From an uncultured Eubacteriales bacterium (GTDB lineage: Bacteria; Bacillota; Clostridia; Oscillospirales; CAG-272): a stretch of 64,000 nucleotides of DNA. Below are positions 1-64,000 of the stretch, piece by piece. Under the pieces are notes generated by a model. That model was not told the origin of the DNA and did not search any database. It saw only the letters and a list, made by a program, of their open reading frames with translations. Within the stretch, counting starts at the first letter, position 1. Every line of letters starts with the position of its first letter. Location of the stretch: contig CAKVOU010000007.1 in assembly GCA_934796165.1 (NCBI GenBank), forward strand, positions 27,303 through 91,302. Reading direction: 5' to 3'. Both the position numbers and the translations under genes were made by a program.

Positions 1-919
1 CGGACACGTCCCCGGTGCGGAATTCTCCGTACTTTTCCGCCATGCGGGCGCGGAGGCGGAGCGCACATTCAATACCGGGATGGGTGTGGCGGCAGGAGGG
101 ATACGGCTTGAGGTAGCTTCCGTCAATCGTGAAGGTCTTCCCAAGTCCGTCCGTGATCATGGAGAGATCCGGGGCGTCGGTCATGGCGTGAAGCCAGCCC
201 TTGTCGGACTCCAGCGGGTAGCGCGGGCAATCGACACGGGCAGCGGCGAGCTTTGCCGAAAAAATACCCGTCCTCGCGGCATTCGCGGGGTTGACAGGTT
301 TCAGTGCCTGCCCGCTCTCCGCAATGATGATCAGTCCCGACGCCTGCACGGCGGCGGCGGACATGGCGGCATAGATTCCAGCCTCGTCAAGCCTCATGAG
401 CTTCGCGGCGACAGCGGCGCAGGCGATCGCCCCGGCTGTTCCCGTGGAATGAAAGCCTCTTCTGACCAGTCCCGGCTGTGCGGCGGCGGCAACGCGGTTG
501 TACACCTCGTAGCCGACGTTGATCGCCGTGACGAGATCCCGCCCGGTGACATCCGGAAGCGTCTCGGAAAGCGCCAGCGCCGCAGACATGACGTGCGCGC
601 CGACGTGCCCCATCGCCTTACGGTTGCCGTCGTCCATATCCGCGCCGTGCGCGTAGGTAGCAAGCAGAAATGCGGCGTGCATGACAGGCAGGCGGCAATC
701 GGAGAACATCACCGACGCTTCCTCCTTGCCGCCCATATCAAAGAGGATCTCCCTCACCGCGCGGTTGTATGCGCCGTTGACCTTTTCTCCGGCAAACGAG
801 GCTGCAAACCAGTCGGCAAGATATATTCTGGTATGCTCCACCGTTTCCGCGGGCAGATCTTCAAAGCGGAGCTCTGCCGCAAAGCGGGCGAGCATGGCAC
901 TCACGTGTGTTTCAGACAT
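1..919 (-). CDS. MmgE/PrpD family protein (2-methylcitrate dehydratase-like); 3' end runs off the window
   Basis: Absent from the ORF track because it is open to the window edge. Hand translation of the minus strand from the ATG at 917-919 gives MSETHVSAMLARFAAELRFEDLPAETVEHTRIYLADWFAA...HGADMDDGN...GFHSTGTAGA...SYLKPYPSCRHTHPGIE with no stop down to position 1. GGGAGG lies about 8 nt upstream. Confidence 0.8.
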   Translation of the reverse strand, partial: MSETHVSAMLARFAAELRFEDLPAETVEHTRIYLADWFAASFAGEKVNGAYNRAVREILFDMGGKEEASVMFSDCRLPVMHAAFLLATYAHGADMDDGNRKAMGHVGAHVMSAALALSETLPDVTGRDLVTAINVGYEVYNRVAAAAQPGLVRRGFHSTGTAGAIACAAVAAKLMRLDEAGIYAAMSAAAVQASGLIIIAESGQALKPVNPANAARTGIFSAKLAAARVDCPRYPLESDKGWLHAMTDAPDLSMITDGLGKTFTIDGSYLKPYPSCRHTHPGIECALRLRARMAEKYGEFRTGDVS

Positions 920-970
920 AAACGGTTCCTCCCGATTATTAACGATTGTTCCCGGAACAAAAAAGCACGG

Positions 971-1867
971 TTACAGGTCCCCGGTCGTCTTCCGGAGAAT
1001 ATCGAGCATACACTTCATCGGCTCGCTCAGGTACGCGTCGCGGCGGTACAGGACGATCACCCGCCGAACATCCTCTTCCCCGAGGAGCCGGCAGACACGG
1101 AGTGATGGATCCCCTGTCACCAGATACTCCGGCAAAAGTGCCGCACCGATCCCCGCCCGCACCATGGCAAGGCAGGACTCCACATTGATGCAGACTGCCG
1201 CGCGGCAGACGGTCACGCCCGCGTCGGCGGCGATTTCCGAAAGACGCTTGCCGAGCACCTGCCCGTCGCCGACCGTAACAAACGGCACCCCGGCAAACCG
1301 GGAAAACGGGACGGCTTCCCCATCCTCCGGAAGCTCCCGGCAGACGGGGAATGCGGCGGGAACCGCGATGACCAGCCGTTCCCCGGTCACATCCGTGCAC
1401 ACAAACCGGGTTTCGTCCGCCGGCGGGGTGAGCAGACACAGGTCAAACGCTCCGCGCTCCGCTCCCTCGGTCAGTTCGGCGGTGGTCGCTTCGGTCACAT
1501 GAACGGTAAAGCCGGGATACCTTTCCCGGAACCGCGCGATTGCCCGCGGCAGGAGTGAGAAGGTCCGGAACGGTGCGGCGCCCATACGAAGCACGCCGGT
1601 ACGGTCGGACTTGAGATCTCCGATCCGCGAAAGCATCTGCGTCTCAAGGTCGGCTATCCGTTGCCCCATCGAAAGGTACACCTTGCCCGCTTCGGTCAGC
1701 CGGAGCGGCGAGGCGGTGCGGTAAAACAGTTCGGTGCCAAGCTCCGCCTCGATCTTCTTCACGTACTGGCTGAGCGACGGCTGGGAAATGCCCAGCTCTG
1801 CCGCCGCCTCCGAGAAGCTGCCGAGCCGCGCCAGCGTTTCCACATAACGGATCTGCTTCAGATTCAT
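971..1867 (-). CDS. LysR-family transcriptional regulator
   Basis: ORF 971..1906 trimmed to an internal ATG. N-terminal HTH MNLKQIRYVETLARLGSFSEAAAELGISQPSLSQYVKKIE. Lies directly upstream of the PrpD-like gene on the same strand. Confidence 0.9.
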   Translation of the reverse strand: MNLKQIRYVETLARLGSFSEAAAELGISQPSLSQYVKKIEAELGTELFYRTASPLRLTEAGKVYLSMGQRIADLETQMLSRIGDLKSDRTGVLRMGAAPFRTFSLLPRAIARFRERYPGFTVHVTEATTAELTEGAERGAFDLCLLTPPADETRFVCTDVTGERLVIAVPAAFPVCRELPEDGEAVPFSRFAGVPFVTVGDGQVLGKRLSEIAADAGVTVCRAAVCINVESCLAMVRAGIGAALLPEYLVTGDPSLRVCRLLGEEDVRRVIVLYRRDAYLSEPMKCMLDILRKTTGDL

Positions 1868-2024
1868 GTGTTTGTATAATCCTTTACTTATAATATGTAT
1901 AGCCAAATGATTATCACGTGTTCATGTTACCGCGTAATGAACGAATTGTCAACCCGATTTTGCGGTTTTTGTCGTATTGCACAAAATCAAAAGTGAATAA
2001 TTGTTTAATTTTACGGTCAGGTAC

Positions 2025-2053
2025 TTGACAAGATGGAAAATCCGCGCTATAAT
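2025..2053 (+). promoter_or_regulatory. sigma-A type promoter
   Basis: TTGACA (2025-2030), 17 nt spacer, TATAAT (2048-2053), upstream of the 2118 gene. Confidence 0.7.
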
Positions 2054-2117
2054 GACAATGGTTCCGGAAGGGCGACCGACGGAACCGGAAAAATTTACTG
2101 ACAAAGGAGGATCTCAG

Positions 2118-2375
2118 ATGGGAAACACGATTGATCTGCACGACGTTGATGTCAAGGATTTCATCCGCACGGTGGAGAGCTGCAAGGGAAATGTGTATCT
2201 GGAGACCGGCGAGGGCGACCGTTTCAACCTCAAGTCCAAGCTCAGCCAGATCATGGGTCTGACCAAGCTGATCCAGGGCGGCATCATTGTGGACGCAACG
2301 CTGCGCTGTGACAACCGGGAGGACGAATCCAAGCTGGTTCGCTTCGACCTGTTCCGTGAAGTGCCGAAGGACTGA
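2118..2375 (+). CDS. small hypothetical protein (85 aa)
   Basis: In-frame ATG at 2118 with AAGGAGG 7 nt upstream, a consensus promoter upstream and a strong terminator downstream. No family recognised. Confidence 0.7.
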   Translation: MGNTIDLHDVDVKDFIRTVESCKGNVYLETGEGDRFNLKSKLSQIMGLTKLIQGGIIVDATLRCDNREDESKLVRFDLFREVPKD

Positions 2376-2435
2376 TGTCCCGGCGCCGACACGGCGCAAA
2401 AGAAAAAACGGCCGGAAGGCCTTACAGATAAAACA

Positions 2436-2487
2436 GGGGCTGTGAAAAACCTCAGAATGAGTTTTTTCACAGCCCCCTTTTTGTTTT
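2436..2487. terminator. bidirectional rho-independent terminator
   Basis: GGGGCTGTGAAAAA (2436-2449) pairs with TTTTTCACAGCCCC (2463-2476). T-runs follow on both strands. Sits between convergent genes. Confidence 0.85.
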
Positions 2488-2856
2488 TCAGTCGGTATCA
2501 GGTGCTGACGGAATCAATCCCTGCCGGGCAGGAGATGCGGATTCTCCTTCACCGGGATCCGTTTTTTTCGGACGGATGATCGGTTCCCCGGTTTCCGGTA
2601 CCCCGGTCTCCGGATCGTCCGGAATACCCGTTTTCACCGGCTCCGCTCCGACGGCATATGCCGCATCGGTCAGACTCTCGCCGAATATGTAAGCGATGAT
2701 CAGACCGCCGGCAGTGATGATCGATGTGATCTTTGCCGCAAGCGTATCACCGAACCCGATCGCCGCGCACAGTGTGCCGACGAGTCCCGCGACCGTCAGC
2801 CAGAATTTCCGGCTGGTGAGCTTGCGCCAAAGCGTATCTTTTGTTGTCTGTTTCAT
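2488..2856 (-). CDS. holin-like two-TM membrane protein with Pro/Glu-rich tail
   Basis: ORF 2488..2931 trimmed to the ATG at 2854-2856 (AAGGAGA 9 nt upstream). LWRKLTSRKFWLTVAGLVGTLCAAIGF plus a second TM, ITSIITAGGLIIAYIFG, resemble SPP1/phage_holin_4-type holins from memory. Confidence 0.5.
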   Translation of the reverse strand: MKQTTKDTLWRKLTSRKFWLTVAGLVGTLCAAIGFGDTLAAKITSIITAGGLIIAYIFGESLTDAAYAVGAEPVKTGIPDDPETGVPETGEPIIRPKKTDPGEGESASPARQGLIPSAPDTD

Positions 2857-2927
2857 TTGATCGGTTCTCCTTTTTTGTTTTTTCGTTTGTGCATTCTGAT
2901 TTTTATCTGTTGCCTGTGTCGCCGTAG

Positions 2928-3170
2928 TCAATCCGTTTCATATTCCCGTCCGGACCGTACGCCCTCCAGGCGGGACAGCCGCCTGTCAAGGTTTCCGAGA
3001 ATGCTCCGGACGGTCAGGTTTTCCTTGCCCTGTGTTTCCATAAAGGTACGCAGCTGTTTTACCGCGTCCTCAAGGGATACCAGCGTCCGGTTGACCCGGA
3101 GGACCACACTGATGACCGAGCACAGCGCCGACACGAGCGTCACGATGCCGACGACGATCTCCCATGTCAT
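2928..3170 (-). CDS. small membrane-anchored coiled-coil protein (80 aa)
   Basis: ORF 2928..3215 trimmed to the ATG at 3168-3170 (AAAGGAGAG upstream). N-terminal TM WEIVVGIVTLVSALCSVISVVL followed by a heptad-like segment. Its stop overlaps the TTG that opens the downstream holin-like ORF. Confidence 0.55.
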   Translation of the reverse strand: MTWEIVVGIVTLVSALCSVISVVLRVNRTLVSLEDAVKQLRTFMETQGKENLTVRSILGNLDRRLSRLEGVRSGREYETD

Positions 3171-3406
3171 GTCTGATCTCTCTCCTTTCGTTTTCCGCCG
3201 CCCCATGTCAAGCATAACACACCGTCACGCCACCGGACTGACGCTTTTCCGTCAGAATAGAAAAGTACGGGAATTGCAAGAAATTTCTTGAAAAAACGAC
3301 CCGCATATGATATACTGAAATAAATATACGCCGGAGGCAGGTGCAGGGCGCTTTCCAAGGTTCCGTCGTGCCCTGCCGGATGCTCCGGTCATTTGTGAGG
3401 TATCCG

Positions 3407-4012
3407 ATGAATATCATTCTTGCGTCAGGCTCTCCCCGCCGCCGGGAGATTCTTTCTTCCCTCGGTGTCCGGTTTTCGGTGCTGGCAGCCGGAACGGACG
3501 AGACCTGCGACAAGACAGATCCCGGCGAACTGACCGAAGTCCTGTCGCTCCGCAAGGCGCGGGCGGCGGCAGAACAACTGCGGAAAACCGGAGACATGAC
3601 GGACCGGACGCTCATCATCGCCTCGGACACGGTCGTCGCCGCGCCGGACGGAGAAATCCTCGGCAAGCCGCACACGCGCGCGGACGCGGAACGGATGCTG
3701 CGCCTTCTTTCCGGCAGACGGCACACGGTCGTCAGCGGGATTGCGCTGATCCTCGGCTGCCGGGAGCTGACCGCGCACGCCGTGACGGCGGTGGACTTTG
3801 ACCCCATCCCGGAAAAGCTGCTTGAAGCCTATCTTGACTCCGACGAGCCATACGACAAGGCGGGTGCATACGCGATCCAGGGACACGCGTCGGTCTGGAT
3901 CCGCGGAATTGAGGGCGACTACTTCAACGTGGTCGGATTGCCCGTCAATCTGCTTGCGGGAAAGATCCGGGAACTGACCGGAAAAGAGCTTTGCGATCTC
4001 GCGGACGCGTGA
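3407..4012 (+). CDS. maf: Maf-like nucleoside triphosphate pyrophosphatase / septum formation protein
   Basis: MNIILASGSPRRREILSSLGV...KAGAYAIQG motifs. ORF 3341..4012 trimmed to the ATG at 3407. Confidence 0.9.
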   Translation: MNIILASGSPRRREILSSLGVRFSVLAAGTDETCDKTDPGELTEVLSLRKARAAAEQLRKTGDMTDRTLIIASDTVVAAPDGEILGKPHTRADAERMLRLLSGRRHTVVSGIALILGCRELTAHAVTAVDFDPIPEKLLEAYLDSDEPYDKAGAYAIQGHASVWIRGIEGDYFNVVGLPVNLLAGKIRELTGKELCDLADA

Positions 4013-4210
4013 AGCGCCTGAAACCGCCGGAAGCAGAGGAGCAGAAAACAAAGAAATCCACGTCCCGGTCGCGTGAAGCACGGTAACCAAAACAGATCGG
4101 CGCGACCGAAAGATCCCCTGCCGTCTCGCGGAGCGTGAAGCGCGGGGATAACGGGCGCGGCAGATTTTATCACATCACAGATTGCAGAAATCATGAAAGG
4201 GGGAGTTCTG

Positions 4211-5218
4211 ATGGCAGAATCAGTCGGGATCGATCTCGGCACGTCCAACGTGCGCGTGTGTGTACGCGGAAAAGGCATTGTTCTGCGCACTCCCTCGGTG
4301 ATCGCGCGCAAGAAAAATACCGGAGAAATCATTGCCCACGGCATGAAGGCGCGCGAAATGCTCGGCAAAACGCCCGCCAGCATTCAGGTCATCCGCCCGA
4401 TTGAGGGCGGCGTAATCGCGGACGGAGACGTGGCGGCAACCCTTCTGTCCTATCTGTTCCGCAGGATCGGCGTGATCTCCATGTTCAGCCGTCCCGATGT
4501 ACTCATTACCGTTCCCGCCGGCGTGACCGCCGTGGAGCGCAGAGCGGTAGAGGATGCGGCTTTTGACGCGGGTGCCCGGAGCGTGACACTGCTTGACGCG
4601 TCGGTTGCCGCTGCGGTCGGCGCGGGGCTTCCCGTCGGGGGACCGCGCGGATGCATGATCGCAGACATCGGCGCCGGAACCACCGAAGCGTCGGTGCTCT
4701 CGCTCGGCGGGGTGGTATCCTCCTCTGCGCTGCGCAAGGGGGGCGACGATCTGGACCGGGCAATCGTAGAAAAACTTGCTTCCGACGCGGGGATCCTCAT
4801 CGGGATCTCTGCCGCGGAGCGGCTCAAATTGCGCGTCGGCGCGGCGCTCCCCGGACTTCGCCGGGAGTTTCAGACGGTCACCGGGCGCGGCACCAAAACA
4901 GGACTCGCCATGAGCGCGGACATTTCCTCCAACCAGCTTGCGGAGGCGACCGCTGAGGCTGTATATGACATTGCCATGGGCATCAAGTCGGCGCTCGGAA
5001 ACGCGCCGCCCGAGCTGGCAGGGGACGTGATGAGCCGCGGAGTGGTGCTTTCCGGCGGAACCTCCCTTCTTCCCGGTATCGGGCAGGTCATCGGCAACAC
5101 CTGCGGTGTACGCGTATTTTTTGTAAAATCTCCGCTCGACGCGGCGGCGACGGGACTTTGCCGGATCCTCGAAGAACCGGAAAAATTCCGCAAGCTGTTC
5201 CGCACGGGCAAAAACTGA
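4211..5218 (+). CDS. mreB: rod shape-determining actin homologue MreB/Mbl
   Basis: SVGIDLGTSNVRV...IRPIEGGVIAD...VLSGGTSLLPGI actin-fold motifs. ATG at 4211 with GGGGGAG upstream. Confidence 0.9.
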   Translation: MAESVGIDLGTSNVRVCVRGKGIVLRTPSVIARKKNTGEIIAHGMKAREMLGKTPASIQVIRPIEGGVIADGDVAATLLSYLFRRIGVISMFSRPDVLITVPAGVTAVERRAVEDAAFDAGARSVTLLDASVAAAVGAGLPVGGPRGCMIADIGAGTTEASVLSLGGVVSSSALRKGGDDLDRAIVEKLASDAGILIGISAAERLKLRVGAALPGLRREFQTVTGRGTKTGLAMSADISSNQLAEATAEAVYDIAMGIKSALGNAPPELAGDVMSRGVVLSGGTSLLPGIGQVIGNTCGVRVFFVKSPLDAAATGLCRILEEPEKFRKLFRTGKN

Positions 5219-5259
5219 ACCGGAAACGGATGAAAACTGAACCGAAAAGGAGTTTTTAT

Positions 5260-6390
5260 ATGGATCCCAGAAATACAGAACCGGAGGAGGCCCCGGAACC
5301 CGAAGAGCAGGCATCTCCCGCCCCCTCCGCCGACGACACTGCCGCCACGGATACTTTCCCCCCGGAGCAAGCCGAAGCCGCAGGGGCGGCACTGCTCTCA
5401 GAAAAAGCGGCAAACAAAGCCGCCATGCGCTCGGCAAGGCAGACGTATACGACCGTCGGGCTTGCCATGTGCGTGCTGATCCTTGCCTCTTATCTTGCCA
5501 GCGGGCTCATTCAGACGATCGTTTATCTGGTTTCTCCCACCCTGTACGAATCCGCCGTCTTTCTGCTGATCGCCGGGACGGTCCCCATGTATCTCTTCGG
5601 GTTTCTTCCCGCTGCCCTGATCATCAGAAGACTTCCCCGTGCTTCGCTGACAAAAAACCGCGTGTCCGTCCGGATGTACCTGCTTTTCTTCGTGATATGC
5701 TACGGGATGCAGGTCATCGGGCAGATCCTCAGCAGCAACACGCTGAATCTGCTGGAATGGATCACGGGACATTCCTTTGACTTCCAGCTGAACGATACGG
5801 TCGCCGAGGCACCGGTCTTTGTCACGATTCTTTTCAGCGTCGTGCTCGCGCCCGTGATCGAAGAGCTGTTTTTCCGCAAGCTGCTCATTGACCGGCTTGC
5901 TCCCATCGGCGGCTTCGGTGCGGTGCTGGTCTCCGCCATTATTTTCGGACTGTTCCACGGCAACTTCTATCAGGCGTTTTACGCGACCGGGCTCGGGCTG
6001 ATCTTCGGCTGGATCTATCTGTACAGCGGCGGAAACATCCTGTACTCGATCTCCTTACACGTGCTGTTCAATCTGCTCGGCGGCGTTCTCGTCCCCAAGC
6101 TGACCGAAATCCTCGGTATCGGTACCGAACAGGGAATAACCGGCGACATCATCGCGGCGCACCCGGTAGCGTTTCTTCTGTACCTGCTCTATTTTGCCTT
6201 CCTGCTTACTGCACTCATCATTACGTGGATCTGTCTGGCAGTCAAAAAAAGAAATATCCGGGAATCCCTTGACGCCTACCCCTCCCCGATCACGGGGGAC
6301 GGCAGTCGCATCGGCGCCGTCTTTTCCAATCCCGGGGTCCCGCTGATGGGGCTTCTCTTCCTCATCATGTTCTGGCTCTCCGCGCAATAA
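5260..6390 (+). CDS. CPBP (CAAX/Abi) family intramembrane glutamic endopeptidase
   Basis: APVIEELFFRKLL, FGLFHGNF and SISLHVLFNL motifs in a polytopic membrane protein. ATG at 5260 with AAAGGAG upstream. Confidence 0.85.
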   Translation: MDPRNTEPEEAPEPEEQASPAPSADDTAATDTFPPEQAEAAGAALLSEKAANKAAMRSARQTYTTVGLAMCVLILASYLASGLIQTIVYLVSPTLYESAVFLLIAGTVPMYLFGFLPAALIIRRLPRASLTKNRVSVRMYLLFFVICYGMQVIGQILSSNTLNLLEWITGHSFDFQLNDTVAEAPVFVTILFSVVLAPVIEELFFRKLLIDRLAPIGGFGAVLVSAIIFGLFHGNFYQAFYATGLGLIFGWIYLYSGGNILYSISLHVLFNLLGGVLVPKLTEILGIGTEQGITGDIIAAHPVAFLLYLLYFAFLLTALIITWICLAVKKRNIRESLDAYPSPITGDGSRIGAVFSNPGVPLMGLLFLIMFWLSAQ

Positions 6391-6520
6391 TCAAAGGGGA
6401 CGGCTTCCCGCCGCGGGGCGGTACGACATCCCGGAACAGCTTTTCTCTGCGGGTCGCAAGCCTTCTGTCTGAAATCCATACCCAAAACGTCAGGCGTCAT
6501 GGCGCCGGAAAGGAACCCTC

Positions 6521-8584
6521 ATGAATCAAGGAACCCCGTCCGGGCATCGGCGCAGATACATTGCCGTTGCGGCGGTGTTCTGTGTCGTATGTCTCGTTTA
6601 TATCTGCCGCATGTTTTACGTCCAGATCATCTCGAGAAACAATTATCTCGGCGACGCCGGGAAATACACCACCGAATACCGCGATATTCAGGCGGTACGC
6701 GGCGAGATCTATGACCGCAACGGTGTCAAGCTGGTGGGAAATCATTACACCTACCGCTTTGTGCTGGACTATGCGTCGTTTCCGCGCGGGAAAGCAAATC
6801 AGAACGACCTTCTGCTCTCGGTGCTTTCTTCCATGGAGCAATACGGTTCTCCGTATGAGTCGGACTGCCCGTTTGAAGGGGTCTATCCGGATCTTTCGGT
6901 CAAGGACGACGGCGGGGATAAATTGGCTTCTCTGGTCAGAGCGGCAAAGCTCAAGGACGGCGCGGGTGCCGCGGAGCTGATCGATTATCTGAAAAAGACA
7001 TATCTGCTTGACGAAAAGCTCTACTCGCCCGAGGAAATGACGCGCCTCCTCTCCATCCGCTGCGACCTGCTTGCGGACAGTTTCGGCGACAGGACCGCGC
7101 AGTTTACCCTTTCGGAGGACGTGGATTCCCGGTTCATCGGGTACATCAGCGAACGGAACCTCTCCGGCGTGACCTTTGCATCGGAGGTCAGCCGTACCTA
7201 CCTCTATCCCGGCTACGCGTCCCACATCTTAGGCAGGATCAGCCAGATCTACAAGGAGGACTGGGACTATTACGCGGAGCGCGGCTATTCCATGAACTCG
7301 CTGGTCGGGGTATCCGGATGCGAGCTTGCGTTTGAGGAATACCTGCACGGGCAGGACGGCAAGGTGGAGCTGAAATTCGACAAGGACGGAAACCTCGTCG
7401 AGCGCAACGTCATCACCGAGCCGGTCGCCGGCAAGGACATTTACCTGACGATTGACATCAATCTCCAGATCGCCGCGGAGGACGGGCTTGCCGAAAACGC
7501 GGAGTACATCCGGAACCTCAGCACTGCCTACGAAAACTGCAATTCCGGTGCGCTCACCGCCCTTGATCCGTCAAGCGGCGAAGTGCTGGCAGTCGCCTCC
7601 TATCCGACTTATGACCTCTCCCGCTTCAACGAAATGTACGACACGCTGTCAAGCGATGCGTACAAGCCCCTGCTCAACCGCGCGACCAGTGAAATCTACG
7701 CGCCCGGCTCGACCTTCAAGCTGGGGGTTGCCGCCGCCGCACTGACCGAGGGCATCGTCGCCGGTGATTCGGTCAACATCTGCTCCGGCAGGTACACCTA
7801 TTATTCGGATTATCAGCCGAAATGCTGGGTCTATCCCGGCTCGCACGGCGACACCAACGTGGTCAAGGCGATCCGCGTCTCCTGCAACTGCTTCTTCTAC
7901 GAGGTCGGCAGACTGCTCGGCATCGAACGCATCGTCGACTACTGCACCTCCTTCGGACTGGGGCAAAAGACCGGCATTGAAATCGGCGAGGTCACAGGCA
8001 CGCTCGCTTCCCCCGACGAATACCCCATCCACCACAAGGACGAAAACGGTAATCCCATACAGTGGACGCCGGGACTGACCATTCAGGCGGCGATCGGGCA
8101 GTGCGACAACTCCTTCACGCCGCTCCAGATCGCAAATTACGTTTCCACGCTTTTGAACGGCGGCACGCGCTATGCGGTGCATCTGCTCGGCTCGGTACGC
8201 ACCTTTGAGGGAGAGATCCTCTTTGAAAACAAACCGACCATCGCTGGGAAAGCGTCCATTACGGCGGAATCGGCAGCCCTCGTGCGTGAGGGAATGCGCG
8301 AGGCGGTCTGGGGAAACGATACCGCGACCGCGGGAAATGAGATTTCCTCCGGTAATTCGTTTATCAGGCGGCAGATGAAGAATCTGCCCGTCACGGTCGG
8401 CGCGAAGACGGGTACCGCACAGCGCGGAACCGGCATTGACAACGCGCTCCTCGTGTGCGCCGCGCCTTATGACACGCCGGACATCGTGATCTGCTGCGTG
8501 CTTGAAAAAGGCGTTTCCGGGCAGTATGCATCCATTGCCGCGGCGCGGGTACTGGAAGCGTTCTACGGCGTCGAAAAGAAGTAA
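6521..8584 (+). CDS. class B penicillin-binding protein (PBP2/FtsI-type transpeptidase)
   Basis: N-terminal TM, then the SxxK (GSTFK), SxN (SCN) and KTG (AKTGTA) motifs. Confidence 0.9.
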   Translation: MNQGTPSGHRRRYIAVAAVFCVVCLVYICRMFYVQIISRNNYLGDAGKYTTEYRDIQAVRGEIYDRNGVKLVGNHYTYRFVLDYASFPRGKANQNDLLLSVLSSMEQYGSPYESDCPFEGVYPDLSVKDDGGDKLASLVRAAKLKDGAGAAELIDYLKKTYLLDEKLYSPEEMTRLLSIRCDLLADSFGDRTAQFTLSEDVDSRFIGYISERNLSGVTFASEVSRTYLYPGYASHILGRISQIYKEDWDYYAERGYSMNSLVGVSGCELAFEEYLHGQDGKVELKFDKDGNLVERNVITEPVAGKDIYLTIDINLQIAAEDGLAENAEYIRNLSTAYENCNSGALTALDPSSGEVLAVASYPTYDLSRFNEMYDTLSSDAYKPLLNRATSEIYAPGSTFKLGVAAAALTEGIVAGDSVNICSGRYTYYSDYQPKCWVYPGSHGDTNVVKAIRVSCNCFFYEVGRLLGIERIVDYCTSFGLGQKTGIEIGEVTGTLASPDEYPIHHKDENGNPIQWTPGLTIQAAIGQCDNSFTPLQIANYVSTLLNGGTRYAVHLLGSVRTFEGEILFENKPTIAGKASITAESAALVREGMREAVWGNDTATAGNEISSGNSFIRRQMKNLPVTVGAKTGTAQRGTGIDNALLVCAAPYDTPDIVICCVLEKGVSGQYASIAAARVLEAFYGVEKK

Positions 8585-8748
8585 TCCGGAGTAAGTCCGG
8601 AAGTATTCTGCGGAGCCGAAAAAGCAATCCGGAGTGGGCACCGGAAGCACGCTATGCCGCCGGAGAAAAATAATCCGGGACTGGCAATCGCATAAAACCG
8701 GAAAATTTACAAATTGTCACGGAATATCCAAGCACCTGCAACAATCCG

Positions 8749-8757
8749 TGCTATAAT
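8749..8757 (+). promoter_or_regulatory. extended -10 promoter element
   Basis: TGCTATAAT about 130 nt upstream of the oxidoreductase gene. No good -35. Confidence 0.45.
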
Positions 8758-8888
8758 GGAATCGGAGCGGAACGCTTTCCCGGAGGGAATCCGGAAAGAG
8801 CGGATCCAGCCCCCGGAATGCGGCAACGCCGCAACCAAATCCGTCACTTAATCCGGCATTTGCCGGTCAGAGAAAGGATACATACATC

Positions 8889-9881
8889 ATGGAACAGCAT
8901 ACTCCTCATCCCGAATACAACGATCTGCCGGTACTTGTCGTCGGCGCGGGTGCCATCGGCAAGCGGCACATTGAGGTTCTTTACGAAATGGGCGTTAAGA
9001 ACCAGACCGTCTGCGACCCCTTCCCCGCCGCTCTGGATGTCATCCGGGCGCAGCATCCCGAGTTCGGATACGAGACCGATTACACCGAAGCGCTGAAGAA
9101 GAAGCCCTTCGCCGTCTTCATTCTGACCCCGACCAAGATGCACATTCCGATGGCGATCCAGGCGCTGGAAGCCGGCGCACACGTCTTCATCGAAAAGCCG
9201 CTGTCCAACTCCTCCGAGGGCATCGAAGACCTCAAGGTTGCGGCAGAAAAGGCAAACCGCAAGGTCATGATCGGCTTCTGCTTCCGTTATCACGAGGCGT
9301 TGCTTGAGGCAAAGAAGCTGCTGGACGCAGGCAAGATCGGCAGACTGGTGTCGGTGCGTGCCCTGATGGGAGAGTGCTTCCCGTCCATTCACCCCGAATA
9401 CAAGTCGATGTATCTGTCTAAGTACTCCGGCGCGTTCGAGCTGATCCACGACCTTGATCTCGCCATCTGGTTTGCGGGGCAGAAGGTCAAGAAGACCTAC
9501 GGCGTGTACGGCGCGTTCAGCAACTATGAGTTTGAGTCGCCCGACACGGTGGAAATGCTGCTGGAATTTGAGGATCGTTGCACCGCATCGGTGCATCTGG
9601 ACTTCTTCCAGACGCCCCGCCGCCGTAAGACCGAGCTGATCGGCACGGACGGTGTCATCACGGTGGATTTTGCGTCGTGGGACGAAGCGGATCTGGAGAT
9701 CTACGAGAAGTCCAAGGGCGCGTGGGAGAAGAAGCATTTCGAGACCCGCCGCAATGATATGTTCATCGACGAGGACACCGAGTTCCTCGAAGCCGCGCTG
9801 CACGATCTGCCCATCAAGTGCACGATCGATGAAGCGGCGAAGTCGCTTTGTGCGGTGGAGAGCATCTACAAGCCGTACTGA
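8889..9881 (+). CDS. Gfo/Idh/MocA family NAD(P)-dependent oxidoreductase
   Basis: Rossmann N-terminus VLVVGAGAIGKRH and EKPL motif (FIEKPLS). Confidence 0.85.
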   Translation: MEQHTPHPEYNDLPVLVVGAGAIGKRHIEVLYEMGVKNQTVCDPFPAALDVIRAQHPEFGYETDYTEALKKKPFAVFILTPTKMHIPMAIQALEAGAHVFIEKPLSNSSEGIEDLKVAAEKANRKVMIGFCFRYHEALLEAKKLLDAGKIGRLVSVRALMGECFPSIHPEYKSMYLSKYSGAFELIHDLDLAIWFAGQKVKKTYGVYGAFSNYEFESPDTVEMLLEFEDRCTASVHLDFFQTPRRRKTELIGTDGVITVDFASWDEADLEIYEKSKGAWEKKHFETRRNDMFIDEDTEFLEAALHDLPIKCTIDEAAKSLCAVESIYKPY

Positions 9882-10009
9882 AAAGACAGGCGGAACGACC
9901 GGGACCCGAGAACAGCGCGGAGGGGGATCCTCCGCCTCCCCGCATGGGGAGGCTGGAGGCGGGCACCCCTGCGCGGCAGAAAGAGAAACGCCGGAACGAA
10001 GCATCATAA

Positions 10010-10046
10010 AACAAAAGCATCCCCCGCCGCACAAAGTGCGGCGGGG
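10010..10046. terminator. bidirectional rho-independent terminator
   Basis: TCCCCCGCCGC pairs with GCGGCGGGGGA. T-rich flanks on both strands, between convergent genes. Confidence 0.75.
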
Positions 10047-10155
10047 GATTTCATTCAGTTGCCGGGACAGCATCCGCAACAGATATTGCTCATGCCAGAA
10101 CTGCCCATCGGACAGCGGGCAATCCGTTGCCCATACACCACGCCCGAAGCAAGGC

Positions 10156-10626
10156 TTACTCCTTGTCGGCGGACTTCTCCTCTTCGATCACGCAGTCAAA
10201 CTTTTCGCCGCACGCAGGGCAGACCATTTCCTTGTCTGCAAGAGATGCGTCAAAGCAGACGGTTTCGCCGCAGGACGGGCAGACGATTTCATAATACTCA
10301 TCGTCGTCATCCTCCCCTGCGAACTCGCAGTCCTCGCCGCAGGTGGCACAGTTGCCGTCGCAGTCCTCGTCGGTGATTTCGTCATCGTCATCCTCGTCGT
10401 CCTCGTCGTCGAACACATAGTCCTCGACCTCGCCGAGATCCTCGTCCACCTCGGAAACATACTGATCCAGATATTCGACCGTGCTCGACAGCGTGGTGAT
10501 TTCATCCGCCATTTCGCCGCAAAGTCCGATCAGCGCGTCGATCAGCTTGCCTTCCTTGGTGTTCTTGTCAAGAACAAGCCCCTCGGCAAGTCCCTTGATA
10601 TATGCTGCTTTTTCCTTGAGTTCCAT
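10156..10626 (-). CDS. acidic protein with double CxxC zinc-ribbon C-terminus (CD1247 N-terminal-domain-like)
   Basis: ORF 10156..10824 trimmed to the ATG at 10624-10626 (GGAGAA upstream). MELKEKAAYIKGLAEG..., a poly-D/E tract, then CPSCGETVC...CPACGEKF. Confidence 0.75.
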   Translation of the reverse strand: MELKEKAAYIKGLAEGLVLDKNTKEGKLIDALIGLCGEMADEITTLSSTVEYLDQYVSEVDEDLGEVEDYVFDDEDDEDDDDEITDEDCDGNCATCGEDCEFAGEDDDDEYYEIVCPSCGETVCFDASLADKEMVCPACGEKFDCVIEEEKSADKE

Positions 10627-10839
10627 ACTGAATTCTCCTTCCATCTTTCTTCGGCGGTCTTCCCCGCCTGTGACACCCATCCGGTGTCCTGATTCCGAAA
10701 AACGGGAAAACATACCGTCAAGCATTGTTTTCCCGTCTTTATTCGTGTCACTCCGTCTTCTCCGGATCTTCCGTGCGCCGACAAACGGAACTTCTCCCGT
10801 CGGTCGCGGAAATTCCCCGCACAAGGCGCGGAAACAATC

Positions 10840-11409
10840 TTAAGCTCTCGACAGATACTCGCCGGTACGCGTGTCGATCTTGACCATGTCGCCCTCGTTG
10901 AGGAAGAGCGGGACCTTGATCTCAGCGCCGGTTTCCAGCGTTGCGGGCTTGAGGGTATTGGTTGCGGTGTTACCTGCGAAGCCGGGATCGGTCTTGGTGA
11001 TCTGCAGCTCGACGAAGGTGGGCGGATCGACCTCAAAGATGTTGCCCTTGTAGGAAACGATCTTGCACATCATCTCTTCCTTGACGAACTTGAACGCGTC
11101 GCCGACCTTGTTGTGCGGCACGAGCGTTTCTTCCCAGGTCTCGGTATCCATGAAATGGTACAGATCGCCGTCGTCGTAGGAGTACTGCATATCCTTTCTT
11201 TCGATATACGCGATGTCAAACTTGTCCGTCGGGTTGAACGTCTTTTCGACGACAGCGCCGGAAATCACGTTCTTGAGCTTGGTACGGACGAATGCCGCGC
11301 CCTTGCCGGGTTTGACGTGCTGGAATTCAATGACCTGAAGCACATTGCCCGTTCCGTCGTCAAAGGTAATGCCGTTCTTGAAATCTCCTGCAACAACTAC
11401 TGATGCCAT
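10840..11409 (-). CDS. efp: translation elongation factor P
   Basis: [16 protein letters not shown]...[21 protein letters not shown] trimmed to the ATG at 11407-11409 with GGAGG upstream. Confidence 0.95.
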
Positions 11410-11798
11410 GGTTGAAACCTCCGAAATAGAGTGGATTATCCGTATTGGCGGCGATAAAAACGCCGGCAACCATACAGTTACTGTTATTTTACACCAAAAA
11501 GGCAGGTTTGGCAAGAGGGTTTTCACATTTTTTTGCGTTTCGGTAAATTTTTTCGCAAAAAACAAGAAGACCGCCCCTCCGGCGGTCTCCCTGTCTTATT
11601 TATGCCGTCCCGATTGGAACGGAATGCTTATTGTCATTATAGCATCGGTTTTTCGGTTTGTCAAGCAAATTTTTGTTTTTTTCTCCGAAAACACGAAACT
11701 TTTTTGAAAGATTTTCGTCAATGCTTCCGATTTTCCCGGAAAGAGTGCAAAACGACCCGCTCGTCTTTGATTTTCCTTGTGCAAAACAAATCGGGCGG

Positions 11799-11827
11799 TT
11801 GCTTTTGATGGGGGGATATGATATAAT
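11799..11827 (+). promoter_or_regulatory. sigma-A type promoter
   Basis: TTGCTT, 17 nt spacer, TATAAT, about 125 nt upstream of the metallophosphoesterase ATG. Confidence 0.55.
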
Positions 11828-11951
11828 GAACAACGTGCCCGGGTGCTACGCCATACCGGGAAAGTGCCGACAACGTATTTTTTTGAAACGACAAGCAACA
11901 AAAAATCAGAAGAAGGGGCTTCCGCCACGCGGGAGCTCGGTGGAGTTCCGC

Positions 11952-13196
11952 ATGAAAAACAGATCCTGCCCCGCCTTTTTTGCAGCGTTCCCCGCGGTAT
12001 ATGCGACGGAGAACGTTTATCAGATCTTCATTCCGGTGCGGGAAGCCTCGGTCATGTGGGCAACCGTCGGCAAAGAACGCTTTGACGACGCCAGAGGCGG
12101 CGTTCTGCGCTCCGGTACACTCTGTCACAAGGTCACGGTGCCGATGGAGTCCCTCGACCGCGCCGGGGAATACACCCTGCACTGGCGCAGGATCCCGGAA
12201 AGAAAGCCGTATTTCACCGAGGCGGGAGACGAGGAAACGGCGACCTTCTGTTTCCGCCCCGTTCCGGAAACGGGAAATCTGCGGCTCTGTCACCTGTCCG
12301 ACACGCACGGGCTTCTCGCTCCGGCAGTCCACGCGGCGGAGATAGCCGCGACGGAAGTGACCGACGGAACGACCGGAGAAAGAACCGGCGTGATCACCAG
12401 GGAACCGTCCGTGCGCACTCCCGTTCCGGACGGCTTTGACCTGATCTTATTTACCGGCGACGTGCACAACCACAACGGCGGCGAGACGGAGTACCAAGCC
12501 CTCCCCCGCCTTGTGTCGGAGCTTGCCCACGGGGAGATTCCCATCGTCTATGCGCGGGGCAACCACGACACGCGCGGCGCTTTTGCGGAGTATCTTCCCG
12601 AAATCGCACCGACGGTCGGCGGTGTGTATTACTACACCTTCCGTCTGGGCGGGCTGTGGGGACTGGTGCTGGACTGCGGCGAGGACAAGCCGGACGACCA
12701 CCCCGAATACGGGTTTGTCAACGACTTTTCCCTGTACCGCGAGGCGGAGAGCGCGTTTCTCCGTCGCCTGACCGAAAAGAGCGGCAACCTTCCCGGTTCC
12801 CGGGAAACCGCTTCCCTTTCCCCCGACGCACCGGACATCAGATGGCGGTTGGTCATCAGCCACGTTCCGTTCCCCTTTCCCAAGGAACCGCCGTTTGACA
12901 TTGAACGCGGACGGTATGCGGACTGGTGCCGCATGATCGGCAAGGGAATCCGCCCGGATCTGATGGTATCGGGGCACCTGCACGTCTGTGAGGTCTGTCA
13001 GCCGGGATGTGAAAGAGACAAAGAACACATCCAGTTTTGCCCGCTGTTCCTCTCCTGCCGCCCGGACTTTGAGAACGAGGTCTACACCTGCGGCACGCTG
13101 ACGCTCACCGCGGACGGAATTCTTCCGCGCTATGTTTCCTCGGACGGAACCGTGCGCACCGAAGAAAAGATCCCGCTTGCGGGAAGAAACGGTTGA
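11952..13196 (+). CDS. calcineurin-like metallophosphoesterase
   Basis: LCHLSDTHG, FTGDVHNH and ARGNHD motifs. ORF 11658..13196 trimmed to the ATG at 11952, because the upstream part covers an AT-rich promoter region. Confidence 0.8.
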   Translation: MKNRSCPAFFAAFPAVYATENVYQIFIPVREASVMWATVGKERFDDARGGVLRSGTLCHKVTVPMESLDRAGEYTLHWRRIPERKPYFTEAGDEETATFCFRPVPETGNLRLCHLSDTHGLLAPAVHAAEIAATEVTDGTTGERTGVITREPSVRTPVPDGFDLILFTGDVHNHNGGETEYQALPRLVSELAHGEIPIVYARGNHDTRGAFAEYLPEIAPTVGGVYYYTFRLGGLWGLVLDCGEDKPDDHPEYGFVNDFSLYREAESAFLRRLTEKSGNLPGSRETASLSPDAPDIRWRLVISHVPFPFPKEPPFDIERGRYADWCRMIGKGIRPDLMVSGHLHVCEVCQPGCERDKEHIQFCPLFLSCRPDFENEVYTCGTLTLTADGILPRYVSSDGTVRTEEKIPLAGRNG

Positions 13197-13362
13197 TGGA
13201 CCGGATCGGCTGAATCACCTTTCACAACCGAAACGCCCGGAACATCTGAGGCGGCTGGAATCCCTGCCGCAGCCGGAACGAAACAACCGCAGCAATCAAA
13301 AAAACAGCCGTCACGGCTGAAACGGCGCGGGCACCGAATGTCCGATAGAAAGTGACAACCTT

Positions 13363-14136
13363 ATGAGAATTCTTGCCATCGGCGACGTGGTCGGTCAGAC
13401 CGCACTCGCCACCCTGATCTCCGGCATCCGGAAGAAACGCGCAGAACTCGGCGCCGACCTTGTGGTCGTCAACGGCGAAAACGCGACCGAGGTGCGCGGA
13501 CTGTGCGCGAGAGACGCACATCTGCTTGCCGACGCGGGCGTCGATCTCATCACGCTCGGCAACCACACCTACGGAATGCGCGACCTTTACGATCTTCTGG
13601 AGGACGAGTCCTTCCCCATGATCCGTCCCGCCAATTTCCCGGCTGCGGCGCCCGGTATGGGATACCGCACGCTGAACGCGGACGGCTACCGGATACTCTG
13701 TATCAGCGTCCAGGGCGTTGTGTACATGGACACGCTCGCAAGCCCGTTTGAAACGGTGGACCGTATTCTGGCGCGCGAAAAGGGCGCTTACGACTTTGCG
13801 CTTATGGATATCCACGCCGAGGCGACCTCGGAAAAGCTCGCCATTGCGCATTACTTTGACGGGCGGATCGCGGTCATGTTCGGCACCCACACACACGTCC
13901 AGACGGCGGACGAACAGATTCTGCCGAAGGGGTCCGGGTACATTACCGACCTCGGCATGACGGGTCCCGGGAACGGAATCATCGGCACCGACGCGCAGAC
14001 CGTCATTGACCGGTTTCTCACGCACCTCCCCGCACGCTTCACGGTCGCTGACGGCGAGATCACGACCCACGGGGCACTGTTTGACGTAGACGAAGGCACA
14101 GGGCGCGTCAGACGGGTTGAGCGGATCGTGTACTGA
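13363..14136 (+). CDS. ymdB: YmdB-family (TIGR00282) metallophosphoesterase
   Basis: MRILAIGDVVG...VVVNGENA...LGNH...GTHTHVQTADE motifs. Confidence 0.85.
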   Translation: MRILAIGDVVGQTALATLISGIRKKRAELGADLVVVNGENATEVRGLCARDAHLLADAGVDLITLGNHTYGMRDLYDLLEDESFPMIRPANFPAAAPGMGYRTLNADGYRILCISVQGVVYMDTLASPFETVDRILAREKGAYDFALMDIHAEATSEKLAIAHYFDGRIAVMFGTHTHVQTADEQILPKGSGYITDLGMTGPGNGIIGTDAQTVIDRFLTHLPARFTVADGEITTHGALFDVDEGTGRVRRVERIVY

Positions 14137-14320
14137 CCGGGCGAAACAAAAAGCAACCGGCACACTGCCAGATTGACCGAAAATCGGAAATGGCGGACAC
14201 GAGGGATAGATTCCGCGCGGGAATCCGCCGAGAAAGCGCCGATTTCCGGACGCAAAGCCACGCACCGGGTGGCAGAGATGTTGTCCGCGCCCCGACTTTG
14301 ATTTTGCAAGGAGGCACCCT

Positions 14321-15121
14321 ATGTTTTACGACGCACCCGAAACGGAGAAGCCCTTTGACCGCATGGCGGACGACGGCGGTTTCTCCGCAATCTTCCGCAC
14401 CATCGCCTGCATCGGCGACAGCCTTTCCTCCGGCGAGCACGAGGGAACTGCCGAGGACGGTTCGGGCTTGTACCTCGACTATTTTGAATACTCGTGGGGA
14501 CAGTTTATGGCGCGGACGCTCGGTTCCAAAGTTTATAATTTGTCGCGCGGCGGCATGACGGCAAATGAATACATCTCGACCTTTGCGGACGAGAACGGCT
14601 TCTGGTCGCCCGAATACGCAAGCCAGGCATACATCATCGCGCTCGGCGTCAACGACGTGAACTGGGCATATGCCGGGACGCTCGGCGAGCTTGCCGACAT
14701 AGAAAACGATCCGCGCGCCGCCGGAAAACCGACCTTCGCCGGGGATATGGCGCACATCATCCGCAAGGTCAGGGAGCAGGAGCCGAAAAGCCGGATTTTT
14801 CTTATGACTATCCCGCGCAATCCCGACACCGACCCCGAAATCATCCGCCGGGAAGACCGCCACGCGGAGCTGATCCGCGGAATCGCCGAAGCGTTCCCGT
14901 TCACCTATGTACTGGATTTCCGCAAATATGCGCCCGTCTATGACGAAGCGTTCCGCAAGAGATTTTTTGTCGGTTTTCATATGAATGCCGCGGGGTATCT
15001 TCTGACGGCGAAGTTTGTAATGTCCTATCTGGATTACATCATCCGCCACAATCCGGAGGACTTCTGCCAGGTCGGGTTTATCGGAAAAGGCGGGGTACAT
15101 AACGGGAATTACAAGTGGTGA
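14321..15121 (+). CDS. SGNH/GDSL-family hydrolase
   Basis: Block I IACIGDSLSSGE, with downstream GxND-like LGVNDV. Confidence 0.8.
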   Translation: MFYDAPETEKPFDRMADDGGFSAIFRTIACIGDSLSSGEHEGTAEDGSGLYLDYFEYSWGQFMARTLGSKVYNLSRGGMTANEYISTFADENGFWSPEYASQAYIIALGVNDVNWAYAGTLGELADIENDPRAAGKPTFAGDMAHIIRKVREQEPKSRIFLMTIPRNPDTDPEIIRREDRHAELIRGIAEAFPFTYVLDFRKYAPVYDEAFRKRFFVGFHMNAAGYLLTAKFVMSYLDYIIRHNPEDFCQVGFIGKGGVHNGNYKW

Positions 15122-15173
15122 CGGCGCATCCCTCTGCCCTTCCGTTACCGTCGTTCAATCGCATATATAACAG

Positions 15174-15203
15174 ACGCGCCCCCTGTGGGGCGCGTTGTTT
15201 TTG
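15174..15203 (+). terminator. rho-independent terminator
   Basis: ACGCGCCCC pairs with GGGGCGCGT, followed by TGTTTTTG. Confidence 0.8.
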
Positions 15204-15204
15204 T

Positions 15205-15740
15205 GTTCCCCGCCCCGACCGGGGCAATGTCGGGACGGCGGATGCCCGCATACCGGGAGAACCTCTGTTCTTCATTCTCCCGCCCCCCGCAAACTCCATA
15301 ATAACGAAGCCGCGCAAACTGATGCCCTCCTGCTAAACGCCGGAATATTGCCCGCCCCCGCAAGCGCCAAAGAGAAGAATTTCCGCAAAACTCCACACGC
15401 GCTCCCGCCGTGAAACTCCCGTTCCCCGACCCGCGCGGGCGCTGACCAAACGATTTCCGCGGGGCGATCCGCGCGCGGTACTCGAAATAAAAGACAATCG
15501 CCTTTCGCTGCACAAACATCCCGTTTCAATGTACCCGCTTCCGCTTGTGACGGCGTTTCCGCAACCTTCTCCATTCCGCGGAACGAGCGCAGTTCCCGCC
15601 CCGACATTCATCCCCCAGTCGGGGCGGGCGGGGTATCCCCAAAGGGGCAGCGCCCCTATGGGCGAACCTTTCGGTCGTTTTCGCTTGCGAAAACTGTTTC
15701 CACTTCGTCGGGAAAGGTATCCCCCGCGCGGGGAGCGCAA
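15205..15740. repeat. non-coding GC-rich region with a recurring TCCCGCCCC(GAC) motif and hairpins
   Basis: Motif copies near 15207, 15268, 15348, 15401, 15421 and 15592. Perfect 11-bp hairpin CCCGCCCCGAC...GTCGGGGCGGG at about 15595-15628 and an imperfect twin at about 15210-15240. All frames give Arg/Pro/Gly-rich junk. Confidence 0.6.
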
Positions 15741-15819
15741 AGAAAAAAATTATTACAGATAATCCGTAGAACACAGAGTTTTCAATTCATTTTCAGCCAT
15801 CCCCACGAATTAAAATAAA

Positions 15820-15866
15820 AATCAATAATAAAACAGCCCCGCTTCCCTTCCGGAAAGCGGGGCTGT
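15820..15866 (-). terminator. rho-independent terminator of the rplK-rplA unit
   Basis: CAGCCCCGCTT pairs with AAGCGGGGCTG. On the minus strand it is followed by a T-rich run. Confidence 0.8.
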
Positions 15867-15881
15867 TATTTCATTCAACCA

Positions 15882-16568
15882 TTAACCAAGCTTTGCCTGG
15901 TTGATCTTGATGCCGGGGCCCATCGTGGATGCGACAACGCAGCTCTTGATGTACTGACCCTTCGCGGTTGCCGGCTTTGCCTTGATGACAGCACCGAGCA
16001 GCGTGTCAAAGTTCTCCTTCAGCTTCTCAGCACCGAAGGAAGCCTTGCCGATCGCGCAGTGGATGATGTTGGTCTTATCGAGACGGTACTCCACCTTACC
16101 TGCCTTGGCTTCGGTCACTGCCTTAGCCACGTCGGGGGTAACGGTACCTGCCTTCGGAGAAGGCATCAAGCCCTTCGGACCGAGGACCTTACCGAGCTTA
16201 CCGATCACGCCCATCATATCGGGGCTTGCGATGACCACGTCAAACTCGAACCAGTTCTCATGAACGATTTTGTCTGCCAATTCTGCGCCGCCGACATAGT
16301 CAGCGCCTGCTGCCTTTGCCTTGTCCACATTGTCTCCCTTTGCGAAAACAAGGGTGCGGACCGTCTTACCGGTACCGTTCGGGAGGACGACTGCGCCTCT
16401 GACCTGCTGATCAGCATGACGGGAGTCAACGCCGAGACGGATGTGGCATTCAATGGTTTCGTCGAACTTTGCCTTGGAGGTCTGGCACACCAGTGCGATC
16501 GCGTCGGCAGAGTCGTACAGCTTGCTCTTTTCAATCAGCTTTACGCTGTCAGTATACTTCTTTCCCAT
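15882..16568 (-). CDS. rplA: 50S ribosomal protein L1
   Basis: [18 protein letters not shown]...[13 protein letters not shown]. Full-length conserved sequence. Confidence 0.97.
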
Positions 16569-16585
16569 TTTTCATGCCCTCCTTC

Positions 16586-17011
16586 TCAGTCTTCCACCGT
16601 GATACCCATGCTGCGCGCGGTACCTGCGATCATGCTCATTGCACTTTCGAGGGATGCAGCGTTCAGGTCGGGCATCTTGGTCTCGGCGATCTTCTTCACC
16701 TGCTCCTTGGTGAGCTTTGCAACCTTGGTCTTGTTCGGAGCCGCGGAAGCAGTCTCAATGCCGCACGCCTTCTTGATCAGAACGGGAGCGGGAGGAGTCT
16801 TGGTGATGAACGTGAAGGAACGGTCAGCGTATACCGTAATGACGACCGGGATAATCAGACCGATGTCATTCTTGGTGCGCTCGTTGAATTCCTTGGTGAA
16901 CACGGCGATTGCGACACCGTAAGCACCGAGTGCAGGACCGACAGGCGGCTGAGGAGTTGCCTTGCCTGCGGGCAGCTGCAGCTTGATATAACCCATAATC
17001 TTCTTAGCCAT
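16586..17011 (-). CDS. rplK: 50S ribosomal protein L11
   Basis: [29 protein letters not shown]. Confidence 0.97.
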
Positions 17012-17086
17012 TGTGAATTAACCTCCTTAGATGTGGTTGATGCGGGAGAAATCAGATTTTTCTCCCTCCCACGTGTCCGTCTTTGG

Positions 17087-17635
17087 TCAGACGGCACTGT
17101 CCGCGAGCTTGAGCGCGTCGGCTTCAATCTCCACGGGCATATCACGGCGGCCTCTCTTGACGAGCACCGTGACGTTTTTCTTGTCATCGGAAATCGACTG
17201 AACGACTCCCTCGTAGCCTTCGAACAAACCGCTGATGATCGAAACGGTATCCCCTTCCTTGAAGGAAAGACGAACCTGCGTCTCCTCGATGGAGAGCGCG
17301 GCAACCTCCGCGTCGGAAAGAGGCGTCGGTCTGGATCCGGGACCCACGAATCCGGTCACGCCCGTAATGTTACGGACGGCGTGCCAGCTTTCGTCTGTCA
17401 TGACCATCTTGATATACACGTAGCACGGAAACACCTTGACTTCCTTGGTCTTTTCCACATCGCCGTTTTTCTCGACGATGGTTTCCGTCGGGATCTTCGT
17501 ATCGAAGATCAGGTGTCCGAGCTTGCGGTTTTCAACGATTTTCTCCAGGTTATCCTTGACTTTGTTTTCGTACCCCGAATATGTGTGCGCCACATACCAT
17601 TTCGGGCCTACGTTCATTTCGTCGAAATCGCTCAT
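17087..17635 (-). CDS. nusG: transcription termination/antitermination factor NusG
   Basis: KWYVAHTYSGYENKVKDNLE...KOW region FKEGDTVSIISGLFEG. Confidence 0.95.
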   Translation of the reverse strand: MSDFDEMNVGPKWYVAHTYSGYENKVKDNLEKIVENRKLGHLIFDTKIPTETIVEKNGDVEKTKEVKVFPCYVYIKMVMTDESWHAVRNITGVTGFVGPGSRPTPLSDAEVAALSIEETQVRLSFKEGDTVSIISGLFEGYEGVVQSISDDKKNVTVLVKRGRRDMPVEIEADALKLADSAV

Positions 17636-17645
17636 AGGAAAATCC

Positions 17646-17867
17646 TCAACCGACGAGACCGCTCAGCGCGATGATCCCCTTGGTGAAGCCCCAGTCAAGC
17701 AATCCGACCAGTACGGCAATTGCAACGGACGCGACCAGCACGATCAGCGTGTTCTTCCAGGTCTGATCCCAGGAGAACCAGACAATCTTTCTGATCTCAC
17801 TGCGGTAGCTGCGGAAGAAGCGCTTTACCTTCTCGCCGAAGCCGACCTTTGTTTTTTCTTCAGCCAT
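17646..17867 (-). CDS. secE: preprotein translocase subunit SecE
   Basis: 73 aa with a single C-terminal TM, in the conserved position between rpmG and nusG. Confidence 0.9.
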   Translation of the reverse strand: MAEEKTKVGFGEKVKRFFRSYRSEIRKIVWFSWDQTWKNTLIVLVASVAIAVLVGLLDWGFTKGIIALSGLVG

Positions 17868-17883
17868 TTCTCAATCCTCCGAA

Positions 17884-18045
17884 TTACTTGGATTCTTTGT
17901 GAAGAGTGTGTTTCCGGCAGAACGGGCAGAACTTCTGAAGTTCAAGTCTGTCGGGATCGTTTTTCTTGTTCTTGGTCGTGTCATAGTTTCTCTGCTTGCA
18001 CTCGGTGCAAACGAGCGTGATCTTGACTCTTGCGTCATTAGCCAT
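17884..18045 (-). CDS. rpmG: 50S ribosomal protein L33
   Basis: Below the ORF-track size cut-off. Hand translation gives [53 protein letters not shown] (53 aa). GGAGGTG upstream. Confidence 0.95.
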
Positions 18046-18188
18046 ATTAGCGGCACCTCCCATTATAAATTATTTGGTTTCCGAGGGAAACCCAGTACCT
18101 CCCTCGGCGAACGTCGCGTGCCGGGACCGTAAAAACGGATGGCGCTTTTCCGGGCACGAAAAAAAGACCTTTTCGCAGAGGTAAAGCC

Positions 18189-18217
18189 ATTTTACCACGT
18201 TCCGGGCGGCTTGTCAA
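18189..18217 (-). promoter_or_regulatory. sigma-A type promoter of rpmG-secE-nusG
   Basis: On the minus strand: TTGACA (18212-18217), 17 nt spacer, TAAAAT (18189-18194). Confidence 0.7.
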
Positions 18218-18268
18218 GCGTTTTGCGGAAATTTTTCCGGGGAGGCGGGATCTTACACTGTTTTTTAC

Positions 18269-18297
18269 TTGCAATTGTCCGGCTTGTCTGCTATAAT
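18269..18297 (+). promoter_or_regulatory. sigma-A type promoter
   Basis: TTGCAA, 17 nt spacer, TATAAT, 30 nt upstream of the 18328 gene. Confidence 0.7.
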
Positions 18298-18327
18298 GGG
18301 GGCAATCTATGAAAGGCGGCGCAACCT

Positions 18328-18852
18328 ATGCATCCCTTCCGGCACTTCCGGACGATCACTCATCACCGGCATCTTGTCATTGCCGGCTGTTTCCGCGCGG
18401 GAATCCCGTGGCGGGGACTTCTGCATGACCTGTCCAAATACAGTCCCACCGAGTTCTTCACGGGGGCAAAATATTACCTCGGCACCCGCAGTCCCAACGC
18501 CGCGGAGCGCGAAGCGATCGGTTATTCGGTCGCGTGGATGCACCACAAGGGGCGCAATCCGCATCATTTTGAATACTGGACGGACTTTTCCAAGGCGACC
18601 GGGCGTTACGAGCCGGTCAAAATGCCGCTGAAATATCTGAAGGAAATGTTCTGCGACCGCATTGCCGCCTCCAAGACTTACCAGGGGAAGAATTACACCG
18701 ACCGCCACCCGCTCGAATACCTGACGACGCGGAACGACCGGGATCTGATGCACCCGGAATCCTATGCCATGATGGAGAAAATGCTGACCGTGCTTGCCGA
18801 AAAGGGAGAAAAGGAAGCGTTCCGCTTTGTCCGGAACCTGAAATCCTACTGA
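18328..18852 (+). CDS. His-rich hypothetical protein (DUF5662-like, from memory)
   Basis: 174 aa: HHRHLV...LLHDLSKY...WMHHKGRNPHHFEYW. The family assignment is tentative. Confidence 0.7.
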   Translation: MHPFRHFRTITHHRHLVIAGCFRAGIPWRGLLHDLSKYSPTEFFTGAKYYLGTRSPNAAEREAIGYSVAWMHHKGRNPHHFEYWTDFSKATGRYEPVKMPLKYLKEMFCDRIAASKTYQGKNYTDRHPLEYLTTRNDRDLMHPESYAMMEKMLTVLAEKGEKEAFRFVRNLKSY

Positions 18853-18992
18853 TCCGCCGGGAACGGCAGCCCGTTTTTTCCGAAAAAACCGGGGACGCGC
18901 CGGGCATCGGAGCGCCACCGGATCCGTATCATCCGACGACCCGTTCGAGAGCTGACCGCAGAGGAACCGCAATACAAGGAGAAACCTGATAT

Positions 18993-19874
18993 ATGTACGA
19001 ATTTCACCGTGTGGGCGGGCACACCTGCTATCTTTCCGCCCCCACCAACATCGGAATCTATCTGCGCGGAAACACCGCCTATGTCATTGATACCGGCAGC
19101 CATGATGCCGACGCCGACGCAATCCTCCGCGTGCTCGGGGAAAACGGGCTGACGCTCGCGGGAGTCATCAGCACCCACGCGCACGCCGACCATACCGGCG
19201 GCAACCGGCGTCTGCAGGACATAACGGGATGCCCGGTCTTTGCGTCCCCCGCGGAGGGAGCGATCATCGCAAATCCCATCCTTAACACCTCCCTGCTCTA
19301 CGGCGCCTATCCGCCGGAGGAGCTTCGCCGCATTCATTATCTGTATGCCGGCGACTGCCGGGTCAGCGGATTTGAGCATCCCGCGTTCCCGAAGGAACTG
19401 GAGATCCTCCCGCTCCCCGGGCACTCGGTCGGGATGATCGCCGTGCGCACCCCGGACGGAGTTCTGTTTGCCGCGGACGCAGTCGTGGACGAGAACGCGT
19501 GGAAAAAAGGCGGCGCGCCGTACCTTTACCGGGTCGGACAGGCGCTGGAATCGCTGGACCGGCTGGAGCACCTGCCCGCAAAGCTGTACATTCCCTCGCA
19601 CGCAAAGCCGACGGAGGATATTTCCGCCCTTACGTGCCTCAACCGGGAGCGGATCCTCGCGACGCGCGACTGCCTGCTTGCTCTGACCGCCGAGCCGGTT
19701 CCGTTTGACGTTCTGATCGGGCGCTTTGCCGGTTCACACGGCTTGAGGCTTGACCTGTTCCGCCACGCAATCCTCGGCAGTACACTGCGCGCGTACCTCT
19801 CGTGGATGCTGGACGACGGATCGGTCACGACCCTCTCGGACGGGGAACGGTTGCTCTGGCGGCGGAGTGAATAA
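18993..19874 (+). CDS. MBL-fold metallo-hydrolase
   Basis: THAHADHTGG motif. Confidence 0.85.
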   Translation: MYEFHRVGGHTCYLSAPTNIGIYLRGNTAYVIDTGSHDADADAILRVLGENGLTLAGVISTHAHADHTGGNRRLQDITGCPVFASPAEGAIIANPILNTSLLYGAYPPEELRRIHYLYAGDCRVSGFEHPAFPKELEILPLPGHSVGMIAVRTPDGVLFAADAVVDENAWKKGGAPYLYRVGQALESLDRLEHLPAKLYIPSHAKPTEDISALTCLNRERILATRDCLLALTAEPVPFDVLIGRFAGSHGLRLDLFRHAILGSTLRAYLSWMLDDGSVTTLSDGERLLWRRSE

Positions 19875-19911
19875 ATCCGAAGGCGCGGTTCCGCCGGGGA
19901 AACACGGACAA

Positions 19912-19957
19912 AGAGAAACCGCCGCCCGCGCCATACGGCGCGGGCGGCGGTTTCTCT
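19912..19957. terminator. long perfect hairpin terminator between convergent genes
   Basis: 21-bp stem AGAGAAACCGCCGCCCGCGCC / GGCGCGGGCGGCGGTTTCTCT with loop ATAC. Abuts the proB stop codon. Confidence 0.8.
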
Positions 19958-19958
19958 T

Positions 19959-20759
19959 TCATTCCGTTTTTTCTTTTGCTCTGAAATAGGTACCGATATG
20001 CCCGCCGTCCATGAGGCGGTACAGAATCTTCGGGTCGCTTCCGTTGAGGATGAACATGGGGATCCCCGCCTCGGTCGCAATACGCGCAGCTCTGAGCTTT
20101 GCCAGCATTCCGCCGGTCCCGCGGTCGGTGCCCGCGCCGCCTGCCGACGCCAACATTTCGTCGGTCACCTTTGCCACCGAGCTGATGAGTTCCGCCTCCG
20201 GATTCTGTCTCGGGTCATCCGTGTACAGCCCGTCCACATCGGAAAGGTTGAGCAGAAGATCCGCCTCCGTCATCACGGCAACGTACGCGGAAAGCAGGTC
20301 GTTTCCGCCGAATTTGTGAAGCTCCTCGGTCGAAACCGAGTCGTTTTCGTTGACCACGGGGACGCATCCCAACTCCAGCAGCGTGCGGAAGGTATCCTTC
20401 GCCGCGGCACAGCCCACGCGGTCATCCACCACGTCCTTGGTCAGAAGGATCTGCGCCACGGTGTGCCCGAAGTCCGAGAAGCAACGGTCGTACAGCTTCA
20501 TCAGCTCGCTCTGACCGACCGCCGCCATCGCCTGCTTTTCCGGGATGGTCGCGGGACGGTGCCCGAGCTTCATTTTCGCAACGCCCGACGCGACTGCGCC
20601 CGATGACACAAGGATCACCTGCTTGCCCGCGTTGACAAAATCCGACAATACCTCCGCCAGCTCCTCGATCCGGCGGAGATTGAGATTCCCCGTCGGGTGG
20701 GTCAGCGTGGACGACCCGACCTTGACGACGATGCGCTTACTCTCAGCAAAATAACTCAT
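19959..20759 (-). CDS. proB: glutamate 5-kinase (short form without PUA domain)
   Basis: KRIVVKVGSSTLTH...ILVSSGAVASG...VNENDSV motifs. Confidence 0.9.
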   Translation of the reverse strand: MSYFAESKRIVVKVGSSTLTHPTGNLNLRRIEELAEVLSDFVNAGKQVILVSSGAVASGVAKMKLGHRPATIPEKQAMAAVGQSELMKLYDRCFSDFGHTVAQILLTKDVVDDRVGCAAAKDTFRTLLELGCVPVVNENDSVSTEELHKFGGNDLLSAYVAVMTEADLLLNLSDVDGLYTDDPRQNPEAELISSVAKVTDEMLASAGGAGTDRGTGGMLAKLRAARIATEAGIPMFILNGSDPKILYRLMDGGHIGTYFRAKEKTE

Positions 20760-21266
20760 TCCGTGACCCTCGCTCCCGCCCGCGGGAGCGCCTTTCCTGT
20801 CTCTTGATTCCTGTGCCGCCGCGAGGTTTTTACGGAATTCTTCCGCGCCCCGTTCCGTGGGGTTTTCGCGGAATTCTCACATGGTCGTCCCCCCACGGTG
20901 ATTCTACGGTGACGACTCACCCCCGGCAGTCCTGCCGCGGCTGTGTTCTTCCCCGCGAGCGCAGGAAATACCGCGGACGCAGAGCGTCTTCCGGAAGCCG
21001 GAACGGCAGACGACCGTTTTCCCGTCATATGGCGGCAGTTTCCCGTTTATCCGCGTCATTTCGAAGTCCCCGCGTGAAGTTTCTTCGCGGAAAATTCAAA
21101 AAACCCCTTTTCAAAAAAGATTTTTTGATTTATAATAAATGTGAATAGATATTTTTCCCGTTTATTATACAACGGTTTGTTCTTTTTTGCAAGCGTTTTC
21201 CGGAAAACGCCCGCGGAAGAAAAACAAAACGGGAATCTGCCGTCCGGCGGCAAGGAGGTAAAACAT

Positions 21267-21755
21267 ATGAAACAGAAGTATACGATCACCGTTGCCGGCA
21301 TCGACCTCAACGTTCTGTCCGACGGGGACGCGGAGTCCGTAGAGACCGTTGTGGCAAGCCTCGACCGCAAAATGCGGGAAATTTTTCTGCACAGCCCGAC
21401 CTGCTCCAAGAATGAGGCGGCGCTTCTCTGCGCCCTCGAATACTGCTCCGAGCATCTTGCCGAGGAGGAGCATCTCGCGGAGCTGGAAGAAAATGCGGTG
21501 AAGTATCAGGCACAGATCGCAAATCTGACCGGAGAAAACGCACGCCTCAAGGCGGCGCTCGAAAAGCTGCTTGCCGAGCAGAAACGCGGCGGCGGTGACA
21601 GCGGAGACACGCCGGAGGGTTCCGCGAATGTGACCCGGCGCGACGTGTCGGCTCTGGAGAATGCGGCAAACGCCAAGGCAAAGAGCCAGAAGAACGGTAA
21701 GAGAAGCCGCGTCGGCAATATGTTTGACCTTCTGACCTTCAACGACGACGTATGA
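21267..21755 (+). CDS. zapA: cell division protein ZapA
   Basis: ORF trimmed to the ATG at 21267 (AAGGAGG upstream). KYTITVAGIDLNVLSDGD...EAALLCALEY followed by a coiled coil. Confidence 0.8.
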   Translation: MKQKYTITVAGIDLNVLSDGDAESVETVVASLDRKMREIFLHSPTCSKNEAALLCALEYCSEHLAEEEHLAELEENAVKYQAQIANLTGENARLKAALEKLLAEQKRGGGDSGDTPEGSANVTRRDVSALENAANAKAKSQKNGKRSRVGNMFDLLTFNDDV

Positions 21756-24301
21756 GCGTCGGGAGGCAGATGAAACAGAACGGACAGGGTCCGGCGGCAA
21801 CACACGCCGTTCCGGAAAAGCCGGCAAAGTCAAGCGGGCAGAACCCGGCGAAAAGGTCTGCCGCACCGGAACAGCCGGCACAGCAAAACGGACGGGAACA
21901 GACGGCAAGGTCCGCCGTGCAGAAAAGCCCCGTGAAACAACACGGTGAGCAGATCACCGGACGATATACCGAGCATCCGGCAGGGGGGAAGAATCCCTTC
22001 CTGCCGGAACTGCTCTCTCCCGCAGGTTCTCCCGAGGCGCTCCGCGCCGCGATCGAAGGCGGAGCCGACGCGGTGTACCTCGGCGGGATCGGATTCAACG
22101 CCCGCGCCGGGGCGCAGAATTTCGACGCACAGTCACTCCGTGAGGGCATTGCGCTTGCCCACGCATACGGGGTGAAAGTCTACGTCACACTCAACACGCA
22201 GGTCTACGATCGCGAACTGCCGGACTGGCTCCGTGCCGTGGAGGGGGCGTACACGGCGGGCGCCGACGCGCTGATTCTTGCGGACATCGGCGGTGCGGCA
22301 CTGGTAAAGCGCTACTTTCCCGACTTTGAGATCCACGCAAGCACCCAGATGTCGGGACACAACACGGATATGGCAGCCGGGCTGAAAACGCTCGGCTTTT
22401 CGCGCATGGTCGTGGCGAGGGAGACCTCTTATGAAAATCTGATGACGCTCTGTCAAAACTCCCCCATCGAAACCGAGCTGTTTGTTCACGGCGCGCTTTG
22501 CGTCAGCGCCTCGGGGCAATGTCTCTTTTCCTATGCCGTCGGCGGCAGGAGCGGCAACCGCGGCGAATGTGCCCAGCCCTGCCGTCTTCCCTACGGCGGG
22601 CGGGATACCTACCCGCTCTCCCTGAAGGATCTTTCGCTTGCGGGACATATTCCGGAGCTGATCGCGTCGGGCGTGTCGTCGCTCAAGATTGAAGGGCGCA
22701 TGAAGTCTCCCTCCTATGTGTACGGCGTGACGGCTGTCTTCCGCAGGCTGCTCGACGAATGCCGCGCGGCAACGCCCGGCGAGATGCGCGAGCTGGCGGA
22801 ACTGTTTTCGCGCGGCGGATTTACCGACGGATATTTCCGCGGGAAACCGGACGGCAGTATGCTCGGCATCCGTTCACGCGAGGACAAGGAGGTCAGCCGC
22901 GCGGCACAGCCGTTCGGGGGGCTGACGAGAAAGGTACCGCTCGACATGGTGCTGACGGTGAAACGGGGAAAGCCCGTCACCCTGACCGTGACCGACGCGG
23001 GCGGAAAGAGCGCTGCCGTTACGGGGGAGATCCCGGAGGAGGCGCAGAACCGACCGTCAAAAAAGGAAGATCTTCTCCCCAAGCTGACCCGCCTCGGCGG
23101 AACGCCGTATGAGGCGCGGCGCGCGGAGATTTTCCTCGACGACGGGTTGCTCCTTCCCTTCTCCGCGCTCAACGCCATGCGGCGGGATGCCGTCGGAGCG
23201 CTGACCGAAACGGGCAGGGTTTCGCCGGGACTGTTCCGCGGGACGATCGGGGACGAGGTGCTCTCCGGACTTGGCAGGAATCTTTGTGCCGGGGCGGAAA
23301 ATGATTCCACGGATATGCGGAATGCGACCGCCGATTTGAAAGAAGAAGCCGCTGACGCGGGTGACGCGACTGTCGGAGCAGGAGATGTATCCCCGGACGC
23401 GGAAACCGTGACCGCCGATACGGGAAATGCGACTACCGGGGTAACAGGTAAGACAGCCGATACGGGGAACACGATCGCCGCTCGCACGGACATTTCCCCC
23501 GAAATGCCCCGCCGTCAGGCGGTCTGTTATCTGCCGGAGCAGCTGACGGACCGGGTACGAAAAACCTTTGACCGGGTCTATCTGCCGCTGGAATATTTCT
23601 CGGACGGGACGTATCCCCAAAGTGCCGACGCGCGTGCGAAGGTGATCACCGGCAACCGGCAAAAACCGCTTCCGTGGGTCCCGGATGGCGTTCTGCTTCC
23701 TCCGGTCATTCCGGACAGCGAGCGCGCGGACGTTTCGCGGCGGCTCCTTGAAGCAAAACGCATGGGCGCAAAATACGCGCTGACGGGGAACGTCGGACAC
23801 CTTGACGTTGTGCGGGAAGCGGGGCTGATCCCCGTCGGGGACTTCCGGCTGAATGTCTGCAACGCGGCAAGCCTTGCGGTGGAGCGGTCGCTCGGGTTTT
23901 CCGGTTTGATTCTCTCCCCTGAGCTGACGCTCCCGCGCCTGCGCGACCTTTCCTTCCCCGATACCGCGGCAATTGTTTACGGGCGGATGCCGCTCATGGT
24001 GCTGGAAAAATGCGTGGGGACCGAGCTCGGCGGTTGTGCCCGCTGCGCGGAAAACAAGCTTGCCCTCACCGACCGGATGGGCGCCGTATTCCCGGTGCTC
24101 CGCACGCCGCCGCACCGCTCGCTGGTGTTCAACTCGGTGCCGACCTTTATGGCGGACCGGGCGGATCTGCTTGCGCATTACCGCGTCCTGCGGCAGATTT
24201 TCCTCTTTACGGTGGAATCGCCGGAGGAGGTGGACCGTGTGATCGCCGCCTACGAAAAGGGTGCCGCTCCCGCGGGGGCAGTCCGGAGGATTGCGCAATA
24301 A
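21752..24301 (+). CDS. peptidase U32 family protein with N-terminal and internal low-complexity insertions
   Basis: PELLSPAGSPEALRAAIEGGADAVYLGG...ARELS-like core. The start overlaps the zapA stop (ATGA); the true start is uncertain. Confidence 0.8.
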   Translation: MSVGRQMKQNGQGPAATHAVPEKPAKSSGQNPAKRSAAPEQPAQQNGREQTARSAVQKSPVKQHGEQITGRYTEHPAGGKNPFLPELLSPAGSPEALRAAIEGGADAVYLGGIGFNARAGAQNFDAQSLREGIALAHAYGVKVYVTLNTQVYDRELPDWLRAVEGAYTAGADALILADIGGAALVKRYFPDFEIHASTQMSGHNTDMAAGLKTLGFSRMVVARETSYENLMTLCQNSPIETELFVHGALCVSASGQCLFSYAVGGRSGNRGECAQPCRLPYGGRDTYPLSLKDLSLAGHIPELIASGVSSLKIEGRMKSPSYVYGVTAVFRRLLDECRAATPGEMRELAELFSRGGFTDGYFRGKPDGSMLGIRSREDKEVSRAAQPFGGLTRKVPLDMVLTVKRGKPVTLTVTDAGGKSAAVTGEIPEEAQNRPSKKEDLLPKLTRLGGTPYEARRAEIFLDDGLLLPFSALNAMRRDAVGALTETGRVSPGLFRGTIGDEVLSGLGRNLCAGAENDSTDMRNATADLKEEAADAGDATVGAGDVSPDAETVTADTGNATTGVTGKTADTGNTIAARTDISPEMPRRQAVCYLPEQLTDRVRKTFDRVYLPLEYFSDGTYPQSADARAKVITGNRQKPLPWVPDGVLLPPVIPDSERADVSRRLLEAKRMGAKYALTGNVGHLDVVREAGLIPVGDFRLNVCNAASLAVERSLGFSGLILSPELTLPRLRDLSFPDTAAIVYGRMPLMVLEKCVGTELGGCARCAENKLALTDRMGAVFPVLRTPPHRSLVFNSVPTFMADRADLLAHYRVLRQIFLFTVESPEEVDRVIAAYEKGAAPAGAVRRIAQ

Positions 24302-24346
24302 AATTGTGCGGTTGACAAGAAAGAACTTGTTTTCCGTTCACCTTGC

Positions 24347-24590
24347 GGAAGAACGCCGCAGGGCGGATTGAGCCCGACGGGTTGCCGCACGGTAAAATGC
24401 CCGCAACGGGTTGCCGCAGGGCGGATTGTACCCGACGGGTTGCCGCACGGCTGACAGCGCATGGCGGAATACACCCGGCGGAACGCCACGCGACGGATTG
24501 TCCCCGACGGGTTGTCACCCGGTAGGTTCCGCACGGCAGCTTGCCCCCCACAGGTTGCCACGCGGCTGACAGCGCATGGCAAAACAGAAT
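24347..24590. repeat. degenerate 62-68 bp tandem repeats in a convergent intergenic region
   Basis: GGAACGCC..GCGGATTG..CCCGACGGGTTGCCGCACGG occurs three times (about 24350, 24413, 24480) and CGGCTGACAGCGCATGGC twice (about 24448, 24562). Confidence 0.7.
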
Positions 24591-24605
24591 ATCCCGCATG
24601 ACCCA

Positions 24606-24645
24606 AAGCGGCTCCCGGCTGATGCCGGGAGCCGCTTGTTCATTT
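24606..24645. terminator. bidirectional rho-independent terminator
   Basis: AAGCGGCTCCCGGC pairs with GCCGGGAGCCGCTT. Confidence 0.8.
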
Positions 24646-24663
24646 GATGAGCGGGACTGCGCT

Positions 24664-27600
24664 TCAATTCCCCGCATACACGCAGTACAGCTTCGCAACT
24701 GCATTTGCGTCAGCCACCGTGCGGTATGCCTTCATGGAAATCTGGCGTACTCCGTAAGCCGCATATATGTCAACCGCCGAGCCGGAGGGAACGCCTGCCG
24801 ACGCATACGCGCCGAGAAGCAGATGACTGCCTGTCGTCCCCGAGAGCAGATCAACCGTTTTGCGGGCTGTCGCACTGTACGCGAGAACGCCGTTCACATA
24901 AACCTTCTGGGTCACGCCGTCAAAGGTCTCGGTGAAATGCACATACCCGGTCGCGGGAACTGCAGTCTGCACCCGCGTCTTCAGCGGGAAGAGTCCGGTA
25001 TTCGTCGAGGAAACCAGTCCCGTCGCGGGGTTGTACCGGATGCCGCCAAACCAGAAACCGTCGTCATTGCCGTACGGCTCCAGCACGCCGATGTAGTCGC
25101 CCGCGCCGTATGCCGCCTCGGGGATATAGAACACCGTTTCGTGTGTCCAGCCGGTCAGCCCCGCAAAGCCTCCGACCGACACGCTCTGTTTTCCGGTCAG
25201 CCCCGATCCGAAATCGAAGGAGAACCAGCCGTCTGCGATCACGGCATCATAGTTGGAGGGCTTCCCGGCAAGGGATTCCATGTAGAATCTGTTTGCCGCT
25301 TCCGTACTTGCGGCGTGTGCGTAACCGAACGAATAATCGAGGGAGACTCCGTAGAGAGAATACTGGCTCCGGAAGCCGGTCCGCTTTCCGCCGTAATTTG
25401 CAAATACGTTGAGGAAGATCTGATTCTGGGATTCCTTCGTAAGATCCCGGGAAAGGTCCTTCCGGGCAGTGCCCTCAAGGATCAGCTCCCCGTTCAGGTA
25501 CACCCGAAGAGAACCGGTGGAGAAGGTCGCAAGGAAGTATGCCTCTCCCGTCACGGTCTTTGCTTTCTGATACCGGACGGTGAAGTTCTCCTCGTTCGAG
25601 AAATACGCAAGTCCCGTACCGAGATTGTATCCGATGCCGGTCTCAATATCCGCGGCGCCGGTTGCGCCCGTGCTCTTGATACCAAACACCAGCAGCTTGT
25701 TTGAATCCGTATACTCATTTTCCGGGATCCGGTACCGCGCGATCTTGGTCCAGCTGTCCATATCCCGCATATCGACCATATTCACCGCCACACGCGTGGT
25801 ATTCATGAGCGTTCCCGCCTCGGTCTTTGTATAGTCGTATGCATACCACGGTTCTGCGAGCACGTCGGAATAGTCGTATTTCATGCCGTCCGGGTCGTTC
25901 ATCGCGTCAATTCCCGCCGTCTCGTACAACCGGGAGATGACCGCGTCCGTCGTTGCAAGGTGGTATCCCCGGGTATTCAGCAGAACTACGCCGTAAGCGT
26001 CGAACTGATTGACGACCGCGTTGTCCGCGTCGCCGAAGGTCGCCTTGCCGCCGACAAGCAGGGTATTCTGTGCCGAAGCGGCGAGCGCCGCTTTGCCTGC
26101 CGCCCCGTCGGAAACCGTCGCGGTATAAGCGAGCGAGCCGTTGATATAGACCTTCTGGGTCACGCCGTCAAAGGTATCCGCGAAGAACACCCAGCCGGAC
26201 AGCTTCACGGGAGTCACGCTTGCGGACGGGAAGAGTGCGGGGTTTACGGAGGAGATCCTGCCGGTGGACAGATTGTACCGGATACCGGTCGTCCAGCTTC
26301 CCTCGTCAGCGCCTCTCCAGCCGAAGATACCGATCTCGTCGTCCGCGCCGTACTCCCCTTCCGGGATGTACAGGGTCGCAGTACGCGTCCAGCCGGTTGC
26401 CGTCAGGTCAGTCGCAAATCCGGTCATATCAATCAGGCGGGTTCCCGCGAGCCCCATGATGCCGGAGAAATTCTGCTCGTACCAGCCGGAAATCGTGAGC
26501 TTTTCGTAATCGTCCAGTCCCGCAAGGGCGTTCTGTGCGGTACTCACATAGCTGTACTTGAAGCGTCCGCCGGGAGCAACGTCGCCGGAGATGTAGAAAT
26601 CCATGATGTCGCCGGAGAAGGTGTCGTAATTTCCCTCGTCATGCACGTTGTCCGTCACGCTGAAGTTGACGGTAAAATCGTACCCGCTGATGCGGACGAA
26701 CTTCTTCGGGATCTTTATCTGCAGGTATCTGCCGTCCACCGCGTAGGACACGGTTCCGACCGTCTCGGTCTCATAGCCGTTTCCGGTAAAACGCTCCAGC
26801 GTTGCGGTCGTTGCGGTCGGCGTGGTCTTGTTGATGACGTAATCAAAGGTCTCCCAGCCCCCATTCGACTGGTCGGTATCAAGATAGAGCGTCATCCATC
26901 TGCCGCCGGTATAGGGGGTAATATTGTCCATGCACTCAATCAGAAAGTAGAGATTGTCGTCGTCGCGGGCGACCTGTGCGCCGATGATGTCGTTTCTGCC
27001 TGAGGTTTCGGTGTAAAGCTTTCCGCCGTAGCCGTAGGAGGAACGGTCACCGGTATTGTTCCGGTAAGCGGCAAAGTACAGGTCGATCGCCTCCCACTGG
27101 GAAAGGTCGCCGTAAATGTCGATCGCCATTGCCCTTCCGGCGGGCGTGATCGCCTCGGTACCCTTGTAGCGGCGGATATAGTTGACCATCTGGTAGTAGT
27201 AGTTGTCCTTGAGCGCGCCCTTCGTCGGCTCGATGTCGCGGCTGTACTCGTCCTTGAAGGTATCCGGCAGCGCGTTTGCCGTCTGGTTATAGCCGGCATC
27301 GGCAGGCCAGGTCACCTGACGGTCCGCGACCCATTCGTTCCAGCCGGTCACGAAGAGGACATCGGGATTCTTCGAAAGCGCGTATTCAAACTGCTCCGCG
27401 AAATTGTAGCCGTAGAGCGACGAATTGCCGCCGTCATACCGGTCACCCTGTGCGTGGGTATAGGAGCGACCCATGACGTACTGACCGTTCATCGCAATGA
27501 TGGGATACGACGATCCGGCGATATTTCTGTAAGTATAGTTCTGCGCGGGGGAGACCGTCACCTGTGTCAGGTTCGTCGCCGAGCCGAATACCGGCTGGGG

Positions 27601-28902
27601 ATAGATGTTGAGCCAGCCCCAATAGGTGGAACCCTTTGCGGAAGCCGCGCTCGCGGTATAGGTGCCGTGACCGGCGCGGAAGGTGAAGAAATTCTGAAGC
27701 GTGGAGGAAAGGTTGGAGGAATACGCCATGAGGAACGGCTTGCCGTTCACACGGTACCACAGATCCGACCACTTGCCTGCCGCATACACGCTGTTGTAGA
27801 TCAGGTTCGCCTGTGTCGCGGAAGCCGCATTTGCGGCAAGCGGAAGCGTGAAGGAGATCTTCGGGGCGTTGACGCCTCCCTCCTTTGCTGCGGTGAAGGT
27901 ATCGAACACCAGGGGATAGGCGGCATCCCAGGTAAAGGTGCCGTTGGTGTTGTCAAAGAAGATGGCATCGACCCCCGCGTTGGCGAGCAGCTCGCTCTGA
28001 CGGCGGATGACCCATCTGTCGATGGAGGAGTAATATCCGTAGATCGGCTCGTTCCAGAAATAAACATGGCTCGAGGGATCCCCCCAGTAGATGCTTGCAT
28101 AATCATTCTGAATCTCGGGGTACTTCTCCATCAGCTTCTGCACGTTGACCGGCGTTTTCCCGAGCCGCGGGGACCCGTTGACCTGCAGGTGCCAGTCCCA
28201 GAAGAACATGGCTAGCGTCTTGCCCTCTACGGGGTCGCCGACATCGGCATTGGTGAGCGAGGTTCTGCCGAGCGCGTCGGTAAACACCCATGTCCCGGGC
28301 TTTACCGTATATTTTGCGTCGGAGGCGTCAAAGGTGCCGCTTGCCGCGCGGGCTGCCTTGCGCACAAAGCAGTCGGAAGCCGTTTCTTTGGTGTCGGTAA
28401 AGGTGACGGTCATCCGGATGTCAAAGTCGGAGATATCCGTCGTGCCGAAATAGCAGTCGGTCCCGGCGATGAGGTTGTTATCCGCCGCAAGCAGCGCAAC
28501 CGTTCCGCTCTGTGCCGAGACGGTCAGAAGATACTTCCCCGCACGCTGCTTCGGGAAGGCAAGCGATGCCTCTCCGTCGTCTTTCACCGTGACGGTTTTC
28601 GAGGACAGCGGCTGATTTTCCAGCGTCGCCGCCACGTCCCCGGCATACGGGCGAAGCGAGACGACCGCCTCTCCCGGCTCTGTGCCGAGGCAGGTCAGGC
28701 TGACATTCAGGGACGTAAACGAAGCATTGGCTTCAAAGAGGAAAGAATATGCCTCCCCGGCTTCCATCGGTTTTGCCGTCAGCTCCGACGCGGGGTCATA
28801 TGCCCTGACAACGCCCCCCGTTTCGCCAAAGGCGACTACCGTGACGGGGACCGCCGCAAGAAGTACGACAGCCGCGATCAAAAGAATCCATCTTTTCTTC
28901 AT
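24664..28902 (-). CDS. 1412-aa secreted multidomain protein: putative glycoside-hydrolase-like core plus three LamG/concanavalin-like C-terminal modules
   Basis: Signal peptide MKKRWILLIAAVVLLAAVPVTVVAFG. Central FFWDWH...VDAIFFDNTNG...FVTGWNEW segments. Three-fold repeated module marked by TFDGVTQKVY(I/V)NG(S/V)LAY. Confidence 0.85.
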   Translation of the reverse strand: MKKRWILLIAAVVLLAAVPVTVVAFGETGGVVRAYDPASELTAKPMEAGEAYSFLFEANASFTSLNVSLTCLGTEPGEAVVSLRPYAGDVAATLENQPLSSKTVTVKDDGEASLAFPKQRAGKYLLTVSAQSGTVALLAADNNLIAGTDCYFGTTDISDFDIRMTVTFTDTKETASDCFVRKAARAASGTFDASDAKYTVKPGTWVFTDALGRTSLTNADVGDPVEGKTLAMFFWDWHLQVNGSPRLGKTPVNVQKLMEKYPEIQNDYASIYWGDPSSHVYFWNEPIYGYYSSIDRWVIRRQSELLANAGVDAIFFDNTNGTFTWDAAYPLVFDTFTAAKEGGVNAPKISFTLPLAANAASATQANLIYNSVYAAGKWSDLWYRVNGKPFLMAYSSNLSSTLQNFFTFRAGHGTYTASAASAKGSTYWGWLNIYPQPVFGSATNLTQVTVSPAQNYTYRNIAGSSYPIIAMNGQYVMGRSYTHAQGDRYDGGNSSLYGYNFAEQFEYALSKNPDVLFVTGWNEWVADRQVTWPADAGYNQTANALPDTFKDEYSRDIEPTKGALKDNYYYQMVNYIRRYKGTEAITPAGRAMAIDIYGDLSQWEAIDLYFAAYRNNTGDRSSYGYGGKLYTETSGRNDIIGAQVARDDDNLYFLIECMDNITPYTGGRWMTLYLDTDQSNGGWETFDYVINKTTPTATTATLERFTGNGYETETVGTVSYAVDGRYLQIKIPKKFVRISGYDFTVNFSVTDNVHDEGNYDTFSGDIMDFYISGDVAPGGRFKYSYVSTAQNALAGLDDYEKLTISGWYEQNFSGIMGLAGTRLIDMTGFATDLTATGWTRTATLYIPEGEYGADDEIGIFGWRGADEGSWTTGIRYNLSTGRISSVNPALFPSASVTPVKLSGWVFFADTFDGVTQKVYINGSLAYTATVSDGAAGKAALAASAQNTLLVGGKATFGDADNAVVNQFDAYGVVLLNTRGYHLATTDAVISRLYETAGIDAMNDPDGMKYDYSDVLAEPWYAYDYTKTEAGTLMNTTRVAVNMVDMRDMDSWTKIARYRIPENEYTDSNKLLVFGIKSTGATGAADIETGIGYNLGTGLAYFSNEENFTVRYQKAKTVTGEAYFLATFSTGSLRVYLNGELILEGTARKDLSRDLTKESQNQIFLNVFANYGGKRTGFRSQYSLYGVSLDYSFGYAHAASTEAANRFYMESLAGKPSNYDAVIADGWFSFDFGSGLTGKQSVSVGGFAGLTGWTHETVFYIPEAAYGAGDYIGVLEPYGNDDGFWFGGIRYNPATGLVSSTNTGLFPLKTRVQTAVPATGYVHFTETFDGVTQKVYVNGVLAYSATARKTVDLLSGTTGSHLLLGAYASAGVPSGSAVDIYAAYGVRQISMKAYRTVADANAVAKLYCVYAGN

Positions 28903-28987
28903 GGGTTTGCCTCCTCATCCGTCTCTGTCCGCACCGGAAACGTCTGTTTTCCGAGCGAAATTTCCATATCTATGCGTCTCCAACTTA

Positions 28988-29016
28988 ATTTTATCAGAAA
29001 ATATATACAAAATCAA
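28988..29016 (-). promoter_or_regulatory. sigma-A type promoter for the secreted protein gene
   Basis: Minus strand: TTGATT, 17 nt spacer, TAAAAT, in an AT-rich divergent region. Confidence 0.55.
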
Positions 29017-29055
29017 GTGTATTTTCGTTTTTTGTGCTTTTTTTAGGAAATGCTC

Positions 29056-29084
29056 TTGCAAAAAATAGGGCATTAAGATATAAT
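29056..29084 (+). promoter_or_regulatory. sigma-A type promoter of the BMC operon
   Basis: TTGCAA (29056-29061), 17 nt spacer, TATAAT (29079-29084), about 110 nt before the aldolase ATG. Confidence 0.7.
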
Positions 29085-29194
29085 ATAATTAATTGTAAAA
29101 TGCCGGGACAAGGCAGATTGCAAGGGCGTCGGAGCACCCGGCTCCGGCAGGATTCAACCATCGGAAAACAAACAGAAAGGAAATAAAAAACAGT

Positions 29195-29989
29195 ATGGCA
29201 ATGTCTCCTTACGAAATCAAAAAAGAGATCTGCGAGATCGGCAAGCGCGTGTATGACAAGGGCTTTGTCGCGGCAAATGACGGCAACATCTCCGTTAAAG
29301 TGAACGACAACGAGTTTTACTGCACCCCGACCGGCGTGTCCAAGGGCTACATGACCCCCGACATGATCATCCGCATTGACGGAAACGGCAACAAGCTGGA
29401 GGGTCGTCTGAACCCCTCCTCCGAGATCAAGATGCACCTGCGCGTTTACCGCGAGCGTCCCGATGTCATGGCAGTCGTGCACGCACATCCTCCGATCGCT
29501 ACGGCGTTCACGGTTGCGAACGTCCCGCTCAACCAGTATATTCTTCCCGAGGCGGTCCTTTCCCTCGGTGACGTTCCGACCTGCGAATACGGCACGCCGT
29601 CCACCATGGAGATTCCGGATTCCCTCATGCCCTACATCCAGAATCACGACGCGTTCCTGCTCAAGAACCACGGCGCCCTGACCGTCGGCAACAGCCTGCA
29701 GAAGGCAATGTTTGTCATGGAAGAGGTCGAGTTCAACGCAAAGATCTGTATGTATGCGCGCCAGCTCGGCGGCGTGGACGAGATCCCCTGCGACCAGCTT
29801 GAAAAGCTGATGGAGCTCCGCAAGAAGATGAATATGCCCGGCAGGCATCCCGGTTGCCGGATGTGCCCCAACAAGGGAACCGACAAGTGCCACTGCAAGA
29901 CCGATGCCACGACCTGTTCCTCCAACACGGCAAATCCCGACCTTGTCGCCGAGATCACCCGCCGCGTGATGGCACAGCTGAACAAATAA
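29195..29989 (+). CDS. class II (fuculose/rhamnulose-phosphate type) aldolase with Cys-rich linker and C-terminal encapsulation-peptide-like helix
   Basis: ANDGNISVK...SSEIKMHLRVY...VVHAHPP aldolase_II motifs. An extra roughly 50 aa tail ends in NPDLVAEITRRVMAQLNK. Confidence 0.9.
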   Translation: MAMSPYEIKKEICEIGKRVYDKGFVAANDGNISVKVNDNEFYCTPTGVSKGYMTPDMIIRIDGNGNKLEGRLNPSSEIKMHLRVYRERPDVMAVVHAHPPIATAFTVANVPLNQYILPEAVLSLGDVPTCEYGTPSTMEIPDSLMPYIQNHDAFLLKNHGALTVGNSLQKAMFVMEEVEFNAKICMYARQLGGVDEIPCDQLEKLMELRKKMNMPGRHPGCRMCPNKGTDKCHCKTDATTCSSNTANPDLVAEITRRVMAQLNK

Positions 29990-30031
29990 TCCGGATTCCC
30001 GAAAATTTACGGAAAGGAATCATACATAACT

Positions 30032-31249
30032 ATGGAACTCAGTCAGAATGAGATCGAACGCATCGTCAGAGAAGTGCTCGGCTCGGTCGGGAGCACCGCC
30101 GCAAATGCGGGCGGTCCCCTTCCCAAAACCGCGCACGTTGCGATGCTGACCGGTCCCAAGCATTTTGAAGTCAAGGAATTCCCCGTTCCCGAGCTCACGG
30201 ACGACGACATTCTCGTCCGGGTCGAGGGTGCCGGCGTCTGCGGAACCGACGTGCATGAATGGCGCGCCGATCCGTTCGGACTCATTCCCGTCGTGCTCGG
30301 TCACGAGGGAACGGGCGAGGTGGTCTACCTCGGCAAGAACATCAAAAAGGACACGGCGGGAAATCCGCTGAAAGTCGGCGACAAGCTGGTGACCTCGGTC
30401 ATCTCCTGCGGCGACTGCTACATCTGCCGCATGGTGCCGGGCAGAACCAACCTCTGCGACGCGCAGGGCGTGTTCGGTCTGATCGGCGACAAGCGCGGCA
30501 CCGCCGAGGGCAACCGCCTCAACGGCTGGTTCTCGGATTACATGCTCATCCGCGGCAAGGGCACGACCTACTTCCGCGTCAACGAGCTGAACCTCAACCA
30601 GAGAATGCTCCTCGAGCTTGCGACCGTCTGTGTTCACGCGCTGGAGCGCGGTCAGAGCACGGGTCTGCTCAACTTCAACTCCAAGGTTCTCTTACAGGGC
30701 TGCGGACCTGTCGGACTGATGATGTTGTGTGTGCTCCGCGCGGCGGGCATCAACCACGTCATCGCGCTGGATGGCAACGAAGACCGTCTGAAGCTGGCGC
30801 AGGCACTGGGAGCCAAGTCAACGATCTGCTTCAAGCGTCCCGATGAGGACACGCTTGACAAGCGCGTTGCAAAGATCAAGGAGCTTGCCAACGGCGTCGG
30901 CGTGGACTTTGCATATCAGTGCACGGGCGCACCCGCGGCGGCGGCTGACATCTACTCCTACATCCGCCGGGGCGGCGGCATGTGCGAGATGGGCTTCTTC
31001 GTCAACAACGGAGAGTACTCCGTCAACCCGCACCTTGCTATGTGCAACAAGGAGATCAACATCGTCGGCTCGTGGGATTACAGCGCATCGGATTACCCGA
31101 CCGCCGTCGCATTCCTCAAGCAGTGCGCGGAGATGAACATCCCCGTGGAGAAGCTCATCACCCACTCCTTCCCGCTCGACCAGATGAACGAAGCGATGGA
31201 GACCAACGTGGCGCAGAAGGGCATCAAGATCTGCTACATTGCAAAGTAA
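30032..31249 (+). CDS. zinc-dependent MDR-family alcohol dehydrogenase with N-terminal encapsulation-peptide-like helix
   Basis: GVCGTDVHEW and GHEGTGEVV Zn-ADH motifs. An N-terminal extension of roughly 35 aa, MELSQNEIERIVREVLGSVG, precedes the catalytic domain. Confidence 0.9.
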   Translation: MELSQNEIERIVREVLGSVGSTAANAGGPLPKTAHVAMLTGPKHFEVKEFPVPELTDDDILVRVEGAGVCGTDVHEWRADPFGLIPVVLGHEGTGEVVYLGKNIKKDTAGNPLKVGDKLVTSVISCGDCYICRMVPGRTNLCDAQGVFGLIGDKRGTAEGNRLNGWFSDYMLIRGKGTTYFRVNELNLNQRMLLELATVCVHALERGQSTGLLNFNSKVLLQGCGPVGLMMLCVLRAAGINHVIALDGNEDRLKLAQALGAKSTICFKRPDEDTLDKRVAKIKELANGVGVDFAYQCTGAPAAAADIYSYIRRGGGMCEMGFFVNNGEYSVNPHLAMCNKEINIVGSWDYSASDYPTAVAFLKQCAEMNIPVEKLITHSFPLDQMNEAMETNVAQKGIKICYIAK

Positions 31250-31288
31250 CAAACAAACGCATCATCAAAAAGAAAGAGGAACACCGGA

Positions 31289-31612
31289 ATGTCACACGCG
31301 CTCGGAATGATCGAGGTATACGGCTTCACGACTGCCATTGTCACGGCGGACGCCGCGGCGAAAGCGGCGGACGTGGAGATCGTTGCCATTGACAAGAACA
31401 AGCCGGCAAATGCCGACAAATGCGAGGTTCCGCTCGTGATGGTCGTCAAAATGGAAGGCAGCGAGGACGCAGTGGAGGCGGCGATGGAGGCAGGCATCAA
31501 GGCTGCCCGGGATCGCGGACGCTACATTACCTCAAAGCTGATTGCCCGGCTCTCGGAGGACGCGGAATGGTTTGCGCGTCTGGACGCGACGGGGCATGAC
31601 AAGCTCCGCTGA
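31289..31612 (+). CDS. BMC-H shell protein (Pfam00936 type) with internal insertion and C-terminal extension
   Basis: [28 protein letters not shown]... Confidence 0.85.
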
Positions 31613-31662
31613 GGCGGAAAACGAAACATAATCTGAACATTATATTTAAGGAGAACAAAACA

Positions 31663-31938
31663 ATGCAGGAAGCACTCGGAATGATCGAGACAAGAGGTCT
31701 CGTCGCAGCAATTGAAGCAGCAGACGCCATGGTCAAGGCGGCAAACGTCGTCCTCGTCGGCTCCGAGAAGATCGGATCCGGGCTCGTCAGCATCATGGTC
31801 CGCGGAGATGTCGGAGCTGTCAAGTCGGCTGTGGAAGCAGGAAACGAAGCGGCAAGCAGACTCGGCGAGGTCGTTGCAACCCACGTAATCCCGAGACCCC
31901 ACGCAGACGTCGAGAAGCTGCTCCCCAAGCTCGGCTGA
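31663..31938 (+). CDS. BMC-H shell protein (PduA/EutM-like)
   Basis: [27 protein letters not shown]...[15 protein letters not shown]...THVIPRPH. Confidence 0.95.
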
Positions 31939-31953
31939 TTTTCCTGATCCGTC

Positions 31954-32223
31954 ATGGAAAACGCAATTGCACTTCTTGAAGTACAGGCGAATGTCGCCGC
32001 GATCGCGGGGCTTGACGCAATGGTGAAGGCGGCAAACGTCCGTCTCATCCACGTCGAGCGCCGCCTCGGCGGACGGCTCATCACCGTCGTTGTGGAGGGT
32101 TCCGTTTCCGACGTGACCGCGGCGCTTGAAGCCGGAAAGGTCGCGGCGGGAGAGGTCGGAACCGTCAAATGCGCGGAGGTCATCGCCCGTCCTCACGAAG
32201 AGGTCATGAAATTTCTGAAGTGA
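31954..32223 (+). CDS. BMC-H shell protein, divergent paralogue
   Basis: [28 protein letters not shown]...VEGSVSDVTAALEAG. Confidence 0.9.
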   Translation: MENAIALLEVQANVAAIAGLDAMVKAANVRLIHVERRLGGRLITVVVEGSVSDVTAALEAGKVAAGEVGTVKCAEVIARPHEEVMKFLK

Positions 32224-32359
32224 CCGGAAACACCCGTTTCCCGCGAAAAACCGCTCCCCAAGGCGCGGCGTCCCCGTTCGGGAACGGATACCAACGCCTG
32301 TTGACCGCATACGCGGAAAACATAAAATAAGTAATGATATCAAATAGGAGGATATTACA

Positions 32360-32632
32360 ATGGAAGCTCTTGGCATGATTGAGACCAGAGGTCTGGTTGC
32401 CGCAATCGAGGCAGCCGATGCAATGGTCAAGGCAGCAAACGTCGTCCTCATCGGCTCCGAGAAGATCGGTTCCGGTTTGGTCAGCGTCATGGTGCGCGGA
32501 GATGTCGGTGCCGTAAAGGCAGCTGTCGAAGCAGGCGGAGCCGCAGCAGGCAAGCTCGGCGAAGTCGTTGCGACCCACGTGATCCCGAGACCTCACGCAG
32601 ACGTCGAAAAGCTGCTCCCCAAGCTCGGCTGA
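32360..32632 (+). CDS. BMC-H shell protein (PduA/EutM-like), about 90% aa-identical paralogue of 31663..31938
   Basis: Near-identical protein with many synonymous nucleotide differences. Strong AGGAGG SD. Confidence 0.95.
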
Positions 32633-33147
32633 TTGTCGTCTGACAGCTGATCCGGGCAACCGCCTGCGGGACGCTTTTCGTCTCCCGTATGCCGCTTGCC
32701 GGGCAGTCTCAAAGCGGGACTGCCCGGCAGAGCCCCGGCGCTGTGTTTCCTTTTTGGGCGCTTCCGCCATATCCGTTTTTCCCTATCCGTTTTTTCTATC
32801 CGCTTTGCTTTTTTACCGGTGTCCCTTCCGCATGAGGAGGGAGCATCGCACAACAGGGCTTCCCGTTCCGTATGCGCATCATACCGGGACAGCCAGCCGC
32901 GTCCCTCGGGCGTCCGCCCCGCGGCGCACGGATTTTTGCCGTGAAACTGCACGGGGAACAAGCAATGATCAGCGGTCGGCAGTCAACGGCAGTGGTCATC
33001 CGTAATCGTTGGTCTGCGGTCGTTCAACTATCCGGCTGTCATCATCTGTCAGCCGGCAACCATCGGAAAATTCACCGCTCCCCGGGGGAGGCGGTATCCA
33101 TACTCGCACGCCGCGCCACAGGGTCCGGCGGGAAAGGCAGGAACTCC

Positions 33148-33399
33148 ATGCAAAAAGGAATCGTCATCGGAAACGTCGTATCCACGCGGAAACAGGACAC
33201 GCTGGTCGGATACAAGTTTCTCGAGGTCAGGATCATTGAAAACAACCGTGAGACGGACAAGTATCTCATCGCGGTAGACACGGTCGGCGCCGGCATCGGC
33301 GAGACCGTTCTCCTCACGACCGGAAGCGGTGCACGTCTTGCGCTCCGTTCCCCGGACGCTCCGGTGGACGCGGCAGTCGTCGGTATCGTCGATTATTGA
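33148..33399 (+). CDS. BMC-P pentameric vertex protein (EutN/CcmL/PduN family)
   Basis: ORF 32872..33399 trimmed to the ATG at 33148. MQKGIVIGNVVSTRKQDTLVGYKFLEV...DAAVVGIVD. Confidence 0.9.
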   Translation: MQKGIVIGNVVSTRKQDTLVGYKFLEVRIIENNRETDKYLIAVDTVGAGIGETVLLTTGSGARLALRSPDAPVDAAVVGIVDY

Positions 33400-33611
33400 C
33401 GCGCGGACACCGGATTTTCCCGGGCGGATCCGCCGGAAAGCCGGAAGAAACGCCGTATCCGGACGACACCCCATGCGACAACTCTGCCGGTACCCGAGCC
33501 GCAGTCCCGCGGGCGGGCAGCGATCCGGCAAACCAACGGAATCCGAAAGCTTCTGTCGGGCAACCCGACTATTACCCTCCCCTCCCGGGAGGTTCATAAG
33601 GAACAGTACTT

Positions 33612-34940
33612 ATGCAAACGAAACTTGTTGAACTCATGAAACAGGCGTCCGTCGTCGGTGCGGGCGGAGCGGGCTTCCCCTCCTATGCAAAGATTGCGGA
33701 CGGAGCGGACACGCTGGTGGTCAACGCCGCCGAGTGTGAGCCTCTGACCTATACCGACCTGACGCTCATGCGTCATCATATGCCCGAGATCATCCGCGGC
33801 GTGGAGATCGTTCTCTCGGAAACGGGAATGGAGCGCGGCATCGTCGGCATGAAGACCCACACGGGCAAGGAGCTCGGTTACACAGACGGGCAGGTGCTCG
33901 GCAAGAACGTCACCGTCTGCCTGCTTCCCGACGTCTACCCGATGGGCGACGAAATCTCACTCATTTACGAAACAACCGGCAGGCTGGTTCAGCCCGGTGC
34001 GCTTCCCATCACCCAGCACGTCATCGTCTACAACGCGGAAACGGTCTACAACATCTACCGCGCCGTAACCGAGGGCGCGCCCGTCACGGAAAAGTGGCTG
34101 TCCATCGGCGGCGACTTAAAACAGGGCTACATCGTCCGGGTCCCGATCGGCATGCGCATCTCCGAGCTGTTTGAAAAGCTCGGCATCACCATCCCCGAAG
34201 GGCACGTACTCATCGACGGCGGTCCGTCCATGGGCAAGATCATCCCGCTTTCCGGCTCGGTCATCCGCAAGACGACCAAGGGTCTTCTGATCCTTCCCGA
34301 CACCATTCCCGCCGTGGTCAACCAGAACCGCTCGCCGGACGAGCAGAGAAAAATCGCAAGCTCGGTCTGCTGCCAGTGCTCGCGCTGTACGGAGCTTTGC
34401 CCGCGGCATATGCTCGGCTACCCGATCGAACCGCACCGCATGGTACGTTCCTCGGTGAGCATCGCCAAGGACGATCCGATTCTCATCCAGACGGCGCAGG
34501 TCTGCTGTTCCTGCGGCATCTGTTCCGTTGCCGCGTGCTGTCAGGGCATTTCCCCCCGCGCGGTCATCAACGAATACAAGGGGATCCTTGCAAAGAACCG
34601 CGTCCGCTTCAACGCGAACGGCAAGATCTATCATCCCCATCCCGACAGAGAGAACCGCATGATGTCCTCCGAGCGCTGGAAAGAGCTGCTCGGCGTCAAG
34701 CGGTTTGACAAGGAAGGTAAGTTCCTCCCCGACCTCATGGGAGCCAAAGAGGTTGTCATTCCCATGAGTATGCACATCGGCGCGCCGTCGGTCCCCGCAG
34801 TGAGTGTCGGCGACCATGTGACGGCAGGACAGCTGATTGCGGGCGCCGCCGAGGGTGCGCTCTCGGTTCCCCAGTACGCGTCCGTCACGGGCAAGGTCAC
34901 CTTTGCCGACGCAAAGCAGATCATCATTCAGGCAGACTGA
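33612..34940 (+). CDS. PduS-like flavo-iron-sulfur oxidoreductase (RnfC/Complex1_51K-related)
   Basis: GAGGAGFPS nucleotide-binding motif, two Cys clusters (CCQCSRCTELCP, CCSCGICSVAAC), and a C-terminal RnfC-type barrel IPMSMHIGAPSVPAVSVGDHV. Confidence 0.85.
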   Translation: MQTKLVELMKQASVVGAGGAGFPSYAKIADGADTLVVNAAECEPLTYTDLTLMRHHMPEIIRGVEIVLSETGMERGIVGMKTHTGKELGYTDGQVLGKNVTVCLLPDVYPMGDEISLIYETTGRLVQPGALPITQHVIVYNAETVYNIYRAVTEGAPVTEKWLSIGGDLKQGYIVRVPIGMRISELFEKLGITIPEGHVLIDGGPSMGKIIPLSGSVIRKTTKGLLILPDTIPAVVNQNRSPDEQRKIASSVCCQCSRCTELCPRHMLGYPIEPHRMVRSSVSIAKDDPILIQTAQVCCSCGICSVAACCQGISPRAVINEYKGILAKNRVRFNANGKIYHPHPDRENRMMSSERWKELLGVKRFDKEGKFLPDLMGAKEVVIPMSMHIGAPSVPAVSVGDHVTAGQLIAGAAEGALSVPQYASVTGKVTFADAKQIIIQAD

Positions 34941-35035
34941 CGCGGTGGTATATACCGGATCGTGCCGCGGCACCGCCGGGATACAGCCGTGAAACCAAAT
35001 ACCGGAACGAATCCACAGAAAGGCAGAGTTAATAT

Positions 35036-35581
35036 ATGTATCAGGCAGTCGGAGTCATGGAACTCAAAAGCATCGCCAAGGGGATCGAAGCGGCAGACGA
35101 CGCGCTCAAGAGCGCGGGAATCCGTCTCGTGTCCGCGCATCCCTCCTGCCCCGGAAAATACGAAATCATTCTGACAGGCTCGGTGTCCAATGTGACCGCC
35201 GCCGTCGATCATGTCAAGGAAAGATTCGGAGACGTGATCGTGGACAGCTGCGTCATGGGCAGAATCGACGAGCAGGTCATCACCGCTCTCTACGGCACGC
35301 AGGCAGTCGCAAAGGAAGGTTCACTCGGCATTGTCGAGACCTATTCCGCGTCCTCCGCGATCAAGGCGGCGGATATCGCGGTCAAGACCTCCCGCGTGGA
35401 GATTTACGAATTGCGTCTGTCCCGCGGTATGGGCGGCAAGGGCGTTCTCCTCGTCACGGGCGAGGTCGGGGACGTAACGGCTGCCGTGGAAGCCGGCGCA
35501 AAGTACGCAAAGGAGCAGTCGCTCTATAACTACTCCGCTGTCATCGCCGCTCCCCACGAGGAGCTCTGGGAACAGCTCTGA
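35036..35581 (+). CDS. tandem-domain BMC-T shell protein, PduT-like
   Basis: Two fused BMC domains. The SCPGKY cysteine sits at the position of the PduT pore [4Fe-4S] ligand. Confidence 0.85.
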   Translation: MYQAVGVMELKSIAKGIEAADDALKSAGIRLVSAHPSCPGKYEIILTGSVSNVTAAVDHVKERFGDVIVDSCVMGRIDEQVITALYGTQAVAKEGSLGIVETYSASSAIKAADIAVKTSRVEIYELRLSRGMGGKGVLLVTGEVGDVTAAVEAGAKYAKEQSLYNYSAVIAAPHEELWEQL

Positions 35582-35703
35582 TAAAATTGCCGGATGCCGG
35601 GAGAATATCCCCGCAGCCTGCAAAGAATTACCGAAAGCCGCCGGTTTTTCCGGAACGGCTTCCGGTTTTCCCCGTTTGATTCCGTCCGAAAGGAGGCAAG
35701 CCC

Positions 35704-38232
35704 GTGGAATCCATTCGTTTTTGCCTTAAAAAGAGCGAGCGTATCACCAAGCTGGTGCACGACCTCTACGATCATCTCCCCGAGATTGAGCCGTACCGTG
35801 CCGAGCTGGTCACAGAGAGCTACAAACAGACCGAAAACCTGCCGATCATCAAAAGACGTTCGGCGGCTTTTCGTCATATTCTCGAAAACTTCCCCGTCGT
35901 TATCCGTGACGGGGAGCTGATTGCCGGCTCCAACTCCGTTTCCCCGCGCGGGTGTCAGACCTTCCCGGAATACTCCTTTGAATGGCTGGAGCCGGAGTTT
36001 GACACGATTGCCACACGCGAAGCGGATCCTTTTTACATTTCCGACGATACCAAGCGTCGTCTTTCTGCCGTCCACCCTTATTGGAAGGGTAAGACGGTGA
36101 GCGACCTTGCCGCTTCAAACATGGATCCCGAGGTACTGGATGTTTTCCTGCACCACGGCATTTTCACGGTCGGCAACTACTTCTACAACGGCATCGGGCA
36201 CGTCAACGTCAACTACGAAAAGGTCATCCGCGACGGGTATGCATCCTTCCTTGACGAAGTGCGCAGGACGCGCGCGTCGCTTGACATGGGAAGCGGCGAC
36301 TACATTACGCGCAAGCAGTTTCTCGACGCGGTGGAGGAATCGCTCCTTGCCGTCATCGGCTACGCGCACCGCTATGCGGAGCTTGCGGAAAAGACCGCCG
36401 GCGGCTGTGCCGATCCGGTCCGCCGCCGCGAGCTGAAGCGCATTGCCGACGCCTGCCGGTGGGTCCCGGAGCATGGTGCGCGTACCTTCTTCGAGGCGTG
36501 CCAGTCCTTCTGGTTCGTGCAGCAGCTTCTGCAGCTGGAATCCAGCGGACATTCCATCTCTCCCGGGCGCTTTGATCAGTATATGTATCCCTATTTCAGG
36601 GCGGACATTGAGTCGGGCAGAGAAACCCTCGAATCGGCACAGGAGCTGATCGACAACATCTGGGTCAAACTCAATGACCTGAACAAGGTGCGCGACGCGG
36701 CATCGGCAAAGGGCTTTGCCGGATACGGGCTGTTCCAGAATCTGATCGTGGGCGGTCAGGACGAGAACGGGCGCGACGCGACCAACGAATTGTCCTATCT
36801 TTGCCTCGAAGCCTCCATGCACGTCCGTCTGCCCCAGCCGTCCCTGTCCATCCGGATCTGGAACGGCACGCCGCACGATCTCATGATCAAGGCGGTCTCG
36901 GTCACGCGCGACGGGCTCGGTGTTCCCGCGTTCTACAACGACGAGGTGATTATTCCCGCGCTGATGAATCGGGGGCTTTCGCTTGCCGAGGCGCGCGACT
37001 ACTGCATCATCGGTTGCGTGGAGCCGCAGAAGGGACACATGACCGACGGCTGGCACGACGCGGCGTTCTTCAATATGTGCCGTCCTCTGGAAATGGTATT
37101 TTCCGACGGCTTTGACCGCGGAGTGCAGATCGGTCCCCACACGGGGAATGTGGAGGAGTTCTCCACCTTTGAAGAATTCTTTGACGCCTACAAAAAGCAG
37201 GAGCACGCCATGCTCAGAATGCTGGTGAACGCCGACAACGCGGTGGATCTGGCGCACGCGGTGCGCTGTCCCCTGCCCTTTGAGTCCTCCATGGTGGATG
37301 ACTGCATCGGGCGCGGCAGATCACTCCAGGAGGGCGGTGCGCACTACAATTTCACGGGTCCGCAGGGCTTCGGCATTGCCAACGTGACCGATGCGCTCAC
37401 GGCGATCCGGGAGCTGGTCTACAACCAAAAGTCGGTCACCATGAAAGAAATGAAGGAAGCGATCGCCGCCAACTTCGGCGAAGCGCCCTCCAAGGAAGAA
37501 GCGATCCGGCTGACGGCGGAGGTAGTCGCACAGCTGACCGGGACCGGTGTCACCGTCACGGACGCGCAGATCGCGGACATCTGCCGCATGATTCTCTCGG
37601 GCAACGCGCTCCCCGAGGCAAAGCGCGCGCGTTACCATGAAATCAGGGAAATGATCGACGCGCTGCCGAGGTACGGCAACGACGACGAGACGGTCGATCT
37701 GCTTGCACGCGAGGTCGCCTACACCTACACGCGTCCGCTTGAGACCTTTACCAACCCGCGCGGCGGGCGGTATCAGGCAGGACTGTATCCGGTATCCGCC
37801 AATGTTCCGCTCGGCGCGGAGACGGGAGCGACGCCGGACGGAAGGCTCTGCGGCACGCCAATTGCGGACGGGGTCGGCCCCGCGCAGGGGCGGGACACCC
37901 ACGGTCCGACGGCGGCGGCAAACTCCGTGGCGAAGCTGGATCACGGCATTGCCTCCAACGGAACGCTGTTCAACATGAAATTCCATCCGTCCGCGCTTGC
38001 GGGCATGGCGGGACTTGAAAAGTTTGCCGCCTTCATCCGCGGATTCTTCGATCAGAAAGGTATGCACGTGCAGTTCAACGTGGTCTCCAGGGAGACGTTG
38101 CTTGACGCGCAGGCGCACCCCGAAAACTACAAAACGCTGGTCGTCCGCGTTGCGGGATACAGTGCGCTCTTCACGACGCTGTCGCGTTCGCTTCAGGACG
38201 ACATCATCAGCCGTACCGAGCAAGGGTTTTAA
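35704..38232 (+). CDS. glycyl radical enzyme, B12-independent diol (1,2-propanediol) dehydratase-like
   Basis: GTG start with AAAGGAGG upstream. Cys loop IIGCVEPQ, C-terminal glycyl loop VVRVAGYSALF, 842 aa. The substrate call rests on locus context only. Confidence 0.9.
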   Translation: MESIRFCLKKSERITKLVHDLYDHLPEIEPYRAELVTESYKQTENLPIIKRRSAAFRHILENFPVVIRDGELIAGSNSVSPRGCQTFPEYSFEWLEPEFDTIATREADPFYISDDTKRRLSAVHPYWKGKTVSDLAASNMDPEVLDVFLHHGIFTVGNYFYNGIGHVNVNYEKVIRDGYASFLDEVRRTRASLDMGSGDYITRKQFLDAVEESLLAVIGYAHRYAELAEKTAGGCADPVRRRELKRIADACRWVPEHGARTFFEACQSFWFVQQLLQLESSGHSISPGRFDQYMYPYFRADIESGRETLESAQELIDNIWVKLNDLNKVRDAASAKGFAGYGLFQNLIVGGQDENGRDATNELSYLCLEASMHVRLPQPSLSIRIWNGTPHDLMIKAVSVTRDGLGVPAFYNDEVIIPALMNRGLSLAEARDYCIIGCVEPQKGHMTDGWHDAAFFNMCRPLEMVFSDGFDRGVQIGPHTGNVEEFSTFEEFFDAYKKQEHAMLRMLVNADNAVDLAHAVRCPLPFESSMVDDCIGRGRSLQEGGAHYNFTGPQGFGIANVTDALTAIRELVYNQKSVTMKEMKEAIAANFGEAPSKEEAIRLTAEVVAQLTGTGVTVTDAQIADICRMILSGNALPEAKRARYHEIREMIDALPRYGNDDETVDLLAREVAYTYTRPLETFTNPRGGRYQAGLYPVSANVPLGAETGATPDGRLCGTPIADGVGPAQGRDTHGPTAAANSVAKLDHGIASNGTLFNMKFHPSALAGMAGLEKFAAFIRGFFDQKGMHVQFNVVSRETLLDAQAHPENYKTLVVRVAGYSALFTTLSRSLQDDIISRTEQGF

Positions 38233-38468
38233 GGGAATTCCGGGAGAGTAAGCGAGTCGGGCGGCGGAAGTCCGCGGTTGCGGCTCGGGGGCTCTGGGAG
38301 ACGAGGGGGCACGGCGGACGGAGAGCCGCTGAGCGCGGGCGGAAGTCGCCCGGCTGCGCGCGGATACAGGTTTCTGCGTATACCGGTAAAGTCGTCCCTC
38401 GCACAGTACAGAGTTACCCCTCGGACCAGCAGATTTGCCCATAAAAAAGACCGAAAGGAGACCGTGCC

Positions 38469-39299
38469 ATGTATCTGTACGGCGGACAATCGAATGCTGA
38501 CAGCCGGGCGGAATCTCCGGACGGCTCCGTCAGGGGGCGCATCTTTGACATCCAAAGATACTCCGTACACGACGGTCCCGGCATCCGCACCATTGTATTC
38601 TTCAAGGGCTGTGCGCTGCGTTGCCGTTGGTGCTGCAACCCCGAATCCCAGGAATCCGGAATCCAGACCATGGTCCGCGCGGGAAAGACCGAAACGGTCG
38701 GGCGCGACGTGACCGTTGACGAGGTGCTTTCCGAGGTGCTCCGCGACCGTCCGTATTACCTGCGTTCCGGCGGCGGTATGACGCTCTCCGGCGGAGAGGC
38801 ACTGCTTCAGCCGGAATTTGCCCTTGCACTCCTCCGGGCGGCGCACGACGAAGGGCTTGACACTGCAATCGAGACGGCGGGCTTTGTTCCCGAAGAAAAC
38901 CTTGTACGGGTGCTCCCCGAAGTCGATCATGTGCTGATGGACATCAAGCACATGGACAAAAACAAGCACCGTGCCTTCACGGGGCAATCCAACGAACGGA
39001 TTCTTTCCAATGCACGCTATACCGCCTTCCACGCAAAAGAACTGATCATCCGGGTACCGGTCATCCCGACCTTCAACGATACGGAGGAAGAGATCCGCGC
39101 GATCGCCGCATTCGCGGCGGGGTTACCCGGCGTGAAAAAACTACACCTGCTTCCCTACCATCGTCTGGGACAGGACAAATACACGGGGTTATCCCGCGAC
39201 TACGGAATGGGGGAGGTTCCCCCGCCGACAAAGGAGCACATGGAAACGCTTCTTTCGGTTGCAGAAGAATCCGGGCTGACCTGTCAGATCGGCGGCTGA
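38469..39299 (+). CDS. glycyl-radical enzyme activating radical-SAM protein (short, PflA-like)
   Basis: HDGPGIRTIVFFKGCALRCRWCCNPES CX3CX2C motif. 276 aa. Confidence 0.9.
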   Translation: MYLYGGQSNADSRAESPDGSVRGRIFDIQRYSVHDGPGIRTIVFFKGCALRCRWCCNPESQESGIQTMVRAGKTETVGRDVTVDEVLSEVLRDRPYYLRSGGGMTLSGGEALLQPEFALALLRAAHDEGLDTAIETAGFVPEENLVRVLPEVDHVLMDIKHMDKNKHRAFTGQSNERILSNARYTAFHAKELIIRVPVIPTFNDTEEEIRAIAAFAAGLPGVKKLHLLPYHRLGQDKYTGLSRDYGMGEVPPPTKEHMETLLSVAEESGLTCQIGG

Positions 39300-39537
39300 C
39301 ATCCGCCGCCACGCTCGCTTCCCGCGCCCGCCTGCGGCGCTTCGCGCCGCTGCCGCCGGGAGCCGGGCAATCATGTTTCAAAAAAACGGGCGGTTCTCCG
39401 CCCCGGCTCCCGGCGCCCCGCCACCCGCTCCGCGGGTGGCGCGGGCGCGGTACCGCAAAGGGGTTCTTCCCGGCGGCGGTACACCACACAAGCACGGAGA
39501 ACTGTTCCGCACGGTTTTCCCGGATAAGGAGAATGCA

Positions 39538-39906
39538 ATGAGCCAAGACCTGTTCAAAGAAAATATGCGTATTGTCCAGGAGCTGGTTCCAGGGCGGCAG
39601 ATCACACTCGCGCACATCATCGCCAACCCCGACCGCGAGCTGTACCGCAAGCTGGGACTTGACCCCGCGGTGGATTACGCGCACGCGGCAATCGGCATTC
39701 TGACCGTCAGTCCCGCGGAATCCGCTGTCATCGCGGCGGATCTCTCCATGAAGTCCTCGGACGCGTCGCTCGGCTTTGTGGACCGCTTCACGGGCACGGT
39801 GCTCCTGACCGGTTCGGTTTCCGCGGTGGAATCCTCCTTTTCGGCAGTCACGGAATACTTCCGCGCAACACTCGGTTACGCGGTCTGCCCCATGACGCGC
39901 ACGTAA
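39538..39906 (+). CDS. circularly permuted BMC shell protein (PduU/EutS-like)
   Basis: ORF 39373..39906 trimmed to the ATG at 39538 (AAGGAGA upstream). VQELVPGRQITLAHIIANPD...AIGILTVSPAESAVIAADL. Confidence 0.85.
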   Translation: MSQDLFKENMRIVQELVPGRQITLAHIIANPDRELYRKLGLDPAVDYAHAAIGILTVSPAESAVIAADLSMKSSDASLGFVDRFTGTVLLTGSVSAVESSFSAVTEYFRATLGYAVCPMTRT

Positions 39907-39911
39907 CCTTC

Positions 39912-40337
39912 ATGAAGAAACTGATCCTCATGGGCAGGGTCGCGGCGGGGAAAACCACGCTGACCCAGGCACTGCGTGGCGAACAGCTCCGCTACTGCAA
40001 GACCCAGTACATCGACTACCGCGACACCATCATCGACACCCCCGGTGAATATACGGAGGTTGCCCGCCTCGGTGCCGCGCTTCAGCTTTACGCTTACGAA
40101 GCGGACATTGTGGGGCTGGTCATCGGTGCGGAGGAGCCGTATTCGGTGTTTCCGCCCGCGATCACGGGCATGGTCAACCGCGAGGTCATCGGAATCGTTT
40201 CCGGTATTGACAGACCGGGCGCCGATCCCGACCGCGCTGAGCGCTGGCTGCGGCTTTCGGGGTGCCGGCGCGTGTTCCGCCTGTCCTCCGTAACGGGCGA
40301 GGGACTTGGTGACCTGATTGCCTATCTGGATGCCTGA
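39912..40337 (+). CDS. EutP/PduV-family small GTPase
   Basis: P-loop GRVAAGKTTL, with DTPGEY. Confidence 0.85.
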   Translation: MKKLILMGRVAAGKTTLTQALRGEQLRYCKTQYIDYRDTIIDTPGEYTEVARLGAALQLYAYEADIVGLVIGAEEPYSVFPPAITGMVNREVIGIVSGIDRPGADPDRAERWLRLSGCRRVFRLSSVTGEGLGDLIAYLDA

Positions 40338-40651
40338 TTTTCTGAGAGAAGCGAAAAAACAATCGTCCGCTCCGGCGAACCGTCCGCCGGTCCTGACATC
40401 TGACGAAGAGTATGTACCTGTTGCCCCTATCCTGGGACGCGGCGTTTCTTGCCGCTTCCGCGCCGGCATCCGACGGTTGCCCGGTGTGCCGATCCGTTTT
40501 TTCCTTGTCCTTTTGGGGCTGACGGGCTGCACATCTGTATCTCTCCTGCGCGGTGCGTTCCGTTCCGTATCTCCGGACAATCGGCAATCACCCGTCTGCT
40601 CACCCGATTTCATCGCACGACCACGTATCTTTACATGATTGCGAGGGAACT

Positions 40652-41446
40652 ATGAATAGAAAGACCAAAGTCATCTGTTTTGCCAACAACAAAGGCGGCT
40701 CCGGGAAGTCCACCACTTGCTCCAACGTCGGCTATGCCATGGCACTGGCGGGAAAGCGGGTTCTGCTCATCGACGGGGACATGCAGCTCAACCTGACCCT
40801 TTCCTTCTTTTCCGAGGAGGAAGCGCTCGGCTTCGTGCAATCCGGAAAGAACCTGTACACGGGCATGAAGGAAGCGCGGGACCTTTCGGAATACGTCGTC
40901 CCGACGGCGTATGCGGGCGTTGATCTGATTCCCTCCTCCACGCTCATGAGCTCGATCGAATTTGATCTGTTCACCAAGTGGCAAAGAGAATTCATTCTCA
41001 AAAAGGGGCTTGCAAAAATCCTTGACTCCGGCGTTTACGACTACGTGCTCATTGACGCGCCGCCGACGCTCGGCGGGTGGGTCATGAACATCATGTGCGC
41101 GTCGGACTACCTCATCATTCCGGTGGAAGCCAGCCCGTGGGGGCTGTTCGGGCTTGCCAATATGTTTGATTTTGTCGGTCAGGTGCGCGGCATTGCGCCG
41201 GACCTCAGTCTGCTCGGCATCGCCATCACCAAAGCGGACGAACGCAAGAATTATTTCAAGCAGACGGTCGAAACGCTCCGTTCGCAGAACGATGTTCGCC
41301 TGTTTGAACATTACATCCGCATTGACGCATCGGTGGAATGGGCACAGGACGATTCCAAGCCGGTAATCGCGTTCAAGCCCTCCAGCCGGAGTGCAAAGGA
41401 ATACACAGAACTGACAAAGGAGATTCTTCAGTATGTCGATCGGTAA
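40652..41446 (+). CDS. ParA/MinD-family deviant Walker-A ATPase (no N-terminal DNA-binding domain)
   Basis: ORF 40553..41446 trimmed to the ATG at 40652. KVICFANNKGGSGKSTT, LLIDGDMQ and VLIDAPPTLG motifs. Confidence 0.9.
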   Translation: MNRKTKVICFANNKGGSGKSTTCSNVGYAMALAGKRVLLIDGDMQLNLTLSFFSEEEALGFVQSGKNLYTGMKEARDLSEYVVPTAYAGVDLIPSSTLMSSIEFDLFTKWQREFILKKGLAKILDSGVYDYVLIDAPPTLGGWVMNIMCASDYLIIPVEASPWGLFGLANMFDFVGQVRGIAPDLSLLGIAITKADERKNYFKQTVETLRSQNDVRLFEHYIRIDASVEWAQDDSKPVIAFKPSSRSAKEYTELTKEILQYVDR

Positions 41447-41813
41447 GAACAGTATTTCCCGTCTGTCCGGGGGAAAGCAGAACCCGACGGAAAAGACCGC
41501 AAAGAAGTTCCCGGAAGCAAACGAGGTGACGGAAACGGCGGCAAAGAAAGCGGAAAAAACCGCGAAGAGCGCGGCAAAGAAAGTAACAGGCAAGCGCACG
41601 AAAGAGAACGCAAAGACGGCAACCGTCCCTGCACAAACAGGTACCCGCAAGAGGACTTCGGCGTCCAAAGCGAAAGTACTTCCCGCAAAAACCGCGGAAT
41701 CCGCGGCAGCAGTGACCGCTCCGGAGGGGACCGCCGTGAAGTCCGCCGGGGAAAGCCGGGCATCCGCCGCATTCTGTGCAGTCGGCGACGCACTTCCCTA
41801 CTGGCTTCTGTAA
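41433..41813 (+). CDS. 126-aa lysine/alanine/threonine-rich, probably disordered ParA partner protein ending in PYWLL
   Basis: Overlaps the ParA gene by 14 nt and has its own AAAGGAG SD about 9 nt upstream. Low-complexity basic sequence. A strong terminator follows. Confidence 0.75.
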   Translation: MSIGKNSISRLSGGKQNPTEKTAKKFPEANEVTETAAKKAEKTAKSAAKKVTGKRTKENAKTATVPAQTGTRKRTSASKAKVLPAKTAESAAAVTAPEGTAVKSAGESRASAAFCAVGDALPYWLL

Positions 41814-41830
41814 TCTGAACAGCAAAAAAA

Positions 41831-41866
41831 GCAGGCAACCGCCGTGGCGGTTGCCTGCTTTTTTAT
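41831..41866. terminator. bidirectional rho-independent terminator
   Basis: GCAGGCAACCGCC pairs with GGCGGTTGCCTGC, flanked by an A-run and a T-run. Confidence 0.9.
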
Positions 41867-42021
41867 TTGGAGGGATCTCCGGATAAGGTGGCGTTTCCGG
41901 CAGTGCAGTACCCGAGAACGTTGAGGGAAACGGGTTCCGCAGGAACGGAGCGGCGGAACCCGGCAGTCTTTTTCCCCTCCGTGAAACCAAGTACCCATGC
42001 AAAGGGACGACGGGGGTGTTT

Positions 42022-43206
42022 TCAGACTCTGCGCCAAGCCTTGCCCCTGCCGGACTTCCCGTCTTCAAAAAGAAGTCCGAGCGCCGTAAGGAAACCGAGC
42101 GTTCCGTAGGTCGCCATACCGCAAATGCGGGTCGCCCTTGCGTATTCTGCGGCAGTAAAGCGTTCCGGCAGGGTGTCCGGCAGAAAATCCGCGCGATAAT
42201 CTTCGGGGACGGTGTAGGTCACGTCGTCAAGCAGAGCCGTCGGGATGCGTTCGTATCGGACGGAACCGCGCTTACCGTCCCTGCCCCAGCCGTTTTTCCA
42301 GCGATATTCACTGGTTTCGCACAAAAGCAGGCGAAGCGAGAGCCGCCCCGACGAAATATACGGCGTCAGCCAGAACAACTGTCCCGCAACATCCTGTATT
42401 CTCCCGCGGCGGGGGGATTTCCGGGGAGTACTGATCTCCCCCGTTACGGGATCGATCCACGAAAGGCGCTTGACGACTGAGACGGGGTGAACCAGTGTCA
42501 CGGGGTACGGGGTCTTCTTGAGATAATAGTCAAGCTTGGCGCGAAGCGGGTAAAAGCTGCCCGTCTGTACCTCAAAAATGCGTTCGCCGTCGAACACATC
42601 GGCAACGAACCGCGTGGAGCGGGAACGATCCACGGCATCCATCCGGATTTCCTGAAACTGCCTGTCCGCCAGATAATTCTTGATGACCGCGTGCATTCGT
42701 TTTTCACCGAGCGTACCGATGCCGCCGTCATGCGCCTGCGCTTCCAGCATATTCTCCCGGATCAGGCGGGCAAACCGCGCGCGGCTGGCAGCAACGGAAA
42801 CGTTTTTCTGCTCAGCCACGATAGCTTCCGCCGTCCCGGCAGAAACGGAGTTTCCCGTTTCCGGCACTGCTGTTCCCGGCGCTTCCGGCAAATCGGAGAT
42901 TTTCGGTGTTTGGGGCGCTGCCGGGCACTTTGACATCTTGGACGCGTGGGGTACCCGGTTTGCTTTCGGTGTATTGGTCACCTGCGCTGCCGGGCTCTTT
43001 GGCACTTGAGTCGCTCCCGGCGCTGCCGGGTTCTTTGACTTCTTGGACGCGTGGGGTACCCGGTTTGTTTTCGGTGCATTGGTCACCTGCGCCGGGATCG
43101 CTTGCAGTTCCTTGGTCGCTCCCGGTGCTGCCGGGCTCTTCGGCGCCTGAGTTTCCTTCACCGCCATGGTCACTTTCGTCGCTTTGGCTTTTTCGGATGT
43201 TGCCAT
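42022..43206 (-). CDS. hypothetical protein: repeat-rich Pro/Ala/Lys N-terminus plus PD-(D/E)xK-like nuclease fold and C-terminal wHTH-like domain
   Basis: ORF trimmed to the ATG at 43204-43206 (GGAGGG upstream). GEKRMHAVIKNYL...FVADVFDGERIFEVQTGSF...RKSPRRGR core. Domain calls are from memory and tentative. Confidence 0.75.
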   Translation of the reverse strand: MATSEKAKATKVTMAVKETQAPKSPAAPGATKELQAIPAQVTNAPKTNRVPHASKKSKNPAAPGATQVPKSPAAQVTNTPKANRVPHASKMSKCPAAPQTPKISDLPEAPGTAVPETGNSVSAGTAEAIVAEQKNVSVAASRARFARLIRENMLEAQAHDGGIGTLGEKRMHAVIKNYLADRQFQEIRMDAVDRSRSTRFVADVFDGERIFEVQTGSFYPLRAKLDYYLKKTPYPVTLVHPVSVVKRLSWIDPVTGEISTPRKSPRRGRIQDVAGQLFWLTPYISSGRLSLRLLLCETSEYRWKNGWGRDGKRGSVRYERIPTALLDDVTYTVPEDYRADFLPDTLPERFTAAEYARATRICGMATYGTLGFLTALGLLFEDGKSGRGKAWRRV

Positions 43207-43312
43207 TGCGTTTTCCCTCCTTCCCGGTTGATGATTTTTTGGACGATTTCGCGTTTCCGGCATCGACGGAATTCTCCGGCTTCCCCGCCGTGCGGGCGGC
43301 GTTTTTTGGTCC

Positions 43313-43500
43313 GCTGACGGCAGTCAGCCGATATCACTTATGTCGCCTGCCCGGCGAACTGGCGGCATTCTGTTACGTCGCCTGTCCTGCGAACCGACTG
43401 CAGTCCAACCAATCCGTTTACGTCGCCTGTCCCGCAAACTGACGGCAGTCAGCCGATATCACTTATGTCGCCTGCCCCGCAAACTGACTGCTGTACAGCT
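43313..43500. repeat. about 4.5 degenerate tandem copies (35-46 bp) of the 3' end of the ABC transporter gene
   Basis: Units starting TTA(C/T)GTCGCCTG(C/T)CC at about 43338, 43373, 43417 and 43463. The last is the real stop plus C-terminal codons. CTGACGGCAGTCAGCCGATATCAC occurs twice. Confidence 0.75.
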
Positions 43501-45550
43501 TCGCGTACTCCCCGCCGGCGGCGAGCAGCTCGTCGTGATTGCCGGATTCCGCGATCACGCCGTCCTTGACCACCACGATCCGGTCCGCGTCGCGGATGGT
43601 GGAAAGCCGATGTGCGATGATGAGCGAGGTCCTGCCCTTCATGAGCGCGACCATTGCCTTCTGAATATGCATTTCGGTTCTGGTATCGACCGATGAGGTT
43701 GCCTCGTCAAGAATCAGAATCTTGGGATCGGCAAGCACCGCGCGGGCGATGGCAAGCAGCTGTCTCTGCCCCTCGGAAAGATTGCTTCCCGACTCGGCTA
43801 GCACCGTCCGGTAGCCCTCCGGCAACCGCTCAATGAAGCTGTCCGCGTTTGCGTGCTTTGCCGCCGCGCGAATCTCCTCGTCGGTCGCATCCTGTCTGCC
43901 GTAGCGGATATTCGCGGCGATACTGTCCGAGAACAGCACGGTATCCTGAAGCACGATGGCGATCGCGTGGCGCAAGACCGGTTTGGGAATATCGCGGATG
44001 TCAGTCCCGTCAATGGTAATGCTTCCGGAATCCACCTCATAAAACCGCGTAAGCAGATTGACGATGGTAGTTTTTCCGGAGCCGGTCGCGCCGACAATGG
44101 CAATCTTCTGCCCGGGACGGACGTCCAGATTGAGGCCCTTCAGCACCGGTTCACCGGGGACATAAGAAAAGTGAATATCCCGGAAATCAATTTCGCCCTT
44201 CACATCCTCCGGCAGGATGGGCGCCTTGCCCTCGTCCACCTCGTCCGGCGTGTCCATGATTTCAAAGATACGCTCCGCGCCCGCAAGTGCGGTAAGCAGG
44301 GTGGAATACTGGTTGGCGATCATATTGATCGGGCGGGTGAACTGCTTGGAATACTGGAGCATTGCCTGGATTGCGCCGATGGTGATGGGATTGCCGGTAA
44401 GAATCAGCGCGCCGCCGGTCGCCGCCAACAGCACATACTGGAAGTTGCCGATAAAGTTCATGATCGGTCCCATGACGGAGCCCCAGACCCGCGCGGAAAT
44501 GGAGGTCTTGCGGTATTCGTCTGAGGACGCGGAGAAACGTTCCACCGCCTCCGGCTCTTTTCCGTAGGCGACAACGGTCTTGTAGCCCGTAACCGCCTCC
44601 TCCACCTGACCGTTCATCTGACCGAGCAGCTCCTGCTGGCGGACGAAGTACTTCCGCATGAATTTGGCAAGCCGTCCCGAAACAAAGATCGTAAGCGGAA
44701 TGGTCACGACAGCGACGAGCGTCATGAGCGGGCTGTAATACAGCATCATGACAAGTGCGCCGGTGATGGTGAGAATCCCCGAAAACAGCGTGGAGACCGA
44801 CTGGCTGACGGCGTTGGACACGTTTTCGCAGTCGTTGGTCATGCGGGACATGATGTCACCGTGCTTGTGGGTATCCGTGTAGCGGATGGGCAGGCGCGAG
44901 AGCTTGCGGAAGAGATCATTCCGAAGCGTGTAGACCGTGTTCTGCGACAGCTTCATCGCCATAAGGTTCATGAAGAACGACAGCACGGCGGACGCGCCGA
45001 AAAACACGACCATGAAAATCAGGAAACGCACCAATTGGGGAAAATCCACCGCGAGCTTGCCCGTTGCCGTGTCAAAGGTGATGGTGTCGATTGCCTTCTG
45101 CTGGAGCATCGGCCCCATGACATCCACCACGGTGACGGCGACCATGAAAAGGAGCATCAGGAGAAGCACGAACCGACTCTTGCCGATATAACGGAACAAC
45201 CGACCGACGGTTTTGCCGAGATTCTTGGGCTTTTCCGCGTGCATTCTCGCACCCATGGGTCCGCCGGGACCGAAGCCCATACCGGGGCGCTGTGCGCCGG
45301 GTGCGGCAGTACGGGGAGGCTGTGCTACTGCGGGGGTGTCGGCGGGAGTGCCGGGCGCGTCGGGATTGCCCGCGCTTGTCGCGGGGCTGCCGGGTACGGC
45401 AGGGGTGCCCATATCTGTCGCGGGGCTGCCGGGTACGGCAGGGGTGCCCATATCTGTCGCGGGGCTGCCGGGTACGGCGGAGTTACCTGCGCTTGTCGCG
45501 GGGCTGCCTTCTATGGAATTTTGCATTGCGTGATTCTCTGCTTCCGTCAT
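43463..45550 (-). CDS. ABC transporter permease/ATP-binding protein (heterodimeric multidrug-exporter type) with repeat-containing N-terminal extension
   Basis: TMD plus NBD: GATGSGKTT, LSEGQRQLLAIARA, ILILDEATS. N-terminal PGSPATDMGTPAV 39-bp repeats. Confidence 0.9.
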   Translation of the reverse strand: MTEAENHAMQNSIEGSPATSAGNSAVPGSPATDMGTPAVPGSPATDMGTPAVPGSPATSAGNPDAPGTPADTPAVAQPPRTAAPGAQRPGMGFGPGGPMGARMHAEKPKNLGKTVGRLFRYIGKSRFVLLLMLLFMVAVTVVDVMGPMLQQKAIDTITFDTATGKLAVDFPQLVRFLIFMVVFFGASAVLSFFMNLMAMKLSQNTVYTLRNDLFRKLSRLPIRYTDTHKHGDIMSRMTNDCENVSNAVSQSVSTLFSGILTITGALVMMLYYSPLMTLVAVVTIPLTIFVSGRLAKFMRKYFVRQQELLGQMNGQVEEAVTGYKTVVAYGKEPEAVERFSASSDEYRKTSISARVWGSVMGPIMNFIGNFQYVLLAATGGALILTGNPITIGAIQAMLQYSKQFTRPINMIANQYSTLLTALAGAERIFEIMDTPDEVDEGKAPILPEDVKGEIDFRDIHFSYVPGEPVLKGLNLDVRPGQKIAIVGATGSGKTTIVNLLTRFYEVDSGSITIDGTDIRDIPKPVLRHAIAIVLQDTVLFSDSIAANIRYGRQDATDEEIRAAAKHANADSFIERLPEGYRTVLAESGSNLSEGQRQLLAIARAVLADPKILILDEATSSVDTRTEMHIQKAMVALMKGRTSLIIAHRLSTIRDADRIVVVKDGVIAESGNHDELLAAGGEYAKLYSSQFAGQAT

Positions 45551-47583
45551 GCTTCCTCGCCTCCCGTCAGAATCTTTTTCGCCGGCGTGCCGGGGGTCTC
45601 CGGACGGAGCTGGCGCGCCTGAGACGCGCAGATGTCCCGATAGGTTTCCGATACGCGTAAGAGTTCCTCATGCGGCGCGCAATGGCGGATACTGCCGTCC
45701 GCCTCCAGTACCGCGATGCGGTCGGCTTCCTTCACGCTCGCAATCCGCTGCGCGATGAGAATGACCGTCGTTCCCTTCATCCGCTCGCGGAGCGCCCTCC
45801 GGAGCTTTGCCTCGGTGGAGAGGTCCAGTGCCGAGGTGGAATCGTCGAGAATCAGGATTTCGGGGCGACGGACGAGCGCCCGCGCGATGGAAATCCGCTG
45901 TTTCTGTCCACCGGAGAGCGACGCGCCCTTCTCGGCGATAAAACTGTCAAAGCCGCCTGCAAACCCTTCAATAAATCCGTCTGCCTGCGCGGTATGCGCC
46001 GCAGAGACGACCTCCTCGCGGGTCGCGTCGGGCTTGCCCCATTTGATGTTGTTTTCCACCGTGTCGGAGAACAGTTCGCTCTTCTGCATGACAAAGCCGA
46101 TCTTTTTCCGGAGCGCGGTCAGGTCGTAGTCCCTGACCGGAATCCCGTCCACAAATACCTCACCCGACGTGGGGTCGTAAAAGCGGGGGATGAGCGAGAC
46201 AAGCGAGGATTTTCCCGTGCCCGTCGCGCCGATGACGGCGAACACCTCGCCGCGTCTGACCGTGAGGTCAATATGTTTGAGCACGTCGTCGCCCGCCGTA
46301 CCCGGGTAACGGAAGGAAACATCCGAGAAGCGGATGACGGGGTCGGACGCATTGTCGTTTTGGAACGCTGTGGCAGATTTCGCCGGCTGCGTCGTCGGAA
46401 CGGAGGCAGCCCCCGCAAGTGCGTCGCCTGCGGCGGGGTACCCCGCGGTAAGTCCATCTGAGGCGGAGTTTTCTGCGGTGAATCGATTTGCCGCGGAATT
46501 CTCTGCGGCGGAATTCGCCGCAGTTCCGTTCCCCGCGCCGACCTTGCCGCCGCGGATCACCGGTTCGGTCTCCAGCACCTCGCTGACACGCTTTGCCGAA
46601 GCCAGCGCACGCGACACCGACTGAAACATCATGGTCACCATCATCACCGACATGATGACCTGCGTGATATAGGTGATCGCCGCCATAATGGTGCCGACGC
46701 TCATGCCCGCCTCGCCGATGCGGATCTGCCATCCGCCGATGAAAATGACAGCCGCGATCGCAAAGTTCATGATGACGGTCAGGACAGGAGAGATGATCGA
46801 AAGCAGGCGCAGAACCGAATAATTGGTATCCCGCAGTTCACGGTTTGCCTGATCAAAGCGCTTCCCCTCGTAGTCCTCTCTGACATACGCCTTGACGACT
46901 CTTGCGCCGCTGACGTTCTCCTGCACGATCGAATTGACGCGGTCGAGCTTCTTCTGCACTTTATCAAAGATCGGCACTGCCCGGAAGAGGATCACGCCGA
47001 GCATGACTAAAAGAATCGGGATGGCGCAGGCAAGCACAAATCCGAATTTTACGTTGAGCAAAAGCAGAGCGACGGTTCCGCCGACGAGGAACATGGGCGC
47101 ACGGACGAACATCCGGAGGATCTGTTCGACAAAATCCACAATCATGGAAATGTCGTTGGTCATCCGCGTGACAAGAGAGCCGGTCGTGAAGCGGTCGGTC
47201 TGTTCAATGGAGAGCGACATGACCCGCCCGAAGGCGTCGCGGCGGAGGTCTCTGCCGAATCCCTGCGCCGCCGTCGCGGCAGTCCAGGCGCAGAGGACAC
47301 CGAAGAAACCGCCGACGAGCGTGATACAAAGCATCAGGATACCGAACAGAAGAATGATCTTCATGCGTTCTCCGTCCCCGACTCCGAACAGCGTCATCAG
47401 GCGGAAAGCGATTTCGCTCCCGTGCTCCGGGTCGGTGACGGAGATCCCTTCAATGCCGTAATTGACCAGAAACGTGGTCAGATACGGCAGCAGCAGATCC
47501 GCCAGCACCTCGCCGATCATCATAAGCGGCGACACGATGGCAAGCAAACGATACGGCTTCAGATATTTTATCAGTTTTTTCAT
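45547..47583 (-). CDS. ABC transporter permease/ATP-binding protein (partner half of the heterodimer)
   Basis: GATGTGKSS, LSGGQKQRISIARA, ILILDDSTS. Its stop overlaps the downstream start (ATGA). Confidence 0.9.
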   Translation of the reverse strand: MKKLIKYLKPYRLLAIVSPLMMIGEVLADLLLPYLTTFLVNYGIEGISVTDPEHGSEIAFRLMTLFGVGDGERMKIILLFGILMLCITLVGGFFGVLCAWTAATAAQGFGRDLRRDAFGRVMSLSIEQTDRFTTGSLVTRMTNDISMIVDFVEQILRMFVRAPMFLVGGTVALLLLNVKFGFVLACAIPILLVMLGVILFRAVPIFDKVQKKLDRVNSIVQENVSGARVVKAYVREDYEGKRFDQANRELRDTNYSVLRLLSIISPVLTVIMNFAIAAVIFIGGWQIRIGEAGMSVGTIMAAITYITQVIMSVMMVTMMFQSVSRALASAKRVSEVLETEPVIRGGKVGAGNGTAANSAAENSAANRFTAENSASDGLTAGYPAAGDALAGAASVPTTQPAKSATAFQNDNASDPVIRFSDVSFRYPGTAGDDVLKHIDLTVRRGEVFAVIGATGTGKSSLVSLIPRFYDPTSGEVFVDGIPVRDYDLTALRKKIGFVMQKSELFSDTVENNIKWGKPDATREEVVSAAHTAQADGFIEGFAGGFDSFIAEKGASLSGGQKQRISIARALVRRPEILILDDSTSALDLSTEAKLRRALRERMKGTTVILIAQRIASVKEADRIAVLEADGSIRHCAPHEELLRVSETYRDICASQARQLRPETPGTPAKKILTGGEEA

Positions 47584-47589
47584 ATGAAA

Positions 47590-48201
47590 TCAAAGAGTTC
47601 CTTTCCCCGGAGTTGTCGGACGCTCTGCGGCGTTGCCGGATATTTCCGCGTCCTTTTTTGGGGGAAACGGCGGTCTGTCCGGAAAAACTCCTGCCGCACA
47701 CAGATCCGAAAGAATATTATCGCGCATCCGGAGCAATACTTTTTTTGTTACCTCGTATTCTTCTTCCGAAAAATTCCGCATGACAATCCGGTCGGCGCGG
47801 AGCAGATTTTCCCGCACGAATTCGTCGTGTCCCCTGCCCTTTTCGGTCAGATAAACGCGGACGGCGCGCTGGTCATCCTCGTTGGTTTCCCGGCGGATAA
47901 GTCCCTCTTCCTCCATTTTTTTGAGCGTAACACTGATAGTGGGAGCCTTGAGGGAGGTGGCGCGGACCAGTTCCAGCTGGTTGACGCCGTCGAGGAAGGA
48001 CAGGTGGCGCATGATGAGGCGTGCGCTGTTCTGGGACATCACGCCGACCGTCTCTCCGGAATTCGTCCGCATCCACGCGCCGAACAGCCGGGAAATCTCA
48101 TTGACCAACATGGGCGGGGTGACCTGCTCCGGGTCGGGACACGGCGGCGGGGGCGGCGGAATTTCCGTGGGGCGGGAAGTATTTTTCTGATCTTTTTTCA
48201 A
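47590..48201 (-). CDS. MarR-family transcriptional regulator
   Basis: wHTH LELVRATSLKAPTISVTLKKMEEEGLIRRE. Preferred start is TTG at 48199-48201 (AAAGGAG 9 nt upstream); the alternative is ATG at 48109-48111. The ORF-track N-terminus (to 48465) is repeat read-through. Confidence 0.8.
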   Translation of the reverse strand: MKKDQKNTSRPTEIPPPPPPCPDPEQVTPPMLVNEISRLFGAWMRTNSGETVGVMSQNSARLIMRHLSFLDGVNQLELVRATSLKAPTISVTLKKMEEEGLIRRETNEDDQRAVRVYLTEKGRGHDEFVRENLLRADRIVMRNFSEEEYEVTKKVLLRMRDNILSDLCAAGVFPDRPPFPPKKDAEISGNAAERPTTPGKGTL

Positions 48202-48239
48202 AGGAAATGCACTCCTTTCGGTAATCGGTTTTGAGGAAG

Positions 48240-48600
48240 GCGACTCTTGCGGCAACGTGCACGCAACGGGCTCGCGGCGGCGCTTGCGACGGGCTTGTGC
48301 AACGGGCTTGTGCAACGGGCTCGTGCGGCGGGGGCTTGCGGCGACCGCTTGCAACGGGCTCGTGTGGTGGGCGCTTGCGACGACCGCTTGCAACGGACTC
48401 GCGGTTGGCGCTTGTGGTTGGCACTCGCGGTTGGCGCTCGCGGTGGGCGCTTGCGGCGGGCGCAACGGGCTCGCGGTGGGCGCTTGTGGTTGGCGCTTGC
48501 GGTTGGCGCTCGCGGTTGGCGCCTGTGTGGGCGCTTGCGGCGACCGCTTGCAACGGGCTTGTGCAACGGGCTCGTGCGGCGGGCGCTTGCGGCAGATGTC
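48240..48600. repeat. GC-rich 12-13 nt periodic minisatellite
   Basis: GGCGCTTGCGGT(T) and GCAACGGGCT(C/T)GTG units iterate about 28 times. All six frames are open. Confidence 0.8.
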
Positions 48601-48635
48601 ACGGTGATGTTCGCGTTTTTCGGATCAAAAATTAG

Positions 48636-48678
48636 TTAGTTTATAAACTAATTATACACGTGTTCCCGAAAAAATCAA
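48636..48678 (-). promoter_or_regulatory. candidate marR-ABC promoter with perfect 16-bp palindromic operator
   Basis: Minus strand: TTGATT (48673-48678), 16 nt spacer, TATAAT (48651-48656). Immediately downstream is the palindrome TTAGTTTATAAACTAA (48636-48651). Confidence 0.55.
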
Positions 48679-49046
48679 GAGACAAACGCAATTTTTCCCG
48701 ATTTGTTTACATTTCCCCGGTACATACCGACGCAACGATCGCTGTTTGCCGCTTTGGTGCAGTCACGCAGTCTTTGCGGCGGCAGACAATCGGCAATTTC
48801 CGCACGCTATGAGCAATATTGTAAGACATGAAACACCGCCCGTGGGACATGATAAAAGCAGACGGAAACTGCCGCGGAAAAACCGCGGTCGGGATCCATC
48901 TGCCCTTTTTACAATGCTTGATGATATGGTTACTCCCGCCGCGGCAGTCGTGCCCGCCGGGACAGTGAGGAGCGCCTGCGTCCGTTCCGGAAGCCGGACG
49001 TCGGAGCTCCCCGGAATACAGATTACAGAATAAAGGAAGTCCTTTT

Positions 49047-50108
49047 ATGAAACGTGAACAGTTACAGTCAGGGAAAAACAAAAGACCCGTCAGGTGTGCG
49101 GCAATCCTGACGGCGGCGGTGATGCTGTTCTCGCTTTTCGGCATGGTTCCCGTGTCGGCAAGCGGCGACAGGGTACTGCTTTATCCCGGCGGAATGCCAT
49201 TCGGTGTCAGATTCTTCGTGAACGGCGTTCTGGTCGTCGGGTTTGCCGACGAGGAAGGCGGACGCGAGGCAAACCCGGCAGCAAAAGCAGGAATCCGCAT
49301 CGGAGACGTCATCACCGGGATCAACGGAAAAACCGTGGAGGGCGCGGACCATCTCTCAAAGCTGGTCGCAGACACCGGCGGGAAAGAAATCACGGTCACC
49401 CTCACGCGGGACACGCGCACCATGACAATGAAGCTGACACCGAGCGGCAGTGCGGGCAAGTACCGCACCGGCGTATGGGTACGCGACAGCGGCGCGGGCA
49501 TCGGGACCGTCACCTTTCTCACGGCGGACGGAACGACCTTTGCGGGGCTTGGGCACGGCATCTGCGACACGGACACAGGCAAGCTGATCCCCATGAAGCG
49601 AGGCAGCATCACCGGCGTGACGGTCAGCCAGATCGTGCGCGGACAGCCGGGAACACCGGGAGAAATCAAGGGATATTTCGGTGCGGAAAAGATCGGCGCG
49701 CTGATCGGCAACAGTCACTGCGGGGTGTTCGGTATGCTGACCGAGAAGCCTGCCAACATCCCGGAGGGTCCCTTCCCTGTGGCGAAGCCGGAGGAGGTAC
49801 GCGCGGGCGACGCGTATATCTGGTGTACCATGAATGCGGGGGAACCGCAGAAATATGCAGTGAAGCTGTCGGCGATCGACTGCTCTGCGACGGGCAACAA
49901 ATGCTTTACGGTGACCATCACCGACCCGAAGCTGCTTGAGGTATCGGGCGGTATCGTGCAGGGGATGTCGGGCAGTCCGATCATTCAGGACGGTAAGTTT
50001 GTGGGGGCGGTGACCCATGTGCTCATCAACGATCCGACGACGGGATACGGCATTTTTATCACGAATATGCTCCGCGAGATGCCGGAGATTCTCCGGAAAG
50101 CGGCGTAA
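49047..50108 (+). CDS. spoIVB: SpoIVB sporulation signalling serine peptidase (S55)
   Basis: N-terminal TM, PDZ-like GIRIGDVITGINGK, and the peptidase region GIGTVTF...GLGHGI...GMSGSPI. Confidence 0.9.
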   Translation: MKREQLQSGKNKRPVRCAAILTAAVMLFSLFGMVPVSASGDRVLLYPGGMPFGVRFFVNGVLVVGFADEEGGREANPAAKAGIRIGDVITGINGKTVEGADHLSKLVADTGGKEITVTLTRDTRTMTMKLTPSGSAGKYRTGVWVRDSGAGIGTVTFLTADGTTFAGLGHGICDTDTGKLIPMKRGSITGVTVSQIVRGQPGTPGEIKGYFGAEKIGALIGNSHCGVFGMLTEKPANIPEGPFPVAKPEEVRAGDAYIWCTMNAGEPQKYAVKLSAIDCSATGNKCFTVTITDPKLLEVSGGIVQGMSGSPIIQDGKFVGAVTHVLINDPTTGYGIFITNMLREMPEILRKAA

Positions 50109-50540
50109 GCAAGCGAAGCGGAGACGGGGCGGCGGGAGTTTTCGCTCCGCGGAAAACGCGGGATTTGCTCCGCAAACCCGGAAGTTTTCGACGCGCCGCC
50201 GGAGTTGGCGCGGCGGAGGCGGAAGTCGCCCCGGAGCGAGCGCGGAACGGGGGGAGGCGCGGGGACGGGCACAGGACGTGGAGTCCGCGGAACCGGTGAA
50301 GCCCCGCGCCCGCGCGCCGCGGCTTGCCGCGGCGGAACGGGACGCGCCTTCGGCGCGTCCCAAAACGCGTGAGGCGGCTCCGCCGCCTCACGCGCCCGCG
50401 GGCGCGGGAACGAAGAAATCCCGCCGGACGTCCAGGGGGAGGACCGTCCCCCGCGTTCCGCATCCGGATTCTTCCCGTCCCCGGATAAAAAGCGATCACA
50501 CCGGAACCGGAAGACGGAAAATCCCCTTCTGAAAACATAA

Positions 50541-50612
50541 ATCCCTTCAGACCTTGCGGTCTGAAGGGATTTTCAATATAAAAATCAAGGGCGACCGGCG
50601 GTCGCCCTTGAT
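50541..50612. terminator. two tandem hairpin terminators between convergent genes
   Basis: ATCCCTTCAGACC/GGTCTGAAGGGAT followed by a T-run, and ATCAAGGGCGACC/GGTCGCCCTTGAT. Confidence 0.8.
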
Positions 50613-50734
50613 GCTTTGATAACCCGTGACCGACGGCGCGGCGGGTTTCCCCATGCGTCGCCCTTCGCCGGACAACGCCGCAAAAACGGAAAACAATTCT
50701 CCGCTCCGCGTCGGTTGCCGGAGCCGGTACAGCG

Positions 50735-52249
50735 TCAGTTCATTCCCTTTTCAATGAGAACAAACTCAAAATTATAATTGTGATTTTTCAGATGAATCGT
50801 CCCCGTCGAGGTCACCTCGCGGCAGTCGCCGAGGCTCATCAAATAGTCGTAGCAGGCGCCGCGCGTCACCCAGACGCGTCCCCGGAGCTCATTGATTTCG
50901 GGGCAGTCGAGGGAATCCAACACCCGTGCATTGGGTCCGAAGGAACGGTAGGTTTTCTCCACCTTCCAGTGGGCACCGTTGTAATAATACTGCATATTGC
51001 CGGGATAGCGCACCGTTGCGACAAAGACATCCGCCCCCTCAAAGAAGAAGATGTCGCCCTCCTCCACCTTGTCGTCCAGCGCGTCCGTCACCGCGTCCGC
51101 AGACGGATCATAGATCAGGCGGAAAGTGCCGTAAACCGGGTACGCGGCAAGCGCGACCAGCAGGATCACCGCGACCGCCTTTTTCCATGCGCCCTTCGAC
51201 GTGGCAATCAGATACGCGATCACGAAAACCGTAAACACGAACAGCACCATGGTGTAGCGGATATAGAAGATCTCGCGCACCAGCGACACAAGCATGGAAA
51301 AGAGCACCACGCCGAAATAGGCATAGAGCGACCAGCGGACGGCTTCGCGCGTTTTTTCGGTGTCATCCGGTACCGTCGGCTCCTTGTGCGAACGCCTGTA
51401 CAGAACGATACCAGCGAGAACATAAAGCGCCAGGAACACAAGCCCGCCGTAGCGGTATTGCTTTGTTGTTTCAAAAAAGGTATACAGCTCGTCCCCGACC
51501 AGATGATAGGAAACGAGGTTGTACACGGTGTCGGGCCAGAGAAGACGGATCCAGTCCGCGCCGCCCGTTCTGATCTGGAGCCGGAATACATACGCACCCG
51601 GCAGGTACGCGCAGATCTGCGCGGCGCCGAGGATCAGCCAGCGTCTGACGGAATCCTTTTGCAGAATCGTGCGGACGAGCAGCATGACGTTGATCGCCGC
51701 GACCGTGAAGAGCGCGAAATAATGGGTATACGCCGACGCAATCGAAAAAACGGCAAACAGGATGCAGTTCTTTTTTGTCGCTTCCCCGCGCGAGATGCGG
51801 TAGGCATAGATTGCGGTCAGACCGACCAGATACATTGCCATTGAGTACATCCGGATCTGAAGCGCGTAGGTCAGGGTGGCGCCGAGCAGGTAGGTCACGG
51901 TCGTGAACCAGAAGCCGATACGGTCACCGAAGTCACGGCGGATGTGGGTCAGTCCCAGCGAAGCGAACGCCACCGCGAACAGCGCGGAGAACAGGCGCAT
52001 GACGGGAATGGAGGTTCCGAACACGCGGGTAAAGAGCCAGAGAACGATGTAGTACAGATGCGGATGCACGTCGTAAGATGACCACTTGATCATCTCAAAG
52101 AGGCTTGTGTGATTCATGAGCCCCACGGTGAAGGACTCGTCAAACCAGAGACTGTTTGAAAAACAACCGGAAATCAGATACACAGCTCCCGCGAACAAGA
52201 CGATAAGGTGCCATATGGGAAGCTTTTTTTGTTGGGATATGGTCGGCAT
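50735..52249 (-). CDS. GT-C fold polytopic membrane glycosyltransferase (GT39/ArnT/YfhO-like)
   Basis: 504 aa, 10 or more predicted TM segments. N-terminal WFDESFT-type motif region. Confidence 0.75.
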   Translation of the reverse strand: MPTISQQKKLPIWHLIVLFAGAVYLISGCFSNSLWFDESFTVGLMNHTSLFEMIKWSSYDVHPHLYYIVLWLFTRVFGTSIPVMRLFSALFAVAFASLGLTHIRRDFGDRIGFWFTTVTYLLGATLTYALQIRMYSMAMYLVGLTAIYAYRISRGEATKKNCILFAVFSIASAYTHYFALFTVAAINVMLLVRTILQKDSVRRWLILGAAQICAYLPGAYVFRLQIRTGGADWIRLLWPDTVYNLVSYHLVGDELYTFFETTKQYRYGGLVFLALYVLAGIVLYRRSHKEPTVPDDTEKTREAVRWSLYAYFGVVLFSMLVSLVREIFYIRYTMVLFVFTVFVIAYLIATSKGAWKKAVAVILLVALAAYPVYGTFRLIYDPSADAVTDALDDKVEEGDIFFFEGADVFVATVRYPGNMQYYYNGAHWKVEKTYRSFGPNARVLDSLDCPEINELRGRVWVTRGACYDYLMSLGDCREVTSTGTIHLKNHNYNFEFVLIEKGMN

Positions 52250-52258
52250 GATAACGGT

Positions 52259-53203
52259 TCAATCCTTTTTCAGTTCAATGGAATGGTCCGTTTCGGTTTC
52301 ACGGACGATGTAAACGGGGCGCGCCTTGATCTCAATGAAGATCTGGGAGAGGTACTGCCCGAGGATTCCGAGCCCCAGAAGGATCGAGCCGCCGATGAGC
52401 AGTCCGATGGTACAGCCGGTCAGAACGGAATTCGAGAAAATGATGGCGAGGATCAGCGTGACGATACCGCCCGTGAGGAGCAGTCCGCCCGTAACGGCGG
52501 AAAGATACAGCGGCGCGGTCGAAAATGCGGTAATGCCCTCAAACGCATAGCGGATGAGCTTGCCGAGCGGGAATTTACTGACGCCCGCGACCCGCTTGCT
52601 GTTTTCATACGGAATCCATTTGGTGCGGAATCCGACAAAGCTGAAAATGCCCTTGGAATAACGGCACTTTTCGGGGAGCGCGAGAATCGCCTCAACGACC
52701 TTGCGCTTCATAAGACGGAAATCGCGCGCGCCGCTGACCATTTCCACGTCGGACAATTTGTCGATCAGCTTGTAGAAGGCATTGGCGCCGATGGTCTTGA
52801 GAATCGGTTCCCCTTTTCTTGTGACGCGGCGCGCGGCAACCTGATCGTAGCCCTCGTCCACAATGCCGTCATACATGGTGCGGAGCATGGCGGGCGGGTC
52901 CTGCAGGTCGGCGTCCAGCATGGTCACGAAATCGCCCGTTGCGTTCTCCATGCCCGCAAGCATCGCGGCTTCCTTGCCGAAGTTGCGGGAGAACGAAATA
53001 AACCGGACGCGGTCGTTCTTCTCCCGGAGCCCCTTGATGAGTTCAAGCGTTTTGTCGGTCGAACCGTCGTCCACAAACAGATATTCAAAGTCCACGTCCA
53101 GCGGTGTGAACAGTTCGCGCCGGACGCGTTCCGCCTCACCGAAGAAGGTGAGAACGGTCGATTCCTCATTGTAGCATGGCACGATGACAGATATAGTTTT
53201 CAT
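52259..53203 (-). CDS. GT2 polyprenyl-phosphate glycosyltransferase (GtrB/CsbB-like)
   Basis: ISVIVPCYNEE...VDDGSTD...LDADLQDPP, plus two C-terminal TM helices. Confidence 0.9.
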   Translation of the reverse strand: MKTISVIVPCYNEESTVLTFFGEAERVRRELFTPLDVDFEYLFVDDGSTDKTLELIKGLREKNDRVRFISFSRNFGKEAAMLAGMENATGDFVTMLDADLQDPPAMLRTMYDGIVDEGYDQVAARRVTRKGEPILKTIGANAFYKLIDKLSDVEMVSGARDFRLMKRKVVEAILALPEKCRYSKGIFSFVGFRTKWIPYENSKRVAGVSKFPLGKLIRYAFEGITAFSTAPLYLSAVTGGLLLTGGIVTLILAIIFSNSVLTGCTIGLLIGGSILLGLGILGQYLSQIFIEIKARPVYIVRETETDHSIELKKD

Positions 53204-53616
53204 AGTTTTCCCCCATATGATTCCTGACCGGTCGTTTTTTTGCCGCCCGGCACATCGGCTTTGCGTGCCGACAACACAGACGCGACCGCAGGTACTCGAA
53301 ATCTGGTTACAGTTTCCACACTATTATAACATAGGACGGACGAGAGTGCAAGAAGTTTCCGAAATTCAGGAAAAAACTTGCGAATCCGTCGGAAAATTTC
53401 CCGACAGCCGCAGGGCGTAATTTTCAGGCAACCCCGCTTATACGGATGTCCGTACAAACAGCTTTGTGCGGAACTTTCTTTTAAGCAGATCCGTGCCACC
53501 CCTCTTATCGGCTTGTCCGGTCAAGTCAATCTGCCCCTTTGCTCCCAATTTCTTGAAATTTTTATTTCAACTGTCATTTTATGGCAGTCTGCGACATGGT
53601 TTGTCAGAAAAAGTCC

Positions 53617-53625
53617 TGCTATAAT
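53617..53625 (+). promoter_or_regulatory. extended -10 promoter upstream of the phage head module
   Basis: TGCTATAAT about 175 nt upstream of the TerS GTG. Confidence 0.45.
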
Positions 53626-53800
53626 CAGCTTGCACGGGGCAAACGTGCATCGCCGCAGGCACAAAGTGAGGCGCGGAGAGCGGAACGCAGAAAAGCGGAA
53701 AGCAGAAACGTCAAGCGAAACTCCTGCGGCGAGAGGACAGGCACGGAGGTTCTCCGGAAACGGCGGACCTCCGGAATCCGGAAGAAAGGAGTCAGGCACA

Positions 53801-54826
53801 GTGAAAGCCGAGCAGATGCAGATACCGATAGAAACAGAACTGCCGACCGGACAGCCGGAGCAAAACTCCGGGCAACCGGAAGCCGCCCCCGGCGTCGCCT
53901 TCTGCGACGACGACGGGAACGGCGGACCCGCCAAAAACGGCAGTCGCTCCCGTAAACCCACGTCCCCGCCGATGAGCGCGGCGGGGGACGACGATGGGAA
54001 CGGCAAACCTACCAAAAGCGGCAGTCGCTCCCGCAAGCCCACATCCCCGCCGATGAGCGCGGCGGAGGACGACGATGGGAACGGCAAACCCACCAAAAGC
54101 GGCAGTCGCTCCCGCAAGCCCACATCCCCGCCGATGAGCGCGGCGGAGGACGACGAGAACGGCAAACCCACCAAAAGCGGCAGTCGCTCCCGCAAACCCG
54201 CGTCCCTGCCGATGAGCGCGGCGGAGGACGACGATGGGAACGGCAAACCTACCAAAAGCGGCAGTCGCTCCCGCAAGCCCACATCCCCGCCGATGAGCGC
54301 GGCGGGGGACGGGACCGGGAATACAGCACCCGCGGGACCGGGTGCGGGGGGAATTGCCTCCCTGCCCCGCCCCATCCCGCGGGACTGCCGCGATCCGCTG
54401 GCGCTTGCCAGAGGCGGTCTGCTCTTCGATCTGCTTTCCCTGTATCTGGAGCACTGTTCCGGAAAACCCGGCACACCGGGAACCGGGAAAAGCAATCCGT
54501 CCGCGAAAGCGGTATCCGGCACAAGAGAAACCAAAAAAGCCGCCCCCGTCAGCCGCTTTCCCAACCTCGCGGGCTTCTGTCGGTTCCTCGGTGTCGGTAT
54601 GGCGAAGATGGAGCAGCTTGCCGCAAAGGAACCGGAAATCTACGATTCCCTCTGCGCGGTCTTCGAGGACGAAGCGCTCAATTCGGGCGTTTCCGCCTCG
54701 GTGCTGACTCCCTACTTCAAGAAGCGTCTCGGCTATGCGGAAAAGGCGCCCGCCTCCTCCGACGACGAGGATCCGGGAGGGATCCGGCTGATCTTCGACC
54801 ACGACATCTGGGAGGACGGCGCATGA
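53801..54826 (+). CDS. phage terminase small subunit with N-terminal tandem-repeat region
   Basis: GTG at 53801 with AAAGGAG upstream. C-terminal RFPNLAGFCRFLGVGMAKMEQLA...YFKKRLGY resembles Terminase_4-type TerS. Confidence 0.7.
   Translation: MKAEQMQIPIETELPTGQPEQNSGQPEAAPGVAFCDDDGNGGPAKNGSRSRKPTSPPMSAAGDDDGNGKPTKSGSRSRKPTSPPMSAAEDDDGNGKPTKSGSRSRKPTSPPMSAAEDDENGKPTKSGSRSRKPASLPMSAAEDDDGNGKPTKSGSRSRKPTSPPMSAAGDGTGNTAPAGPGAGGIASLPRPIPRDCRDPLALARGGLLFDLLSLYLEHCSGKPGTPGTGKSNPSAKAVSGTRETKKAAPVSRFPNLAGFCRFLGVGMAKMEQLAAKEPEIYDSLCAVFEDEALNSGVSASVLTPYFKKRLGYAEKAPASSDDEDPGGIRLIFDHDIWEDGA
53906..54307 (+). repeat. 5 in-frame tandem copies of an 81-bp unit (one is 78 bp)
   Basis: DDDGNGKPTKSGSRSRKPTSPPMSAAE repeated. 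CAGTCGCTCC recurs at 81, 81, 78 and 81 nt spacing. Confidence 0.9.
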
Positions 54827-54830
54827 GGGT

Positions 54831-56150
54831 ATGACACGCGAGCTTCACATTCCGGGAACCCCCAATCCGCGCCAGCTTCTCTTCTTCCGCTCCACCGCCC
54901 GTTTTACCGCCTACGGCGGGGCGCGAGGCGGGGGAAAATCCTGGGCGCTCCGGCGCAAGCTGGTCGCCCTCTGCCTCCGCTACCCCGGGATCACCTGCCT
55001 GCTTGTCCGCAGGACGCTCCCGGAGCTGCGCGCAAACCACCTTCGTCCGCTGCTCACCGAGTACGCGGAGCTTCTCTCCTATTCCGAGGAACAAAAGTGC
55101 ATTTCCTTCCCGAACGGAAGCCGCATTTACCTCGGATACTGCGCGTCGGAACGCGACGTGCTGCGCTACCAGGGTCAGGAATACGACATTATCGCCATCG
55201 ACGAGGCAACGCAACTGAGCGAATATCAGTTTTCCATTTTCAAGGCCTGTCTGCGAGGCACCGGGGACTGTCCCCGAAGAATGTATCTGACCTGTAACCC
55301 CGGCGGCGTGGGACACGCGTGGGTCAAGCGTCTGTTTGTTGACCGCGCCTTCCGCAAGGGAGAAAATCCGGACGACTACTGCTTCATCCCAGCCCGCGTT
55401 TCCGACAATCACGTTCTGACAGACGCGGACCCCGAATACGTCAAAAGCCTCGAAAGCCTGCCGCCGCGGCTGCGCGACGCGTGGCTCCTCGGACGCTGGG
55501 ACGTATTCGAGGGACAGTTTTTTCCCGAGTTTGATCCGGAGATTCACACCTGCGACCGTTCGGTGATTCCCCAATACACAAGACGCTTTGTCGCACTGGA
55601 CTACGGATTCGATATGCTCGCCGCCCTGCTTCTCGGAGTCGGCGAGGACGGGATACTGTACGTGTTGCGCGAAACCTGCGTGCCGGGACTGACAGTGGGG
55701 GAAGCGGCGATGAAGGTGGCAGAGCTTGCCCGGGGGGAGGCTTGCGAATACGCGGTCGCCTCTCCGGATTTGTGGAACCGCCGGCAGGATACGGGACGCA
55801 GCGGCTTTGAGATCATGCAGGCTTGCCCGGGGATGCCCCCGATGCGGGCAGCCGATGACCGCCGCGTGCCCGGCTGGCGGGTACTCCGCGAATTGCTCCG
55901 CGTATCGGAAGAGTCTCAAGGCAAACCCCGGCTAATGATCTCACGGGATTGCCGCGAACTCATCCGGTGCCTCCCTGCACTGCTGTTTGACCGGGAGAGG
56001 TCGGAGGACGCGTCCGGGGAACCCCACGCCGTCACCCATGCGCCGGAGGCACTCCGGTACGCGGTGATGAGCCGGAGCCAACCGCCGGCAAAGCCGCCGG
56101 CAAGACACGACTTCCGCTTCCCCTCAAAAAAAGCAGCGTATTCGTTCTGA
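54831..56150 (+). CDS. phage terminase large subunit
   Basis: Walker A YGGARGGGKSWA, Walker B-like YDIIAIDEA, and a nuclease domain with the C-terminal HAVTHAPEALRY motif. Confidence 0.9.
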   Translation: MTRELHIPGTPNPRQLLFFRSTARFTAYGGARGGGKSWALRRKLVALCLRYPGITCLLVRRTLPELRANHLRPLLTEYAELLSYSEEQKCISFPNGSRIYLGYCASERDVLRYQGQEYDIIAIDEATQLSEYQFSIFKACLRGTGDCPRRMYLTCNPGGVGHAWVKRLFVDRAFRKGENPDDYCFIPARVSDNHVLTDADPEYVKSLESLPPRLRDAWLLGRWDVFEGQFFPEFDPEIHTCDRSVIPQYTRRFVALDYGFDMLAALLLGVGEDGILYVLRETCVPGLTVGEAAMKVAELARGEACEYAVASPDLWNRRQDTGRSGFEIMQACPGMPPMRAADDRRVPGWRVLRELLRVSEESQGKPRLMISRDCRELIRCLPALLFDRERSEDASGEPHAVTHAPEALRYAVMSRSQPPAKPPARHDFRFPSKKAAYSF

Positions 56151-56513
56151 AAGTGCCGGAGAGTCCCCGGACATCCGGATGCCCCGTGCCCGCTCTCCGG
56201 CAATCTGCCCGGTAAGTTGCCCGGTTGCCCCCATCCGGACTTCTTTCCCTCGCGGGTCCATGCGGGTCCACCGGTAAGACACCCGGCAGTTGCTCTTCCT
56301 CCGCCTCCCCCAAAACACGGGACGACCCCATCCGAGAGGTCATCCTCCCGTATGTTTCTCACCTGTACGCCCGGTATACTGTCCTTAACAAACGGTACCG
56401 GCATCAGAAAAACGGCGAAGGTCTGCAATTACCGAAAGGGCGGAACGCATCCGCACAGGAAAAGAACAAAACCATCCGAACACCCACAAAAACACAAGAA
56501 CAAGGAGAAACAA

Positions 56514-58280
56514 ATGTCACATGTCACATCGGGCACGGTCTCTCCGGTCGGCGGCTCCGCCGCCGCTGAAAAAATCGTTACGGTTGCCGGCTTTGCCGGC
56601 ATCGACAAAAGAATCTGCCCCGGAGGAGAGCCGTCCGGCTCGGGACCGTCCGCCGTGGCAGATGTCAGGAACTTCCGTGTTCTTCCCGGCGGCGCGCTGG
56701 AAAAACGCAAGGGCTTCCGCTGTCTTGCCACGCTGGCGGGGCAGATCCGTGCCGCCGTCCCGCTTCTGTACAACGGCGAGGAGCATCTGATCTGCGCCAC
56801 CGCAAACGGGGTGTACGATTACTCCGAGGACCTCGGAATCCGCCGCATCACTTCCATGTCCCCGGCGGGCGACTGTACCTACTTTTACCGCGCCGCGAGC
56901 GGGCTCAGCCTGTTTATGAACGGGCAGACCTTCCGCGTTGCCGTCAACCGCATTTCGGCAAGCGCGTATCTCCCTACCTATCTGAAGGACCACGAAAGCA
57001 CACTTCCCTGTCTTGCGACCGATGTTTACGAGGATTTCAACCTTCTGACACGGTATGTCCGCATGACCTTTGCTTTCAAGACCGACACAGATCTCATCTG
57101 CCTGCCTTTTCAGCCGAAATCGGTCCGTACCCTCAAGGTCAACGGGCAGAAATGGACAGGGACCTACACCTTTGAGACCCTCAACGGATACCTGTTTATG
57201 CGCTTGTCCGCTGAGGTTGCCAAGGGAGGAACGGCGGAGCTGATCTGCGCCGCGCCGGACTCGGTCTTCGGGGAGGACGACCATCCGCTGTCCCAAGCCG
57301 GCTCGGCATTCTTTTTCAAAACCAGCGGGCTGGAGGGGCAACAGTACCTCATCCTTGCCATGCCGGACGGCGGCTGCCGTTGGAGCAACCCCATTCCGGA
57401 CGACGGGGTCGGGAGCGTGTATTTCCCCAAAGCCAACTACTTCGACCCGGTGCCGGACGGATATCCGATCACCGGATTCACCCGTCACTTTGACCGGATT
57501 CTTTGCTTTACGGAAAACGCGACCTATCAGCTTCTCCGGTTGGATCCGAGTCCGCGCTTCCGCTTCTGCAACAGCAGCATCGGATGTGTCTCGCCCAATG
57601 CAACCGCCATTGTGGAGAATGCGCCGGTCACCATCTCAGACGGAAATCTGTGCCGTTTCACCGACAACTCCGAGGAATCCGATCTGGACGATGCCGCCCC
57701 GGTATCCGGTGCCATCGGCGACCTCGGATTAGCCGGCGGAGCGTGTCTGTTCTTTGACCGCATCCGGCACGAGCTGTGGATCCGGGATATGACCTCCTCT
57801 GAGGGGCTTGTACACATTTACAACGTACAGACAAACGCCTGGTACATCTTTTCCGGCATTCCGGCAAACGGGTTCTTCCTCTTTGACAGACAGGTCGGGT
57901 ATTTCGGCGGAAAGTCCCTGTATCTCACGGACGACACCCGTTCAACGGACGAAGATACAAACGGAGACGACGTTCCGATCCACGCACTTGCCGAAACACA
58001 CTGGATGGGCTTCGGTGCCGGAAACCCCGTCCGGCGTTCCGGGACGCTTGCTCTGACCTGCCTGACCGGCGGCGGGAAGTTCACCCTTGAGGTCCTGACC
58101 GATTCCGGAGCCGATTGCAAAGCGACCGTCAGCAGGGACACGCCCTCCGCCCCGGAAGCGCCGGCGATCCTGGAATACGGCTTCAACCCCGGTCGTTTCC
58201 GCTTCTTCAAGATACGGATCACCTCCGACAGCACGGAGCACATCGGGCTTTACCGCCTTTGTGTTGCGGGAAGAAAATGA
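56514..58280 (+). CDS. 588-aa phage-module protein of unknown function (beta-rich, propeller-like by eye)
   Basis: ORF 56217..58280 trimmed to the ATG at 56514 (AAGGAGAAA upstream). No family recognised. Confidence 0.75.
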   Translation: MSHVTSGTVSPVGGSAAAEKIVTVAGFAGIDKRICPGGEPSGSGPSAVADVRNFRVLPGGALEKRKGFRCLATLAGQIRAAVPLLYNGEEHLICATANGVYDYSEDLGIRRITSMSPAGDCTYFYRAASGLSLFMNGQTFRVAVNRISASAYLPTYLKDHESTLPCLATDVYEDFNLLTRYVRMTFAFKTDTDLICLPFQPKSVRTLKVNGQKWTGTYTFETLNGYLFMRLSAEVAKGGTAELICAAPDSVFGEDDHPLSQAGSAFFFKTSGLEGQQYLILAMPDGGCRWSNPIPDDGVGSVYFPKANYFDPVPDGYPITGFTRHFDRILCFTENATYQLLRLDPSPRFRFCNSSIGCVSPNATAIVENAPVTISDGNLCRFTDNSEESDLDDAAPVSGAIGDLGLAGGACLFFDRIRHELWIRDMTSSEGLVHIYNVQTNAWYIFSGIPANGFFLFDRQVGYFGGKSLYLTDDTRSTDEDTNGDDVPIHALAETHWMGFGAGNPVRRSGTLALTCLTGGGKFTLEVLTDSGADCKATVSRDTPSAPEAPAILEYGFNPGRFRFFKIRITSDSTEHIGLYRLCVAGRK

Positions 58281-58327
58281 AAGCGGGCGTACCCGCCGCT
58301 TATCAACCGAAAGGAAAAAGATCAAAT

Positions 58328-59893
58328 ATGAAACAAACAACTACCGTTTCCTGGCGGCTGTACGATGCCGGCAGGGAATACAACAGACGGATCGGGCTGT
58401 ACGCCACGATCCGGAAAAACGAACGCTTTTACCGGGGAGATCAGTGGTACGGCACGGAGGAGGACGGACTGCCGCATCCCGTGTTCAACATTGTCCGCCG
58501 GGTGACGGATTACCTCGTTTCCTCTGTCGGCTCCGGTAATGTCAGCTTTTCGTTCGTCACGGACGATGTGATTGCCGGGAACGCGGAAGTCATCAAAGCC
58601 CGGGCGGAAGCGCTGGATGTTCTGTCGGACGCCGCGACCGATCTGTGGAAGGATTCCCGGGTAGAGCGAAGAGTTCCGGAGCTGCTTCTTGATGCCGCTC
58701 TGACCGGCGACGCCGCCGTCTACTGCCGTTGGAACGGCGACATGGGGAGTGCGGGCGGTTTCAGCGGCAACGTGGAGACCGACCGGATCGACGGTGCGAA
58801 TCTGTTTCTCGCGGATGTATCCTCCTCCGACATTCAGTCGCAGGCGTGGGTCATGCTGGCAGGACGAGCATCCGTCGGGGAGCTTCGCCGCGACGCTGCG
58901 CTTGCGGGTGTCAGCGAGGCAGACCTTTCAAGGATCCTGCCGGACGACAACCGCGACACCAAAATCGGCGACCTTGCCGACGCTCTTCCCACGGACGACT
59001 ACGCGACCTTCCTCATCCGCTTCCGGCGCGATCAGGACGGATATGTGGTCTTCCGGAAATCCACCCGTGAGGTGGACTTCCCGGAGGTGCACACCAAAAG
59101 ACGCCTTTATCCCATCGCGCTCTTCAACTGGTACCGGACGCGTGGGAGCTATCACGGCACATCGCCGGTCACGTCGTTGCTTCCGAACCAGCGTTTTCTG
59201 AATCTTGCCTACGCGCTCTGCATGAAGCATATGCGCGACACGGCGTTCTCCAAGGTGATCTACGACCAGTCGCGGATCCCCGAATGGAGCAACGAGGTCG
59301 GAGAAGCGATCGCGGCGGTCGGCGGCGGAAACATTTCCGACGCAGTGAGCGTCGTGGGAACGGGCAAGATGGCGGAGGGCTATCAGTCCTTCATCGACCG
59401 TGTGACCGAGGCGACCAAAGAAATGATGGGTGCGACAGACACGGTGCTTGGCTCCGCGGAGGCTTCCAACACAAGCGCGATCCTGGCGCTTCAGGAAGCG
59501 TCGCGTGTCTCGCTCGGGCAGGTCGTTTCCGCGTACACCAGATTCTTGGAGGAGATCGCGGAGATCTGGGCGGATCTCATCCGTTCCGCCTATCCGCCGG
59601 AGCGGCCGGTTCCGAAGCCCGACGGTTCCGGCATGGTCCGCTATGCGGATTTCTCGGTGCTTGGCGGGCTCACCGTCCATGCGCTTGCGGAGATTGCGGG
59701 CAGCGGGCGATACAGTGCATCCGAAACGGTGAATGTGCTGGACAAGCTGCTTTCGGGCGGACACATTACTGCGGTACAGTATCTGGAGCGTCTGCCGTCC
59801 GGACTGCTTGCGGGGAGAGATTCTCTTCTCGCGGAGCTGAAGGAGAGCGGAAAGGAGGGCGGCGAAAGCGATGGAAACAACGGAAATGGATGA
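58328..59893 (+). CDS. phage portal protein (SPP1 gp6-like)
   Basis: YNRRIGLYATIRKNERFYRGDQWYG...LPHPVFNIVRR. An alternative start at ATG 58277 overlaps the upstream stop. Confidence 0.8.
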   Translation: MKQTTTVSWRLYDAGREYNRRIGLYATIRKNERFYRGDQWYGTEEDGLPHPVFNIVRRVTDYLVSSVGSGNVSFSFVTDDVIAGNAEVIKARAEALDVLSDAATDLWKDSRVERRVPELLLDAALTGDAAVYCRWNGDMGSAGGFSGNVETDRIDGANLFLADVSSSDIQSQAWVMLAGRASVGELRRDAALAGVSEADLSRILPDDNRDTKIGDLADALPTDDYATFLIRFRRDQDGYVVFRKSTREVDFPEVHTKRRLYPIALFNWYRTRGSYHGTSPVTSLLPNQRFLNLAYALCMKHMRDTAFSKVIYDQSRIPEWSNEVGEAIAAVGGGNISDAVSVVGTGKMAEGYQSFIDRVTEATKEMMGATDTVLGSAEASNTSAILALQEASRVSLGQVVSAYTRFLEEIAEIWADLIRSAYPPERPVPKPDGSGMVRYADFSVLGGLTVHALAEIAGSGRYSASETVNVLDKLLSGGHITAVQYLERLPSGLLAGRDSLLAELKESGKEGGESDGNNGNG

Positions 59894-60818
59894 AATAACG
59901 GAAGTTACCGGGGTAAGCGAAGTCCCGGATGGGGATCCGGCGGCGATGCCGGCGCAAGACGGCGAGCCTGCCGGCGGGCACCCATCGGGGGCGAGCGCGG
60001 CAGAGAGCGTCCCGGCGGAAGAAACAAGCGAGGCAAACGATGGGGATCCGGCGGCGATGCCGGCGCAAGACGGCGAGCCTGCCGGCGGGCACCCATCGGG
60101 GGCGAGCGCGACAGAGAGCGTCCCGGCGGAAGAAACAAGCGAGGCAAGCGATGGGGATCCGGCGGCGGAGCCGGCGCAAGACGGCGAGCCTGCCGGCGGG
60201 CACCCATCGGGGGCGAGCGCGACTGATACCGTCGGGGTAAATGAAGTAAGCGATGCAACCGACGGGGATCCGGCGGCGATGCCGGCGCAAGACAGCGAGC
60301 CTGCCGGCGGGCACCCATCGGGGGCGAGCGCGGCTAAAGCCGTCCCGGCGGAAGAAACAAGCGAGGCAACCGATGGGGATCCGGCGGCGTACGTGACAAG
60401 CGAGGCAGCCTCCCCCGCCCCGCCGTCAGCCGAAACGCTGCTGTGCGAGATCGCGCAATTGAAGGAACGGCTTGACCGCGCGGAAAAGGAACGTTCGCGC
60501 ATCGCCGGAGAAATCGCGGAATTCCGCACCCTTTACCCCGACGTATCGCCCGACTCGCTTTCCGCGTCGGTCTGGGATGCGTTTTCCCGCGGCGTGCCGC
60601 TCGCCGCGTCCTTTGCCCTGGAGGAACGCTACCGTGCCCGTGCCGCCGAGCTTGCGAAAGCGACCAACGAGCGCAACCGGGAGAATGCGTCTCCATCCGC
60701 AGGAAGTACCGTCCCCACCGGCTTTTATTCGCCCGACGAGGTGCGTGCGATGTCCTCTCCGGAGGTCCGCACCCACTACGCGGCGATCCTCGATTCCATG
60801 AAACACTGGGATCGGTAA
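59871..60818 (+). CDS. phage scaffolding protein with acidic tandem-repeat N-terminus
   Basis: Position between portal and coat. Coiled-coil LLCEIAQLKERLDRAEKERSRIAGEI and C-terminal SPDEVRAMSSPEVRTHYAAILDSMKHW. Confidence 0.7.
   Translation: METTEMDEITEVTGVSEVPDGDPAAMPAQDGEPAGGHPSGASAAESVPAEETSEANDGDPAAMPAQDGEPAGGHPSGASATESVPAEETSEASDGDPAAEPAQDGEPAGGHPSGASATDTVGVNEVSDATDGDPAAMPAQDSEPAGGHPSGASAAKAVPAEETSEATDGDPAAYVTSEAASPAPPSAETLLCEIAQLKERLDRAEKERSRIAGEIAEFRTLYPDVSPDSLSASVWDAFSRGVPLAASFALEERYRARAAELAKATNERNRENASPSAGSTVPTGFYSPDEVRAMSSPEVRTHYAAILDSMKHWDR
59928..60389 (+). repeat. 4 in-frame tandem copies of a 111-bp unit plus a partial fifth
   Basis: DGDPAAMPAQDGEPAGGHPSGASAAESVPAEETSEAN repeated with few substitutions. 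Confidence 0.9.
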
Positions 60819-60888
60819 AAATAGATGATCAACCAACAACACCGTGACCACCACGGCAACATGATAAAATCAGAAAGGATCAAAAAAT

Positions 60889-61728
60889 ATGGCTATCACC
60901 AATTTTATTCCCACCGTCTGGAGCGAAAACCTCTATACCGCGCTTGACAAGAAGTATGTCGGCGTTGCAAACTGTAACCGCGCCTTTGAGGGCGACATCC
61001 GCGAAGCGGGCAGTGTCGTCAAGATTCTCGGCGTCGGCGATGTCACCGTATCCGACTACACCAAAAACACCGATCTGTCCTCTCCCGAGGCGCTTTCCGA
61101 TACGGTGCGCGAGCTGACCATCAATCAGGCGAAATGCTTCAACTTCCAGATCGACGACGTGGACCGCGCGCAGGCAAAGCCCCAGCTGATGAACGAAGCG
61201 ATGAAGGTCGCGGCGAACGCACTTGCGGCAACCGCAGACACGTATGTCTACTCGCTTTACGGAAGCGCCGGAACGACTGTCTCTCAGGCATCCGTCAGCG
61301 CAACCAACGTGCTTGACACGCTCATCAGCGCGCGTACCAAGCTCCTCAAGGAAGGTGTGACCGATCCCTCCGACATCGTGATCGAAGTCTCCCCCGAGGT
61401 CGCCGAGCTGATTTTCAAGGCGAAGATCACGAGCGCATCCGACAACTCCGATGTGCTGGAGAACGGCTGTATCGGCTCTGTCGGCGGATGCAAGATCTAT
61501 GTCTCCGGCAACATTGCAACGGTTGCCGACACCGCCAACAAAAAGGTGTTCCACAAGTGCTTCGCGCGTACCCGCCGCGCAATCGCGTTCGCGGAACAGC
61601 TCTCCGAGATTGAAGCATACCGCCCCGAGAAGCGTTTTGCCGACGCAGTCAAGGGTCTGCACCTCTACGGCGCAAAGGTCGTTTACCCCAAGGAACTCAT
61701 CCTGCTTGACCTCGGCTTTGCCGCGTAA
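60889..61728 (+). CDS. phage major capsid (coat) protein, P22-coat-like family
   Basis: MAITNFIPTVWSENLYTAL... N-terminus typical of this coat family. Correct position and size (279 aa). Confidence 0.8.
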   Translation: MAITNFIPTVWSENLYTALDKKYVGVANCNRAFEGDIREAGSVVKILGVGDVTVSDYTKNTDLSSPEALSDTVRELTINQAKCFNFQIDDVDRAQAKPQLMNEAMKVAANALAATADTYVYSLYGSAGTTVSQASVSATNVLDTLISARTKLLKEGVTDPSDIVIEVSPEVAELIFKAKITSASDNSDVLENGCIGSVGGCKIYVSGNIATVADTANKKVFHKCFARTRRAIAFAEQLSEIEAYRPEKRFADAVKGLHLYGAKVVYPKELILLDLGFAA

Positions 61729-61899
61729 GCATGAATAATCCGGATTCCCTGCCGCAGGTTCCGCAAAGACCGCAGTCTCCGCAGGCTCGCTGTCAAGGGA
61801 ATCCGGTCCCCCTTCGATGAAGAAAAGACCAAATCGAAGGTCCAAAACCAAGAGTAATAAACCAAAGAAAAAAGCTGAGAAAGCGGAAAGGCATGGCAC

Positions 61900-62313
61900 A
61901 TGGCACAAAAATGCAAATCCATCTTTGATAACGCCCTCCGGCTTGCGGGCGCGGGAAGCGATCCCGACCTGACGGAGGATTACGCCGAACGGATGCGGTA
62001 TCTGCTCGCCTGCTTCATCGGGGAATGCTACGGCATGGACGCCTCCTACCGTCAGCGGCTTGCGATCACGGGAGAGACCGTTCTCCCGGAAGTATTCGAC
62101 AAAGCCGTGATCGACGAAACGGAGGATTTTCCGATGAGCGTGCGGTTCGCCCCTGCGGCGGCATACTACGTCGCGTCGATGCTGGTGCTGGAGGAAAATC
62201 CGGCGCTGTCCGACCGGCTGTACACAAGATTTGAGGACGCGCTCTCGCACATCCGTGCGGGCATTCCGATGGTGATTTCGGAGATCGAGAACCGCTACCG
62301 GACGGTCGCGTAA
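61900..62313 (+). CDS. 137-aa phage head-associated protein (possible head-tail connector/adaptor)
   Basis: Last gene of the module before the terminator. No family recognised with confidence. Confidence 0.6.
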   Translation: MAQKCKSIFDNALRLAGAGSDPDLTEDYAERMRYLLACFIGECYGMDASYRQRLAITGETVLPEVFDKAVIDETEDFPMSVRFAPAAAYYVASMLVLEENPALSDRLYTRFEDALSHIRAGIPMVISEIENRYRTVA

Positions 62314-62375
62314 AAGTAAAAGTTCCGTCCCGAAGAAAACCCGGCGCGCGGAATGAAACCAAACAAAACCCAAAA

Positions 62376-62412
62376 GGGGCTTTCGCTTTCGCGACAGCCC
62401 CCGTTTGTTTTA
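62376..62412. terminator. bidirectional rho-independent terminator
   Basis: GGGGCTTTCGC/GCGACAGCCCC stem (one mismatch), with T-rich flanks on both strands. Confidence 0.7.
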
Positions 62413-62429
62413 CGGATATATTGCGGATA

Positions 62430-64000
62430 TTACTTGTACAGCTCCGCCATCTTCTTGAGACGTGCGTAGCGTGCGACAGCGTTCTCCTCTGCCTTCTCGT
62501 AGAGCTTCTCTGCTCTGTCCGGGAAGGTCTGCGCGAGACGTGCGTAACGCGCTTCGTTGGAGATGAAGTCACGGTAAGAGCCGGTCGGATCCTTGGAATC
62601 AATCGTCAGCTTGTTCTCAGCAAGGGTCGGGTTGTACCGGAACATATTCCAGTAGCCTGCATCGACTGCCTTCTTCATTTCGATCTGGCAGTTCTGCATA
62701 CCGCCCTTCTTGATGCCGTGCATTTCGCAGGGAGCGTAGCCGATGATGAGGGACGGGCCATGGTAAGCTTCCGCCTCGGTCAGTGCCTTGAGGAGCTGAT
62801 TCTGGTCAGCACCCATTGCAACCTGTGCGACGTAAACGTAGCCGTAGGACATAGCGATCTCGGCGAGGTTCTTCTTGCCGATTGCCTTGCCTGCTGCCGC
62901 AAACTGTGCGACCTGACCGATGTTGGACGCCTTGGACGCCTGTCCGCCGGTGTTGGAGTACACCTCGGTGTCGAAGACCATGACATTGATGTCCTCGCCG
63001 GAAGCAAGAACGTGGTCAAGACCACCGAAGCCGATGTCGTAAGCCCAGCCGTCGCCGCCGAAGATCCAGACAGACTTCTTGGAGAGGAAGTCCTTCTCCG
63101 CGAGAATCTTCTTCTCGGTCACACAGCAATCGCACTCGCCCTCACAGACGTTCTTTTCAAGCATCTCCACCATTTCCTTGGTAGCGATCTCGTTTGCCTT
63201 GCCGTCTTCCAATGTGTTGAGGTATGCGTCCAGTTTTGCCTGGCATTCGGGGCAGGAGGAGTAGTCCAGCGATCTGACATATCCGATCAGTCTCTCACGG
63301 ACTGCCTTCTGACCGAGGTACATACCGAGACCGTGCTCTGCGTTGTCCTCAAACAGAGAGTTTGCCCATGCGGGACCTCTGCCGGTTGCCTTGTTGACGG
63401 TGTAAGGAGTTGCGGGAGCGGAGCCGCCCCAGATGGAGGAGCATCCGGTCGCGTTGGAGATGTACATTCTCTCGCCGAAGAGCTGGGTGACAAGACGTGC
63501 GTAGGACGTCTCCGCACAGCCTGCGCAGGAGCCGGAGAATTCAAGCAGCGGCTGCTTGAACTGGCTTGCCTTGACGGTGGTGCCGAGCAGCTCGGGCTTC
63601 TCGGAAACGTTCTCTACCGCGTAGTTGAACGCATCCTGCTGGAAGAGTGCCTTCTCCTGGGAGGACATGACGAGCGCGGCGTTCTCCGGCTTGCCGTCCT
63701 TGGTTGCCTTGGCGGTCACAGGGCAAGCCTTGACACAAAGCGTGCATCCCATACAGTCAAGCGGGCTGACTGCCATGGTGAACTTGTAATCGGTCTTGAT
63801 GACCGGCTTTTCTGCGAACAGCGTGTTTGCGGGAGCCTTTGCAGCCTCGTCCGCGTTCATTGCGAAGGGACGGATTGCCGCGTGCGGGCAAACGAACGCA
63901 CACTGGTTGCACTGGATACAGGTCTTGGGGTTCCAGATGGGAGCGAACACCGCAACGCCGCGCTTTTCGTAAGCAGCCGCGCCCTGCGGATAGGTGCCGT
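62430..64000 (-). CDS. nifJ: pyruvate:ferredoxin (flavodoxin) oxidoreductase, C-terminal part; 5' end beyond the window
   Basis: CIQCNQCAFVCPHAAIRP and CMGCTLCVKACP ferredoxin motifs, TPP domain GGDGWAYDIGFGG. The frame stays open from 63950 to 64000 (...GTYPQGAAAYEKRGVAV). Confidence 0.95.
   Translation of the reverse strand, partial: GTYPQGAAAYEKRGVAVFAPIWNPKTCIQCNQCAFVCPHAAIRPFAMNADEAAKAPANTLFAEKPVIKTDYKFTMAVSPLDCMGCTLCVKACPVTAKATKDGKPENAALVMSSQEKALFQQDAFNYAVENVSEKPELLGTTVKASQFKQPLLEFSGSCAGCAETSYARLVTQLFGERMYISNATGCSSIWGGSAPATPYTVNKATGRGPAWANSLFEDNAEHGLGMYLGQKAVRERLIGYVRSLDYSSCPECQAKLDAYLNTLEDGKANEIATKEMVEMLEKNVCEGECDCCVTEKKILAEKDFLSKKSVWIFGGDGWAYDIGFGGLDHVLASGEDINVMVFDTEVYSNTGGQASKASNIGQVAQFAAAGKAIGKKNLAEIAMSYGYVYVAQVAMGADQNQLLKALTEAEAYHGPSLIIGYAPCEMHGIKKGGMQNCQIEMKKAVDAGYWNMFRYNPTLAENKLTIDSKDPTGSYRDFISNEARYARLAQTFPDRAEKLYEKAEENAVARYARLKKMAELYK

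Follow-up and report, generated by a model that had tools for sequence, protein, structure and literature searches.

A GRM5-type microcompartment operon without its oxidative branch: a possible reduce-only organelle in an uncultured human-gut Clostridia species

Introduction

In the roughly 25 most closely related loci, the genes of this microcompartment type follow the order AckA, aldolase, AldDH, Zn-ADH, four BMC-H, PduL, BMC-P, PduS, PduT, GRE, AE, PduU, PduV and ParA. The locus described here has that ancestral order minus exactly AckA, AldDH and PduL. It lies in a 64 kb stretch of metagenomic DNA, referred to below as the window. The microcompartment catalogue (Sutter 2021, Supplementary Data 2) offers a precedent in mirror image for such an unbalanced core, the EUT2B and EUT2D loci, which have PduS/PduT and lack the ADH. 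An AldDH-less GRM5 subtype does not appear in the catalogue text examined, which covers GRM5 in part and GRM5like as an image only (Sutter 2021).

Organisation of the operon and its flanks

The locus comprises 13 genes at positions 29195-40337; all features given with coordinates lie on the forward (+) strand. Pfam searches and the gene calls precomputed for this metagenome contig concur on this layout and bear out the gene inventory of the initial annotation. Its assignment to GRM5 was also correct. The locus has an encapsulation peptide (EP)-tagged class II aldolase and Zn-ADH together with a GRE of the propanediol dehydratase type. A candidate sigma-70-like promoter (TTGCAA-17-TATAAT, 29056-29084), proposed from its consensus match (10 of 12 positions), sits about 110 nt 5' of the aldolase gene. 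Intergenic gaps within the operon are unusually long, at 515, 236 and about 238 nt. No regulator gene was found near the operon, nor were deoxyhexose isomerase or kinase genes, and the substrate assignment thus rests on GRM5 homology.

The first gene (29195-29989) encodes a 264-aa class II aldolase of the fuculose/rhamnulose-1-phosphate type (PF00596 Aldolase_II, E = 1.5e-48). Its top NCBIfam matches are FucA-type families, every one below cut-off. A Cys-rich linker spans aa ~218-241, and both its Cys motif and the encapsulation peptide, a C-terminal amphipathic helix (DLVAEITRRVMAQLNK, aa 249-264, window 29939-29986), are kept in relatives. The second gene (30032-31249) encodes a 405-aa MDR Zn-dependent alcohol dehydrogenase (lactaldehyde/propionaldehyde reductase; PF08240 ADH_N and PF00107 ADH_zinc_N) with 80-83% identity to the GRM5 ADHs of two relatives (L008 and L010). 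In a direct reading of the sequence, a GHE, a CxxCxxC and a GxGxxG motif were identified, and the beta2 strand is followed by an Asp. Relatives also keep its encapsulation peptide, an N-terminal amphipathic helix (MELSQNEIERIVREVL, aa 1-20).

The GRE (35704-38232, 842 aa; Pfam PFL-like and Gly_radical) is of the B12-independent 1,2-propanediol dehydratase type. Its top PDB match was 5i2a, the Roseburia inulinivorans diol dehydratase, at 1173 bits over the full length and almost without gaps. Judged by sequence, it is an ortholog-level match to that enzyme, with conservation of the internal insertion and of the catalytic residues. It has C438 and E440 (GCVEP motif), H166 and G818 (RVAGYS motif). 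The insertion is about 60 aa long and is a predicted encapsulation peptide. The GRE-activating radical SAM enzyme (38469-39299; PF04055 and PF13353) has a CxxxCxxC motif and scored above the NCBIfam cut-off (TIGR02494, 297 bits). Translation of this gene may actually begin a few codons after 38469.

Four BMC-H shell proteins (all PF00936) are encoded at 31289-31612 (107 aa, with a loop insertion; a protein of this kind is the first BMC-H in relatives too), 31663-31938 (91 aa, E = 1.3e-30), 31954-32223 (89 aa) and 32360-32632 (90 aa, E = 2e-29). They are followed by an 83-aa BMC-P pentamer (vertex) protein of the EutN_CcmL type (33148-33399; PF03319, E = 4.5e-29). The PduS-like flavo-iron-sulfur protein (33612-34940, 442 aa; Complex1_51K, Fer4_17 and RnfC_N) combines an NADH/FMN-binding Complex1_51K domain with two Cys4 motifs and an RnfC_N domain, and its rnfC-like NCBIfam match (191 bits) is below cut-off. 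Next is a PduT-like tandem-domain BMC-T (35036-35581, 181 aa, two BMC domains in Pfam). Its sequence reads C38-P-G-K-Y at the pore cysteine motif, as defined for PduT in PMC6325248. The operon ends with an EutS/PduU-type BMC shell protein (39538-39906; PF00936; NCBIfam EutS subfamily at 104 bits, below the 123-bit cut-off), 122 aa long here and in the gene calls of other strains, and a 141-aa PduV/EutP small GTPase (39912-40337; PF10662 PduV-EutP, E = 8e-46).

The operon is flanked on one side by a divergent gene for a 1412-aa Laminin_G_3 protein and on the other by a ParA gene with a small ORF behind it. The ParA-type ATPase (40652-41446), which also comes after PduV in most clade loci whose sequence runs past PduV, is a candidate McdA-like organelle-positioning ATPase. 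The small ORF (41433-41813) encodes a 126-aa protein, rich in Lys, Ala and Thr and probably disordered, which has conserved termini (N-terminal MSIGKxSI, C-terminal LPYWLL) and a dN/dS of 0.50 and gave no match in Pfam and NCBIfam searches. It may be an McdB-like partner of the ParA protein.

Loss of the oxidative branch

The operon had been described as free of AldDH and PduL genes, and both Pfam and tblastn confirm this. With queries from five relatives (E < 0.01), tblastn found no match to AldDH, PduL or AckA anywhere in the 64 kb window. In Pfam scans of 40 of the larger ORFs outside the operon, PF00171, PF06130, Pta and acetate kinase were likewise all absent. Together with about 7 kb past the right end of the window, the stretch of genome examined amounts to ~71 kb.

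We also examined the sites where the genes are missing. Between aldolase and ADH, where all complete relatives have a ~1.46-kb EP-tagged AldDH gene, only a 42-nt junction is left (29990-30031), and it carries the ADH ribosome-binding site GGAAAGGAA. The site of the PduL deletion is a non-coding spacer whose length, given initially as about 515 nt for the largest unassigned gap, was measured at 515 nt (32633-33147). Alignment with the sister locus L082, which has PduL at the same position, showed that this sequence is the spacer that lay between BMC-H4 and PduL in the ancestral locus and now meets the BMC-P gene ~25 nt before its start codon. The spacer contains no ORF with a family match, no remnant of PduL or AldDH and no Rfam match. 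It has a 14-bp perfect hairpin (fold z-score -2.9) and a 123-nt indel relative to other strains, in which the gap is 392 nt. AldDH and PduL have been cleanly excised, leaving the adjoining ribosome-binding sites and no remnants.

AldDH was present in 19/19 clade loci spanning the aldolase-ADH region, PduL in 27/27 spanning the BMC-H/BMC-P region and an adjacent AckA in 18/18 spanning the upstream region. A neighbour-joining tree of the GRE pairs the window with L082 as its sister, and the pair falls within the AldDH- and PduL-bearing loci. L082, the nearest relative (81% GRE identity), retains PduL. On this comparative evidence, the operon without AldDH, PduL and AckA shows a derived state. 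The three missing genes were non-contiguous in the ancestral locus and are exactly the oxidative, ATP-yielding branch. A random loss of 3 genes from 16 would remove just these three with a probability of 1 in 560.

Fixation and selection within the species

The same arrangement was found on ~27 independently assembled contigs from several cohorts (ENA, NCBI, Logan), with GRE sequences at least 98.9% identical. The deletion form is fixed in this species of uncultured human-gut Clostridia. Across all 13 operon genes, within-species dS was 0.015-0.27 and dN/dS 0-0.11, including 0.034 for the aldolase, 0.015 for the ADH, 0.040 for the GRE, 0.066 for the PduS-like protein and 0.056 for the PduT-like protein. 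Every one of the 13 retained genes shows strong purifying selection. These values indicate that the gene loss is older than the divergence of the strains and that the remaining genes have been maintained.

Alternative explanations

The locus could still be an ordinary disproportionating GRM5, receiving AldDH and phosphotransacylase (with a kinase) from a satellite or second BMC locus of PVM-like, PDU or EUT type. The imported enzymes would be co-encapsulated via their own encapsulation peptides, and the operon copies would have become redundant and then been lost. We regard this, the main alternative, as quite possible though less likely. There is precedent in the catalogue, where a satellite locus consistently carries the AldDh of the ACI type, EUT2K is interpreted as a module that supplements GRM1A, and about 20% of BMC-bearing genomes have at least two loci (Sutter 2021). 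It is also in favour of such a source that the AldDH and PduL evidence covers only the ~71 kb of genome given above, and that gut metagenomes hold a related PVM-like locus of similar GC content (60%) and with the same backbone, ordered RhaA, RhaB, AckA, aldolase, AldDH, Zn-ADH, shell, PTAC, PduS and PduT, with no GRE. However, the tetranucleotide correlation of that locus with the window is 0.70-0.81, against 0.88-0.97 within the window and 0.85-0.95 for the sister species, which suggests that it comes from a different organism.

Other results argue further against a second locus. Its presence in complete form would make the aldolase, ADH, PduS/PduT and shell equally redundant, yet strong purifying selection acts on them. 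The sister lineage retained its own PduL, and several independent events would be needed to move three non-contiguous genes. No ortholog-level PduL was found for this species, which occurs on >40 contigs. Among 5.8 billion protein clusters, the only match more than 78% identical to the sister species' PduL was the query itself; true orthologs in the two species share 73-91% identity, and those adjoining PduL 88-91%.

It is unlikely that the shell holds just the steps of the aldolase, ADH and GRE, while part of the propionaldehyde, or the 1,2-propanediol, escapes and is oxidised by ordinary enzymes of the cytosol, such as a CoA-acylating dehydrogenase of the AdhE type together with Pta and AckA, so that propionate is formed outside. 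Cytosolic AdhE, Pta and AckA are usual in fermentative Clostridia, and no feature of the operon blocks escape of the aldehyde. Against this, such genes are absent from the 64 kb window, and the encapsulated ADH would compete for the aldehyde at high local concentration. Cytosolic oxidation also contradicts aldehyde sequestration, the accepted purpose of metabolosomes (Sutter 2021; PMC3471927).

A decaying remnant nearing pseudogenisation, with no functional organelle, is strongly disfavoured. The loss of two or three core genes and the long gaps of 515, 236 and ~238 nt might point that way, but no strain read has a broken copy of any of the 13 remaining ORFs, dN/dS stays at 0-0.11 even where dS reaches 0.27, the motifs for catalysis and cofactors are conserved, and the deletions are clean with ribosome-binding sites kept. 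The window does come from a short-read metagenome assembly, but an assembly or binning artefact of a single contig is for practical purposes refuted by identical junctions on the ~27 contigs, which derive from different samples and pipelines and include contigs of 91, 211, 225 and 237 kb.

A predicted propanol-forming organelle

The initial annotation left a choice between a satellite locus and an organelle that only reduces. This was the right dichotomy, and branch-specific loss, clean excision, selection and the lack of an ortholog-level PduL among the protein clusters searched favour the second option. We put at about 0.5 the probability that a GRM5-type fucose/rhamnose microcompartment has here lost its oxidative branch and become purely reductive, propanol-forming and NADH-consuming. 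Following deletion of AldDH, PduL and the adjacent AckA, the organelle probably only reduces lactaldehyde, by way of propanediol and propionaldehyde, to 1-propanol. The aldolase would cleave L-fuculose-1-phosphate or L-rhamnulose-1-phosphate in the lumen to DHAP and L-lactaldehyde. The Zn-ADH would reduce lactaldehyde to 1,2-propanediol at the cost of one NADH, the GRE would dehydrate this to propionaldehyde, and the same Zn-ADH would form 1-propanol at the cost of a second NADH.

A reduce-only organelle runs against the canonical view that metabolosome cofactors are recycled within the shell, and we know of no precedent for a lumen that spends two NADH in each turnover and has no source of its own. 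A lumen with no NADH-regenerating enzyme implies that reducing equivalents must enter from outside. Most simply, they would be supplied by NADH/NAD+ exchange across the shell, possibly with PduS/PduT; that NAD(H) can cross shells provides a precedent (PMC3471927). The initial proposal of electron entry through PduS/PduT found no support here and is speculative, fitting poorly with a midpoint potential of +99 mV for the Pdu PduT cluster versus -320 mV for NAD+/NADH (Ferlez 2019, PMC6325248).

Oxidation of DHAP to acetate and CO2 would give one NADH plus one reduced ferredoxin, and a gene for a full-length PFOR (1202 aa) lies 22 kb downstream. The four electrons so released would equal the four spent on propanol formation. 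Conversion of deoxyhexose to acetate, CO2 and 1-propanol would thus be redox-balanced without H2, and the price of the propanol route would be the ATP otherwise gained from propionyl-phosphate.

Gene content of the operon

Thirteen co-directional genes on the + strand follow a promoter-like site (TTGCAA-17-TATAAT by sequence match, 29056-29084, +) and run through 40337, with Pfam and the independent gene calls of the source contig concordant for all of them. They encode a class II aldolase (29195-29989; pfam00596), an MDR Zn-dependent alcohol dehydrogenase (Zn-ADH; 30032-31249; pfam00107/pfam08240), four BMC-H shell proteins (31289-31612, 31663-31938, 31954-32223 and 32360-32632), a BMC-P (33148-33399), a PduS-like flavo-iron-sulfur protein with Complex1_51K, Fer4_17 and RnfC_N domains (33612-34940), a PduT-like tandem BMC-T with the pore-cysteine motif C38-P-G-K-Y (35036-35581), an 842-aa glycyl radical enzyme (GRE; 35704-38232; PF02901 and PF01228), its activase (38469-39299; PF04055), an EutS/PduU-type shell protein (39538-39906) and a PduV/EutP GTPase (39912-40337). 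The GRE and activase are encoded alongside BMC shell genes (PF00936, PF03319), as is required of a GRM5 locus.

Amphipathic helices, conserved among relatives, form the C-terminus of the aldolase (DLVAEITRRVMAQLNK) and the N-terminus of the ADH (MELSQNEIERIVREVL). Judged by amphipathic-helix sequence and conservation, these terminal helices look like encapsulation peptides (EPs). The ADH shares 47% identity with the GRM5 ADH of Blautia schinkii and 80-83% with the ADHs of clade relatives. PduS was RnfC-like in an NCBIfam profile comparison. The GRE aligned end-to-end and almost gap-free with the B12-independent diol dehydratase of Roseburia inulinivorans (PDB 5i2a; 1173 bits), retaining the thiyl loop C438/E440, H166 and the glycyl-loop G818. 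It has no N-terminal EP and carries an internal insertion of ~60 aa, conserved relative to 5i2a, of a kind typical of GRM3/4/5 GREs (PMC6325248). On its sequence, the enzyme is assigned to the 1,2-propanediol dehydratase clade.

The stretch that links the catalytic domain of the aldolase to its C-terminal EP (aa 218-241, window ~29846-29917) holds a conserved Cys-rich motif, HPGC-x2-C-PN-x-GT-x2-C-x-C, and a fifth Cys. A Cys-rich linker occupies the same place in the retrieved loci L002, L003, L010, L012, L014 and L090 and in Lachnospiraceae and Acutalibacteraceae aldolases, and the ADH linker of some relatives has a comparable Cys cluster. The aldolase linker could serve as a site for metal binding or redox chemistry.

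The oxidative branch is missing from the window

A metabolosome is defined by a signature enzyme, an aldehyde dehydrogenase (AldDH), a phosphotransacylase (PTAC) and an alcohol dehydrogenase, with NAD+/NADH and CoA recycled within the shell. This four-activity core is incomplete here: the signature enzyme and alcohol dehydrogenase are present, whilst AldDH and PTAC are missing from both the locus and the 64 kb window. Neither of the corresponding GRM5 domains, PF00171 (AldDH) and PF06130 (PduL, the PTAC), was found at the locus, nor were a DeoR regulator or an adjacent acetate/propionate kinase. Searches by tblastn with AldDH, PduL and acetate kinase (AckA) queries from five relatives gave no match at E < 0.01 in the 64 kb. 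Remnants of the three genes were sought in the longest unassigned stretch (32633-33147, 515 nt) and the whole window by tblastn (word size 2) and, against the sister-species locus, by blastn; all matches were at chance level. Among the larger ORFs beyond the operon, the 40 scanned with Pfam gave housekeeping genes, a prophage remnant and pyruvate:ferredoxin oxidoreductase (PFOR) and nothing else, and Rfam found no credible known RNA element (gathering threshold across the window, E ≤ 1 on 28900-33200). The initial annotation had described an operon of this content without AldDH or PduL. Since the gene calls are concordant, the GRE aligns and the searches for AldDH, PduL and AckA are empty, that description was upheld in all its particulars.

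Two further features lie in the right-hand part of the window. One, between glycosyltransferase and PFOR genes, is a small phage-like island or prophage remnant, with genes for a large terminase, a P22-like portal and, just beyond 60.9 kb, a capsid protein (54831-60818, continuing into 11019-12443 of the retrieved locus L092). The other, the complete 1202-aa PFOR, crosses the right window end (62430-64000, then L092 12560-16168), and the 506-aa ORF inside the window is its C-terminal part only.

The reduced operon is derived from a complete one

One genome per species was scanned for relatives, giving at least 80 loci with related GREs; the best identity among the matches listed was 71%. The listed loci come from gut or rumen MAGs (Eubacteriales, Clostridia, Candidatus Scatosoma, Christensenellaceae) and then from Lachnospiraceae. 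The ~25 closest loci among the matches listed share the order AckA, aldolase, AldDH, Zn-ADH, four BMC-H, a spacer of 170-350 nt, PduL, BMC-P, PduS, PduT, GRE, activase, PduU, PduV, ParA, small ORF. In this clade AldDH has 485 aa and PduL ~217 aa, each with an N-terminal EP; in L002, Pfam confirmed AckA, AldDH and PduL as PF00871, PF00171 and PF06130. Among the matches listed, every clade locus covering the relevant position had AldDH (19/19) and PduL (27/27), and AckA lay directly upstream of the aldolase in 18/18, inverted in L010. The nearest relative by GRE, a sister-species locus from a large protein collection (L082; 81% GRE identity), also retains PduL, immediately 5' of BMC-P, and its PduS, PduT and BMC-P are 88-91% identical to those of the window.

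The window order is the clade order, including the ParA pair, minus exactly AckA, AldDH and PduL. In a neighbour-joining tree of GREs the window and L082 grouped within the clade, and the window was the only locus on the tree, among the matches listed, with an aldolase but neither AldDH nor PduL. Gene order and GRE phylogeny indicate that the state without AldDH, PduL and AckA is derived, not primitive.

The ParA pair, a ParA-family ATPase and an overlapping small ORF (40652-41813), lies 3' of PduV. Most of the clade loci that reach past PduV have it at this place, among them L002, L003, L008, L010, L014 and L082. The partner protein (107-129 aa) is low-complexity and rich in Lys, Ala, Thr and Pro, with a fast-evolving middle (dN/dS 0.5) and conserved termini (N-terminal MSIGK/MPIGK; C-terminal LPYWLL, MPYFLL or similar); it matched no sequence family. 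The pair is a candidate McdA/McdB-type positioning system for the organelle, belonging to the BMC locus.

Other arrangements were seen in more distant loci. A second GRM5 architecture in Acutalibacteraceae and others (L034, L039, L054, L058, L064, L066, L071) has the order GRE-activase-PduU-PduV-aldolase-160-aa EP-tagged protein-ZnADH-shell-PduS-PduT-DeoR, a shell block without PduL, and AldDH displaced beyond DeoR, where in L034, L054, L058, L064, L066 and L071 it falls at the edge of the retrieved DNA. These six were considered as possible further GRM5 loci without PduL, but their PduL may lie past that edge. Many Lachnospiraceae and Clostridium genomes (e.g. Blautia acetigignens, Clostridium hominis) encode GREs 63-65% identical to that of the window, with an activase (L038, L041, L042, L044-L047, L049, L063, L069, L077, L080). 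Microcompartment and pathway query proteins found no match within at most 10 kb each side of these GREs, as the contigs allowed, and they appear to be non-encapsulated diol-dehydratase-like enzymes. Two single proteins were also unusual: a 329-aa PduL with an internally duplicated PTAC domain (P0136, on a 1.4-kb ENA contig), and a GRE call of 1001 aa in a GRM5 locus of Blautia type (P0003, locus L083), whose ~160-aa N-terminal extension is probably a start-codon or fusion artefact.

Junctions left by the lost genes

The aldolase stop and the ADH start are only 42 nt apart, and a good ribosome-binding site (GGAAAGGAA) lies in this interval; relatives have ~1.5 kb at the same place. In DNA alignment with the sister locus L082, homology covered the end of the fourth BMC-H gene and the first ~340 nt of the spacer, omitted the entire PduL ORF and restarted ~25 nt 5' of the BMC-P start at a conserved GGGAAAGGCAGG. 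No PduL remnant was found at the spacer at the protein or DNA level. Because the alignment skips PduL and leaves no remnant, the 515-nt gap is the former BMC-H4/PduL spacer and not a concealed gene. The ancestral place of AckA is now taken by a gene divergent from the operon (24664-28902, -), whose 1412-aa secreted product carries a Laminin_G_3 (concanavalin-like lectin) domain. As it is located where relatives have AckA and upstream sugar or regulator genes, it marks a rearrangement breakpoint.

A spacer after the fourth BMC-H gene is a conserved clade feature, 170-420 nt long in relatives. In the window (32633-33147) it contains a 14-bp perfect hairpin at ~32696-32733 (fold z-score -2.9) and T-rich tracts, without an Rfam match, and a second promoter-like site lies 5' of it, immediately before BMC-H4 (32301-32328). 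One possible role of the spacer is to adjust how much transcript is made upstream (enzymes, BMC-H) relative to downstream.

Fate of the oxidative branch

We favour a stand-alone, propanol-forming reductive organelle, at a probability of roughly one half. The main alternative, that AldDH and PduL are provided by another locus, is rather unlikely. Since the three lost genes are non-contiguous, their relocation would need several events. With the PduL of the sister species as query, the large protein collection held nothing above 78% identity except the query itself, and the species is well sampled; orthologs of the window and sister species are 73-91% identical, and those of PduL-adjacent genes 88-91%. 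A second complete locus would make the aldolase, ADH, shell and PduS/PduT equally dispensable, yet they are tightly conserved. Nothing relevant to the branch lies in the right flank, up to ~7 kb past the window end; its genes encode the complete 1202-aa PFOR, a DUF378 protein and an aminotransferase.

One of the PduL matches at 77% identity sits in a PVM-like locus without a GRE (L090), which was considered as a second locus of the window species. Its GC (0.60) matches that of the window, but its tetranucleotide correlation with the window (0.70-0.81) is below that of the sister species (0.85-0.95) and that found within the window (0.88-0.97). The locus probably belongs to another organism, as its composition weakly suggests. 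Taken together, the indirect evidence leans against relocation of AldDH, PduL and AckA. Handling of the aldehyde in the cytosol is a further alternative, which we consider improbable.

The reduced arrangement is fixed in the species. The 90%-identity GRE cluster has 23 sequences, all at least 98.9% identical to the window GRE. They are spread over more than 40 contigs drawn from ENA, NCBI and Logan, some of them from Hadza and Nepal human-gut samples. All contexts read (three, twenty and four contigs) had the identical order without AldDH and PduL, the only difference in arrangement between strains being a 123-nt indel in the spacer. Between the window and another strain of the species (L084), dS was 0.015-0.27 and dN/dS 0-0.11 across the 13 operon genes (Nei-Gojobori). 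The shared order and low dN/dS indicate that the gene loss predates diversification of the species and that the remaining genes are under strong purifying selection. The same two observations rule out an assembly artefact and leave decay of the locus very unlikely, so that together these explanations merit hardly any weight. The underlying observation is solid, and a clean, branch-specific, fixed and selected loss is a new evolutionary picture.

Proposed pathway and electron supply

In the stand-alone organelle, the aldolase would cleave fuculose-1-P or rhamnulose-1-P to DHAP and L-lactaldehyde, the Zn-ADH would reduce lactaldehyde to 1,2-propanediol and the GRE would convert this to propionaldehyde, steps taken from the established GRM5 pathway (PMC6325248). 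With AldDH absent, all of the propionaldehyde would then be reduced to 1-propanol by the same ADH. The enzyme set, encapsulation tags and GRE type are the observed basis of this scheme.

In the canonical organelle, NADH spent on lactaldehyde reduction is repaid by AldDH. Here two NADH would be spent per substrate and none produced in the lumen. Conversion of DHAP to acetate and CO2 would yield one NADH and one reduced ferredoxin, via the PFOR encoded 22 kb downstream. Because the four electrons released would equal the demand of propanol formation, no H2 would be needed. The price of the reductive route would be the ATP from propionyl-phosphate. Work on Pdu has found appreciable NAD(H) traffic across shells (PMC3471927).

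Since PduS is RnfC-like, electron entry through PduS and PduT, as the initial annotation suggested, could work in principle, but is at odds with the measured +99 mV potential of the PduT cluster of Pdu (PMC6325248). Carried further, luminal NADH for the two ADH reductions would be remade by PduS, with low-potential electrons (e.g. PFOR-reduced ferredoxin) arriving through the PduT [4Fe-4S] pore. This would be the first natural metabolosome without internal cofactor recycling, obligately electron-importing, a proposal that we regard as quite unlikely. If true, PduS/PduT in GRMs would gain a defined, essential and inward redox role.

Comparison with known microcompartments

The shell set, the EP-tagged aldolase and Zn-ADH, the GRE type and the PduS/PduT pair place the locus in GRM5 (criteria from Ferlez 2019, PMC6325248, and from the accessible part of Sutter 2021, Supplementary Data 2). 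PduS/T occur in 57/57 GRM5 loci (Ferlez 2019, PMC6325248). It shares with the GRM5 loci of Roseburia inulinivorans and Clostridium phytofermentans (Axen 2014, Zarzycki 2015, Ferlez 2019, and Sutter 2021 as far as accessible) the EP-tagged aldolase and Zn-ADH, the GRE with internal insertion, the short activase, PduV and the EutS/PduU-type shell protein, but lacks their AldDH, PduL, adjacent kinase and DeoR. Its order, with aldolase first, GRE late and the ParA pair last, is that of an uncultured Eubacteriales/Christensenellales-like clade, not of Lachnospiraceae.

PVM-like Firmicutes loci (L090 and L091; Sutter 2021, accessible part) share the backbone of aldolase, Zn-ADH, BMC-H series, BMC-P, PduS and PduT, with proteins 48-89% identical to those of the window. 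They keep AldDH, PTAC and AckA and lack GRE and activase, whereas the window has GRE and activase but neither AldDH nor PTAC, and thus shows the complementary reduction and falls outside the PVM-like type. Without GRE or activase, PVM-like loci end at lactaldehyde disproportionation. With L090 found, the backbone occurs as complete GRM5, without GRE (PVM-like) and without AldDH, PTAC and AckA (the window). L090 and L091 (ENA ERZ27236803, ERZ28615695) have the order RhaA-RhaB-AckA-aldolase-small ORF-PduO-like-AldDH-ZnADH-5×BMC-H-PTAC-BMC-P-PduS-PduT-two-component system, the PduO-like protein combining Cob_adeno_trans and HbpS-like domains. Their organism is evidently abundant, since 165 indexed blocks of the protein collection contain its PduL.

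Salmonella Pdu (PduCDE, PduP, PduL, PduQ, PduS, PduT) also takes 1,2-propanediol through propionaldehyde to 1-propanol within a shell, a route that the window genes would provide, and has in common the PduS/PduT pair, PduV and the question of NAD(H) homeostasis. It differs in its B12-dependent dehydratase and in recycling NAD+/NADH inside by PduP (AldDH) and PduQ (ADH), whereas the window lacks the NADH-producing partner. EUT2B and EUT2D, in the accessible part of Sutter 2021, Supplementary Data 2, likewise combine an unbalanced core with PduS/PduT homologs. They are the mirror image, keeping AldDH and lacking the NADH-consuming ADH, with a different signature enzyme and substrate.

As the AldDH and PTAC features fail, the vocabulary of Sutter 2021, in its accessible part, would push the locus toward BUF (BMCs without AldDh) or MIC (incomplete-core metabolosomes). 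The fit is only formal: there these are catch-all labels given to loci whose function is unknown and whose shells and enzymes differ, whereas the signature enzyme, shell and ancestry of the window are clearly GRM5. No description of a GRM without AldDH was found in the main text and Supplementary Data 2 of Sutter 2021 (GRM5 and GRM5like entries only partly legible), Ferlez 2019, Ravcheev 2019 or full-text searches.

Implications

The locus departs from the textbook arrangement in that evolution has removed the NADH-producing, CoA-using half of the pathway and selection has held the rest. Should the oxidative branch be encoded elsewhere, the finding would be no more than a fragmented locus. A stand-alone organelle would break the rule of internal recycling, with either NAD(H) crossing the shell at catalytic rates or PduS/PduT carrying electrons through it. 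Ferlez 2019 (PMC6325248) leaves open what PduS/PduT do in B12-independent microcompartments; that question would then be directly testable, with the window species or the heterologously expressed operon as a clean system. A recurrent human-gut bacterium would, if the reading is true, make 1-propanol and not propionate from mucin- or plant-derived fucose or rhamnose, and its operon would offer a natural template for engineered alcohol-producing microcompartments.

Follow-up and report, generated by a model that had tools for sequence, protein, structure and literature searches.

A ParA-type ATPase and a disordered partner at the end of a glycyl-radical microcompartment operon: a candidate McdAB-like positioning pair

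The window, meaning the whole 64,000-nt stretch of DNA that was analyzed, carries a glycyl-radical microcompartment (BMC) operon. On the same strand, the operon is followed by a PduV/EutP gene, a ParA-type ATPase gene and a small overlapping gene for a basic partner protein. The features are listed below.

29195-39906, + strand: glycyl-radical BMC operon, assigned from Pfam matches
39912-40337, + strand: PduV/EutP small GTPase gene (Pfam PduV-EutP, 8e-46)
40338-40651, + strand: PduV-ParA spacer of 314 nt, without a predicted terminator; the last ~100 nt are kept in relatives
40652-41446, + strand: ParA/Soj-type deviant Walker-A ATPase gene, 264 aa, small type without an N-terminal HTH (ORF and translation)
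40691-40714, + strand: deviant Walker A motif KGGSGKST, residues 14-21, with the signature Lys14 (read directly from the sequence)
41416-41422, + strand: Shine-Dalgarno sequence AAAGGAG of the partner gene, within the 3' end of the ParA gene and 10 nt before the ATG at 41433
41433-41813, + strand: partner (putative adaptor) gene, encoding a 126-aa basic disordered protein; the ORF overlaps the ParA gene by 14 nt
41433-41465, + strand: N-terminal peptide MSIGKNSISRL of the partner, a candidate ParA-binding, ATPase-stimulating motif (family logo)
41781-41810, + strand: C-terminal VGDALPYWLL-COOH of the partner with Trp124 at position -3, a candidate BMC-binding tail (family logo)
41825-41870, either strand: bidirectional intrinsic terminator that ends both the pair and the convergent gene, built on a perfect 19-nt inverted repeat

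The operon encodes a class II aldolase, a Zn-ADH, four BMC-H proteins, EutN, a PduS-like protein, BMC-T, a GRE, an activase and BMC; the BMC-H genes lie at 31289, 31663, 31954 and 32360, the BMC-T gene at 35036 and the last BMC gene at 39373. Its Pfam matches (BMC in several genes, EutN_CcmL, PFL-like together with Gly_radical, and Radical_SAM) mark it as a GRM locus, and the nearest relative of the GRE was the B12-independent 1,2-propanediol dehydratase 5I2A, with a full-length match of 1173 bits. The 64,000-nt window has no PduL phosphotransacylase. Several Fe-S proteins are encoded at the BMC locus; elsewhere in the window there are phage-like genes, for example a terminase at 54831-56150.

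The original prediction held that no terminator separates the pair from the PduV/EutP gene, and our scan of the 314-nt spacer agreed, with neither a + strand terminator-like site nor a sigma-70-like promoter. Alignment with three close relatives (loci L013, L005 and L001) revealed that ~191 nt of this spacer (~40367-40558) are an insertion absent from all three; the inserted segment is unique within the window and was present in none of the fetched loci. Because the insertion lengthens the spacer here, co-transcription of the pair with the operon is assumed. A regulatory RNA or terminator in the spacer was also considered and dropped, based on the lack of an Rfam match, an RNA fold that was not significant (z = -0.76), and the terminator and promoter scans. 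Downstream, the strong terminator that had been described is indeed a perfect repeat, with arms at 41825-41843 and 41846-41864 bordered by an A-run and a T-run, and it was flagged on both strands.

The first gene of the pair encodes, as predicted, a 264-aa deviant Walker-A ATPase with neither an N-terminal extension nor an HTH in its translation. Residues 6-22 read KVICFANNKGGSGKSTT, and K14 and K19 are kept in 81 of 81 clade members, a result reproduced in a separate alignment. The protein matched Pfam AAA_31 at 1e-49. Its AlphaFold2 model (pLDDT 86.3, pTM 0.89) was nearest in Foldseek to B. subtilis Soj, M. xanthus ParA and H. pylori Soj (TM 0.86-0.91), and by sequence Soj/ParA proteins matched at E values of 1e-23 to 7e-32. 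Cyanothece McdA (6NON/6NOP) aligned over residues 6-182 at E 2e-12, with a TM of ~0.78. The ATPase is no nearer to Cyanothece McdA than to chromosomal Soj. Of the McdA/McdB likeness that had been proposed for the pair, the ParA fold was borne out and a specific relatedness to McdA was not, Soj/ParA being nearer; the likeness to McdB is one of shared hallmarks, described below.

We also inspected the surface by which the ATPase might bind DNA. The DNA-contacting residues K199, K227, K230 and K247 of H. pylori Soj align with K203, A226, E229 and S244, so that one in four is basic here (PMC6393308), and the Soj segment PRNVRLSEAP is replaced in the ATPase clade by an invariant R-[VI]-D-S-x-[VI]-E-W-A-Q-D. 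Since the Soj DNA-contact lysines are mostly not kept, the predicted nucleoid binding by the ATPase stays unproven. Basic residues conserved within the clade near the expected DNA-binding face are R198, K199, K203, R223, K242, K243 and R246. A MinD-like C-terminal amphipathic membrane helix was not found in the ATPase, whose C-terminus (...KEILQYVDR) is charged.

The second gene likewise has the features first ascribed to it: 126 codons, the 14-nt overlap, its own AAAGGAG Shine-Dalgarno sequence and a Trp third from the end of its product, which terminates in ...GDALPYWLL. The partner is basic (calculated pI 10.2; 24 K+R and 10 D+E), and we found no match to it in Pfam, NCBIfam, PHROG or PDB, nor any similarity to a deposited structure. 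AlphaFold2 modeled it with a mean pLDDT of 53.7 and a pTM of 0.12; the sole helical turn comprises residues 123-125, and the last block of the protein is the highest-confidence stretch of the model (pLDDT 76). Neither these searches nor the model revealed an HTH, a ribbon-helix-helix or any folded domain, in keeping with the earlier description of a low-complexity protein without a ParB-type DNA-binding pattern.

To place the pair among its relatives, we scanned a genome collection, which yielded 370 confirmed relatives, and analyzed the best 80 loci (ParA 67-100% identical). In 75 of these 80, a glycyl-radical BMC locus ends with ParA placed directly 3' of PduV/EutP, and there are loci where PduV/EutP runs up to or into the ParA start; in three further loci, a BMC shell gene lies within 2 kb of the pair. 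Two loci, L053 from Konateibacter massiliensis and L054 from a Lachnospiraceae MAG, have the pair among housekeeping genes with no BMC gene within 6 kb. A small ORF follows ParA in 74 of the 80 loci. Its overlap with the ParA stop is mostly 14 nt, and 26 nt in about nine loci; we count this overlap in favor of the pair, as probable translational coupling. Metagenome contigs showed the same gene order with unrelated genes downstream (FAD oxidoreductase, FeoB, Pth/Mfd, rhamnosidases or a PTS component).

This conservation bears on the reading that the pair is a DNA partition module, in which ParA and a novel histone-like centromere- or DNA-binding protein of a plasmid, ICE or prophage lie beside the BMC operon by chance. 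A ParA-type ATPase with a small basic partner is typical of type Ib partition cassettes, the ATPase matches the PHROG "ParA-like partition protein" at 3e-60, some partners match the K/A-rich, histone-like Pfam HC2 model (PF07382), and a terminase gene lies in the same window. However, the position after PduV is kept across the best loci while the downstream flanks vary between lineages, and the closest ParA proteins in plasmid and phage collections are just 39% and 38% identical, respectively. Integrase, relaxase and replication genes do not flank the pair, and even the two non-BMC loci are set among housekeeping genes. Also as first noted, there are no intergenic iterons or repeat arrays beside the pair, and the sole parS-like site, at 48820, has three mismatches, which is at chance level, and lies 7 kb away. 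The orthologous pairs are mostly at BMC loci rather than on plasmids or ICEs, and the partner has neither a ParB/ParG-type fold nor a centromere nearby. With a partner that lacks an HTH, a ribbon-helix-helix or any other structured domain, the mobile-element reading is already largely refuted, and we consider it very improbable.

We then derived a family logo from 75 partners, consisting of the window protein and 74 proteins from the best 80 loci. The partners range from 73 to 223 aa, are rich in indels and are ~20-40% identical overall; ParA is 67-77% identical across the clade. The N-terminal consensus is M-[PS]-[IV]-G-K-x-S-I-x-R, in which M1, G4 and K5 are invariant, S7 occurs in 85%, position 3 holds I, V or L and position 8 holds I or L, and R or K is found at position 10 in 100%, with hydrophobic residues at 3, 8 and 11. 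The C-terminal consensus is [LM]-P-x-[Y/H/W/F]-L-L-COOH; P(-5) and L(-2) are invariant, L(-1) is present in 74 partners, position -6 is L/M and positions -8 and -7 are mostly D/E. The middle regions are variable and disordered (A 20%, K 20%, P 12%, E 10%, V 10%, T 9%). In 13 close relatives the N-terminal peptide is unchanged, and the pattern of conserved ends holds there as well. Fixed ends on either side of a variable middle fit a protein in which a peptide that binds ParA is linked to a tail that binds cargo.

The C-terminal Trp had been put forward as a hallmark, and it is one of the window partner but not an invariant of the family: residue -3 is Tyr in 56 of the 75 partners, His in 10, Trp in 7 (the window protein and 6 of the 74 sampled locus partners) and Phe in 2. 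This natural variation parallels the gradient from W through Y to F that experiments showed for McdB function (PMC11321042). That Trp and Tyr replace each other naturally at this one position supports the proposed general role of the C-terminal aromatic in BMC recognition. Residues co-varying with the Trp were sought in PduV, BMC-S, BMC-T, BMC-H and PduS, and the signal was discarded because most Trp-bearing loci have many lineage-specific substitutions in common, a case of phylogenetic confounding.

The extent of the family depended on how it was searched for. When 1.84 billion representative proteins were searched with a profile made from the 13 close relatives of the partner, only three proteins were retrieved, and a profile built from 49 diverse partners found at least 1264 protein clusters. 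Whole-length homology misses the partner family, which becomes visible only by ParA-anchored synteny and a diverse-partner profile. With termini invariant in 75 partners and at least 1264 clusters, the small ORF is clearly real.

The reality of the small ORF also weighs on another reading, in which the ATPase would be a carrier of Fe-S clusters like Mrp, NBP35 or ApbC and would serve the maturation of the radical-SAM activase, PduS or PduT, the small ORF being unrelated or spurious. The ATPase does match Pfam PF10609 (NUBPL iron-transfer P-loop NTPase), and several Fe-S proteins are encoded at the locus. This match is weak (2e-11), though, and falls far short of the one to AAA_31/ParA; a CxxC motif is missing from the ATPase, and the folds that it resembles are those of Soj/ParA. 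We rejected the Fe-S carrier reading on the weak match, the missing motif and the fold, and consider it very improbable.

A different possibility is that the pair is dedicated to the BMC without operating a nucleoid ratchet of the McdAB type. The tail might dock on PduV/EutP instead of on shell proteins, making a three-part module, or the ATPase might act at the membrane or pole, or govern how BMCs are assembled, how many there are or how they turn over. The constant neighbor upstream is PduV/EutP, often abutting or overlapping the ParA start, and PduV has been implicated in Pdu BMC movement, as cited in PMC8262871 and PMC4207490. In addition, the Soj DNA-binding residues are only partly kept, with a clade-specific invariant acidic/Trp motif instead. 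On the other hand, GRM, PDU and EUT loci commonly carry PduV/EutP as a 3' gene irrespective of ParA (PMC4207490), so its adjacency to ParA may merely reflect appending to the end of the operon. The lack of a MinD-like amphipathic helix speaks against a role at the membrane, and several clade-conserved basic residues surround the expected DNA-binding face. We regard a BMC-dedicated pair without a ratchet as unlikely. More speculative, and somewhat less likely still, is the specific proposal that the Ras-like PduV/EutP GTPase, the ParA ATPase and the disordered adaptor form one organelle-positioning module, in which the adaptors are an independent, sequence-defined family that converged on the McdB design and the tail recognizes a receptor on the metabolosome surface, possibly PduV/EutP itself. 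If true, such a GTPase-ATPase-adaptor module would be one not described for any BMC.

We favor the reading that the pair is a dedicated two-protein system for spacing and partitioning the glycyl-radical (fucose/rhamnose to 1,2-propanediol) BMC, analogous to McdA/McdB, and we give this a probability of roughly two in three. This reading is supported by the BMC synteny, the coupling of the two genes, the adaptor-like conservation of the partner, its McdB hallmarks, the variation at -3, the Soj/ParA fold and the non-mobile character of the ParA. Counted against it are an ATPase that is not closest to McdA, the partial retention of the Soj lysines, a partner that resembles no deposited structure, loci L053 and L054, the spacer insertion, and the Salmonella Pdu BMCs, which are spaced using neither ParA nor MinD (PMC12866334). 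Because of the last case, metabolosomes do not universally need a ParA system.

Under the positioning reading, we infer which matrix the ATPase uses, its binding to the nucleoid and its stimulation, as well as shell binding and a positioning phenotype, as follows. The Soj-like ATPase would form ATP-bound dimers on a surface within the cell, in all likelihood the nucleoid, and the adaptor would anchor to the outside of the BMC by the invariant [LM]-P-x-aromatic-L-L-COOH sequence at its C-terminus. The N-terminal I-G-K-x-S-I-x-R peptide of the adaptor might bind the ParA dimer and stimulate ATP hydrolysis, in analogy to the ParB N-peptide (PMC12462528) and to Lys7 in McdB of H. neapolitanus (PMC12139897). 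ParA would thereby be locally depleted around each BMC, and BMCs would move up ParA gradients and apart from each other, as in a Brownian ratchet. The long K/A/P/E/T-rich disordered middle could serve as a flexible, fast-evolving linker, and it may add multivalency or condensate behavior.

Among systems for the spacing and inheritance of microcompartments, only the carboxysome McdAB has been studied. The ParA-adaptor family offers a concrete candidate for catabolic microcompartments, one that is abundant in gut Clostridia with a fermentation of fucose and rhamnose via 1,2-propanediol. It comes with sharply defined experimental handles, namely the N-terminal G-K peptide, the C-terminal P-x-aromatic-L-L tail and the natural Y/H/W/F variants, and the two short motifs could be portable tags to position engineered BMCs.

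Among known systems, the nearest sequence and fold relatives of the ATPase are chromosomal Soj/ParA proteins (M. xanthus 8RAY; B. subtilis, T. thermophilus and H. pylori Soj). The ParA-binding motif at the N-terminus of ParB has the form L-G-[KR]-G-L-x-A-L. The hydrophobic-G-K-x-S-I-x-R-V sequence of the partner likewise has a single central Lys/Arg among hydrophobic residues (PMC12462528). Unlike Soj/ParB, however, the window pair has no ParB HTH or CTPase domain in the partner, no parS and a replaced PRNVRLSEAP segment in the ATPase, and its proposed cargo is a protein organelle rather than DNA.

In type Ib cassettes (ParF/ParG of TP228; delta/omega of pSM19035), too, the gene for a small partner comes after that for a small, HTH-less ParA, and the flexible basic N-terminal tail of type Ib partners stimulates the ATPase. 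ParG and omega differ from the window partner in having a ribbon-helix-helix DNA-binding domain and in binding iterons, whereas the partner has no folded domain and no repeats nearby. The context here is a chromosomal BMC operon instead of a plasmid.

A close parallel is with McdA/McdB of the H. neapolitanus alpha-carboxysome (type 1 alpha-McdB, encoded after mcdA), where a complete deviant Walker A ParA-type ATPase is again encoded beside a BMC operon. Its McdB is, like the partner, small (~100 aa), almost fully disordered, basic and of biased composition; within its N-terminal ~20 residues, a key Lys lies between hydrophobic residues (Lys7, Leu4 and Leu8; PMC12139897), and its last few residues include an aromatic with acidic residues nearby (PMC11321042). 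From its sequence, the partner thus displays the published McdB hallmarks: a downstream gene, disorder, basic charge, an N-terminal Lys, and an aromatic within the last four residues with acidic residues near it. The systems differ in that one serves a carboxysome of Proteobacteria and the other a catabolic glycyl-radical metabolosome of Clostridia, with a putative function, and in the tail, which is here a sharply defined [LM]-P-x-aromatic-L-L-COOH with an aromatic that is mostly Tyr.

The idea of McdAB-like positioning is supported here by comparative genomics, with function inferred, but it is not a new one. McdAB-like pairs beside GRM and PDU loci were predicted bioinformatically by MacCready et al., 2021 (PMC8359340, section 2.9 and Fig. 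8f) and by Basalla et al., 2024 (PMC11321042, Fig. 4). In both papers, the non-carboxysome McdB-like proteins are described as lacking Trp and having Tyr or Phe instead, and GRM McdB-like proteins as carrying an aromatic among their last four or five positions; the PMC11321042 supplement gave no match for McdB-like C-termini. The concept, the McdA/McdB-like genes in or beside GRM operons and the prevalence of Tyr (56 of 75 here) are shared, and the window partner differs in its Trp from the published proteins as described there. Judging from these descriptions, the window pair and the published GRM pairs probably belong to the same family. The original prediction that no equivalent for catabolic BMCs of Firmicutes has been characterized experimentally agrees with PMC13052382 and PMC12866334, according to which no metabolosome McdAB-like pair has been so characterized. 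Overall, the window partner is a Trp-bearing member of a class already predicted in the literature, to which our analysis adds a family-wide definition of the motifs across at least 1264 clusters, the natural Y/H/W/F variation and the constant linkage to PduV.

The ATPase (ParA) and its small partner lie on the 3' flank of a bacterial microcompartment (BMC) operon, arranged as follows.

Features of the ParA-partner locus (window positions)
29195-40337, plus strand: BMC operon through PduV/EutP (Pfam)
39912-40337, plus strand: PduV/EutP, the gene upstream of ParA
40652-41446, plus strand: ParA ATPase, 264 aa (ORF; Pfam AAA_31, 1e-49)
41416-41422, plus strand: Shine-Dalgarno sequence of the partner, AAAGGAG (from the sequence)
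41433-41813, plus strand: partner, 126 aa (ORF overlapping the end of ParA by 14 nt)
41825-41864: hairpin closing the pair, perfect over 19 nt, with a T-run (inverted-repeat search)
42022-43263, minus strand: convergent 413-aa gene, sharing a bidirectional terminator with the pair

The operon encodes, in order, a class II aldolase, a Zn-dependent alcohol dehydrogenase, four BMC-H proteins, EutN, a PduS-like flavoprotein, BMC-T, a glycyl radical enzyme, an activase, a BMC protein, and PduV/EutP. The glycyl radical enzyme is nearest, over its full length, to the Roseburia B12-independent 1,2-propanediol dehydratase 5I2A (1173 bits), and choline lyases match it far worse; judged by sequence, the operon is thus a glycyl-radical-enzyme microcompartment (GRM) locus of the fucose/rhamnose-to-propanediol type. 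Rhamnosidase genes often come after the GRM locus in relatives. A tblastn search with a relative's PduL found no such phosphotransacylase in the 64-kb window, including 32633-33147. PduL sits between the BMC-H genes and EutN in most related loci, and two close relatives (loci L001 and L013) are also without it. A non-exhaustive scan of the window ORFs returned no aldehyde dehydrogenase. We also observed a locus variant (L012, L014-L021, L029, L032, L035, L037, L042, L049, L051, and L059) in which no gene for a glycyl radical enzyme or activase stands between BMC-T and the last BMC gene, and in which Zn-ADH, BMC-H, PduL, EutN, PduS, BMC-T, BMC, PduV, ParA, and the partner are retained. A phage-like 1412-aa protein (24664-28902, minus strand), which carries a Laminin_G_3 domain and weakly matches a tail-tip model (GpJ C-terminal), adjoins the operon upstream, and a terminase large subunit (54831-56150, plus strand) is encoded some 13 kb beyond the pair on its downstream side.

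The original prediction placed the pair 314 nt after PduV/EutP with no intervening terminator, closed by a strong terminator, and saw no iteron or parS-like repeats nearby. All of this was borne out: our scan found no terminator-like site on the plus strand of the gap, the hairpin follows the partner, and we detected no iterons and a sole parS-like match, at chance level and 7 kb off. The gap carries an insertion of ∼191 nt (approximately 40367-40558) that is missing in L013, L005, and L001, is single copy in the window, occurs in no fetched locus, and showed no significant RNA fold or Rfam match. The last ∼100 nt ahead of ParA are almost invariant, even where a relative's partner is only about 70% identical. 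In the 413-aa gene, the N-terminal half consists of 105-nt tandem repeats (42914-43140) encoding P/A/K/T-rich repeats, and the ∼230-aa C-terminal domain had no Pfam, NCBIfam, or PHROG match. A 45-nt tandem repeat (43373-43488; 2.6 copies, 81% matches) separates this gene from an ABC-transporter gene.

[quoted passage not shown] Its AlphaFold2 model was confident (pLDDT 86.3, pTM 0.89) and superposed best on B. subtilis Soj, M. xanthus ParA, and H. pylori Soj (TM 0.86-0.91); a role as an Fe-S carrier is effectively excluded. The proposed likeness to McdA, the carboxysome-positioning ATPase, held for the Soj/ParA-type fold but not for closeness to McdA: Cyanothece McdA is more distant (TM about 0.78), and sequence comparison agrees, so the ATPase is a Soj-like ParA in a separate clade and no orthologue of known McdA. 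The DNA-contacting lysines K199/K227/K230/K247 of H. pylori Soj (PMC6393308) align with K203/A226/E229/S244, basic at one position in four, and the usual Soj segment PRNVRLSEAP is swapped for R-[VI]-D-S-x-[VI]-E-W-A-Q-D, invariant across the clade. Further conserved basic residues lie close by (R198, K199, R223, K242, K243, and R246), and nucleoid binding by ParA is plausible.

The partner had no match in Pfam, NCBIfam, PHROGs, or the PDB. Its overlap with ParA, its own Shine-Dalgarno sequence, and its ...GDALPYWLL end are as originally described, and so are its disorder and basic charge: AlphaFold2 gave a mean pLDDT of 53.7 and pTM of 0.12, with residues 123-125 as the sole helical turn, and the pI is 10.2 (24 K+R vs 10 D+E). 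An ORF beginning inside the ParA end was present in 74 of the 80 best loci (three of the other six stop at a contig edge), with an overlap of 14 nt in most and 26 nt in about nine. These partners (73-223 aa, median pI 9.75) are about 20-40% identical to the window protein over their whole length, with A/K/P/E/V/T-rich low-complexity central parts. We derived the end motifs from 75 partners, the window protein included.

End motifs of the partner family
N-terminus: M-[PS]-[IVL]-G-K-x-[SA]-[IL]-x-[RK]-V (G4 and K5 invariant)
C-terminus: hydrophobic-[GT]-[DE]-[ED]-[LM]-P-x-[Y56/H10/W7/F2]-L-L-COOH (P at -5 and L at -2 invariant; position -3 is Y in 56, H in 10, W in 7, and F in 2)

Close relatives likewise keep their ends and vary in the middle, and one is missing about 40 central residues with both termini kept. 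Fixed ends around a variable middle are the sequence signature of a two-ended adaptor with a disordered linker rather than of a DNA-binding protein. Searching with the partner sequence returned 12 close relatives and no more, an exhaustive search with a profile built on close relatives returned three proteins, and a profile from 49 diverse partners returned at least 1264 protein clusters. Source names visible among the 120 matches listed were uninformative ("hypothetical protein" and one compositional "topoisomerase IA-like protein"), and some matches fit the histone-like HC2 model through composition alone.

Thousands of ATPase relatives are 70-78% identical, and every context looked up comprised a BMC protein, PduV/EutP, ParA, and a small overlapping ORF without a Pfam match, followed by varying genes (FAD oxidoreductase, FeoB, Pth/Mfd, rhamnosidases, PTS component, or NAD synthase). 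A scan in which each GTDB species was represented by one genome confirmed 370 stretches with a ParA relative, of which we analyzed the best 80 loci. PduV/EutP was immediately 5' of ParA on the same strand in 75, usually with a full BMC gene set. In three loci (Mediterraneibacter) ParA stood alone, next to genes for an AraC regulator and an FGGY sugar kinase and 1.5 kb away from a tandem-BMC-domain gene; in these Candidatus Mediterraneibacter spp. (L069, 5995-6777; L081; L091) the orphan ParA is 71-74% identical and has no partner ORF, and the tandem-BMC-domain gene lies upstream on the opposite strand. In the remaining two, the pair sits among housekeeping genes with no BMC genes within 6 kb: L053 (Konateibacter massiliensis, 5998-7102; GNAT acetyltransferase, Fe-ADH) and L054 (a Lachnospiraceae MAG, 6001-7079; helicase, LysR regulator, aspartokinase). 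Both end motifs are intact there (...CELPTYLL and ...CDLPVHLL). The best plasmid and phage relatives of ParA are only 39% and 38% identical, so, together with the 75 loci after PduV/EutP, orthologues clearly do not lie mainly on mobile elements or at a distance from BMC loci, and a mobile-element DNA partition module is effectively excluded. A BMC-dedicated pair working by another mechanism, in which the tail may bind PduV or the matrix may be other than the nucleoid, is less likely than McdAB-like positioning.

Our analysis supports the reading of the pair as an McdAB-like positioning system for a metabolosome, by analogy. ATP-bound ParA dimers would cover a matrix that is probably the nucleoid; the adaptor would be tethered to the BMC surface by its C-terminal tail; binding of the adaptor's N-terminal G-K peptide to the ParA dimer would lead to ATP hydrolysis; and local ParA depletion would then drive BMCs apart. 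In H. neapolitanus McdB, Lys7 is critical, and Leu4, Leu8, and Ile12 are predicted contributors (PMC12139897); in ParB, the corresponding role falls to a short hydrophobic peptide that has a single Lys or Arg at its center (PMC12462528). McdB requires its C-terminal Trp to associate with carboxysomes (PMC11321042).

ParA was listed among ancillary BMC-locus genes by Axen et al., 2014 (PMC4207490), and section 2.9 of MacCready et al., 2021 (PMC8359340) describes McdA-/McdB-like genes in or beside BMC operons other than those of carboxysomes, with a Tyr among the last four residues; the idea of an McdAB-like pair at metabolosome loci is thus already published and not new. Literature to 2026 still terms such systems putative (PMC13052382, PMC12866334, PMC13001409), and we found no experimental study of them there, in agreement with the original statement that no experimentally characterized equivalent is known for catabolic BMCs in Firmicutes. 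The window pair, likened to published examples by their descriptions, therefore adds a Trp-bearing member to a predicted, uncharacterized class. We add a quantitative synteny test, an exact two-motif definition of the partner family with its size, a record of which residues naturally occupy the aromatic position, and the constant association with PduV/EutP. The pair is of moderate interest because it offers a concrete, testable route to the question of metabolosome positioning, and it overturns no expectations. Tyr in place of the McdB Trp is largely sufficient in S. elongatus and only partly so in H. neapolitanus (PMC11321042), a result that the natural Y/H/W/F series at -3 fits. According to Fig. 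4 of Basalla et al., 2024 (PMC11321042), the BMC types of the non-carboxysome McdB-like proteins are PDU and GRM, and these proteins carry Tyr or Phe instead of Trp, whereas the window partner, compared with them by description, carries Trp.

Follow-up and report, generated by a model that had tools for sequence, protein, structure and literature searches.

What kind of element leaves seven intact phage-type genes among the housekeeping genes of a bacterial chromosome? The locus in question lies in a stretch of 64,000 nt (hereafter the window) from an uncultured Eubacteriales bacterium of the lineage CAG-272 (assembly GCA_934796165.1, contig CAKVOU010000007.1, positions 27,303–91,302 of the forward strand). 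A preliminary description had taken it for a tailless, head-only module that was either satellite-like or domesticated, or else the left arm of a rearranged prophage. Judging from its sequence, the seven-gene operon encodes a DNA-packaging capsid together with a short-tail nozzle and is chromosomally inherited in many uncultured gut Clostridia. We read it, with a probability of roughly 0.55, as a domesticated, chromosomally fixed operon for a minimal short-tailed (podovirus-like) DNA-packaging particle, resembling a gene transfer agent (GTA). This GTA-like reading is the best explanation of the data, ahead of a prophage or a satellite.

All seven open reading frames are located on the + strand at about 53.6–62.4 kb of the window, in the order TerS-like protein (g1), TerL, nozzle (g3), portal, putative scaffold (g5), capsid and small helical protein (g7). 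The module occupies 8.8 kb here and ∼7 kb generally. Pfam and PHROGs families bear out the earlier naming of TerL, portal and capsid, and the Walker A, Walker B and nuclease motifs of TerL are at least 95% conserved among 59 orthologues. The product of g1 starts with five basic 27-aa repeats (53906–54311) and ends in a conserved domain with the motif RFPNLAGFCRxLG. It is kept in 62 loci and has no match in Pfam or PDB; 3 of 35 orthologues match phrog_606 (terminase small subunit), consistent with a small-terminase-like role.

Table 1. Features of the module and its promoter (positions in the window).
Feature	Position	Strand	Remarks
Hexamer array TGTCAT, TGGCAG, CGACAT, TGTCAG	53572–53607	+	Exact 10-bp period; read directly
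Extended –10 region TGcTATAAT	53617–53625	+	TATAAT begins 12 nt past fourth hexamer; –35 box absent
TTGCACGG element	53630–53637	+	Family consensus G(T)CACAG; just past –10 box; alignment of 48 promoters
Long structured 5′ leader	53632–53800	+	Lineage-specific; ends in ribosome-binding site AAAGGAG
g1, small-terminase-like	53801–54826	+	GTG start, fixed by comparison with locus L085
TerL, large terminase	54831–56150	+	Predicted packaging ATPase and nuclease; PF03237, PF04466, phrog_979 (2.6e-46)
g3, predicted tail nozzle, 588 aa	56514–58280	+	T7 gp12 / P22 gp10 fold
Portal, P22/SU10-like	58277–59893	+	PF16510, phrog_156; start 58277 or 58298; overlaps nozzle stop codon
g5, putative scaffolding protein	59871–60818	+	Between portal and capsid in 71 loci
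Major capsid protein, 279 aa	60889–61728	+	PF25209, phrog_267 (5.6e-47)
g7, small all-helical protein, 137 aa	61900–62313	+	Always last gene; kept in 73 loci
Weak hairpin GGGGCT/AGCCCC (62376–62401)	62372–62411		A- and T-rich flanks; between operon and convergent PFOR gene

The AlphaFold model of g3 (pLDDT 91.3, pTM 0.90) has the beta-propeller fold of tail nozzles. In a Foldseek search against the PDB, the top 31 matches were all nozzle proteins (E ∼1e-16 to 1e-12, probability 1.0); the match to 8eap_D has E = 2.1e-12 and probability 1.0, and matches in BFVD include “P22 Gp10”. Model and fold search together identify the predicted 588-aa protein as a podovirus tail nozzle, so that the module can no longer be called head-only or tailless. 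The nozzle gene is missing from four loci. To our knowledge, every solved podovirus tail carries an adaptor between portal and nozzle. None was recognised by sequence or fold among the module proteins, which leaves g7 as the sole candidate: it may be a head-completion or portal–nozzle adaptor protein. Thirteen of 43 g7 orthologues match phrog_13046 (function unknown); no fold match was obtained, and the single-sequence model was poor (pLDDT 55).

The portal gene has an orthologue of 531 aa, called in locus L084. Downstream of it, g5 encodes 4.2 acidic 37-aa repeats at the N-terminus (59928–60389) and a conserved C-terminus; phrog_14606 is its only profile match, and a weak one, and its position suggests a putative scaffold. 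The “P22-like coat” of the preliminary description survives as a name only: the capsid protein belongs to PF25209, lacks an NCBIfam match at E ≤ 0.01, and has its nearest phage relatives in siphoviruses (39–45% identity). Across 79 species loci, its identity is 61–71%.

The promoter-like element noted earlier at 53617 is the extended –10 region of a promoter architecture conserved throughout the family. The four hexamers upstream of it may be where an Ltr-type late activator binds; a similar case is Alt of TP901-1 (Alt/Plate), which binds four repeats 10 bp apart. In the 64-kb window, a degenerate hexamer pattern has a single occurrence, with zero expected. Homologous arrays (TGGCAC, TGAGAC or TGGGAC) precede g1 in 48 loci, 41 of which share the 12-nt spacing to the –10 region in the promoter alignment; across ∼1.2 Mb of host loci such arrays are found only upstream of g1, and none of 1000 shuffles equalled the observed scores. 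A simple σ70 scan did not call the module promoter because the –35 box is absent. The TTGCACGG element is probably the transcription-start region. It is followed by a leader whose predicted fold (53632–53805) reaches –68.9 kcal/mol (z = –4.87 vs shuffles); at most other loci the leader measures only 30–45 nt. As for the terminator reported after the module, the weak hairpin and a T-rich run are present, while the terminator scan made its only call on the – strand (62383–62365).

In phage contigs, the same promoter architecture is wedged directly between a DUF1492 / Sigma70_r4 gene (phrog_36, phrog_248) and terS-terL-portal, with the activator gene upstream of the array in L295, L299, L303, L304, L306 and L337; each of the two hexamer types, TGGCAC and TGRGAC, is found behind genes of this kind. 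These activators belong to the Ltr superfamily of Gram-positive phages (RinA, ArpU, LtrA/Sigma70_r4, LtrB/DUF1492 and LtrC), whose members were shown experimentally to bind direct repeats right after their own gene and to be required for transcription of the terS operon (PMC3753634). The module resembles these late promoters in that direct repeats upstream of a terS promoter would drive the whole packaging and morphogenesis operon. In Ltr phages the activator gene stands directly before the repeats, whereas the module has repeats and promoter, but no ltr homologue within 10 kb at the ∼80 host loci searched; the activator must therefore act in trans. A phage-type promoter that lacks its activator gene weighs against the GTA-like reading, as the activator may come from either the host or a phage.

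The PFOR gene reported as convergent does adjoin the 3′ side of the module. Of the two opposite-strand glycosyltransferase genes described upstream, one is a GT2 gene (52259–53203), whereas the ORF at 50735–52249 has no NCBIfam family match. Pfam scans of ∼40 other ORFs of the window returned housekeeping genes only and, in agreement with the preliminary description, no integrase, repressor, endolysin or tail module; the holin-like gene said to lie 50 kb away was not recovered, the small ORFs at 2.0–2.9 kb being without family matches. Neither the window nor the 10 kb around any locus contains lysis genes, fibres or receptor-binding proteins, and functions for the element's own replication, integration or excision are likewise absent from the window and from the 10 kb around ∼80 loci. 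No recurrent cluster of integrase, tail, lysis or replication genes was found near the module loci, and no att-like repeats flank the module.

Species-representative genomes were scanned for the capsid, with 438 encoded relatives confirmed, and the best 80 species loci were examined. TerL, portal and capsid are all present in 66 of these 80, and the gene order is identical in every one of the 66. The flanking genes are housekeeping genes that differ by lineage (hprK in 13 species loci, recX-recA in 13), and in a related species the module occupies the chromosomal site that it has in the window. All module genes tested are under purifying selection, with dN/dS values of 0.07–0.28 (capsid 0.07). 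Pairwise identity of the module proteins tracks that of the adjacent RecA and HPrK (Pearson 0.82–0.97). The GC content of the locus ranges from 0.40 to 0.66 across species, an indication that the hosts differ greatly in base composition. Colinearity, core-gene setting, purifying selection and co-divergence with the host thus lend good support to one option of the preliminary description, the domesticated capsid-producing element. These phage-derived structural and packaging genes are fixed in the chromosome and inherited under selection, though not purely vertically: between close relatives the module has diverged more than its flanks, which indicates horizontal allele exchange. The fastest-evolving gene is the nozzle gene. 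Compared with one relative, it shows 63% amino-acid identity and a dS of 1.03 against 0.05–0.17 for the flanks, and it is a hot spot of allele replacement.

The head of the module is combined with its nozzle and portal in no INPHARED phage and on none of the 80 IMG/VR contigs with the most similar capsids. In IMG/VR, capsids of at least 52% identity occur only on module-bearing contigs of ≤10 kb; contigs larger than ∼11 kb (up to 68 kb) have the capsid alone in common, at ≤46%, with different portals and no nozzle.

Based on these observations, we propose the following course of events. An Ltr-type activator encoded elsewhere would bind the four phased hexamers, which would stand in for the –35 box, and thereby switch on the single promoter. 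With the portal as base, scaffold and capsid protein would then form a procapsid, which the TerS-like protein and TerL would load with DNA by a headful mechanism; the nozzle, probably joined via g7, would close the portal as a stub tail. Because replication and excision functions are absent, chromosomal host DNA would make up most of what is packaged. Lysis of the cell, and receptor-binding fibres if there are any, would have to be provided by loci outside the module or by a phage.

Such a source leads to an alternative that we consider possible, if rather doubtful: under this reading the element lacks a host regulator and stays silent until a phage, entering or induced, provides an Ltr activator of matching type, with release by the phage lysis system. 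The small capsids would then package host (or phage) DNA. They would carry genes out of a dying host cell, reduce the yield of phage in the manner of phage-inducible chromosomal islands (PICIs), or do both, without an excising or replicating island. The match of the module promoter to a phage promoter adjoining activator gene and terS, the presence of both hexamer types behind phage activator genes, the experiments on repeat binding and terS-operon transcription (PMC3753634), the missing ltr homologue and the lack of linked lysis genes are all in line with this idea. However, stable vertical retention, purifying selection and hosts of such different GC content are easier to reconcile with a function under host control; a domesticated ltr gene could also be present in any part of the genomes beyond the loci seen; and no interference or defence function was detected in searches outside the PADLOC library.

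It is highly unlikely that the locus is part of a split or rearranged functional phage, with fibre, lysis, replication and integration genes elsewhere and infectious virions still being made. Fibres and lysis genes must indeed be encoded elsewhere if particles are released, and the GTA of Faecalibacterium prausnitzii (FpGTA) likewise consists of an operon I and an operon II, 125 kb apart (PMC12946183). Yet an identical seven-gene unit with identical ends recurs in varied housekeeping contexts in all 66 covering genomes, at a site syntenic between related species; its gene combination is found in no phage genome searched (INPHARED and the 80 closest IMG/VR contigs), and a genome in pieces could not be packaged as one unit. 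The left arm of a rearranged prophage is improbable too, as in all lineages the 137-aa gene is the last of the unit. Even less plausible is a self-packaging satellite of the capsid-forming PICI (cf-PICI) type that would rely on helper phages for its tails. The module does encode its own TerS, TerL, portal and capsid, its size is near the capacities of small capsids, and a helper phage could activate its promoter; but integrase, excisionase, repressor, replication/primase genes and att repeats are all missing, the flanks are core genes at a site conserved between related species, and the module has its own nozzle instead of connectors for a borrowed long tail. A decaying, functionless prophage remnant, which partial phage gene content and the absence of mobility genes might suggest, is effectively refuted by the intact reading frames, the colinearity, the dN/dS values, the TerL motifs and the conserved promoter.

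This returns us to the GTA-like reading and to the systems with which the module can be compared. With T7 gp12 and P22 gp10, g3 shares the predicted nozzle fold, but its gene is placed between terL and portal, whereas podovirus nozzle genes follow the capsid gene, as does the nozzle homologue on the related virome scaffold MT836592.1. Like the packaging operons of cf-PICIs and SaPIs, the module is chromosomal, has its own capsid and packaging genes and could be expressed in reaction to a helper phage. PICIs excise, and they come with a replicon, att sites and genes for an integrase and a master repressor; in the module, all of these are missing. As generally defined, GTA particles carry random pieces of host DNA, each too small for the complete system, to other cells, and they are made under host control. 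The alphaproteobacterial RcGTA and CcGTA resemble the module in several ways: their head and packaging genes are likewise domesticated, inherited vertically and kept by purifying selection, further loci lie elsewhere, and expression depends on a regulator outside the cluster. Those two are siphovirus-like, have ∼15–17 genes, those for a long tail among them, and answer to the host regulators CtrA and GafA/GafYZ, whereas the module is podovirus-like and has seven genes and a phage-type Ltr promoter.

The closest counterpart is FpGTA, a chromosomal head-plus-nozzle operon that produces 40-nm particles with ∼8.5–9 kb of host DNA (Borodovich et al. 2026; PMC12946183). According to the same study, many uncultured Clostridia show GTA-like packaging of 4–10 kb, for which it names no locus (PMC12946183). 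Both are chromosomal operons of gut Clostridia with a TerS-like protein, TerL, portal, capsid and P22-gp10-type nozzle, 8eap being both the homologue cited for FpGTA and a match of g3; in both, replication and integration genes are absent and other functions lie outside the head operon. The FpGTA proteins (RCH50846–RCH50853; PMC12946183) give the order TerS-TerL-portal-Prp-like-capsid-x-adaptor-nozzle, as deduced from accession numbering and the proteomics table. FpGTA thus has ten ORFs, a gene for a Prp-like protease that separates the portal and capsid genes, adaptor and nozzle genes after the capsid gene, and a capsid annotated as N4-gp56 family, whereas the module has seven ORFs, its nozzle gene ahead of the portal gene, no recognised adaptor, and a PF25209 capsid without an NCBIfam model. 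Judged by the descriptions of FpGTA, the best reading is that the module would work like FpGTA yet is a separate element. Having lost its own switch, lysis and mobility genes, it is a strong candidate for a new GTA-like family, set apart from FpGTA by these descriptions.

The module consists of seven intact, tightly packed open reading frames on the plus strand at ∼53.6–62.4 kb of the window, encoding g1 (TerS-like), TerL, a 588-aa protein (g3), portal, a putative scaffold (g5, assigned by position only), capsid and the 137-aa g7. A preliminary description had read it as a head-only, tailless phage element and called the 588-aa protein unknown. Its account of seven intact reading frames in a housekeeping context largely stands; the head-only part does not, due to the modelled structure of this protein. 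The 588-aa protein has no Pfam match. A word-based search returned three relatives, rising to five with a profile, and an exhaustive HMMER search 1534, 85 of which formed the input alignment for AlphaFold. The resulting all-beta model (pLDDT 91.3, pTM 0.90) was compared with the PDB by Foldseek, and the top 31 matches were podovirus tail nozzle proteins (E 1e-16 to 1e-10), including those of T7 (gp12), P22 (gp10, 8eap_D among them), SU10, Kp7/Kp9 and cyanophages. Matches in a viral structure library were “P22 Gp10, DNA-stabilising” proteins. By its predicted fold, the 588-aa protein is a tail nozzle, so that the module would encode a stub tail in addition to the head.

Features of the module and its surroundings, with window positions
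Feature	Position	Strand	Match or remark
1412-aa protein gene	24664–28902	–	Laminin_G_3 / ConA-like domain
Bacterial microcompartment locus	33600–39900		BMC shell proteins, glycyl-radical enzyme (PFL-like), radical-SAM activase, RnfC-like flavoprotein
504-aa ORF	50735–52249	–	no NCBIfam match
GT2 glycosyltransferase gene	directly upstream of module	opposite	family match
Degenerate repeat array	53572–53607		one occurrence in window, 0 expected
TGcTATAAT	53617–53625		follows the array
5′ leader	53632–53800		∼170 nt
g1 start codon (GTG)	53801	+	from comparison with one relative
g1 tandem repeats	53906–54311	+	five copies of 81 bp, in-frame, basic 27-aa peptide
TerL	54831–56150	+	PF03237, phrog_979
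TerL–nozzle gap	56151–56513		363 nt, non-coding
Predicted nozzle (g3)	56514–58280	+	fold match to podovirus nozzles
Portal	58277–59893	+	PF16510
g5 tandem repeats	59928–60389	+	4.2 copies of 111 bp, in-frame, acidic 37-aa peptide
Capsid protein, 279 aa	60889–61728	+	PF25209, phrog_267
PFOR gene	downstream of module	convergent	family match

Pfam analysis of ∼40 further window ORFs revealed only housekeeping genes (e.g. Maf, MreB, PBP2, EF-P, ribosomal protein L1, SpoIVB, ABC transporters and the glycyl-radical microcompartment locus); genes for an integrase, a repressor, an endolysin or a long tail are absent from this set. The idea that the window contains a tail or lysis operon at some other place was therefore rejected, as was suggested also by the single occurrence of the promoter array. 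The second glycosyltransferase previously proposed upstream of the module was not borne out, since this 504-aa ORF lacks an NCBIfam match; its orthologue in the close relative L084 has no Pfam match. No RNA family was found in the window by Rfam. The GC3 of the module genes (0.71–0.75) resembles that of their neighbors. Elsewhere in the window, the 1412-aa protein shows a sub-threshold match to the C-terminal receptor-binding domain of phage GpJ. Its gene has no repeat array upstream, is unlinked to the module in other genomes and probably encodes a surface protein.

Capsid homologues number in the thousands; the top 120 all come from uncultured Clostridia and are 64–98% identical. With each GTDB species represented by one genome, 438 encoded relatives were confirmed. 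Among the best 80 species loci, 66 extend far enough for TerL, portal and capsid to be visible, in all 66 in the same order as in the window. All seven genes were detected by tblastn in 52 of the best 80, and the nozzle in 60, plus two more by profile search. Four loci (L016, L072, L078 and L081) lack the nozzle gene, TerL being followed directly by the portal gene; three of these variants have a longer g7 (193–196 aa), and g1 is shorter (104–107 aa) in L072 and L081, where the contig covers it. The module has a median length of ∼7 kb, and median identities decrease from TerL (68%) and capsid (66%) over portal (48%), g1 (44%), scaffold (40%) and g7 (37%) to the nozzle (25%).

The module is flanked by housekeeping genes that vary with the lineage, namely hprK in 13 species loci, recX-recA also in 13 (RecA and RecX were recognized by sequence, not by family search) and GFO/AP-endonuclease genes upstream in about ten. 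A related species carries the module at exactly the same site as the window; its neighbors there are SpoIVB, a 506-aa gene and GT2 at one end and PFOR, DUF378 and an aminotransferase at the other. When loci are compared in pairs, the identity of module proteins correlates with the identity of the adjacent RecA or HPrK (Pearson 0.82–0.97), a supportive observation and not a formal test, as the pairs are non-independent. Locus GC ranges from 0.40 to 0.66 across carriers, pointing to hosts of very different base composition. No recurring phage-like cluster was found in the flanks across lineages. A split prophage, of which these phage-type genes would be one part, is unlikely. Packaging and head genes would also be expected of a cf-PICI, a reading we likewise regard as unlikely; no att-like repeats were found flanking the module.

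Comparison with a close relative gave dN/dS values of 0.07 for capsid, 0.09 for portal, 0.10 for g7, 0.13 for TerL and 0.28 for the nozzle, and across 59 TerL sequences the Walker A, Walker B and nuclease motifs show a conservation of at least 95%. The module genes are not decaying, and a dead remnant is unlikely. The nozzle stands out in this comparison: its dS is 1.03 versus 0.05–0.17 in the flanking genes, and the protein shares only 63% amino acid identity with that of the close relative L085 (positions 10001–11767), versus 94–100% for the flanking genes. Nucleotide identity is 64–70% across the nozzle and 94–99% outside, the whole module being more diverged than its flanks, and the divergence from L085 tapers from the nozzle into TerL and portal. 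This pattern is best explained by allele replacement through recombination, centered on the nozzle. The gap between TerL and the nozzle is far longer than in most loci and poorly conserved (66% identity to the close relative, with many gaps); it might contain an internal promoter or mark a recombination boundary.

The C-terminal domain of g1 is conserved and carries the motif RFPNLAGFCRxLG; only three of 35 orthologues weakly match a small-terminase family, and a PDB profile search gave no match. The five basic repeats of g1 were gained in the lineage of the window. The in-frame repeats of g1 and g5 have fewer copies in the close relatives L084–L086 (g1 251 aa, scaffold 229–316 aa) and are absent from most other species. 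The helical g7 is the last gene in every case, and no function could be assigned to it by a PDB profile search, PHROGs or Foldseek (single-sequence AlphaFold pLDDT 55). An adaptor between portal and nozzle is present in solved podovirus tails, and g7 is the only candidate for it in the module.

The “promoter-like element” of the preliminary description, TGcTATAAT, proved to be part of an architecture common to 48 loci. The region 5′ of g1 is rigidly organized into an array of four hexamers, 12 nt, a –10 box (TAAAAT, TATAAT or TAGAAT) and G(T)CACAG. Most lineages have the hexamer TGGCAC, the remainder TGAGAC or TGGGAC; the period is exactly 10 bp, the third copy is the most degenerate, and the spacing to the –10 box is 12 nt in 41 of the 48 loci. 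Array scores reach at least 22 of 24 in half of the upstream regions versus none of 1000 shuffles. In ∼1.2 Mb of host loci, the array was found only 5′ of g1, and a second co-regulated operon near the module was therefore rejected. The window leader folds far better than shuffled sequences (z = –4.87), and its fold includes a strong hairpin immediately 5′ of the ribosome-binding site; leaders of other lineages measure 30–45 nt, and in phage versions of the promoter a terminator-like hairpin follows.

Identical arrays with the 12-nt spacing occur in phage contigs of 30–44 kb. There the array begins at most a few bases from where a ∼160-aa gene ends, and terS-terL-portal or an HNH gene comes next. 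The ∼160-aa gene matches phrog_36, phrog_248 (transcriptional activator), Pfam DUF1492 and Sigma70_r4, and in another phage contig a TGRGAC-type array follows a homologous activator gene. The structural genes of the array-bearing IMG/VR contigs (L295, L297, L299, L301, L303, L304, L306 and L337) are unrelated to the module. Contig IMGVR_UViG_3300045988_157419 is one that carries a phage Ltr gene. Activators of the Ltr superfamily (RinA, ArpU, LtrA, LtrB and LtrC) are encoded just 5′ of terS, bind direct repeats right after their own gene and are required for the late operon (PMC3753634). No Ltr-type activator gene lies within 10 kb of the module in any of the ∼80 host loci covered. Since repeats and promoter are present and the activator gene is absent, the module promoter is, as far as can be read from sequence, an orphan Ltr-type late promoter that would need an activator in trans. 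It thereby offers a handle on the rest of the regulon (fibers, lysis) and on the question of a host versus a phage activator.

Other roles of the array were considered. It may be a pac site; its fixed distance of 12 nt from the –10 box speaks for a role in transcription. In none of the module proteins, g1 included, does a residue column vary with the hexamer type, and g1 was hence rejected as the reader of the repeats. A σ54 promoter was rejected too: TGGCAC resembles the –24 element, yet neither the spacing nor the fourfold repeat is as expected. A Spo0A or PhoB-type response regulator is less likely given the phage Ltr context. A search of metagenome contigs returned at least 120 array matches, for the most part long tandem repeats of 10 bp, in environmental sequences of no relation to each other; the module is absent from all contigs listed. 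Such long TGGCAC arrays occur in many unrelated contigs (L170–L289) with a GC of 0.26–0.73, one of 1.5 kb containing up to 13 overlapping matches.

No phage genome with the gene combination of the module was found in INPHARED or among the 80 IMG/VR contigs closest in capsid sequence. The nearest capsids in INPHARED are those of siphoviruses, phiCP39-O for example, at 39–45% identity; for the nozzle, INPHARED gave no match. Among the IMG/VR contigs, capsids of at least 52% identity are found only on those of up to 10 kb, all carrying the module. In contigs above ∼11 kb, the longest of 68 kb, the capsid alone is shared (at most 46%), portals and terminases are different and a nozzle is absent.

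Taken together, these results show an operon that has been domesticated and that would build a minimal DNA-packaging particle of podovirus type, as we infer from its genes; at ∼7 kb, it is one of the smallest putatively particle-forming gene sets described. We consider it somewhat better than an even bet (∼0.55) that the activator, lysis functions and any fibers are supplied by other host loci, as in a classical gene transfer agent (GTA). It is possible, though we would not favor it, that a phage supplies them, in which case the module would be triggered by phage and might serve defence as a side effect. A more specific and tentative proposal describes a chromosomally fixed, vertically inherited mini-virion operon that has lost the activator and lysis genes it once had and is wired to a phage late-gene activator, acting as a phage-triggered GTA and possibly also as an anti-phage decoy, with the nozzle as a rapidly exchanged specificity determinant. 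The trigger would be the late-gene activator of a phage infecting, or induced in, the cell. With the cell committed to lysis by this phage, the host would package its own chromosome into small nozzle-tipped capsids, with packaging and release using the late switch and lysis system of the phage. Phage infection and gene transfer under host control would, in the gut, be directly connected by such triggering.

Whichever partner supplies the missing functions, the closest published system is the GTA of Faecalibacterium (FpGTA), in which a chromosomal operon (operon I, proteins RCH50844–RCH50853) encodes head and nozzle and a second operon fibers and lysis genes, and whose 40-nm particles contain ∼8.5–9 kb of host DNA (PMC12946183). 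The module is not FpGTA, as judged by the description of the latter: FpGTA has a capsid of the N4-gp56 family, to which the module capsid does not belong, ten ORFs instead of seven, a Prp-like gene that is missing from the module, and a different position of the nozzle gene. From a human faecal virome comes a 9.6-kb scaffold recorded as “Bacteriophage sp.” (MT836592.1, positions 1–9588), which carries a related small gene followed by TerL (52%), portal (29%), scaffold, capsid (39%), a pair of small genes and a nozzle homologue (profile E = 8e-51), the latter placed after the capsid and the two small genes, the usual tail position. This gene order is the one reported for FpGTA operon I; the scaffold was nevertheless rejected as FpGTA, its capsid lacking an N4-gp56 match. 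GTA-like packaging of 4–10 kb host fragments has been reported for many uncultured gut Clostridia, the gene cluster being identified only in Faecalibacterium (PMC12946183). The MAGs concerned are Onthomonas, CAG-115, QANA01, HGM11616, UBA1829, UBA1206, UMGS856 and Ruminococcus_C callidus. We infer that the widespread ∼7-kb module may be the locus behind this packaging in some of them, a concrete candidate for its missing genetics outside Faecalibacterium.
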